Source: Vibrio vulnificus CMCP6
GTDB taxonomy: Bacteria > Pseudomonadota > Gammaproteobacteria > Enterobacterales > Vibrionaceae
Reading direction: 5' to 3'
Assembly: GCF_000039765.1 (NCBI RefSeq)
Contig: NC_004459.3
Location: 2,331,127-2,363,126 of the forward strand
Length of the DNA stretch: 32,000 bases
Shown here: positions 1 through 32,000 of the stretch, one piece after another
Numbering within the stretch: the first letter of the stretch is position 1
Layout of the letters: each line of letters opens with the position of its first letter
Notes under the pieces: generated by a model
What the model was told of the DNA's origin: nothing
Seen by the model: the letters and a program-made list of their open reading frames with translations, nothing else
The model's database searches: none
Made by a program: the position numbers and the translations under genes

Positions 1-1
1 T

Positions 2-109
2 ATCGCGTTTGCCGCTTTATCAGCCTTGCGTTACGGCTTTATTTATCTCACGGTGAACAAACGAGCGCGCAGTATGAGCGATAGCGAGGTGCTGCGTGAC
101 ACTCAATAA
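2..109 (+). CDS. 3' end of an upstream gene (partial), probably a membrane protein of the polysaccharide locus
   Basis: Frame 2 is open from the window edge (IAFAALSALRYGFIYLTVNKRARSMSDSEVLRDTQ*). It has a hydrophobic stretch followed by a charged tail. Its stop overlaps the GTG start of the next gene by 14 nt. There is too little sequence to assign a family. Confidence 0.3.
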   Translation: MAFAALSALRYGFIYLTVNKRARSMSDSEVLRDTQ

Positions 110-1496
110 TGGCTTTTACTTACAAGGACTCGCTTGGATAACCCTAGTGGTGTGCGGTTTGGTACAGTATTTCACGGGCATCGGTTCGGTGCTGTGGCTA
201 CCATTTATTTTGGCCTGTGTGATGGTCATTTTATTGATGATGCAAACACGTTTCAGCCAGTTTTCGCTTGATACACAAGAGCAGCTTATCTTGTTTGGCC
301 TTGTGGCCCTGTTTATCTTGGCCCTGTTATCGACCGTGTTACAAAACGGCGTGACCGTCACCATTGTGGGCTTTAAAAACGAGTTGGCGATGGCGCTGAT
401 AACACTGTGCTTATTGCTTGGCTTTTGCCGCGAATCCCAAATCTATCGTGTGACTCAAACGCTGTACTGGATTTTCTATCTGCAATTTCCGGTGATTGCT
501 TATCAAGTTTTGGTCATGGTGCCAAAACGCGTTGCCGCGATGGGGGAGTACGAAAAGTGGGACTCTGTGGTGGGCACGTTTGGCGGTGATCCACTAGGAG
601 GCGGGAACACCGCCGCTCTGGGGCTGTTTTGCCTACTTATCATGTTGCTCAAATTGTCTGAATACAAACATGGTGTGGCGACAAAGCGCAGCACGCTGCT
701 GCACATCATTGCCGCGTTTGCGGTTTGCGTATTGGGCGAAATTAAGTTTGTCATTCTTATTTCGCCTCTGCTTTTGGCTTTTACGTGGTTTGCTCCCAGC
801 TATTTGAAAGGCATGCGCCGATACGGACTAAAAATGGTGTTGATCATCCTCTTCGGGATGTTGGCTCTGATCACCATCGCGGTATTGGTGTTGGCAGGCT
901 CTTATGCGTCGGCATTTGGTGGTGACCCAAGCAAAGGAGCGTTGATGGTGTTCATCGACTCTCTCTCCTACGCGTTTGATCCTCATTACATCATGCCTTC
1001 TGGTGAGTTGGGGCGAATGACCACCTTGTTCTTTTGGCAAGAAAATAGCGATTTGTATGGTTGGCCAAGCCAATGGTTTGGCTATGGCCTTAATGCCACC
1101 AACCACGGCAGCTCAGTTGCGCCGGGTTTTCTGAATCAGGTGTTCAATGTTCTGCTGGATTCCACCTCGCTAAGCATGATGCTTTGGGAGCTCGGGCTAG
1201 CTGGTTTACTGCTGTTTGTTGCGGTCGTGGGCACCATCGTGTGGGTTGCCTTGCCAACACCGCAACTCGATATCGAGTCAATCAACGATGAAGACCGACG
1301 ATTACTGGCATCACAACCGGCGTTTATCGCCTTCATTATCGCCGTGCTGCTCAGCCTGCCGTATAGCCAAATCTTAATGTTAGTTCCTATGTTGCAGTTT
1401 CTATTTTACTTCGCGTTAGGCGCGGTGGTGGTGATTCGCCAATCGGTAAGGCAGCAAGTAACCCATTGTGATTTTGCGATGCGTGATGAAGCGTAA
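96..1496 (+). CDS. Polytopic inner-membrane protein, putative polysaccharide polymerase (Wzy / O-antigen-ligase-like)
   Basis: 466 aa with roughly 10-12 hydrophobic segments and one larger hydrophilic loop (aa ~280-345). It sits directly upstream of three glycosyltransferase genes. Function is inferred from topology and context, not from a recognised catalytic motif. Confidence 0.55.
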   Translation: MTLNNGFYLQGLAWITLVVCGLVQYFTGIGSVLWLPFILACVMVILLMMQTRFSQFSLDTQEQLILFGLVALFILALLSTVLQNGVTVTIVGFKNELAMALITLCLLLGFCRESQIYRVTQTLYWIFYLQFPVIAYQVLVMVPKRVAAMGEYEKWDSVVGTFGGDPLGGGNTAALGLFCLLIMLLKLSEYKHGVATKRSTLLHIIAAFAVCVLGEIKFVILISPLLLAFTWFAPSYLKGMRRYGLKMVLIILFGMLALITIAVLVLAGSYASAFGGDPSKGALMVFIDSLSYAFDPHYIMPSGELGRMTTLFFWQENSDLYGWPSQWFGYGLNATNHGSSVAPGFLNQVFNVLLDSTSLSMMLWELGLAGLLLFVAVVGTIVWVALPTPQLDIESINDEDRRLLASQPAFIAFIIAVLLSLPYSQILMLVPMLQFLFYFALGAVVVIRQSVRQQVTHCDFAMRDEA

Positions 1497-1540
1497 TACG
1501 CAGCTAGATAACACAGAATGATCAATAAAAAGAGTGAGAT

Positions 1541-2539
1541 ATGACCATTAAGCCATTAATCAGTGTCATCATTAAAACCTACAATGAACAGCAAGGCATC
1601 GCGAATACGATCGACAGTATTCGCCAAAACCTTGCTGCTTTTCCTCACGAGATTCTGGTGGCGGACAGCCTTTCTACCGATGAAACACCCTCTATCGCGC
1701 TAGCCAAGGGGGCAACCGTAGTCAGCCTAGTGAATGAAAGTGAGCGTTGTTGTGGAGTGGGCCATCAATTGGGTTATCTCCATGCCAAAGGTGAATTTCT
1801 ACTCTTGATGGATGGCGATATGGAACTGGCTCCTGGCTTTATTGAAGCGGGTGTCGACTTTTTGCGTTCTCATCCTACTTATGCCGGTGTGGCTGGCATG
1901 GTTGAGATGGATGATGCCGTTAGCTACGAATTCAAATCACGCAAACAGCGCCTACACAAAATCTACCCTCTGGGGGATTGCACGCATCTCGGCGGAGGTG
2001 GCCTTTACCGCAAAAGTGCCATTGATGAGATCGGTTATCTCACTAACCGTAACTTACACGCGTATGAAGAAGCCGAGTTGGGCATGCGTTTGAAGCACGC
2101 TGGCTATAAGCTGCATCGCTTAGCGCAGCCTTATTTTCACCACACTTCTTATGATCTCTCCACTTGGCAATTGCTCAAATATCGCTGGCGCAGCCAGTAT
2201 TTGTTTGCGCCGGGCGAGCTGTTGAGAAGCGCTTGGGGGAAACCGCATTTCCGCGATGCTCTGCATACGGTTAAAAACGAAGCGATATTCACTCTCTATC
2301 TCGGTGTACTGCTGGCAGCACTATGCACGTTGAAGCCTGTGGTGATTGCGCTGGCGCTCATGCCTCTTAGTGCTTTTTTTCTGCTTAAAGCGCTCAAAAA
2401 TCGTTCTTTGCGCGATGCGGCGCAAAGCGTGATCAACCTAACTGTCTTTTCGGCAGGGTTGGTTCGAGGGCTGTTTTCCGCTCATAACGATCCACATCAA
2501 GCACCACAAAATACCTTAACGAAAGGAGAGCAAGCATGA
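1541..2539 (+). CDS. Family 2 glycosyltransferase with C-terminal transmembrane segments
   Basis: The N-terminus ISVIIKTYNEQQGIANTIDSI is typical of a GT-A fold. A DGD motif is present (LLLMDGDMEL). There are two C-terminal hydrophobic helices. The stop overlaps the next start (ATGA at 2536-2539). Confidence 0.85.
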   Translation: MTIKPLISVIIKTYNEQQGIANTIDSIRQNLAAFPHEILVADSLSTDETPSIALAKGATVVSLVNESERCCGVGHQLGYLHAKGEFLLLMDGDMELAPGFIEAGVDFLRSHPTYAGVAGMVEMDDAVSYEFKSRKQRLHKIYPLGDCTHLGGGGLYRKSAIDEIGYLTNRNLHAYEEAELGMRLKHAGYKLHRLAQPYFHHTSYDLSTWQLLKYRWRSQYLFAPGELLRSAWGKPHFRDALHTVKNEAIFTLYLGVLLAALCTLKPVVIALALMPLSAFFLLKALKNRSLRDAAQSVINLTVFSAGLVRGLFSAHNDPHQAPQNTLTKGEQA

Positions 2540-3741
2540 AAGTATTGTTGGTTAACAAGTTCTTCTTTTTGAAAGGCGGTGCTGAGACGGTGTTTTTTCA
2601 AGAGCGTGAGCTGCTTCAGTCGGCGGGTTTCGAGATCATCGATTTCGCCATGAAGCATGAGAAAAACCTCACTTCCTCATACAGCGACTTTTTTGTCGAC
2701 AACGTCGACTACCACCAAGGGCATGGGATCAGCAGTAGCTTGAAGACCGCTTGGGCGTTTATTCACAACAGTGATGCGTGTGCCAAGCTAAAAGCACTGA
2801 TTGAGCAAGAACAGCCACAAGTCGTACATTTTCATAATATTTACCATCAGTTGACACCCTCACTGATTAAAGTGGCAAAATCTGCGGGTTGCAAAACGGT
2901 ACTTACGGCACACGATACGAAAATTGCTTGCCCGAGTTACACCATGTATCGCCAAGGTAAAACTTGCGAAGCCTGCCTAGATGGCAGTGTTTGGAACGCG
3001 ACACGTTACCGTTGCCAACAAGGATCTCTATTTAAAAGTGTGTTGCTTTCACTCGAAGCAACCTATCAATCTTTAGCGGGAAATTATCGCGCGCTTGACG
3101 TGATTATTTCTCCGAGCGAATTTCTTGCGAGCATCTTGCGCCGCAAGTTACCAGAAAACCACATTGAAGTGATTGTCAATGGCATCGACGAAAACGTCGA
3201 TTGCAGCGACGTCAGTGATGACGGTTATTTTCTCTATCTAGGACGATTAAGTCAGGAAAAAGGCGTAGCGACGCTGGCGGCTGCTTATCAGCAGTCACAA
3301 CGCTTGTTGCCGCTCAAAGTAGTGGGGGATGGCCCACTGCATGACACGTTAAAACAGCAATACAGCATGATCGAATTTCTGGGCTTTCAATCTGGCGATG
3401 CATTACATCAACTGATTAAAAAAGCCAGTGCGATCGTGGTGCCGTCAGAGTGCTATGAGAACTGTTCAATGTCCGTTCTTGAGGCGATGGCGTATGGAAA
3501 ACCCGTGATTGGAGCCAATATTGGAGGGATTCCAGAGCAGGTAAGAGAGGGAACGGAAGGGCATCTATTTGTTGCAGGGAACTCTACTTCTTTGGCTGAG
3601 GTAATGGACACTTTTGCCCAACATCCAGAGAAGGCGGCTCAATTAGGCCACAATGCGCGTCAACGATTAGAACAGCGTTACTCGTTGACCCGTCATCAAC
3701 AAAGCTTAATGAGTCTTTACCGAAATCTAATCAATAAGTGA
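2536..3741 (+). CDS. GT-B glycosyltransferase (GT4/family 1-like)
   Basis: MKVLLVNKFFFLKGGAETV at the N-terminus. The C-terminal motif ECYENCSMSVLEAMAYGKPVIGANIGGIPEQV matches the E-x7-E signature region of retaining GT4 enzymes. Confidence 0.85.
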   Translation: MKVLLVNKFFFLKGGAETVFFQERELLQSAGFEIIDFAMKHEKNLTSSYSDFFVDNVDYHQGHGISSSLKTAWAFIHNSDACAKLKALIEQEQPQVVHFHNIYHQLTPSLIKVAKSAGCKTVLTAHDTKIACPSYTMYRQGKTCEACLDGSVWNATRYRCQQGSLFKSVLLSLEATYQSLAGNYRALDVIISPSEFLASILRRKLPENHIEVIVNGIDENVDCSDVSDDGYFLYLGRLSQEKGVATLAAAYQQSQRLLPLKVVGDGPLHDTLKQQYSMIEFLGFQSGDALHQLIKKASAIVVPSECYENCSMSVLEAMAYGKPVIGANIGGIPEQVREGTEGHLFVAGNSTSLAEVMDTFAQHPEKAAQLGHNARQRLEQRYSLTRHQQSLMSLYRNLINK

Positions 3742-3746
3742 GAAGC

Positions 3747-4853
3747 ATGACATTAAAAATTACCGTATTGGGTACGCGTGGTATTCCCAATGTTTTAGGT
3801 GGTGTCGAAACACATTGTCAGCATTTATATCCTCAAGTTGTCGAACAATCCGATTCTCAAGTCTGCGTATTGGCACGCTCTCCTTATGTCGACTATCGAC
3901 ATTCCCAGTATCAAGGGGTGGAGACGAAATCGGTGTGGGCGCCAAAGAAAAAATCGTTGGAAGCCGTCATCCACTCGACCTTAGCGGCACTTTCGACCTG
4001 GCTGGATCGCTCGCAAGTGGTGCATGTTCACGCCATTGGTCCGGGTTTAGTGGTGCCACTGCTGCGTTTACTGGGTAAGAAAGTCGTTTTTACCCACCAT
4101 GGACCTGACTATGATCGCCAAAAATGGGGTGGTTTTGCTAAGAAAATTCTGATGCTTGGCGAAAAGCTCGCGGTGCGTTGGTCAAACGAAGTGATCGTGA
4201 TCTCGGATGTGATTAACGATTTAATCCAACAGAAATACCATCGTTACGATGCACACCTGATTTACAACGGTGTGGAAGCGTCAGGCCAACTTGATGAGCA
4301 GCAAGTACAAGACGTGATGACCAAGCATGGCTTGCTGGTGAAGGAATATTTTGTGGCGGTAGGGCGCTTTGTTGAAGAAAAAGGGTTCCATGATCTGATT
4401 GATGCCTATGCACAGTCTGGTTCCACTCTGCCTTTAGTATTGGTGGGCGATACCGATCATGAAACGAAGTACAGCGCCGAACTAAAAGAAAAAGCACGCA
4501 ACACACCAAACATCTATATGACCGGTTTTTTAAATGGTGATGAGCTGAAAGCCGTCTTTTCTCAGGCGCGCGCATTTGTAATGCCGTCTTATCATGAAGG
4601 GTTGCCGATTGCCTTGCTTGAAGCCATGTCTTATTCATTGCCAGCCGTTGTGAGTGATATTCCAGCCAATGCAGAGGTTGCGTTGCCGGAAGAAAACTAT
4701 TTTCCAGTGGGTGATGTGGTGGCGCTGAGCAAAAAATTAAAACAAGCAGAGCAAGCTGAAACCGTGGATTACCATGATTATTTGGCTAAATACGACTGGC
4801 ATAAAATCGCGGATCAAACCATTGCGGTTTATCAGAAGGCGTTGGAGAAATAA
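3747..4853 (+). CDS. GT-B glycosyltransferase with a DUF1972-like N-terminal half
   Basis: MTLKITVLGTRGIPNVLGGVETHCQHLYP resembles the DUF1972/WchF-type N-terminus. The C-terminal SYHEGLPIALLEAMSYSLPAVVSDIPAN is GT1-like. ATG 3747 is preferred over the GTG at 3738 listed in the track. Confidence 0.8.
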   Translation: MTLKITVLGTRGIPNVLGGVETHCQHLYPQVVEQSDSQVCVLARSPYVDYRHSQYQGVETKSVWAPKKKSLEAVIHSTLAALSTWLDRSQVVHVHAIGPGLVVPLLRLLGKKVVFTHHGPDYDRQKWGGFAKKILMLGEKLAVRWSNEVIVISDVINDLIQQKYHRYDAHLIYNGVEASGQLDEQQVQDVMTKHGLLVKEYFVAVGRFVEEKGFHDLIDAYAQSGSTLPLVLVGDTDHETKYSAELKEKARNTPNIYMTGFLNGDELKAVFSQARAFVMPSYHEGLPIALLEAMSYSLPAVVSDIPANAEVALPEENYFPVGDVVALSKKLKQAEQAETVDYHDYLAKYDWHKIADQTIAVYQKALEK

Positions 4854-4855
4854 AC

Positions 4856-5260
4856 GTGGATGCGAAAAAAGCCAACAAGGCAGTGGCACAATTTTACCAT
4901 GCGCTGGACAAGCAAACGGCAGAGAGCTTAACTGAGCAACAGAAGCGCGACATTGAACAAGCGGTGCAATCCATCGGCCTAGTGGCTCGGCATTCGCTCG
5001 ATGTTCGTAAGAGCTTGCCCTGGTTTGGCAAGCGCTACTATTTTGTTCTCCTTTGCGGTCGTGACCGCCGTGGACAAGTTCGAGCGGAAGAGTCGGCATT
5101 GGCTAACTTTTTTACGGTGACGTTTGTTGTCATCGCGTTGTTGACCTTGTTTGGCTTATCCGCCTTGGCGTTATACCTGCTTAAGTCAGCGTTAGGGATT
5201 GATATCTTCAAAGACTACTCGCTAGGAATATGGGACTGGTTTAAAGGTCTGATTCACTAG
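4856..5260 (+). CDS. Small membrane protein of unknown function
   Basis: 134 aa with a GTG start 2 nt after the preceding stop. A charged helical N-terminal half is followed by one clear transmembrane helix (FFTVTFVVIALLTLFGLSALALYLL). No family recognised. Confidence 0.5.
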   Translation: MDAKKANKAVAQFYHALDKQTAESLTEQQKRDIEQAVQSIGLVARHSLDVRKSLPWFGKRYYFVLLCGRDRRGQVRAEESALANFFTVTFVVIALLTLFGLSALALYLLKSALGIDIFKDYSLGIWDWFKGLIH

Positions 5261-5300
5261 TGTTGTCAGCGAGTTCATACTCAATACGAAAAGGTACGGA

Positions 5301-6779
5301 ATGAAACTTCGATTTTACCAGCAACTCTTATTGGCTTCGCTTATTAGCATGCCCGTTACCGCTTGCTATGCCAAAAAAGGCCAAGCGGAAAACGGTGCAA
5401 ACAAACCGGAGAATTCCGTTGTTGAGGGCGCGGATCCCGTTGAAGAGGGGATCGTGACGGTTTATCCAACGGAATTATCAGGGCCAATCAGTAATCCCGG
5501 AATGGGGGTCGAAACGTTTCATAACAATTGGGGCGCGACTCTAAGCACGGCACAATATCCAGAAGCGGGTATTGATTACTATCGTTTTTATTGGAATGAG
5601 TTAGAGCCTGTTGAAGGGCAATATGCTTTTGATAAGCTCGATCGAATTTTGGCGGAAAATCGTCAGGAATCACCAGCGAAGATGATTGCGATACGTTTTA
5701 TGACCGCCGATGAGCCTTATACTGGCAGCAAAATCCCAAGCTGGTTGATCAATAAAGGGATCGCGGGCGACTGGAGTGAAGATGGTTCCACTTTCGTTCC
5801 GAGCCTTGAAGACAGCGTGTACATGAGTTACATGGCGAAGCTGTTGAACGCGTTTGGTAAGCGTTACGATGGCAATCCTAACCTCAGCCATGTTGATATC
5901 GGTATGGTTGGTTCTTGGGGCGAGTGGCATAACAGTAATTTTTCCAACCTAGCACCACTGCATCAGCGTTACAGTGATGCAACACTCAATCATATTGTGG
6001 ATTTGCACTTTCAAGCGTTTCCCAAAACCCCTAAAGTCATGCTTATCAGCGGTGAGAACAGCCTAAATTATGCGGTGAGTAAAGGGGCTGGGTGGCGCGC
6101 CGATTGTTGGGGAGATTGGCATCATTTCTCGACGACATGGAGTCATATGAAAGATGACTATCCATACCGTCTGCAGCAAGCCGAACAAAAAGACAGCCAG
6201 TTTAAAGAGGCATGGCAACACGGGCCCATAAGCTTAGAAACCTGCGGAACCATGCAGGAATGGCGAAGCGCGCAGGACTACACGTTAGAGGAAATCCAAG
6301 CAAGCTTAGATTGGGCCATTGCACAGCATGCTTCTTCGCTTAATCTTAAATCGAAACCGATCCCAGAGGAGTATCGCCCGCTGCTGGACAACGCGTTGAG
6401 CAAGTTAGGTTACCGATTGAGAATCAAAAGTTTGTCTCACCAGCAACAACTCAGTGCGGGCAGCACTTGGGTTATTGAAACCTTGTTCAGTAATGATGGC
6501 GTCGCACCGCCCTATATTCACCGTAACTTAGCGTATCGTCTACGTAACAGTGAAGGAGAAACCGTGTTTTCAGCGATATCTAAGTATGACGTGAATGAAT
6601 GGTTACCCGGAGAGCACGCGACAAGAACCAGCTTAACGTTGCCAGACGCTCTTACGCGAGGAGATTATGCTGTTGAAGTGGCATTGATTGATAGCCATGG
6701 TGAGCTACCGCTGAACTTGGCTAATGATGGCAAACAAGCCTCTGGTTGGTATCGACTTTCTCAGTTGAGCATTCAATAA
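5301..6779 (+). CDS. Lipoprotein, DUF4832-like putative glycoside hydrolase
   Basis: Lipobox SMPVTAC. The central region (GMVGSWGEWHNSNF, GAGWRADCWGDWHH) resembles the TIM-barrel-like DUF4832 families by my recollection. It is the last gene of the polysaccharide cluster. Confidence 0.55.
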   Translation: MKLRFYQQLLLASLISMPVTACYAKKGQAENGANKPENSVVEGADPVEEGIVTVYPTELSGPISNPGMGVETFHNNWGATLSTAQYPEAGIDYYRFYWNELEPVEGQYAFDKLDRILAENRQESPAKMIAIRFMTADEPYTGSKIPSWLINKGIAGDWSEDGSTFVPSLEDSVYMSYMAKLLNAFGKRYDGNPNLSHVDIGMVGSWGEWHNSNFSNLAPLHQRYSDATLNHIVDLHFQAFPKTPKVMLISGENSLNYAVSKGAGWRADCWGDWHHFSTTWSHMKDDYPYRLQQAEQKDSQFKEAWQHGPISLETCGTMQEWRSAQDYTLEEIQASLDWAIAQHASSLNLKSKPIPEEYRPLLDNALSKLGYRLRIKSLSHQQQLSAGSTWVIETLFSNDGVAPPYIHRNLAYRLRNSEGETVFSAISKYDVNEWLPGEHATRTSLTLPDALTRGDYAVEVALIDSHGELPLNLANDGKQASGWYRLSQLSIQ

Positions 6780-6844
6780 CGCCTTTCAGCAAAAAACACC
6801 TCAAACGGCACCGAGCCTTTTGGTTTTTTTTATTTGCTTTGCGT

Positions 6845-7336
6845 TTAACAGTGCGCAGTTTGCAATTGATAGGTGACATCACCTCCCGCACTGGCGGGGT
6901 AAAACACTTCAACGTAGCACAGATGGGTAGGACCAACAGGCTTGTTCGCAAACCCAATTAAAAAATAGGGTTCGGCCGGGTTATCCACACCATACCATTT
7001 ATTGATGGTGAGTTTAGGGTCGAGCCCGGCAAGATCTTGTGCCGGAATGACGTATTTGATCAGGCCAAAATAGCCAATGAGATCGGGATGACCATCACCG
7101 TCCAGATCGATATTCGGAGCCAACTGCGCATTGACGGACTCTTGGTTTTGCAAAATGGCTTTGGTGTAGACTTGCGTATTGGCCGTTTCTAGTGCCGTTC
7201 TCGCGCCTTGGAGCACCGCAATACGAGCGTCCGTCTGAATATCCAGAAATCGCGCTGCTGCGGTAACGGCAATAATACCAATGATAACCAGCGTGACCAC
7301 CAGTTCGATGAGAGTAAAGCCTTTCGCTTTGGCCAT
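6845..7336 (-). CDS. Type IV (MSHA-type) pilin with prepilin N-terminal cleavage/methylation motif
   Basis: MAKAKG|FTLIELVVTLVIIGIIAVTAAARF is a class III signal peptide with Glu at +5. A C-terminal Cys pair is present (HLC...TAHC). AGGACG lies upstream of ATG 7336. The 19-aa extension in the track (to 7393) is rejected. Confidence 0.85.
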   Translation of the reverse strand: MAKAKGFTLIELVVTLVIIGIIAVTAAARFLDIQTDARIAVLQGARTALETANTQVYTKAILQNQESVNAQLAPNIDLDGDGHPDLIGYFGLIKYVIPAQDLAGLDPKLTINKWYGVDNPAEPYFLIGFANKPVGPTHLCYVEVFYPASAGGDVTYQLQTAHC

Positions 7337-7582
7337 AAGTCGTCCTAAAAAAGTATCGAAATATGAGTGTAAGACCAGATTAATCAACATCACGTTTCAT
7401 ATCTGAGAAAAACCACACTTGAATCAACAACATTTTTAGAACGTGAATCAAAGCTTTTCTTTTGCGGTTTTAATTGATGCTTAAGTGATTAAAAAGTGAA
7501 TTTGGGCACAAAAATAACCATTTAGTATTATGTGAAATTTAGACTATGCTTATATGAGTCCTGTTTCATTTGGTTGGCGAGT

Positions 7583-8566
7583 ATGTTAGTTCGGTTCCGA
7601 GCAAGTTTGTTTGTCACACTACTGTTAGTCATGGTGGGGGCTGTTGTTTGGTTGAGCAGTCAAAAGCCTCTTTATGACTCTGATTCGGTGATCACCATCG
7701 CGGTGTCTCAAACGCCACTTTCCGCCCCGTTTATTATTGCCAAAGAGCTTGGTTATCTCGACTCTGAAACCCTACGCGTTGATATATTGCCTTGTTATGG
7801 TGGGGTGAAATGTGCTCAGCTGATGTTTAATGGTGAGGTTCAATATGCGACAGCGTCGGAATCGGTAGTCATGTTTTCCAGCTTTGAGCGAAATGATTTT
7901 GCTGTGTTGGCGAGCTTTGTGGAGTCAGACAATGATTTAAAGTTACTCACTCTCAAAGAAAATGATATCGAACAAATTAGTCAACTCGATGGTAAGAAGG
8001 TCGGCGTTATCAAAGCCAGTTCCAGTGAGTATTATCTTGATGCGTTGATCAAATCGAGCGTTACGCCAGATATTTTCATAGAAAAGCATTACCTTCCCCC
8101 CAACGAAATGAGTATTGCGTTACTGGATCATCAAGTGGACGCGATCTCTATTTGGGAGCCCTACGGCTACCAGCTACAAAATGAAAAGTCTCATCAGATT
8201 CACGATTTGAGTATTCGTGGTATCTACCATCTTTCTTTTAACCTTATGGCATTAAAGTCTACGTTGGAATCCGCACCTCAAGAGAACAAGCAAGTGCTGG
8301 TAGCCTTAGACCGAGCGCTAGAGTGGATGCATGAACATCCCATAGAGACGCAGAAGATCGTCGCACGTTATTTGGATATTCCGATTGGGCAGTTGTCTTG
8401 GACTTGGGATGACTACGCATTTCGCTTGGTGTTGAGTAATAGCTTGCTTTCAAACTTGCAGATCCAAGCTCGTTGGGCGCTAGAAAATGGATTGGTGGCG
8501 GGTGAGATGCCCGATTACCGAAAACTCATCGATCGAACACAGTTATGGCGTGCGATACAGCACTAA
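7583..8566 (+). CDS. Periplasmic solute-binding protein, NMT1/SsuA/TauA-like, with no cognate ABC permease or ATPase
   Basis: N-terminal signal/anchor (LFVTLLLVMVGAVVWL). The body (ITIAVSQTPLSAPFIIAKELGYLD...VDILPCYGG...LMFNGEVQYA...GKKVGV) follows the pattern of the sulfonate/nitrate/NMT1 binding-protein family. The start is uncertain (ATG 7583 versus GTG 7532). Confidence 0.65.
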   Translation: MLVRFRASLFVTLLLVMVGAVVWLSSQKPLYDSDSVITIAVSQTPLSAPFIIAKELGYLDSETLRVDILPCYGGVKCAQLMFNGEVQYATASESVVMFSSFERNDFAVLASFVESDNDLKLLTLKENDIEQISQLDGKKVGVIKASSSEYYLDALIKSSVTPDIFIEKHYLPPNEMSIALLDHQVDAISIWEPYGYQLQNEKSHQIHDLSIRGIYHLSFNLMALKSTLESAPQENKQVLVALDRALEWMHEHPIETQKIVARYLDIPIGQLSWTWDDYAFRLVLSNSLLSNLQIQARWALENGLVAGEMPDYRKLIDRTQLWRAIQH

Positions 8567-8578
8567 AAGGTGGCAAGG

Positions 8579-9892
8579 ATGGGTTCATTAACGCAAAAAC
8601 TGACGCTGCTCTTTTTCTCCACCTTGCTGGTGGTTGGGGTTGTCGCGCACTCTTTGCTTAACGTCTATGAAGAACAGAATAGCATCAGGCAAGAGATGGC
8701 GGTGATCAATCTTACTCAGTCAAACCTCGAACAATTGAGAAATCAGCTCTCTTTGTTTCTTCAGTACCAAGATGAGGAAAGCTACGATCAATTGTTTGTG
8801 GCACAACAGAAGTTATCAGAACACATTCAACAAACATCTGGCTTTCACCGCACCATGAGCAACTTGGAACGAATGTGCAAAACCTTTCAAGACTTGCTGA
8901 TTCACGAGCGCTCACTCGGCAACGCCAATTATGCGGCAAAAGAGCTTTTGCACTCACGATATAACATGATTGTGCTGTCAATGGACGAAGAGCTCTCATT
9001 TCTACAAAGAAATGTGTTGGAAAAACGGCTTGGGCAGTTAACCAATGTCATCGTTAAAAGCGGCATCTCACTGGTGTGTTTTACTCTGCTGGTCAGTGTT
9101 GTGACTTTCCTGATCCTGAAACGTTTTAAAAAAGGTTGTTCAGTATTGCAATCGGGATTCAACCAACTAAGTCACGGTGATTTAGAAAGCCGCATCAGTA
9201 GCAAAGGGATAGATGAAGAGTTTGTGGTGGTTGCAGATCGCTTTAATTCGATGAAAACCTCACTCAGGCAGATCACCGTGACCAGAGAACAACTCGAGTT
9301 GGAAGTGCTGCGTCAAACGGCTGAGTTAAGAGCACAAAAAGAACAGTTGGTTTATCTTTCCGAGCGTGACCCCTTAACGGGTTTGAAGAACCGACGGGCA
9401 TTTATGACCGCTTTAGAAGACGCAGCCATCAAAGCCAACCGAAGTGGGCTGAAAATGGCACTGTTGTTTATTGATCTCAATAAGTTTAAGGAAATTAACG
9501 ACACTTACGGACATGATGCTGGCGATGAAATACTGTGTCGCGTAGCAGAGCGAATGGTTGATTGTTTTAGGCATTCGGACATCTTGGGCCGGCTAGGGGG
9601 AGATGAGTTTGTCGTCTGTCTCGATTTGTTGACGAGCTATGACGGTGTGATAAGTAAAGCGGAGCAGTTTGCTGAACAAATGAGTGCGCCAATTCTCTTT
9701 CATGGCCACCACTTGCAAGTAACGCCGAGTATTGGTATCAGTTGTTATCCTGATCAGAGCAGTTCAATATTGGAGCTGGTAAAGCTGGCAGACGAAGACA
9801 TGTATCAGGCCAAAAACGCTAATGGTGACTTTGTTGTTAGCCGTTTTCTGGCACAAGCGCCTGATATGGCGTTACTTAAGGAGTTTAAATAA
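8579..9892 (+). CDS. Membrane-bound diguanylate cyclase: TM, periplasmic helical domain, TM, HAMP, coiled coil, GGDEF
   Basis: GGDEF at 9596-9610 with an RxxD I-site (RHSD, 9569-9580) five residues upstream. Two transmembrane helices and a HAMP-like segment are present. AAGGTGG lies upstream of ATG 8579, and the gene begins 13 nt after the binding-protein stop. Confidence 0.9.
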   Translation: MGSLTQKLTLLFFSTLLVVGVVAHSLLNVYEEQNSIRQEMAVINLTQSNLEQLRNQLSLFLQYQDEESYDQLFVAQQKLSEHIQQTSGFHRTMSNLERMCKTFQDLLIHERSLGNANYAAKELLHSRYNMIVLSMDEELSFLQRNVLEKRLGQLTNVIVKSGISLVCFTLLVSVVTFLILKRFKKGCSVLQSGFNQLSHGDLESRISSKGIDEEFVVVADRFNSMKTSLRQITVTREQLELEVLRQTAELRAQKEQLVYLSERDPLTGLKNRRAFMTALEDAAIKANRSGLKMALLFIDLNKFKEINDTYGHDAGDEILCRVAERMVDCFRHSDILGRLGGDEFVVCLDLLTSYDGVISKAEQFAEQMSAPILFHGHHLQVTPSIGISCYPDQSSSILELVKLADEDMYQAKNANGDFVVSRFLAQAPDMALLKEFK

Positions 9893-9895
9893 ACA

Positions 9896-10435
9896 GTGGA
9901 AGTTGAAAGTGAGCGCCTCAGTATCCGTTGGCCTGAGATAAGTGATGCCTGGCCTTTGTACCAAGGTTATTTTTCCGATGTTGCGGCGTCTAAGTTCTTG
10001 GGCAGAGCCGCGCACCCGAATCCCGAAGTCACCTTAAGAAGCATCGAACTTTGGCGATCATTTAGGTATGACGCTCAGGCCGATACACGAGTGTTGAGCG
10101 TGGTGTTGAAAGCCAGCCTGCAACCCATTGGTATCATGGTGCTTAAGCGGGAAGGAACGGCAATAGAGATCCACTTTGGCCTCAACCGTACATACAGCGG
10201 TCAGGGGTACGCGACAGAAATGTGTCGAGCCATGGCGAAGGCATTACAAGCAAGCGGATACCACAAGGTTTGGAGCTATGCTCATATTGAGCACACGGCG
10301 AGTCTGCGTGTGTTAGAAAAGGCCGGCTTTCAACCCGCGAGGAGACTAAGGTCGTGGATGGTGTTCCCCAACCTTAGTAACGACAAGCAAGATTGCCTTG
10401 AAATGATTTATCAGGCTGACGCGCCCGCCCAATAA
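9896..10435 (+). CDS. GNAT family N-acetyltransferase (RimJ/RimL-like)
   Basis: 179 aa. The acetyl-CoA motif A region is HFGLNRTYSGQGYATEMCRAM. The C-terminal ASLRVLEKAGF is typical of the family. Confidence 0.8.
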   Translation: MEVESERLSIRWPEISDAWPLYQGYFSDVAASKFLGRAAHPNPEVTLRSIELWRSFRYDAQADTRVLSVVLKASLQPIGIMVLKREGTAIEIHFGLNRTYSGQGYATEMCRAMAKALQASGYHKVWSYAHIEHTASLRVLEKAGFQPARRLRSWMVFPNLSNDKQDCLEMIYQADAPAQ

Positions 10436-10436
10436 T

Positions 10437-11141
10437 TTATTCTTCAATCTCACTTTGTACGCGGTTATCTCCCGTGCTAAAAGCGATAACCTGGCTAATT
10501 TCCGTGAGGCTGCGACCACTTTGCTGTTGCCAATGAGTAAAGGCCAGTGTTGCGGCTTCTAACGAACGCTTGGTTTCTTTTCCGCCTTCAATGATTTTAT
10601 AGCTGCGCAAGTACGCCTCTACATCCCCAGACAAAATAAAGGTATCGACGCCAAGCTGACGCAGGCTGTAAGGGCCGGTGTTACCACCGAGTCGACTGCC
10701 GTGCTTTTTCAAAAACGCCCAGAGTCCGGTGATCTCTTCTTTCGGCCAGTTCGCCACCATTTGGCCAAATGAGCCGTATTGCAACCCCACTTCGTGCATC
10801 ATTTGCGCATTCGCTTGAATGGATTTGACCTTGGCATGATGGCGAATAATGCGCGTATCCGCCGCTTTCAGATCCCACTGTTCATCAGAAAGCATCAACA
10901 AAGGCGCTACTTTAAAACCAAAGAAGACTTCTTCGAAATTTGGCCACTTGTTCCGCACGACTTTCCAAGATATGCCACTTTGGAAAATCTTCATACTGAA
11001 GGCAGATAACCAACGATCATCCGGAATAGCGGCAATTTGCGCTTGGGTGAGCGGTTTGGACAAAAGGGCTTCAAGCTTTGCTTCGCCCCCTTTGCGCTCG
11101 GCGGCTCGTTGATAGATGTCGTCAAATTTTTCTAGATTCAC
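10437..11141 (-). CDS. DNA-3-methyladenine glycosylase I (Tag) family protein
   Basis: The core QSGISWKVVRNKWPNFEEVFFGF...IIRHHAKVKSIQANA matches the Tag/Adenine_glyco pattern (GLSW..., IIR.R.KI...NA). At 234 aa it is longer than E. coli Tag, and I did not see the Zn-ligand Cys/His set. Confidence 0.6.
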   Translation of the reverse strand: MNLEKFDDIYQRAAERKGGEAKLEALLSKPLTQAQIAAIPDDRWLSAFSMKIFQSGISWKVVRNKWPNFEEVFFGFKVAPLLMLSDEQWDLKAADTRIIRHHAKVKSIQANAQMMHEVGLQYGSFGQMVANWPKEEITGLWAFLKKHGSRLGGNTGPYSLRQLGVDTFILSGDVEAYLRSYKIIEGGKETKRSLEAATLAFTHWQQQSGRSLTEISQVIAFSTGDNRVQSEIEE

Positions 11142-11269
11142 AATCTCAATCTCCCTTTCTATGCGCTTTTACCGAGGACTAACAAAGCCAAACGATATGT
11201 TGACTAACGAATGACATTTTAAAAGCAAGAGTCAGTAAAGTCTGCGACAAAACATGAGGTTATAAAACT

Positions 11270-11443
11270 ATGAAAAAAACATGGATTGCGCTAGGTCTAT
11301 GCGCATTTTTATCTGGCTGCCAATTAACCAGCGTCGAAGGGGAGTACAAAGACGTGGAAGTGAAACTGAAGAACAAGAGTTCCAGCCACGAGGAAAGCCA
11401 ATCATTTTGTCCTCCGGGACAGGCAAAGAAAGGGCGATGCTAA
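11270..11443 (+). CDS. Small lipoprotein (57 aa), not in the supplied ORF track
   Basis: My own translation is MKKTWIALGLCAFLSGCQLTSVEGEYKDVEVKLKNKSSSHEESQSFCPPGQAKKGRC*. It has a canonical lipobox LSGC and a Cys-containing basic C-terminus. Confidence 0.55.
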   Translation: MKKTWIALGLCAFLSGCQLTSVEGEYKDVEVKLKNKSSSHEESQSFCPPGQAKKGRC

Positions 11444-11466
11444 TTGGTTGGTGCACGATGAAAAAC

Positions 11467-11493
11467 AATCAGCCAGCATGAGGCTGGCTGATT
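11467..11493 (-). terminator. Intrinsic terminator of the Hsp70-like operon
   Basis: Perfect 11-bp stem AATCAGCCAGC/GCTGGCTGATT with a 5-nt loop. On the minus strand it is followed by GTTTTTC. It lies 22 nt downstream of the stop at 11515. Confidence 0.65.
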
Positions 11494-11514
11494 AGGAGGT
11501 TCGCTAATGACGGT

Positions 11515-14322
11515 TTACTGAGTCACCAGACGCAACCCGCTCGGGAGAGCATCACCAAACACGCGTTTAGACTCGCTTTCAGAAAGCTCTTTGATCTCTT
11601 CGACCAAGCTTACCCACGCTTCCGGTACTCGGCTTTGCTTCAGTTTGGTGAGCACTTGTTGGCGGAAATCTTCAGAGATATCAAAGAGACGATCACCCGT
11701 TTTACGACAAATCATCACCGCAGCAAAGGCGATCATCGGTTCTTTCTGCCAGTTCTGATCCAATAGTTTCGGTAACCATTGTTCCGCTTGCTCGCGTGGA
11801 ATGACACGATGTTGGCTTGCGTAGAGCGGTGTACGAGAGGCCAATCGCCCAATCGCCCACCAGTGCGCTTGCTCAAATTGGTTTTGATTCAGAGCTTTGC
11901 TCAAAAACCAACTGGTTAGCAAAACTTTGTCTTCCACTTCCAGATGCTCTAGAGACGCGGCCAGTCGAACCATGGCTTCGTAGCCCATATCTTGCGCGGC
12001 TTTTGCCGTTTGTGGATTTTTCATCGCGCCTGGGTGTAAATACTTGGCAATGTCGGCAAGTAGCGTTTCTTGTTGCTCTTGGTTTAAGCCTCCAGCTATA
12101 CGACGCCAGAATACCCACCAATCGGTCCAACCTTGATGATTTTGGAACTGGATACCTTGTTGGTAGAGCCCCCAAACTTGCTCAATACGCCAAGAATCGG
12201 TTGCATCGCCAAAGCCCGGGCGAAGAGAAAAACCTGCTAAACGTAGCCAGTTTTTTTCGTGTTGTTCAGAACGGCGGCGACGTTTTCGTCCTTGTGCAAA
12301 GGCATCAAACAAGTGGCGTAGGGTTGTGAAGTCCCATTCATCGCGCTTGCCAAGTTTGCGTTCAAGTTCTTTGGCTAACAGTTTGATCTCATTGCCATCG
12401 CCACTTTTTTTGTTGCCACTATAGAGGCGGGTAATCAGTTCTTTACACTCATTCAATCGTGGGTGAAGTGTGGCATTTTCTTGTTCTTCCGCTTTTTTGT
12501 TGCGAACTTCAAACTCCAGAGCCCAACGTTTATCTTCTTCTTCGACACTGACGCACTCCATTTTCAGGGTGCCGACTTCGGTCAATTGGCATGCAAGTTG
12601 AACTTCCACACGCTCTTTTTGATTGGCTTCTAATTCTGCGCCTTCCCCTTGCAATGTAACGATATACGGGGGAAGTGGGGTGAAGATATCAGGGTCGATA
12701 TCCGCCATGACGCCGTTTTGAATCGCTACGTGGTGGGACAAAGCATCGTGCGTTGACGTGAGTAGGTTAAAGCGTACGGGTTCGCCAAGGGTGAGCGAGA
12801 AACGTCGTCCAGTGAGACGAATTTCTTGTCCTTCTTCGGTGCCTTTTGCAAGCAAACAGAGCGCTTTACCCATTTTGTTTTTTTCTTGCAGATGCAAAAA
12901 GTAAGACCGAGCAGAACCGCCACCGATTTTGAGTTGTGCCCCTCGACGGGCTTTGGCAAACGCGACAGCGCCTAATGCCACAGACCAATCTGGATGCGGG
13001 TTATCAAGGACGGTGACCGGTGCGCCGCGCCAGCGACCGAGCAACTCGGTCATCCGCGCAGTGACGAGGTCACTGTTAAACACGCCGCCGTTCAACAACA
13101 GACCTACCGGAATGGCGGGTTGATCACTTTCTGATTGTCCTAACGCAGCGTGAGAGACTTGTTGGTGCTGAGATAAAAACTCGGCCACGTGTTTGCTCAC
13201 CGCGGGATCGGCGACATAAGGCAAACCAAATTCGACCACGGCGCTGCGGCGTTTACCCGGCGTTTGAGTAAAATCCGAAAGTGGGAAGAAGCCGTCGAGG
13301 GCGATTTGATGAACTTCTTGTTTATTCAACGAGATGCTTTTGGTGCCACCAAGCAGTTTGGAACCACTGCCCAACATGGTGATCTTCACTTCTTCCGGCG
13401 CTGTACTTGAGAGGAGTTGCTCTTTGGCTTTGCGTGTTTGCTGAATCAGTTTGGTGAGGCTGGCCGCATTGAGTTTTTTGCTTTGATTAAAGCGCTGCTC
13501 CGCTAAATGCGCGAGGGCCAAATCTAGGTTATCACCACCGAGCATGAGGTGTTCACCAACCCCGATGCGATCCAAGGCGAGGGCGTCTTGGTTAAATTTT
13601 GCTTCAATCAAGCTTAAGTCAGTGGTACCGCCGCCGACATCACACACCAAAATCAGCGGGATTTCTTTTAATAACTCTGCGGCACTGTGCTGGTGGCGAG
13701 CATACCAGTCGTAACAAACCGCTTGAGGCTCTTCGAGCAGAAGCACTTGGCTTAAGCCTGCCAGTTGAGCGGCTTCGAGGGTCAGCTTACGTGCAGTTTC
13801 ATCAAACGAAGCCGGTACGGTGACCACCACCTCTTGATCTTCGAGCAGATTGCCCGGGTGGCGATGATTCCATGCTTGGCGAATGTGATTAAGGTAACTG
13901 GCACTGGCAATAACAGGGGAAACCTTCTCAACATCGCCAACCCCAGCCCACGGCAGTATGTCTGAATGGCGATCAACCGCTTGGTGAGACAGCCAGCTCT
14001 TAGCGCTTGAAACCTGACGCCCTTCTACCTTTGCGCCCAGTTCACGCGCCCATTCACCAATGATCACATTAGCAATGTCGCCAGCCACAGTTTGGTTTTC
14101 CCACGGTAAGGTGAGATCCGCCGGGGCGATTTGCCCGTTGGCAGGGTGGTAGCGGAAAGAGGGCAGTAGTGGCTTACGAACCACTTCACCGGGGCCAATA
14201 AGCTGGTCAATATCGAAAAGGGAGACGTTGGATTGTTGTAAGTTCTCGGTCAGTTCACAAAACGCAACCACCGTGTTGGTGGTGCCTAAGTCAATGCCGA
14301 CAAGATAGCGAGGAGATGCCAT
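11515..14322 (-). CDS. Non-canonical Hsp70-family ATPase, long form (935 aa): actin-fold NBD, beta-rich domain, Trp-rich helical C-terminal domain
   Basis: NBD motifs are LVGIDLGTTNTVVAF, VVTVPASFDETARKLTLEAAQLAG, LVCDVGGGTTDLSLIE, MLGGDNLDLALA and LLNGGVFNS. I found no recognisable DnaK substrate-binding/lid sequence or EEVD tail. An RKRRRR patch precedes a ~330-aa helical extension. Confidence 0.9.
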   Translation of the reverse strand: MASPRYLVGIDLGTTNTVVAFCELTENLQQSNVSLFDIDQLIGPGEVVRKPLLPSFRYHPANGQIAPADLTLPWENQTVAGDIANVIIGEWARELGAKVEGRQVSSAKSWLSHQAVDRHSDILPWAGVGDVEKVSPVIASASYLNHIRQAWNHRHPGNLLEDQEVVVTVPASFDETARKLTLEAAQLAGLSQVLLLEEPQAVCYDWYARHQHSAAELLKEIPLILVCDVGGGTTDLSLIEAKFNQDALALDRIGVGEHLMLGGDNLDLALAHLAEQRFNQSKKLNAASLTKLIQQTRKAKEQLLSSTAPEEVKITMLGSGSKLLGGTKSISLNKQEVHQIALDGFFPLSDFTQTPGKRRSAVVEFGLPYVADPAVSKHVAEFLSQHQQVSHAALGQSESDQPAIPVGLLLNGGVFNSDLVTARMTELLGRWRGAPVTVLDNPHPDWSVALGAVAFAKARRGAQLKIGGGSARSYFLHLQEKNKMGKALCLLAKGTEEGQEIRLTGRRFSLTLGEPVRFNLLTSTHDALSHHVAIQNGVMADIDPDIFTPLPPYIVTLQGEGAELEANQKERVEVQLACQLTEVGTLKMECVSVEEEDKRWALEFEVRNKKAEEQENATLHPRLNECKELITRLYSGNKKSGDGNEIKLLAKELERKLGKRDEWDFTTLRHLFDAFAQGRKRRRRSEQHEKNWLRLAGFSLRPGFGDATDSWRIEQVWGLYQQGIQFQNHQGWTDWWVFWRRIAGGLNQEQQETLLADIAKYLHPGAMKNPQTAKAAQDMGYEAMVRLAASLEHLEVEDKVLLTSWFLSKALNQNQFEQAHWWAIGRLASRTPLYASQHRVIPREQAEQWLPKLLDQNWQKEPMIAFAAVMICRKTGDRLFDISEDFRQQVLTKLKQSRVPEAWVSLVEEIKELSESESKRVFGDALPSGLRLVTQ

Positions 14323-14340
14323 GACAAACCCTTGATTGAT

Positions 14341-14370
14341 TTAAAAACGGCACCCTTCGGATGCCGTTTG
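14341..14370 (-). terminator. Terminator-like hairpin between the two Hsp70-like genes (possible attenuator)
   Basis: The minus-strand RNA reads AAACGGCAUCC-GAA-GGGUGCCGUUU followed by UUAAAUC, giving 5 consecutive U from the 3' arm. It lies 11 nt after the upstream stop and about 18 nt before the ATG at 14322. Confidence 0.5.
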
Positions 14371-14380
14371 CTTTGTTCGA

Positions 14381-16294
14381 TTATTCTGCCAGAGAGGCAT
14401 CGTCACGCACGTCGAATTCCACGTGCCATTTTTGACCGTTATCCGCCGCAATCGCTTCTAAATACAGCGTGCCAAGTTCAGTCACGCGTGAGGCCAATGT
14501 CACCGGCACCACTTCGCCTTCACGGCGACCCTCTGAAACCGGTAACGTCACTTGAATCTCTGGTAATTCTTCAAGTTCATCTGGGCCCCAATGGTCCAAA
14601 TGTGTTCCTGTAAGATCGTCACGACGAACCGTTGAGCCAAAGAATTGGAAATTCACTGGCTGGCCGATGATCAAACCAAACTGCTGACTTGGTACATCGA
14701 CGCTGGTGCCTTCTTCCATGCCAAACGGCGCCACACACAGTGCTTCCATTGGCGGTGCCATACCTGGAATGGCAGGCATTGCGCTCTCGATACCGACGTA
14801 ATAGCTTGAAGCAATACCACCGCGAATACGCACACCTTGGCCACGACGCACTGCGCCATAGTAAGCCGCGCCGCTCGCCACCGCGAGATCCAAATCGACG
14901 CCGGTGAGTCGTTTTGCCATCTCTGCATCAGCGTCAAGCAACCATTCGTTGATGGTTTCTTCTAAGCGTTCTGCTAAGAGAGCTGACTTCAGCACACCAC
15001 CATTGAACAAAATCGCGGTAGGTTTGATGAAATCGACAGAAGCTTGTTGAGCGCCAGGCATACCCGGCATTCCGCCAACAAACGGGTTGTAATCTTGTGC
15101 AGGTACCGCTTCACCGTTGGCATTGGCTTGCTTCGACAAGAAAGCCGCAATGTGGCGAGTGATGCCTGCGTCTTGTGCATAAGGCAAGCCCATCTGGGTC
15201 AGTGCACCGCGGTTACGTTGTACTGGGTGTTCGGTGATAGCGACTTTAGGGAAAAAGCCATCGACGAGCATTTGCTGCACTTCTTGCTGCGTGAGTTCGG
15301 TTTTCAGCGTAGCGCCGAGCAATTTAGAACCGCGGCTTGGCACGACAATCGGTACCGATTGCAGTTCTGCATCATTGAGCAGCGCTTCTTTCGCGTCGCG
15401 GCAAGCGTGCGTCATGGCTTGTACTTGCCAAGGTTGCAGCTCTTTGCCTTCCTGAGCCAGCTTCATCTTCAAACTGTAGGCGAGGGCAAGATCCATGTTG
15501 TCACCGCCCAGCAGAATGTGTTCACCGACAGCGATGCGTTTGAGGGTCAGATTACCTTCTTCTTCGGTCACTTCCACCAAAGAAAGGTCAGTAGTACCAC
15601 CGCCGATGTCCACCACCAGCACGATATCACCCACAGTGACTTCATCGCGCCATTTGTCATTGCTGTTGTCGATCCAGTTGTAAAGCGCGGCTTGAGGCTC
15701 TTCCAACAAGGTAAGATGGACAAAACCGACATTGCGCGCCGCTTCTGCCGTCAGATCGCGCGCCGCAGGATCAAACGATGCCGGCACTGTGATGGTCACG
15801 TCTTGCTCTGATAGCGGATGGTTTGGCTGTGCGTGATCCCACGCCTGCTTAAGATGCTCTAAATAAAGCTCGGTTGCGCGCAGTGGTGAGACTTTTTCAA
15901 TCTCTTCTGGGCTGCCAGCTGGTAGAAACGCATCGCGGCGATTCACGCCACCATGGCAAAGCCAAGATTTCGCACTGGCTACCAAACGCAAAGGCGTTTT
16001 ACCACCCAAATTACGTGCGATTGCGCCGACAAGGGCAGTTGGCTCAGTCGTCCATGGCAACACGCGTGACGCAGGGTTCATTTCATGCTCATGCGGCTGG
16101 TAAAGAAACGAACCAAGTTGGTTACGAGACTCAACGGTGCCAGGCGCCGTCAATTGTGGAATGGCCATCACTTGTACGCGAGCTTGCTCATCCTGGGTAT
16201 CCATGAATGACATAACACAGTGCGTGGTACCTAAGTCGATACCAACGCTGAATTTTGCCACTTGCTCGGTTGCGGGTGTCATCATCGTTTCCAT
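14381..16294 (-). CDS. Non-canonical Hsp70-family ATPase, short form (637 aa)
   Basis: FSVGIDLGTTHCVMSF, VTITVPASFDPAARDLTAEAARNVGF, LVVDIGGGTTDLSLVEV, LLGGDNMDLALA and ILFNGGVLKS. The C-terminal beta-rich domain is paralogous to that of the 935-aa protein. The start overlaps the upstream stop (TAATG). Confidence 0.9.
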   Translation of the reverse strand: METMMTPATEQVAKFSVGIDLGTTHCVMSFMDTQDEQARVQVMAIPQLTAPGTVESRNQLGSFLYQPHEHEMNPASRVLPWTTEPTALVGAIARNLGGKTPLRLVASAKSWLCHGGVNRRDAFLPAGSPEEIEKVSPLRATELYLEHLKQAWDHAQPNHPLSEQDVTITVPASFDPAARDLTAEAARNVGFVHLTLLEEPQAALYNWIDNSNDKWRDEVTVGDIVLVVDIGGGTTDLSLVEVTEEEGNLTLKRIAVGEHILLGGDNMDLALAYSLKMKLAQEGKELQPWQVQAMTHACRDAKEALLNDAELQSVPIVVPSRGSKLLGATLKTELTQQEVQQMLVDGFFPKVAITEHPVQRNRGALTQMGLPYAQDAGITRHIAAFLSKQANANGEAVPAQDYNPFVGGMPGMPGAQQASVDFIKPTAILFNGGVLKSALLAERLEETINEWLLDADAEMAKRLTGVDLDLAVASGAAYYGAVRRGQGVRIRGGIASSYYVGIESAMPAIPGMAPPMEALCVAPFGMEEGTSVDVPSQQFGLIIGQPVNFQFFGSTVRRDDLTGTHLDHWGPDELEELPEIQVTLPVSEGRREGEVVPVTLASRVTELGTLYLEAIAADNGQKWHVEFDVRDDASLAE

Positions 16295-16926
16295 TACAGC
16301 TCAACCTCAGCGGGTGCGATGATCGAAGCGTCGTAGTTTTCCGCTAGTTTCGGTAGCGTCATTGCAGAAGCTTTCCAACCTTTGTGGATTAAGGTGCCGT
16401 TAAATGGCGCATTACCAGTTACGTTTCCGACTAAACGAATCGCTTGAGGGTTAAAGCCTTCTTCGACCACAATGCGGCTCTCTTCGTCTTCGTTACGGAT
16501 CGCTTCAAGCGTTACGTACTCTTTTAGGACTTTTTGGCCACCGCTATGAATAACACGCGCTGCTGCGCCCACTTCTTCATCAGAGAATGAGGTGAGATCT
16601 TCTTGTAGGAAGTCAATCAAGCGAGCTTCTTGTTGCATGATAGAAAGCAGTTGCATCGCAGAATCGGTGGATGCGGTGGCAAGCTTAGATTCCACTTCAA
16701 CCACTTTTTCAATCACTTTCTCAACTTCAACAACTTTCTCTACTTCGACGATTTTTTCGACCGGTTTTTCGACTTCAACGATTTTTTCTACAGGCTTCTC
16801 AACCACTTTCTCGATCACTTTGGATTTACGAGAAACCGCCACGAGTAGTAATAAAACGCTCGATGCCGCTAGACCTGCGTGAAGCATATCGAACGTTTGA
16901 GGAATAAGGTTTAAATCAATGTTCAT
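16294..16926 (-). CDS. Membrane-anchored DUF2760 domain protein
   Basis: It has an N-terminal transmembrane helix (HAGLAASSVLLLLVAVS) and a VEK-repeat linker. The C-terminal AMQLLSIMQQEARLIDFLQEDLTSFSDEEVGAAARVIH...RLVGNVTGNAPFNGTLIHKGWKA matches my recollection of the DUF2760 family. Confidence 0.8.
   Translation of the reverse strand: MNIDLNLIPQTFDMLHAGLAASSVLLLLVAVSRKSKVIEKVVEKPVEKIVEVEKPVEKIVEVEKVVEVEKVIEKVVEVESKLATASTDSAMQLLSIMQQEARLIDFLQEDLTSFSDEEVGAAARVIHSGGQKVLKEYVTLEAIRNEDEESRIVVEEGFNPQAIRLVGNVTGNAPFNGTLIHKGWKASAMTLPKLAENYDASIIAPAEVEL
16690..16818 (-). repeat. In-frame V-E-K periodic repeat encoding the linker of the DUF2760 protein
   Basis: aa 37-79 read VIEKVVEKPVEKIVEVEKPVEKIVEVEKVVEVEKVIEKVVEVE. 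The 10-aa unit VEKPVEKIVE occurs twice in tandem (16744-16803). The two copies differ at 6 of 30 nt, and every difference is synonymous. Confidence 0.85.
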
Positions 16927-17218
16927 GCTAATTTTTCTCTATTCGATTGATTTAAAGGTGCATAGATTGGCTCGCGATAGACGACATAGACGGGCGAATT
17001 TGCGATTTGCACCTAGTTTAGACGTAAAAATGGTGACGAATATTAGCATATTCAAGTTGGTAGGCTGTAATAAAAGCGCTTTTAGGGCAGAATTCTGAGT
17101 TTGTTTGCTGAAAAAAACGACATAACAGTTTGTCATTCTGTTAAATGGCTTGATGTTTGTGTGGTTATCGTGTTTATTGGCATTGGATTCGGTTTGTTGG
17201 ATTTAAATGGATTTGTAA

Positions 17219-18766
17219 GTGGGTCAACCAGTTTCTCTTTTGTCTTATCGATGGTTTAGAAGGCACTCGGCGTCGATTTTTGCCTTTGTCGCAACGTTAT
17301 TTGCAACCTGTGTATTTTTGCTCATTGCAAGTCATATCCAGCAGCGCTATACCCATACCATGTTTAATAATTTGGCTGAGCGACAAGCCGAAGCCCTCAA
17401 AGAGTTCGTTAAAAACGATTTGGATTATATCGGCTCTGGAGCCAATTTCTTCTATTCTGTCGCGCCTGAGGATTGGGACCGCTTTGAAGTGTTTGCCCGC
17501 CACACCGTTTCATCTTCACAAAGTTTGATTGGTTTGCAGTGGATGCAAAAGGTGGCGCCTGAGCAACTGGAACAGCACATTGCCAATGTGCGTGAAACTT
17601 TCCCCGATTTTTCGGTTTTTACCGTCCCTAAAGATCAACCCAAAACTTACGGCTACGTGTTTTCCGATGGCAGGGCCATTTACATTGCGAGCGATATTTA
17701 CCCTCGAACGCCGAAAAACATTGAGTTGCTGGGTTTCTATTCTTCTCGCCTGCGTTTTGATTTGATTTTGGACGACATCTTTAGCACAGGCCGAGCCAAC
17801 ATTTCCGATAAAGTGCGTCTATTACAAGACGGCTACGACCAATCATTAGATAAGACCGGCTTGTTGGTTTATCACCCCGTTTTTGACCAGCGTAGAGAGT
17901 CACTGCTTGGTGTGGTGGTTGGTGTGATTCGCAGTACCGTTTATTTCGAAGAGCTGGTGATGAAAACGGCGACTGAACTCAACATGGTGGTCAAAGTGAC
18001 GGACTTAGGGTTTGATGCGGAGGACGATCCCATTTTGTATCAGAGCCCCAATTGGTCAAGCATTGAGGGCGAGATCGTCGTGAAGCCGGTCACCTTACCA
18101 AACCGTTCATGGCGCATCGAATTTAAACTCGAGAAAGGGCTGTCGAAATGGGACCGACTGGTTTTAATCGGCATTGCGGTGATTGGCGTGGTGATCGCCA
18201 CCTTGGTTGCGCATATTGTCAACTTGCAGACGCGTGAGAAACAACGCTTGAGTTATATGCTCAATGAAAAAACCAAAGAGTTGCAATTTATGGTGGATCA
18301 CGATCCACTGACGCACACACTTAACCGCCGTGCTTTTCGTCATGATTTGACTCAGATGCTAGAAAAGCAGGCGGCGTTTAGTCTGATTGGCTTTGATATT
18401 GACCACTTTAAGCAAATCAATGACCGCTATGGCCATTTAGGTGGCGACCAAGTGTTGATTGATGTTGCCGATGTGATTGGCACTGTGTTGCAAGAGGGGG
18501 ATCGTTTCTATCGTTTTGGTGGCGATGAGTTTGGTATTCTCTCTTCTGTTACAGAGCGTTCTGAATTGGAGTGTTACTTAGAAGCCATCCGTGATCGTAT
18601 AGAGAAAACGGCCTGTTATTACCAAGATACCGAGATTCATTGCACCCTGAGTATTGGGGCTGCCGTCCACTGCGACGAAGAATTGGAGGATTTGGTGCAA
18701 AAAATGGATGTGCAGCTCTATCGAAGTAAAGATAAGGGACGAAACTGCGTGACAATTGCAGCCTAA
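17219..18766 (+). CDS. CHASE-domain sensor diguanylate cyclase (TM, CHASE, TM, GGDEF)
   Basis: The periplasmic region with SLIGLQWMQKV...LLVYHPVF is CHASE-like. The second transmembrane helix is LVLIGIAVIGVVIATLVAHIV. GGDEF is at 18518-18532. The I-site position reads QEGD, so there is no RxxD. The GTG start is uncertain. Confidence 0.85.
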   Translation: MGQPVSLLSYRWFRRHSASIFAFVATLFATCVFLLIASHIQQRYTHTMFNNLAERQAEALKEFVKNDLDYIGSGANFFYSVAPEDWDRFEVFARHTVSSSQSLIGLQWMQKVAPEQLEQHIANVRETFPDFSVFTVPKDQPKTYGYVFSDGRAIYIASDIYPRTPKNIELLGFYSSRLRFDLILDDIFSTGRANISDKVRLLQDGYDQSLDKTGLLVYHPVFDQRRESLLGVVVGVIRSTVYFEELVMKTATELNMVVKVTDLGFDAEDDPILYQSPNWSSIEGEIVVKPVTLPNRSWRIEFKLEKGLSKWDRLVLIGIAVIGVVIATLVAHIVNLQTREKQRLSYMLNEKTKELQFMVDHDPLTHTLNRRAFRHDLTQMLEKQAAFSLIGFDIDHFKQINDRYGHLGGDQVLIDVADVIGTVLQEGDRFYRFGGDEFGILSSVTERSELECYLEAIRDRIEKTACYYQDTEIHCTLSIGAAVHCDEELEDLVQKMDVQLYRSKDKGRNCVTIAA

Positions 18767-18855
18767 TTAGCCAAACGAAACCGCGTAAGTCGAGTTTCTG
18801 TTTTGATTAAGGTACACTTCCGCGCTTTAACTGGTTGGGAAACGAAAGGCGATTT

Positions 18856-19386
18856 ATGAACCATAACCGAATTGTTTGCTTTGATTTAGAAATGTGTTGC
18901 TGGAACGAAGATGGCGTTGGGCGCACGGGCGAAATCATTGAAATCGGTTTAGCAGAGATTGATTTGCTCAAAGGTGAAATCGTCAAGCGTGCTCAATACT
19001 ATGTGAAGCCTGAGCATGATGAAGTGTCGCTATTTTGCGCTGAGTTGACAGGTATTACGCCACGTAAGATCGAAAAGCAGGGCAGGCCGTTGGCCGAAGT
19101 GATTAAATCGATGATCAAAAATTTCGGTGGCAGCAATAAAATCTACGCTTCTTGGGGGCGTGATGACCGAATCCTTATGCAAGAATGCCAAGAAAAAGGC
19201 ATAGATGCGCCATTTAATGAGTTCATTAATATTGCGACGTTGTACCGAATTCAACATCGCTTGAAGGACAAGCGTATTGGCCATCGTGCCGCGCAAGAAG
19301 CCAAAGGCATTGAGTGGGAAGGGCGCCAGCATTCTGGTTACGTAGATGCTTATAACCTCGCTAAACTGGCATTAACCATGTTCTAA
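18856..19386 (+). CDS. DEDDh 3'-5' exonuclease (ERI-1/KapD-like)
   Basis: The ExoI motif is IVCFDLEMCCW. The C-terminal HSGYVDAYNLAKL is an H-x4-D ExoIII motif. AAAGG lies upstream of ATG 18856, so the track start at 18835 is rejected. Confidence 0.8.
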   Translation: MNHNRIVCFDLEMCCWNEDGVGRTGEIIEIGLAEIDLLKGEIVKRAQYYVKPEHDEVSLFCAELTGITPRKIEKQGRPLAEVIKSMIKNFGGSNKIYASWGRDDRILMQECQEKGIDAPFNEFINIATLYRIQHRLKDKRIGHRAAQEAKGIEWEGRQHSGYVDAYNLAKLALTMF

Positions 19387-19418
19387 CGGGTGGATGGCCA
19401 AATACATCGTATCTGTAA

Positions 19419-19450
19419 TAAAAAAACGCGCCTCGGCGCGTTTTTTGTTT
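19419..19450. terminator. Bidirectional intrinsic terminator
   Basis: AAAAAACGCGCCTCGGCGCGTTTTTTGTTTTT has a GC stem CGCGC/GCGCG flanked by an A-tract and a T-tract. It lies between the convergent exonuclease and TerB-like genes. Confidence 0.8.
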
Positions 19451-19482
19451 TTCGTTGAGTTTGTTGTGACGCTATTAAAAAA

Positions 19483-19929
19483 CTACTTATCGAGCACTTG
19501 CAGTTTGGCGCGTATAAAGTCGCTGTGGTCGACATAAAGCAGTTCGGCGGTTTTACGAATGACGGCGTCTTCCAATGGATCAATCTCGCCATCTGCGTGG
19601 GCGACTTCCCACATGCCTTTAATCAAATCAAAGCGGACTTCTTGAGACAACTTTCTAAGCTGAGAGGTGAAATCATACAAAGAGGCTGATTCAGCGACAC
19701 CACTTTGTGCTTGCGTAAGTAACGCTTCTACTTGGGTATCGTCGAGATTGAGTAGGCGTTTGAGTAACTGCCTTTTAACGGCTTGCTCACGCTCATCGAT
19801 TTGGTAATCGGCACCGGCGACTTCACAAAGTAGGCTCGCAATGGCCAAATTTGGGTTGGTCGCTTTGTGCTTACTGAGGTCAGAACCCTCAATAAGCTCC
19901 TTAAATAATGAAGTTAATACATTAAACAT
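19483..19929 (-). CDS. TerB-like (tellurite-resistance/DjlA-N-type) domain protein
   Basis: 148 aa of acidic helical repeats with paired AxADxxIDxxE-type motifs (EVAGADYQIDEREQ, EVAHADGEIDPLED), characteristic of the TerB fold. ATG 19929 is preferred over TTG 19944. Confidence 0.65.
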   Translation of the reverse strand: MFNVLTSLFKELIEGSDLSKHKATNPNLAIASLLCEVAGADYQIDEREQAVKRQLLKRLLNLDDTQVEALLTQAQSGVAESASLYDFTSQLRKLSQEVRFDLIKGMWEVAHADGEIDPLEDAVIRKTAELLYVDHSDFIRAKLQVLDK

Positions 19930-20000
19930 AGTGTTCACCAGCAAACGAGGTTAACTACAACATGAAGTCATTTGCGTCATTTTACAAGGTGTGAGGCAGA

Positions 20001-20360
20001 TTAATATCCGTCACTGTCGTCGTTCTCTTCGAGAATTTCGATCACTTCAGAGCTTGAGAGCTCATGGCCCATCAGGAAGAGAGCCAACATGGCGTCGGCT
20101 TTGGTTTTTGTGTCACTGGCTTCATCGAGAATGTGTTCAAAGCGCTGTCTTATCATGGCAATTTCATGTTCGACAAAGCCACGACCTTCTTCATCGCCTT
20201 GGTTTTCTTCTGGAGCATTATCGAATTCAAGAAACAGCAAATTGTCGTCAAGGCGCGTATTTACCAGCCTTTCTGGCAGCCATTCTTCTCCCATCACAAC
20301 ATCAGGATCGTGACCATCTGGCAAGCTAAGGAGAAAAGTTTTCAGTTCTGAGGCTTTCAC
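20001..20360 (-). CDS. Highly acidic small protein of unknown function
   Basis: 119 aa with about 31 D/E against about 9 K/R. There is no signal peptide. It is co-directional with, and 71 nt upstream of, the TerB-like gene. No family recognised. Confidence 0.5.
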   Translation of the reverse strand: MKASELKTFLLSLPDGHDPDVVMGEEWLPERLVNTRLDDNLLFLEFDNAPEENQGDEEGRGFVEHEIAMIRQRFEHILDEASDTKTKADAMLALFLMGHELSSSEVIEILEENDDSDGY

Positions 20361-20477
20361 ATTAAATTCAAATAAATGACAATATCTATTATTGTAACGG
20401 CTAATTGATAATGAACATAAGAGCTTTTCTTCTGTTTGATGAATTAATCAGCGTAATTAACTGGAATTTAAACAAAA

Positions 20478-21782
20478 ATGAAAAATAAATGGCTGGCTTT
20501 AAGCCTACTTGTTGGCTTAGGTGGGACACAAAGCGCTTTGGCTGCACAAGAGGAAAACTGGGGCATCGCCGCAATGTACCGCACAGCGTCGATTCCTTTT
20601 GATACGCAAGGAGGCGATCAAACCGTTAGTACCTTTGTACCGATGATGTTTTTTGACAATGAATATGTCTTTATTCGCGGCATCGAAGGGGGCGCGTATT
20701 TGTGGCAGTCAGAAGAGCAACAATTGCAATTTAATGCGCTGACGCGTCTACGTTTTATCGATATTCCCAAGATTGCACAAAACTCTATCGAAGGTGACAA
20801 AGCGGACTTCGGTGGACAATTGAAATATCAAATTGACGACCAGTGGCGTTTTGAAGTGGAACTGATGTCTGACGACAGTTTCCGTTTTCACTCCAACTAC
20901 CGCTTGGCCGCCAAATATGACTTTGGCGACTGGGAGCTAGAGCCTTCAGTCACGCTGCGCTACAAAGACGCTGATTTCAACAGCACTTACTATGCGTTCT
21001 CTGATATCACCAAGCAGAACATTGGCGCGGGTGTGGACGCCAATATCGCGTTGAAAGGCCGTTACCACGTTATCTCCAATCTTTATTTGCTCGGCCAAAC
21101 CAGCATCACACGTTTAGATAACAATGCTTACAACAGCGATGCGGTGGAAGATCGTTATGAGGGGGAGTTTTACGTTGGCTTTGGTTTCTTTAACGATAAA
21201 ACCAAAGAACGAAAGTCTAACCTGAAAAACAAGCCATATCTGCGTGTGGCGCACGGTTGGGGAACGCCGTCGAACATTGGTGAGATATTCAAATTTGAAC
21301 ACGAAAAAGATCCTTACAATAACCAGCTAACGTCACTGTTCTATGGCCATCCGTTGACAGATGAGTTGTTCGGACTGCCGCTAGATCTTTACTTGCATTC
21401 GGGCATTGCGCACCACTGGAGTTCAGAAGTGCAAAGCTCAAGCACAGAGACCGTGGTCTCTATCAAAGCGTATTACACCTTTAACTGGCCGACACAATGG
21501 CGCTTTGGTGTGGCAGAAGGGATGTCTTATATCGACAACATCACTTATATCGAACAAAGTGAAATGGATCGCAAGGGTTATACTCCAAGCCATCTACTCA
21601 ATTACCTCGACTTTTCGTTTGATGTGAATGTGGGTGACTTGGTGGGTAAGAACGATTGGAAGAACGTTTGGTTTGGCTATTCCTTGCATCATCGTTCTGC
21701 GATCTTTGAAAAAGCCTCTCAATTTGGCCGAATCAAAGGCGGCAGCAACTACAATACGATTTATCTGCAGTTCGATTTCTAA
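20478..21782 (+). CDS. Outer-membrane beta-barrel protein with a MipA/OmpV-like N-terminal half and a C-terminal half containing an H-x-S motif
   Basis: Signal peptide ...QSALA|AQEE. It shows an alternating beta-strand pattern and ends in the OMP signature YLQFDF. The N-terminus WGIAAMYRTASIPFDTQGGDQTVSTFVPMMFF is MipA-like. Confidence 0.7.
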   Translation: MKNKWLALSLLVGLGGTQSALAAQEENWGIAAMYRTASIPFDTQGGDQTVSTFVPMMFFDNEYVFIRGIEGGAYLWQSEEQQLQFNALTRLRFIDIPKIAQNSIEGDKADFGGQLKYQIDDQWRFEVELMSDDSFRFHSNYRLAAKYDFGDWELEPSVTLRYKDADFNSTYYAFSDITKQNIGAGVDANIALKGRYHVISNLYLLGQTSITRLDNNAYNSDAVEDRYEGEFYVGFGFFNDKTKERKSNLKNKPYLRVAHGWGTPSNIGEIFKFEHEKDPYNNQLTSLFYGHPLTDELFGLPLDLYLHSGIAHHWSSEVQSSSTETVVSIKAYYTFNWPTQWRFGVAEGMSYIDNITYIEQSEMDRKGYTPSHLLNYLDFSFDVNVGDLVGKNDWKNVWFGYSLHHRSAIFEKASQFGRIKGGSNYNTIYLQFDF

Positions 21783-21813
21783 CTGATCATTTAATCTGTG
21801 TTGCAAACATTAG

Positions 21814-21845
21814 AAAGCAGGGGCGTGAATGCCCCTGCTTTTGTA
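21814..21845. terminator. Bidirectional intrinsic terminator
   Basis: AAAGCAGGGGC-GTGAAT-GCCCCTGCTTTTGTA lies between the convergent OMP gene and the 306-aa gene. Confidence 0.85.
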
Positions 21846-22766
21846 TTAACGATTGTCCTGTGGTATCGCTCTAACCAAACGCACGTAATACTGTGTCCAG
21901 TCCGATAGGCTTCCTAATGTATATAAAGTGTACATGTATGAAACATGTAAGCGATTGTCACTTGTTGTGCCTAGATTCGGCACGTTTTTGAACGAGACGC
22001 TGTACCCTGCTTGAGTGGCAAAAAGTTGGTTCAGTGGGTAGTAGTTGTCGCTATAGTGATTGCTCAGTCTCTCCAGCCCCAACTCTTTATCTCCCCAGTG
22101 AAACGCATTTGAAAACTTGTTGCGACTTGTTGTGGCTGCAACCCACTCTGGCGCATTTGCTTTGAGCCAAGGAACCAGTTCTTTATAAACGTAATCTGAG
22201 GTTTCTTGTGACCATTCACCATTTAGAAGCTTATGGCTGCTTTCCAACCACTCAACGACCTTTTCGTCTACCTCCGGGTTGGACTGACGTTTTTTCTCCA
22301 GTGCAACCAGGTTGTCTTGGTGTCGTTGGTAGAGAATATCGAACTTCTCTTTGTACGGAGCAACCGCTTGATATAACTGCTCCAGTGCTTCGGTCGTTTG
22401 TGACAGCTTAAAGAACTCAGGATAAGTCCCATAGCGGCAGCTCTGATCGGTAATGGTAATCAGCTCTTGGGTATGAGGCAGTCGCCATGTGAGTGCAGCG
22501 TCACTCTCGGCTTGATTGAAGGTTTCAATGAGTTCGACAAGATTCCCTCGTTTTTCCAAAATAGCGTCACCTGCGCACTGTTCACCTTGCTGACCCATTG
22601 GACACATCATCCATTGAAGGTTGGTTCTGTTGTCGTTGATCACCCAATAGTTTGTGCCGTGGTAATCGATCGTGGCTTTTTCAAAACGCCCCTCTTCAGG
22701 AAGGCATTGCGCATAGAGCGGAGTTGAGAGTACCGCTGCTAATGAGATGAGAAAAGTCGTTTTCAT
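21846..22766 (-). CDS. Secreted protein with an N-terminal DUF1566 (Lcl C-terminal-like) motif set
   Basis: Signal peptide ...TPLYA|QC. NRTNLQWMMCPMGQ and TWRLPHTQELITI (WRLP at 22476-22487) match the DUF1566 signature (tGLmWq ... WRLPt..EL). The C-terminal ~190 aa are unassigned. Confidence 0.6.
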   Translation of the reverse strand: MKTTFLISLAAVLSTPLYAQCLPEEGRFEKATIDYHGTNYWVINDNRTNLQWMMCPMGQQGEQCAGDAILEKRGNLVELIETFNQAESDAALTWRLPHTQELITITDQSCRYGTYPEFFKLSQTTEALEQLYQAVAPYKEKFDILYQRHQDNLVALEKKRQSNPEVDEKVVEWLESSHKLLNGEWSQETSDYVYKELVPWLKANAPEWVAATTSRNKFSNAFHWGDKELGLERLSNHYSDNYYPLNQLFATQAGYSVSFKNVPNLGTTSDNRLHVSYMYTLYTLGSLSDWTQYYVRLVRAIPQDNR

Positions 22767-22776
22767 ATGTGCTTCC

Positions 22777-25680
22777 TTATTCCTGATTCACTTTTAAACC
22801 ATCGCTCACCAGCATCACCTGGTGAGGCACCTCTTTGCCTTCCAATTGCGTTCGTGCGTTCCAACTGGTTGGGAAAAGTAGGTTTGCTAGGGTTTTAACA
22901 TCAGGGTTTTCTTGCTTCATCCACAGCATGTTGCCGTCAATATTTGGGAAGAAATCATCATCAAAGTTCAACTGAGGCTTGCCTTTCAAAGTCATAATAT
23001 TGAGCGTTTCTTCGTAGGTCGGCAGCCTCCAATCGGTGATGCCGCAAAGTTTGGCTTCGTTGGCGCGTTGAACAAGTTGGTTTACCGTACAGTGACGTGC
23101 TTTGTCTTGGCGATAAACCTCACCGTTGGTCGCGACACAAAATCCGTTGTATTGGTCGTCTGTCACCGCCAGGTTGTCACCATGCAGATATCGGTTATCG
23201 ATGCTGTACCAGTGACGAATGCGATCACCTTCCACCATCTCGCTATTTGGCACGGCCCACGTTCGGCCAGTTTTGGTTTCAACTGCGCAGCTGTGAGGGG
23301 TTGCAACATACGGAAGATCTTGTCGACTCAAACGTTCACCTTGCGCATCCACTTTTAGGAAAGAAAGCGATTGGTAACCATCGATGTTGGAGTTTCGTGC
23401 ATAACCACTCATTGGGTCACAGCTAAAATCCGAATCAAAGAGATGAGGATTGGTTAGGCCAGCATCGCTAACTCGAACATTGAACTGAGCGCTCGGCGTA
23501 CCATCGTGCGCGATCTGGAAATAGTAGCGAGTAAACGGCGTTAAACCATTTAATGTCACTCTGTGCGTTGCGCTCTTAGTCTGATTGGTCGCTTCACTCA
23601 GTTGACTAAACGGCTTGGTGTCCCAGTAGACGGTATAGCCACTGGTTCCTTGCGGCAGCCATTCTAATGTGAGCCAATCGTCCCCACGTCCACGAAGTGC
23701 AATGCCACGAATTTGGTCTTCAGCAAATTCGGTGCTGCAAATCGACTCCAATCCATTCACTGGCTCGGCGGGTAGCCAACTGTTGCCAGCGTTGATTGCC
23801 GTGTTTAAGTCGGCAGCGATCTGGTTGTCCGCAGCAAATTGGCTAAGGTGAGTGAAAGCTTGCGCACTCCACGTCAACAGCGTGTTGATGGTGGCCTCGT
23901 TATCTTCCATATGATGGGCGACATCGGCGATGTTTTTCAGCAGTTGGATGACTTGAAACGGCTCTGGCAGAATGTTGCTTTTACTGTACATACGGTATTG
24001 AGCGTTGTAGTCGAGATCGAGCAACTGAGCAGCGGTGCGGAAAAAGTCCGAGGCATTGTCGATGGCCGGTAGTGCCTGATTTTCTGCTGATGCCATTTGC
24101 ATCGCCACAATGCTACTCATCAACTGCACCATTTCCGGCGTATGCTTGGCAAACAGTTCATCGATCGCGGTCTGTTTGACGGGTTTGGCGTATTGGCCGC
24201 CACCGTGATGCATCAAGCCACTGCGTTCAGCCAACAGGGCGTGTGCGTTGTTTTCAAATGAGACTTTTAAACGCGGAAACTCTTCGGCAGTGACGATGCC
24301 ATCTTGGTTCTTGTCGATATCAGCTCTCGCCAGTTCACAGAAGGCGCCCAAGTAGGAACGCATCTCGACACCGCTGTCTGGATCAAACGCAATCACGGTC
24401 AGCAAATCTTGCATATTGTCGGTCGGATGGGCGCTTGGCTTGGTCAGATCGGCGTTTTTATCGTAGTAAACATACACGCCGTTCGCCGTGGGCTGACAAG
24501 TTTCAAAGCCTTGCGCGGTATCGCGAAGCGTTACGCGGAACTCAAATTGACGATTTGCCCCTTCAATAGCCGTCGACGATTTTTCTTCACCCACAGGGGT
24601 AATTGGTACCAGCAATGGGCGTTTGGGTTTGAGTGGGTTGTCGTAATGGCTGTTTGCTAAAGGATCGTTAGGATAAGAACCCATTTGTAGCGAAATCTGC
24701 GGGTTCTTCATTCCTGAAACCGTTTCGCCACGGAGTACCAAGGTGCGGGTTGGGTAAGAGTTATCTAATACTTCGCGCAGTACATTGCTTTGCTTGACCG
24801 CGTGCATCTCGATCCATTTGTCTTTAATACGCTTCTGCCAACCGTCGGGTAGTGCCACTTGATGGGTTTGTGCCATCGCTTGGTAAGTATCGCTCACTCT
24901 ATCCAACCAAGGCGTCTCTTCCTCGGTTGTGGCAGCGGCCATGTTTTCATTCTTAAGCAGGGCATCAATAAAGGCAGCGGTCGAGAGATTGAGCGAGGTG
25001 AGTTCGATTTGTTCTTCACGATCAAAAGGATCGGCGATCGCATGCAGCAACGCGGCGATGGCCATGATTCTCTCTCGCCCATGTTCGTTCATCAGTTCAA
25101 GTGCACTTTGTTCGCCACTTGGATCGAGTGCAACAAACAACGAGTTGGTTTGTGAGAAAGTCAGTGGCAGCCATTCATCATGGGTAATGAATTTATCGTT
25201 GTTTTTATCTGCGGCGAGTAGCGGCAACTTGGTACCAATGGCATTGCGATAAAGCAACACTTCGCGAGTTTCTGATGACGCTTGATCTTCCGTTTGTGCT
25301 TTTTCAGCAGTGCGCGCGTTGGCCTCTTGTTCACGTGGGGAGATCACGCTGACTGCCTCAATCGTCATCGGGAGGCCCTCGCTGAGAGTGGCAGGATCCA
25401 CCTCTAAAAGATAGCGAGGTTGACGCTCTCCCGCGTGTATTTTGATCGCTGAACGCGCCACGACCTCTTCACCCACCAGCAGCCTCACTTCCGTTTTGAC
25501 GGTTTGATCGACCGTGACTTTCACTGGCTGAGACTCCGTGACAAAGCCGGTTAACGTTACTTTAGTTGGGGTTGAAGGGGTTGCTGGACTGGTCGCAGAG
25601 CCGCCACCGTCGCCACCACCACACGCGGTCAATAGACCCGCAATGGTTGAGGCAACCAAACTCTTGGCAAATAAGCGCAT
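22777..25680 (-). CDS. Large surface/periplasmic lipoprotein (967 aa): Gly/Pro/Thr linker, two EF-hand-like loops, FN3-like module, C-terminal DUF1566 domain
   Basis: Lipobox LLTAC followed by GGGDGGGSATSPATPSTPT. The EF-hand-like loops are DKNNDKFITHDE (25174-25209) and DKNQDGIVTAEE (24280-24315). An FN3-like segment WLTLEWLPQGTSGYTVYWDT...LTPFTRYYFQI lies at about 23461-23718. The C-terminal motif is DWRLPTYEETLNIM (WRLP at 23020-23031). Confidence 0.7.
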   Translation of the reverse strand: MRLFAKSLVASTIAGLLTACGGGDGGGSATSPATPSTPTKVTLTGFVTESQPVKVTVDQTVKTEVRLLVGEEVVARSAIKIHAGERQPRYLLEVDPATLSEGLPMTIEAVSVISPREQEANARTAEKAQTEDQASSETREVLLYRNAIGTKLPLLAADKNNDKFITHDEWLPLTFSQTNSLFVALDPSGEQSALELMNEHGRERIMAIAALLHAIADPFDREEQIELTSLNLSTAAFIDALLKNENMAAATTEEETPWLDRVSDTYQAMAQTHQVALPDGWQKRIKDKWIEMHAVKQSNVLREVLDNSYPTRTLVLRGETVSGMKNPQISLQMGSYPNDPLANSHYDNPLKPKRPLLVPITPVGEEKSSTAIEGANRQFEFRVTLRDTAQGFETCQPTANGVYVYYDKNADLTKPSAHPTDNMQDLLTVIAFDPDSGVEMRSYLGAFCELARADIDKNQDGIVTAEEFPRLKVSFENNAHALLAERSGLMHHGGGQYAKPVKQTAIDELFAKHTPEMVQLMSSIVAMQMASAENQALPAIDNASDFFRTAAQLLDLDYNAQYRMYSKSNILPEPFQVIQLLKNIADVAHHMEDNEATINTLLTWSAQAFTHLSQFAADNQIAADLNTAINAGNSWLPAEPVNGLESICSTEFAEDQIRGIALRGRGDDWLTLEWLPQGTSGYTVYWDTKPFSQLSEATNQTKSATHRVTLNGLTPFTRYYFQIAHDGTPSAQFNVRVSDAGLTNPHLFDSDFSCDPMSGYARNSNIDGYQSLSFLKVDAQGERLSRQDLPYVATPHSCAVETKTGRTWAVPNSEMVEGDRIRHWYSIDNRYLHGDNLAVTDDQYNGFCVATNGEVYRQDKARHCTVNQLVQRANEAKLCGITDWRLPTYEETLNIMTLKGKPQLNFDDDFFPNIDGNMLWMKQENPDVKTLANLLFPTSWNARTQLEGKEVPHQVMLVSDGLKVNQE

Positions 25681-25865
25681 TTTCGCTCCTTATTGAAAAA
25701 TTTGCTCGATAGATGAGAAGGGAAATGACGCCGTGATTTGAATAAATACTCTACATATCAGATCAATGATCTAATTAATAATAAAAATACGATCAAAAAC
25801 ACTGGCAAAATGTCATTTTGTAAAATATTCATCGCTTTATTTGTTGCGCATAATAATATAAGTGT

Positions 25866-25883
25866 TATCATTTGCAAATGATA
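25866..25883. promoter_or_regulatory. Perfect 18-bp palindrome upstream of flp (candidate operator)
   Basis: TATCATTTG|CAAATGATA ends 43 bp upstream of the flp ATG, inside an AT-rich 245-bp divergent intergenic region. Confidence 0.4.
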
Positions 25884-25925
25884 TTGATTCTCATGTCTAT
25901 TTACATATTGTTTCAAAAAGGAGTA

Positions 25926-26105
25926 ATGATGCTGAAACAATTCATAAACGATGAAAGCGGCGCGACAGCGATTGAGTATGGAATCCTAGCGGCAGGCTTA
26001 GCGGCGGGCGTATTGGCCATTTTCGGTTCTGATGGGGTGTTTATTTCTGCACTCAAAGAGAAGTTTCTCGGCATTGTAAACAGCCTTAATCCGGCTGGTG
26101 AATAA
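25926..26105 (+). CDS. flp: Flp family type IVb pilin
   Basis: MMLKQFINDESG|ATAIEYGILAAGLAAGVLAI carries the G/xxxxEY Flp motif. AAGGAG lies 4 nt upstream. It is 59 aa, and the track's 18-aa N-terminal extension is rejected. Confidence 0.9.
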   Translation: MMLKQFINDESGATAIEYGILAAGLAAGVLAIFGSDGVFISALKEKFLGIVNSLNPAGE

Positions 26106-26108
26106 ACC

Positions 26109-26540
26109 GTGAAGCCAGACATTGTCGTCCTCATCGCTTTGCTGCTACTGCTTGCGATGGTGGTGTTAAGTGACGTGCTAAAGCGAAAGATTTACAACGC
26201 TAATCTCGCCGTATTGGTCATCGTATCAACGTATTATCGCCATCAACTACCCGATGCAATGTGGTTGGATGCGACATTGTATGCACTGCTGGCGTTGTTG
26301 ATTGGCATGCTGCTCTGGCAACGCAGGTTGCTTGGGGCAGGGGATGTGAAGCTAGCCGTGATATGTGTCTGGATGGTTTTCCCAAACTGGGGTGAGCTGA
26401 TTTTACTGAGTGCGCTTGGCGCTGGGGTATTGGCGATATGGCAGTTAGCGCGTCAGCGTTTGGCCATGTCAAACACCCATCAAGGGACGATTCCGCTTGG
26501 TGTCTCCATTTCCGCGTCGACCGTTTACCTTCTTTTCTAA
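26109..26540 (+). CDS. tadV: Prepilin peptidase, A24 family, TadV/CpaA type (no methyltransferase domain)
   Basis: 143 aa and polytopic. The conserved Asp motifs are LSDVLKRKIYN and GAGDVKL. It lies immediately after flp. Confidence 0.8.
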   Translation: MKPDIVVLIALLLLLAMVVLSDVLKRKIYNANLAVLVIVSTYYRHQLPDAMWLDATLYALLALLIGMLLWQRRLLGAGDVKLAVICVWMVFPNWGELILLSALGAGVLAIWQLARQRLAMSNTHQGTIPLGVSISASTVYLLF

Positions 26541-26555
26541 TTTGGATTTTTCATC

Positions 26556-27395
26556 ATGAGTCGTTGGTACATGGCTGTTTTTGCAGCTTTGTCTATTGCG
26601 TTATTTCTCGCAGGGTTTGTTTGGTTAGATACCTCACAGGCTCAACCACCATCACAACCCCTCTCAACGGTGGAGCACAAAGCAAAAGTGCTGACCACCA
26701 ACCGTGCATTGGCGAAGGGCTCGTTTATTGAGCGTGAGAGCTTGGTATGGAAAGAGGTGTCGTTGGCTGAACGCGAGAGCTTAGGAGAGGTTTTTCTCCA
26801 ACCTGTATTTGAACTGGATCAGATCGCCGGCAGTGTGGCGGTGCAGTTTATTCCGGCGGACAGCGTACTGTCACCAGAGATGTTGTTAAGGCCAGAGCAG
26901 TCGGATTTTCTCTCGGCTTTAGTTAAACCGGGCATGAGAGCAATTTCGATTGAGTTGGATCCGATGGCTGCGGGGCTTGGCTTACTTCGTCCGGGAAATA
27001 AAGTCGATGTCTTGCTAACAAGCCAGTCGGAAATTGACCAAGACGCCAATGGCACGCCGATATACAACAACATGGCCGTCGAAACGGTATTACAAAACAT
27101 TCATTTGCTTGCGATTGGCAATCAATATTCTCCCCATCAAAAGCCGGAGAAAAGTGCCAAAAGTTACGATCCCACTTCAGTCACGTTCGAAGTGTCTCTG
27201 CAAGATGCGGAAAAGCTCGTGCTGGCGAGCAAGTTAGGTGAGTTGTCGCTCGTCTTGCGAGGTAACAACGATCAAACGGAAGTCGCGAACAAACCGCTGA
27301 AGTGGGCAAAAGATATCTCTGGGGCGTATGACCTCGAACAGCAACCAACCCAATCGGTCACAGTGATCCGCGGCAACGTGAAGGAAGGACAATAA
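26556..27395 (+). CDS. rcpC: Flp pilus assembly protein RcpC/CpaB
   Basis: N-terminal transmembrane helix, a SAF-like segment (LTTNRALAKGSFIERESL) and an RcpC-like beta domain. Its position in the tad locus also fits. Confidence 0.85.
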   Translation: MSRWYMAVFAALSIALFLAGFVWLDTSQAQPPSQPLSTVEHKAKVLTTNRALAKGSFIERESLVWKEVSLAERESLGEVFLQPVFELDQIAGSVAVQFIPADSVLSPEMLLRPEQSDFLSALVKPGMRAISIELDPMAAGLGLLRPGNKVDVLLTSQSEIDQDANGTPIYNNMAVETVLQNIHLLAIGNQYSPHQKPEKSAKSYDPTSVTFEVSLQDAEKLVLASKLGELSLVLRGNNDQTEVANKPLKWAKDISGAYDLEQQPTQSVTVIRGNVKEGQ

Positions 27396-27397
27396 TA

Positions 27398-28786
27398 ATG
27401 AAAGTGGCAAAACAGTGGTGGTCTGTTGTGGTGTGTTGCTTGCTGGTGCCTTTGGCGCACGCAGCCAAGCAGATCGATTTGGAGGTGGGGCAAAGCCGCC
27501 TGATTCCGTTATCGAAAGAGATGCGCAGTGTTTACATCGTTGATTCGACGGTCGCGGATGTCAAAACCCCTTCTGCGCGTAGCGCATTGGTGTTTGGTGC
27601 CAAAGTGGGCAAAACCGATTTGGTGATCGTTGGTAAAGAGGGTGAAGCGATCGCTCATTACCGACTGAATGTGAAAAACAGTGGTTTGAGCCAACTCGAA
27701 CGCCATTTAGAAACCCTCTATCCGTCACATCGTATTACATTGCAATCGGTGGGCGATTCGATTGCCGTCGCAGGGACGGTGGCCAGCCCAGAAATGGCGG
27801 CGGATATTTTGAGTTTGGTGAACAATTTCGCCGTAGGGCAGGTTGCCGACAAAGAGCGTTTAAAAGAGATCAATGCCGATGCCAGCCGTAAGTCGGCAAA
27901 CCCACCGGAAGGCCCAGGTGGTCAGTCGGTGCTTCCTTTGGTGATCAACCAGTTGAAAATCACCGCTGCGCCGCAGGTCAACATTTCTATTCGTATGGTG
28001 GAAATGGCAAAAAGCACCAGCGAAGAGTTGGGGATCCGCTGGCAATCAGTCAATCCGAACTGGATGCTGGGCGTTTCTCCCGGAAACCAATTTGCCACGG
28101 GAATTGATCTCACCGACCCAGATAACCTCATCAAAGAATCGGCGTTTATGGGCATTATCGATGCCTTGGCCTCGAAGAGCTTAGTCAATGTGCTGGCAGA
28201 ACCGAATCTTACGGCAAAATCCGGCGAAAAAGCGGAGTTCTTGGTGGGGGGAGAATTTCCTTTCCCGAGCATTGATGGCGAATCTGTCGGCGTTGAATTT
28301 AAGAGTTTCGGTGTCGGTCTTTCGGTTACGCCAACGGTGTTATCTGAAAACCGCATTTCACTCACGGTCACTCCGGTAGTGAGCGCACTCAGCCGTCAAA
28401 ATTCTATCAAAATCAATGGTGTTGATGTTCCTGGGTTAGATAAGCGAACCGCAACTACCACTATTGAACTGGCCGATGGACAGAGTTTTGCCTTGGCAGG
28501 GCTACTGAGAACGTCAGAAGAAAACTCGGTGGATGCCATTCCCTTTTTAGGCGAGTTGCCAGGCGTTGGTGCCCTGTTTCGAACCAATAAGAATCAGCAG
28601 ATAGAGCGCGAATTGGTGATCATCGCCACGGCCAGTCTGGTGCAGCCAACGGGTGATATAGAGTCGATCCCGACACCACTTGACCATTTCCGTGCACCAA
28701 CACGCTTAGAACGTTTGCTGTTTGGTGAACTTGAAGGTCACACAGACACGCCGAAACTCATCGGTGACTACGGCTATCGCTACTAA
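27398..28786 (+). CDS. rcpA: Flp pilus secretin RcpA/CpaC
   Basis: Signal peptide ...LAHA|AKQ with a BON-like N-terminal region. The secretin core is VLAEPNLTAKSGEKAEFLVGGEFPF...TTIELADGQSFALAGLL...IPFLGELPGVGALFR. Confidence 0.9.
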   Translation: MKVAKQWWSVVVCCLLVPLAHAAKQIDLEVGQSRLIPLSKEMRSVYIVDSTVADVKTPSARSALVFGAKVGKTDLVIVGKEGEAIAHYRLNVKNSGLSQLERHLETLYPSHRITLQSVGDSIAVAGTVASPEMAADILSLVNNFAVGQVADKERLKEINADASRKSANPPEGPGGQSVLPLVINQLKITAAPQVNISIRMVEMAKSTSEELGIRWQSVNPNWMLGVSPGNQFATGIDLTDPDNLIKESAFMGIIDALASKSLVNVLAEPNLTAKSGEKAEFLVGGEFPFPSIDGESVGVEFKSFGVGLSVTPTVLSENRISLTVTPVVSALSRQNSIKINGVDVPGLDKRTATTTIELADGQSFALAGLLRTSEENSVDAIPFLGELPGVGALFRTNKNQQIERELVIIATASLVQPTGDIESIPTPLDHFRAPTRLERLLFGELEGHTDTPKLIGDYGYRY

Positions 28787-28802
28787 CAGGATCATAAACA
28801 AA

Positions 28803-29372
28803 ATGATGAACAAACGATCGCATCTTTGGATGCTTGCGACGGCGGTGCTGTTGGCGGCAGGTTGCACGTCAACCTCCGAGTTTACCGAGCAACGCGAAGT
28901 GACGCTGAGCTCAAACAAGGCCATTTTACCAACTCTTGAACAATTGCTTCTCCCAACACAGCACAGATTAGAGCAAGGGGAAGTTTCGGTGCTGATTCGC
29001 ACACAACAACTCTCTCACAACAGCTTGTCGCAGTGGCAACAACAGCTAAGTGACACCCTTTCTTTGCCTGTCGACATTCGTTGGCAGCAAGTGGACCAAG
29101 CACAAGTGGAGCTGAAAATCGGCGTTTCGCTGCAGCCAAATACTTGTCGGTTTGAACCTCAACTGGAGTTAACTGAGGCGCAGTGCCGCCACCAACGCCG
29201 TCTACAAATAGCGATGGCTAATCAACATCATTATCGAAAAGGGGCGCCATTGCTGATTACCGAGAGTAGCTTAGAAGTTGGTGCGGTTGAACGCTTGCGC
29301 CAAGGCAGCGTGAGAATCGCCGATGACCCTGCAAAAATTACCGACGGTTCGGGAGGTGAAGGTGGAAACTAA
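28803..29372 (+). CDS. Gln-rich lipoprotein in the RcpB/CpaD position of the tad locus
   Basis: MMNKRSHLWMLATAVLLAAGC is a lipoprotein signal. No family was recognised by eye, so the assignment is positional only. The track start at 28722 overlaps rcpA and is rejected. Confidence 0.5.
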   Translation: MMNKRSHLWMLATAVLLAAGCTSTSEFTEQREVTLSSNKAILPTLEQLLLPTQHRLEQGEVSVLIRTQQLSHNSLSQWQQQLSDTLSLPVDIRWQQVDQAQVELKIGVSLQPNTCRFEPQLELTEAQCRHQRRLQIAMANQHHYRKGAPLLITESSLEVGAVERLRQGSVRIADDPAKITDGSGGEGGN

Positions 29373-29382
29373 ACGCCAATCT

Positions 29383-30459
29383 ATGATGGTTTTTGCCAAA
29401 AAGGGCTCGCAACTGACGGTGATTGAATCGGCGGTTGATCGCATTCCTCAGCTTGACTGTCAAATTCACGCGCGAAGCATGAGCGCGGCGATCTCCCATT
29501 TGGCTGAGCGTCACTGCGGGGATATCTTGCTGCTGCAAGTTGAGCGAGAGGATTTGGAACAACTGCCTGCCTTGGCGAAGGTCACGCCTCCGGGGTGTCA
29601 GGTCATTCTGTTTGGCGATGAAATATCGCTCTCAGAATACCGTCATCTGATGCAGATGGGCATTGCGGATTACTTGGCTCTGCCACTTGACCCGACCGCG
29701 TTGCACAAAAGTTTATTGCATCTTTTGGGGATCCACGCGCAAAAGGGATTCCAGCAAGGACAGGTTTACCTTGTCAGTGGCACCAGTGGCGGGGTGGGTA
29801 CCTCGACCGTTGCGGCCAATTTAGCGGTGGAGCTGGCTAAGCATCGCTCGGTAGCACTGGTGGACTTCAACCTGAATTTCACCCAACACCCTATTTTACT
29901 TGGGGTTGACTATCAACCATCGCTTGATCGTCTGGTTCATGATGTTGAGCGAGTTGACGCCGTTTTGATTAAGCAATTTGGCCAAAATATCGGACATCAA
30001 TTGAGTCTGTTTTATGCAGAGGGGCAGGAGGAGTTATCGGTGCAGCAGCGAATCAATGTCGTCACGAAACTGAAGCAACAGTTCGCCTATGTGATTTTGG
30101 ATGTGCCTCATTACTTGATTGAAAAAGTAGAGCATTTGTTGGTTTCCGCCGACAACCTTTTGCTAGTGCATGACTTCTCATTGCAGGCGGGTCGCCGAGC
30201 CGATGGCATTTTGTCAAAGCTGGATGGGTATTTGCACCATGTTCACCTCGTTGGTAATCAGAGCCGATCGAAATCGCACAAACCGTGGAGTGAGAAACAG
30301 TTGTTTGAGGCGTGGTCGATCACTCAATTCAGCGAATTGCCATTCGACAGTAAAGCGGTGCAGGCGGCAGAGCACCATGGCGAGCCATTGGTGACCCGAG
30401 GAGGCAAGCTTGCGAAGGCAATTGGCAAACTCAAAACACGCTTGGCGGGGATGGCGTAA
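29383..30459 (+). CDS. tadZ: TadZ/CpaE pilus localisation protein (receiver-like N-domain plus atypical ParA/MinD-like domain)
   Basis: The ParA-like P-loop region SGTSGGVGTSTVAANLA (29779-29808) lacks both lysines of KGGxGK[ST]. The start is uncertain (29323, a GTG near 29364, or ATG 29383). Confidence 0.8.
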   Translation: MMVFAKKGSQLTVIESAVDRIPQLDCQIHARSMSAAISHLAERHCGDILLLQVEREDLEQLPALAKVTPPGCQVILFGDEISLSEYRHLMQMGIADYLALPLDPTALHKSLLHLLGIHAQKGFQQGQVYLVSGTSGGVGTSTVAANLAVELAKHRSVALVDFNLNFTQHPILLGVDYQPSLDRLVHDVERVDAVLIKQFGQNIGHQLSLFYAEGQEELSVQQRINVVTKLKQQFAYVILDVPHYLIEKVEHLLVSADNLLLVHDFSLQAGRRADGILSKLDGYLHHVHLVGNQSRSKSHKPWSEKQLFEAWSITQFSELPFDSKAVQAAEHHGEPLVTRGGKLAKAIGKLKTRLAGMA

Positions 30460-31751
30460 TGTTCGGCAATAAAACCCAAATGGTTAATGTTTCACGAGGC
30501 AACCCTCTCGTGATGCCGGAGGCGGCGCAAACGGCGTTTGAAAAGCTGATAGAACCTTCCGAAGCGGTCAAATTAACGCGCAAGCAATTACAGCAAGAGA
30601 TCAAAAAAGCGGTCGCACAATTGTCGGCACAGCAGTTGCTGCCATACAACCAGAGTGAACTGGCGATTCTGGTGGAGCAGTTGTGTGATGACATGCTCGG
30701 GGTTGGCCCAATTCAATGCTTGGTGGAAGACCCCAGCGTGAGTGACATTTTGGTTAACGGACCTGAGCAAATTTACATTGAGCGACAAGGCAAGTTGTTG
30801 AAAACAGACATCCGTTTTCGCGATAAAAAACACCTGCTCAATGTTGCGCAGCGAATCGTTAACGCCGTTGGTCGTCGCCTCGATGAATCCACTCCGTTGG
30901 TGGATGCACGTTTGGAAGATGGCAGCCGAGTCAACATTATTGCACCGCCGTTAGCGCTAAACGGCGTGTGCATTTCTATTCGTAAGTTTCCAGAACGGCA
31001 ATACGATCTGCCGGGGCTTGTCGCGTTTGGCAGTTTGAGTGAAGAGATGGCGCAATGCCTCGCACTCGCCGCACGTTGCCGTTTGAACATTCTTGTTTCC
31101 GGCGGAACTGGCGCAGGTAAAACCACCTTGCTCAACGCCATGAGCACGCCAATCAGCGACGATGAACGCATCATCACCATTGAGGATGCCGCAGAGTTGT
31201 CGCTGACCCAGCCACATTGGATTCAGCTCGAAACACGAACCGCCAGTTCAGAAGGAACCGGGGCTGTAACGGTGCGCGATTTGGTCAAGAACGCGCTGCG
31301 GATGCGCCCAGATCGCATCATTCTCGGCGAGGTACGTGGTGCCGAAGCGTTTGACATGTTGCAAGCGATGAACACGGGTCATGATGGTTCACTGTGTACA
31401 TTGCACGCTAACTCGCCAGCGGATGCGATGCTGCGTCTTGAGAATATGTTGATGATGGGGGCAGAACAGATCCCGTCAGCGGTTTTGCGCCAGCAAATCA
31501 GCTCAGCGTTGGATCTAGTGGTGCAGCTTGAGCGCTCTCATGATGGCAAACGTCGTGTGACTGCCATTTCCGCGGTTGGAGGGATCGAGCAAGGTCAGAT
31601 TGTCGTGCACCCGCTGTTTGAGTGTTGCTTAGATGACCAGGGGCAGGGGGTGTATCAGCAAGGAACATTGCCGAGAAATTTACTCGAACGTGCCCGCCAT
31701 TTCGCACTCGACCGCCAATGGCAAGCCTTGTTTTCAAACGAAGAGCGCTAG
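30459..31751 (+). CDS. tadA: TadA/CpaF secretion ATPase
   Basis: Walker [16 protein letters not shown], Asp box [10 protein letters not shown], Walker [13 protein letters not shown] and His box [13 protein letters not shown]. The start overlaps the tadZ stop (TAATG). Confidence 0.95.
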
Positions 31752-31760
31752 GAGAGAGCC

Positions 31761-32000
31761 ATGCTAGGGCTAATGTTTTTGTTCGTCTGGCTCGCGTTGG
31801 GTGCGTGGTTGATACGCGCTCGACGTGAGAATACGAAACGAGAAAAGCAGCGTCACCGCTACCTTAAACCCTTAGTATCGGTGGAAAAAAAGCGTCCGCA
31901 ATGGCTCGCTTTTTACACGCGCTTGGAAACCTTATTGGGTACGTCCCGCTTGCAAAAGTACCGTTTGTACTTGGTCATGCTCACTGTAGGGCTGTTTATC
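31761..32000 (+). CDS. tadB: TadB (type II secretion F-family platform protein), 5' partial
   Basis: GGAGAG lies upstream of ATG 31761. The frame is open to the window end, with an N-terminal transmembrane helix MLGLMFLFVWLALGAWLI. The call rests mainly on position after tadA. Confidence 0.65.
   Translation, partial: MLGLMFLFVWLALGAWLIRARRENTKREKQRHRYLKPLVSVEKKRPQWLAFYTRLETLLGTSRLQKYRLYLVMLTVGLFI

Follow-up and report, generated by a model that had tools for sequence, protein, structure and literature searches.

An ancient, widely conserved operon of a DUF2760 protein and two atypical Hsp70-like ATPases in Vibrio vulnificus

The window analysed here is a 32-kb stretch of a Vibrio vulnificus-like chromosome, in which positions 11515-16926 of the minus strand encode three genes, referred to as g1, g2 and g3. 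An earlier note on this DNA had described three co-directional minus-strand genes, and we recovered the open reading frames with exactly the same boundaries. The genes and their features are as follows:

17028-17056, minus strand: promoter-like element CTTGAA-N15-CACCATTT of sigma-32 type, upstream of g1
16294-16926, minus strand: g1, 210 aa, DUF2760 (PF10816) protein with a predicted transmembrane (TM) anchor
16831-16887, minus strand: predicted TM helix of g1, residues 14-32 (Kyte-Doolittle)
16696-16821, minus strand: VEKx repeat linker of g1, made of 12-nt repeats
16292-16296, minus strand: TAATG stop/start overlap of g1 and g2, read directly in the sequence
14381-16294, minus strand: g2, 637 aa, lidless Hsp70-like ATPase
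g2 residues ~1-470, minus strand: nucleotide-binding domain (NBD), from Pfam HSP70 and the DnaK alignment
14384-14884, minus strand: beta module of g2, residues 471-637, highly conserved
14343-14369, minus strand: intra-operon hairpin with U-run
11515-14322, minus strand: g3, 935 aa, Hsp70-like ATPase with C-terminal DUF3731
g3 residues ~1-455, minus strand: NBD, from Pfam HSP70
g3 residues ~470-605, minus strand: module resembling the beta part of the Hsp70 substrate-binding domain (SBD-beta), from the AF2 model and Foldseek
12271-12288, minus strand: RKRRRR patch of g3, residues 679-684, invariant among orthologues
11527-12270, minus strand: DUF3731 of g3, residues 685-932 (PF12531, 'DNA-K related protein', E 4e-98)
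11466-11494, minus strand: intrinsic terminator at the operon end

The trio is a real, widely conserved three-gene operon. It is preceded by a gap of 292 bp upstream of g1 and closed by a terminator with a 12-bp stem containing 6 GC pairs, followed by TTTTT. The TAATG is, judging from its sequence, a translational coupling of g1 and g2, and an overlap of 1 or 4 nt between these genes is found in 76 of 78 loci. Coupling site, upstream region and strong terminator had all been reported in the earlier note and were confirmed. A further hairpin, with a free energy of -17.9 kcal/mol and a z of -3.5, lies 11 nt past the g2 stop codon. It has counterparts carrying compensatory changes in 38 of 74 loci, almost all of them from Vibrionaceae, while in most of the remaining loci g2 and g3 overlap or abut and the hairpin is missing. 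It possibly acts as a partial terminator or attenuator, or as an mRNA-stabilising element.

Gene order and strand are kept in 74 of 75 beta- and gammaproteobacterial loci with enough DNA, and the trio is also present in eight of nine distant lineages sampled (Nitrospirota, Desulfobacterota, Chloroflexota, Rhodothermota, Binatia and others), so the earlier note's treatment of the three genes as one unit is borne out. The operon is ancient and ranges from Vibrio and Burkholderia to Nitrospirota and Chloroflexota, with matches in more than 530 species-level genomes as a lower bound. There is no fourth co-conserved gene, as no other family recurs in the flanks of 84 clustered loci. Three loci hold only a DUF2760 gene together with a g2-type gene, and since these duo variants keep exactly this pair, the two look like the core of the system. 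The best-matching loci include 29 named Vibrio species or strains, and the g1-side neighbours are common to 21-28 of 31 Vibrio loci. Major pathogens with the operon are V. cholerae (VC1373-1375), V. vulnificus, V. parahaemolyticus and the Burkholderia cepacia complex. Two trio or duo contexts, on plasmid pTs485 and on a Bradyrhizobium plasmid, are mobile- or defence-looking. The operon is uncharacterised, and no mention of DUF2760 or DUF3731 was found in the literature searched.

Residues 87-209 of g1 (nt 16300-16668) match DUF2760 in Pfam at E 1.8e-53, with 180 bits against a gathering cut-off of 25 and a profile coverage of 2-124 of 124; the domain comprises about 1,780 clusters at 50% identity. 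The protein is 99% identical to V. vulnificus proteins, and its identity across the genus Vibrio is 77-90%. The single TM helix proposed earlier is indeed predicted (Kyte-Doolittle mean 2.03 over 19 residues), and an N-terminal hydrophobic segment is found in 200 of 262 homologues; g1 is thus predicted to be membrane-anchored. Its C-terminus reads APAEVEL, and the motif PAEVE[LVI] is nearly invariant in DUF2760 proteins, 0-2 residues from the C-terminus. The AF2 model of DUF2760 has a pLDDT of 95, and the last 20 residues (pLDDT 88-94) are seemingly packed on the domain and not free. Comparison of this fold with the PDB returned no structural relative, and the HPD motif is absent from g1.

Both g2 and g3 carry the nucleotide-binding hallmarks of the Hsp70 superfamily (PF00012 / ASKHA NBD). 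The Pfam HSP70 match of g2 (E 8.6e-19) is confined to its NBD part, and the NBD of g3 matches at E 1.2e-19. The actin-fold phosphate-binding motifs that had been noticed before are kept in both translations (GIDLGTT, D[VI]GGGTTDLS, LGGDN.DLALA, NGGV) and align with those of DnaK. GIDLGTT, EEP and DIGGGTTD are conserved between g2 and the DnaK NBD, and the catalytic motifs are invariant across 13 diverse g3 orthologues. The best NCBIfam scores are 76 bits for g2 and 92 bits for g3 against DnaK/HscA cut-offs of 620-822. The top-scoring models are HscA and DnaK, with HscA the best, and no HscC-dedicated model is among the matches. The profile check for DnaK or HscA orthology suggested in the earlier note therefore places both proteins far under the equivalog thresholds, and neither appears to be an orthologue of DnaK, HscA or HscC. 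J-domains act through the hydrophobic Hsp70 linker DVLLLD; at this position g2 and g3 have a conserved G[VL][RK]I[RG]GG.

The C-terminal modules of g2 and g3 match each other at 42-55 bits, in agreement with the paralogous beta module claimed before. In g2, where conservation includes ESAMPAIPG..PP..ALC.APFGMEEG, the chain ends directly after the module and there is no alpha-helical lid. For g3 residues 455-935, the AF2 model is of moderate confidence (pLDDT 76.8). Its top 50 Foldseek matches are mostly SBDs of Hsp70s (DnaK, BiP, HscA, Kar2) at a probability of 0.77-1.0 and E-values of 3e-3 to 5e-2, all E-values for this model being above 1e-3; several others are ARM/HEAT-type repeat proteins. 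At the sequence level no SBD similarity emerged, neither from an HMM search of PDB sequences nor from an HHalign comparison with the DnaK SBD. As far as the model can tell, this beta module most probably represents a diverged SBD-beta of Hsp70. The statement that neither protein resembles the DnaK SBD consequently holds for the sequences and probably fails for the fold. PF12531 covers g3 with 328.6 bits against a gathering cut-off of 25 (profile coverage 1-248 of 248) and occurs together with PF00012 in all 120 homologues among the matches listed. The model depicts DUF3731 as an ARM/HEAT-like solenoid of about 250-300 aa, so that a linker and this solenoid take the position of the alpha-helical lid in g3. 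The RKRRRR patch and the Trp-rich character of the C-terminal domain, both pointed out earlier, were verified, with 13 Trp within residues 681-935.

Upstream of g1, the promoter-like element contains the palindrome GAATAT-N4-ATATTC and is conserved in position and sequence across Vibrio and Aliivibrio. It agrees with the sigma-32 consensus CTTGAAA/CCCCATNT (PMC3168786, PMC4263515) at 12 of 14 positions, which is equalled in 0.6% of random 300-nt windows, and we infer that it works as a sigma-32-like promoter. Other readings of the element are a weak sigma-70 promoter or an operator palindrome. For VC1375, the V. cholerae orthologue, binding and activation of the promoter by HapR have been reported both in vivo and in vitro, with housekeeping RNA polymerase used for in vitro transcription (PMC10328515). 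The sigma-32-like promoter and this activation by HapR point to a physiological role under the control of stress or quorum sensing.

Taken together, the three proteins probably make up a chaperone machine with a specialised task at the inner membrane. In the specific form that we favour, and to which we give about an even chance, it is a dedicated atypical Hsp70-type machine on the cytoplasmic face. The N-terminal helix would hold g1 in the membrane and present the cytoplasmic DUF2760 on the flexible VEKx-repeat linker. DUF2760 would be the dedicated partner of the g2-type ATPase, docking or regulating g2 and so localising it, in functional parallel to the membrane-anchored J-proteins DjlA and DjlC, whose fold is unrelated. 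Both g2 and g3 would be active ATPases, the lidless diverged SBD-beta of each clamping a polypeptide segment. In g3, the solenoid with its invariant Arg patch may offer a further binding surface, whose ligand could be a client, anionic lipid, or the acidic linker or tail of g1. Expression would be tied to stress and cell density via the sigma-32-like promoter and the HapR activation reported for the V. cholerae orthologue. The dedicated, membrane-tethered two-ATPase machine of the earlier note is partly sustained, in so far as the unit is discrete and conserved (74/75), the anchor is predicted and the ATPases are not DnaK; its view of the SBD as unrelated probably gives way to the Foldseek matches. 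In this operon, two Hsp70 paralogues with intact catalytic motifs but no lid stand next to a predicted membrane protein whose fold has no counterpart in the PDB, and no J-protein or GrpE is co-conserved with them. Its function, once worked out, would tell whether a non-J co-factor can drive Hsp70 ATPases and would give roles to two Pfam DUFs, and it could reveal a membrane-proximal proteostasis or signalling pathway tied to heat shock and quorum sensing.

Canonical Hsp70 function is explained by a triad of J-protein, Hsp70 and exchange factor. As the earlier note had stated, the 32 kb hold no J-domain or GrpE-like open reading frame; phmmer at E<=10 and Pfam scans of 26 open reading frames, those taken as genes among 34 of >=120 aa, were both negative. 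A J-protein of the PF12339 'DNAJ_related' type lies within 10 kb of the trio in 4 of 85 loci and GrpE was not found beside it in the neighbourhoods examined; neither a J-protein nor a GrpE gene is co-conserved near the trio. The weight that the note had given to the missing GrpE was not upheld, because HscA and HscC function without GrpE and its absence is not unusual. Nor does the lack of a J-gene in the operon mean that g2 and g3 work independently of J-proteins, since J-proteins or GrpE encoded elsewhere in the genome could serve them. A module that is not self-contained in this way, with g2 and g3 as specialised Hsp70s using DnaJ, CbpA, DjlA or the 'DNAJ_related' protein, possibly also GrpE, and with DUF2760 only as anchor or client, seems unlikely to us. 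HscA and HscC, specialised Hsp70s themselves, do depend on J-proteins, and in a Competibacteraceae locus a same-strand gene with PF12339 and PF00226 (HPD intact) lies ~650 nt upstream, while in three Photobacterium loci such genes lie 3-6 kb upstream. However, the 4 of 85 loci are few, none of 80 DNAJ_related-centred loci contains DUF2760 or any Hsp70-like gene, the three DNAJ_related records of the plasmid collection are not among the 11 DUF2760-bearing replicons, and the linker of g2 and g3 deviates from the J-domain target. The opposite extreme is a J- and GrpE-free third kind of bacterial Hsp70 machine, with DUF2760 as a new class of membrane-anchored co-chaperone (ATPase activator and/or exchange factor) and the lidless paralogues as an obligate Hsp70-Hsp110-like heterodimer for protein remodelling at the inner membrane, which we regard as rather doubtful.

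DUF2760 might instead be an obligate substrate or scaffold, comparable to IscU for HscA. In that case the SBD-beta-like domains or the solenoid would grip its PAEVE[LVI] tail, or a different conserved loop, and the ATPases would remodel DUF2760 or its membrane cargo. The near-invariant C-terminus fits this, the Arg patch of g3 complements the acidic tail, extended peptides are typical ligands of ARM-type repeats, and the extreme conservation of the g2 beta module suggests one fixed ligand and not promiscuous binding; yet in the AF2 model the C-terminal 20 residues seem packed on the domain, and we consider this quite improbable. An anti-phage or conflict system that senses or aborts infection at the membrane appears very unlikely. 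One argument for it is CnuD of the McrBC-related type III CoCoNuT, which by description has an Hsp70-like NBD/SBD followed by HEAT-like repeats in the same order as g3 (PMC11090510). In addition, g2 and g3 show weak local matches of ~90 residues to PDC-M61B in PADLOC-DB 2.0 (E ~1e-6), where g1 has none, a duo variant lies among anti-phage-annotated genes on Thiodictyon plasmid pTs485, and a full trio lies on a conjugative Bradyrhizobium plasmid. Against this, ATPase motifs are reportedly degenerate in CnuD (PMC11090510) and are intact in g2 and g3, and no PADLOC system model was matched. The operon includes none of the CnuD partners (an McrB-like NxD GTPase, DUF2357 (McrC-N) and HEPN) and no further effector gene, nor is any of these co-conserved with it; the three partners are equally absent from the window and do not recur in the flanks of the 84 loci, and the trio has DUF2760 in their place. 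A typical defence island is disfavoured because synteny is conserved in Vibrio, where g1 and the flanks change little, and trio-type genes occur in 11 of 72,556 plasmids and 0 of 50,697 phages. The defence-island context raised in the earlier note is thus disfavoured, and its view that nothing distinguishes the candidate roles no longer applies: synteny, rarity on plasmids, absence from phages and promoter evidence do discriminate. Actin-like polymerising ATPases of MreB or ParM type, recruited to the membrane by g1 as a cytoskeleton, are extremely improbable; the weak MreB_Mbl matches (26.7 bits for g2 and 29.7 for g3, cut-off 27) are far exceeded by the HSP70 model on the same region (68-70 bits), the top NCBIfam matches are HscA and DnaK, and both proteins have the SBD-beta-like domain.

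The favoured chaperone machine resembles several known systems in part. In HscA-HscB-IscU too, a dedicated Hsp70 shares an operon with its partners; that system operates in the absence of an exchange factor, and HscA binds a single conserved motif of one client. Unlike there, g2 and g3 reach 76-92 bits against an HscA cut-off of 620-708, no HscB, IscU or Fe-S gene is nearby, and the lid is missing in g2 and replaced by the ARM-like solenoid in g3. With eukaryotic Hsp70-Hsp110 the trio shares two paralogous Hsp70-fold proteins of unequal size, and, purely by analogy, g3 could be an exchange factor for g2, although its extra domain is a solenoid and not an extended lid. In HscC-DjlC/DjlB of E. 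coli and in DnaK-DjlA, a small co-factor with a single inner-membrane helix and a cytoplasmic domain recruits or regulates the Hsp70, and HscC, whose lid is likewise reduced, works independently of GrpE (PMC13580251). The anchored partner of the trio, however, is DUF2760, which has no J-domain or HPD and no PDB fold match, and the trio has two paralogous ATPases, both under the HscA/DnaK NCBIfam thresholds. The 'DnaK derivates' of Myxococcus and Anaeromyxobacter and StkA combine, as g2 and g3 do, an Hsp70 NBD with an altered or missing SBD and lid, their function being unassigned (PMC13580251, PMC8265645, PMC4319316). An operon of DUF2760, Hsp70 and Hsp70-DUF3731 is not described in these three papers, and the stk locus differs from the trio in that StkA is accompanied by SCP2-like StkB and PhaE-like StkC.

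The three genes were recovered as open reading frames (ORFs) on the minus strand at exactly the coordinates proposed in the earlier note, which had also predicted coupling of the first two genes and a strong terminator after the third. The operon consists of the following features:

16294–16926, minus strand: g1, the DUF2760 gene, 210 aa; ORF and Pfam DUF2760 (PF10816, E 1.8e-53) at residues 87–209
14381–16294, minus strand: g2, the shorter Hsp70-like gene, 637 aa; ORF and Pfam HSP70, nucleotide-binding part only
11515–14322, minus strand: g3, the longer Hsp70-like gene, 935 aa; ORF and Pfam HSP70 nucleotide-binding domain (NBD)
g3 residues 685–932: DUF3731 'DNA-K related protein' (PF12531), Pfam, E 4e-98
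11466–11494: terminator with a 12-bp stem, 3' of g3

The stop codon of g1 overlaps the start codon of g2 in TAATG, confirming the coupling, and the terminator was found as well. An Rfam scan of window positions 11000–17600 gave no credible match. The g1 protein is 99% identical to Vibrio vulnificus proteins, which marks the window as chromosomal DNA of the V. vulnificus type, and the orthologues of the trio in V. cholerae are VC1375-VC1374-VC1373, annotated there as 'DnaK-related protein'. Both DUF2760 and DUF3731 already have Pfam entries, and 'Hsp70 family protein' is the routine annotation of the genes; in the searchable literature we found no paper mentioning either domain and none on this operon, and nothing relevant on VC1386. 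The existence of bacterial 'DnaK derivates' of unknown function is noted in a 2026 review (PMC13580251).

We determined the conservation of the operon by scanning one genome per GTDB species for DUF2760. More than 530 relatives were obtained, of which the best 80 loci were compared; these belong to Vibrio, Aliivibrio, Photobacterium, Psychromonas, Motiliproteus, Oxalobacteraceae, Methylococcales, Competibacteraceae and a Lentisphaeria MAG. When the gene-order count was restricted to the 75 loci having 4.9 kb or more of downstream sequence, DUF2760 was followed on the same strand by a g2-type gene (about 606–666 aa) and a g3-type gene (about 920–980 aa) in 74 of these best-matching loci. The three genes are thus co-conserved, and the trio is one unit. 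An overlap of 1 or 4 nt between g1 and g2 was present in 76 of 78 best-matching loci. Nine more distant contexts were examined by exact-protein look-up: the full trio occurs in Ca. Magnetoovum, a Desulfobacterota genome, Caldilinea, Rhodocaloribacter, a Binatia MAG and three further metagenomic contigs, and a Calditrichia context holds DUF2760 and a g2-type gene only. In one metagenomic lineage with the trio (L170, 7001–14111), a 460-aa amidohydrolase gene separates the g2-type gene from the g3-type gene. Three loci in all, the Calditrichia context among them, carry DUF2760 and a g2-type Hsp70 gene only:

L074 (Methylococcales), 9689–12387: duo variant
L167 (Thiodictyon plasmid pTs485), 8722–11240: duo variant
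L083, 9001–11486: duo variant

Since the duo variants keep exactly this pair, the coupled g1-g2 pair looks like the core of the module. All-against-all clustering of the flanking ORFs over 17 lineage groups revealed no fourth recurrent family.

Both ATPases were compared with known chaperones. Their best NCBIfam models are HscA and DnaK at 76–92 bits, far below the curated cut-offs of 620–822, and judged by these scores g2 and g3 are none of the known chaperones modelled there (HscA, DnaK). The motifs GIDLGTT, SAKSW, EEPQA, D[VI]GGGTTDLS, LGGDN.D and NGGV are present in both. Their phosphate-binding and catalytic motifs, retention of the former having been claimed from the sequence, align to DnaK and do not vary among 13 g3 orthologues of beta- and gammaproteobacterial origin, and because of this conservation both proteins should hydrolyse ATP. 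A conserved G[VL][RK]I[RG]GG takes the place of the DnaK-type hydrophobic linker.

The regions following the NBD are paralogous as anticipated, with g2 and g3 cross-matching at 42–55 bits. The earlier note had seen no resemblance to the DnaK substrate-binding domain (SBD) in these regions, which holds at the level of sequence but probably not of fold. A profile of the g2 beta module detected no SBD homology among PDB sequences, HHalign against the E. coli DnaK SBD gave no supporting match, and a profile of the g3 C-terminus matched nothing solved at sequence level. An AlphaFold2 model of g3 residues 455–935 (29-row alignment, pLDDT 76.8, pTM 0.62) shows the beta module and, after it, an all-alpha domain of repeats. 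In a Foldseek search of this model against PDB, Hsp70 SBDs made up most of the top 50 matches (DnaK 4b9q and 4r5g, BiP 5e84, HscA 1u00, Kar2 3h0x; probabilities 0.77–1.0, E-values 3e-3 to 5e-2). These matches indicate that the beta module is most likely a diverged, lidless SBD-beta; since no match reached an E-value of 1e-3 or better, the support is suggestive rather than conclusive. Several other matches were ARM/HEAT-type repeats (Spiral2 8y9r, importin-alpha 1q1s and the designed peptide-binding repeat 7ue2), and DUF3731 is, as modelled, an ARM/HEAT-like solenoid. The Arg patch and Trp-rich helical domain described for g3 were borne out, as DUF3731 contains an invariant RRRR-S-x2-HE-x2-W patch and 13 Trp.

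The g1 protein was proposed to be membrane-anchored by one transmembrane helix, in agreement with a predicted helix at residues 14–32 and an N-terminal hydrophobic segment in 200 of 262 homologues. Applying the positive-inside rule to the SRKSK that follows the helix, we infer that the linker and DUF2760 lie on the cytoplasmic side. The linker consists of degenerate VEKx tandem repeats of 12 nt each (window 16696–16821), and the differing sizes of the Vibrio homologues (194, 200, 204, 206 and 210 aa) suggest variation in repeat number. For the DUF2760 domain a 39-row alignment gave a confident model (pLDDT 95, pTM 0.78) with three helices, a small sheet of four strands and, at the C-terminus, a well-ordered extension. 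Neither Foldseek of this model against PDB (best E 0.35) nor a profile search of PDB sequences yielded a relative. Invariant residues concentrate in LQxEGRLxDF, VGAAxRxxH and GNVxGxPPFxGxLxHxGW, and a nearly invariant PAEVE[LVI] is located 0–2 residues from the C-terminus of DUF2760 proteins.

We propose, as a reading with about an even chance of being correct, that the three proteins form a dedicated Hsp70-type machine working on the cytoplasmic side of the inner membrane, in which g1 docks or regulates g2 while g2 and g3 clamp polypeptides. The g1 protein would anchor and present DUF2760 at the inner membrane, with DUF2760 acting as a specific partner, docking and/or regulatory factor of g2; this role would be functionally analogous to that of DjlA/DjlC, although the fold is unrelated. 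Polypeptide segments would be clamped and released by g2 and g3 in an ATP-driven manner in their lidless SBD-beta-like domains, and the ARM-like solenoid with its Arg patch may give g3 a second binding surface. The analysis itself shows the layout and conservation of the genes, their coupling, the intact catalytic motifs, the similarities of fold and the predicted anchor; every interaction in this scheme, the site of action at the membrane and the clients are what we infer. The operon is widespread, is found in important pathogens, is readily testable and belongs among the Hsp70 systems. The stk locus of M. xanthus, considered as a possible homologue, is a different system composed of StkA, an SCP2-like StkB and a PhaE-like StkC.

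As had been remarked from the sequence, no J-protein or GrpE gene is present within the 32-kb window. HscA and HscC function without GrpE, so a missing nucleotide exchange factor gene is not in itself anomalous. It is conceivable, if rather unlikely, that g2 and g3 depend on J-proteins encoded elsewhere in the genome. In 4 of 85 loci the region upstream of the trio encodes a DNAJ_related (PF12339) protein of ~205 aa, with a C-terminal J-domain containing HPD:

L060, 2844–3458: PF12339 and J-domain
L062, 297–890: PF12339 and J-domain
L065, 173–799: PF12339 and J-domain
L079, 5956–6573: PF12339 and J-domain

In Competibacteraceae (L060) the gene lies ~650 nt from the trio on the same strand, after a YfbK-like vWA gene; in three Photobacterium loci the distance is 3–6 kb, and unrelated genes intervene in the one examined in detail (L079). 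In the reverse direction, however, none of 80 metagenomic loci centred on DNAJ_related had a DUF2760 or Hsp70-like gene within 10 kb, and DNAJ_related is absent from the DUF2760-bearing replicons of the plasmid collection. There is therefore no conserved linkage with the trio, and we rejected DNAJ_related as a dedicated J-partner, keeping it as a weak lead only. That DUF2760 is an IscU-like obligate client appears unlikely, and formation of actin-like polymers by g2 and g3 is highly improbable.

A defence or conflict system in the style of CnuD is very unlikely to be the explanation of the trio. CnuD of CoCoNuT systems combines an Hsp70-like NBD/SBD with HEAT-like repeats, by its published description the same domain order as in g3; its partners McrB, DUF2357 and HEPN are however absent from the trio, and its ATPase motifs are degenerate. 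The Thiodictyon duo on pTs485 is surrounded by anti-phage-annotated genes (DUF1156, DUF3780, PLD-like, TIR, VapC). On the conjugative 110-kb Bradyrhizobium barranii plasmid pCC829_3 a full trio (L166, 8752–14161) lies directly 3' of trb conjugation genes and a MarR regulator, which shows that the module is able to move horizontally. Against these cases, a search of 72,556 plasmid records found DUF2760 in only 11, most of them chromids or megaplasmids, a search of 50,697 phage records found it in none, and PADLOC models gave a weak local NBD-level match only. In Vibrio the neighbours on the g1 side (CHASE-GGDEF, RNase T-like exonuclease, TerB) are common to 21–28 of 31 loci, those on the g3 side are variable, and g1 identity across the genus is 77–90%. 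Most evidence points to a core gene rather than a defence island, and a defence role for the Vibrio trio is possible but unlikely.

When the sequences upstream of g1 from seven Vibrio species were aligned, one conserved block emerged, (C)CTTGAATATGCTAnTATnCGCCCCnATTT. A hairpin was located between g2 and g3:

17028–17056, minus strand: conserved block upstream of g1, window reading CTTGAA-N15-CACCATTT
14343–14369, minus strand: GC-rich hairpin and U-run, 11 nt 3' of the g2 stop; dG -17.9 kcal/mol, z -3.5

The block agrees with the sigma-32 consensus CTTGAA(A)-N13-17-CCCCAT(NT) (PMC3168786, PMC4263515) at 12 of 14 positions. Only 0.6% of random windows of 300 nt do equally well, and scores of 11 or more are obtained at about 22 of 31 Vibrio loci. 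It also holds the palindrome GAATAT-N4-ATATTC; since the halves covary between Vibrio species (GAATGT..ACATTC elsewhere), a repressor or activator site would be an alternative or additional reading. The block may serve as a heat-shock promoter, as an operator for a transcription factor, or in both roles. HapR has been reported to bind the VC1375/VC1376 intergenic region and to activate transcription from the VC1375 promoter, both in vivo and, with housekeeping RNA polymerase, in vitro (PMC10328515). At the V. metoecus locus the 22-mer HapR site published for V. cholerae was not found with up to three mismatches allowed. VC1373-1375 has been identified as an operon repressed in biofilms (PMC9201469), and the level of VC1374 mRNA is reduced in a mutant of the vc1639 sensor kinase (PMC5636140). 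An equivalent g2-g3 hairpin, with compensatory base changes, is present at 38 of 74 loci, almost all of them from Vibrionaceae (Vibrio, Photobacterium); most of the remaining loci, among them nearly all those of betaproteobacteria, lack a hairpin and have g2 and g3 overlapping or abutting. This distribution suggests that the dosage of g3 is tuned in a lineage-specific way.

The operon has two GGDEF diguanylate-cyclase genes in its vicinity (window 8570–9892 and 17219–18766). Of these, the upstream gene is divergent and encodes a CHASE sensor domain; it is the positional counterpart of V. cholerae VC1376, and it and g1 have the regulatory intergenic region in common. Elsewhere in the window, positions 26109–31751 carry a tad/flp-type pilus cluster (prepilin peptidase, RcpC/CpaB, secretin, ParA/TadZ-like ATPase, TadA-like T2SSE ATPase). 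Regions 1541–6779 and 21846–25680 together hold a glycosyltransferase cluster (one GT2, two GT4) with a GH42/DUF4832 protein and, separately, two neighbouring Lcl C-terminal-domain proteins, the 967-aa one also with fn3 and EF-hand-like matches.
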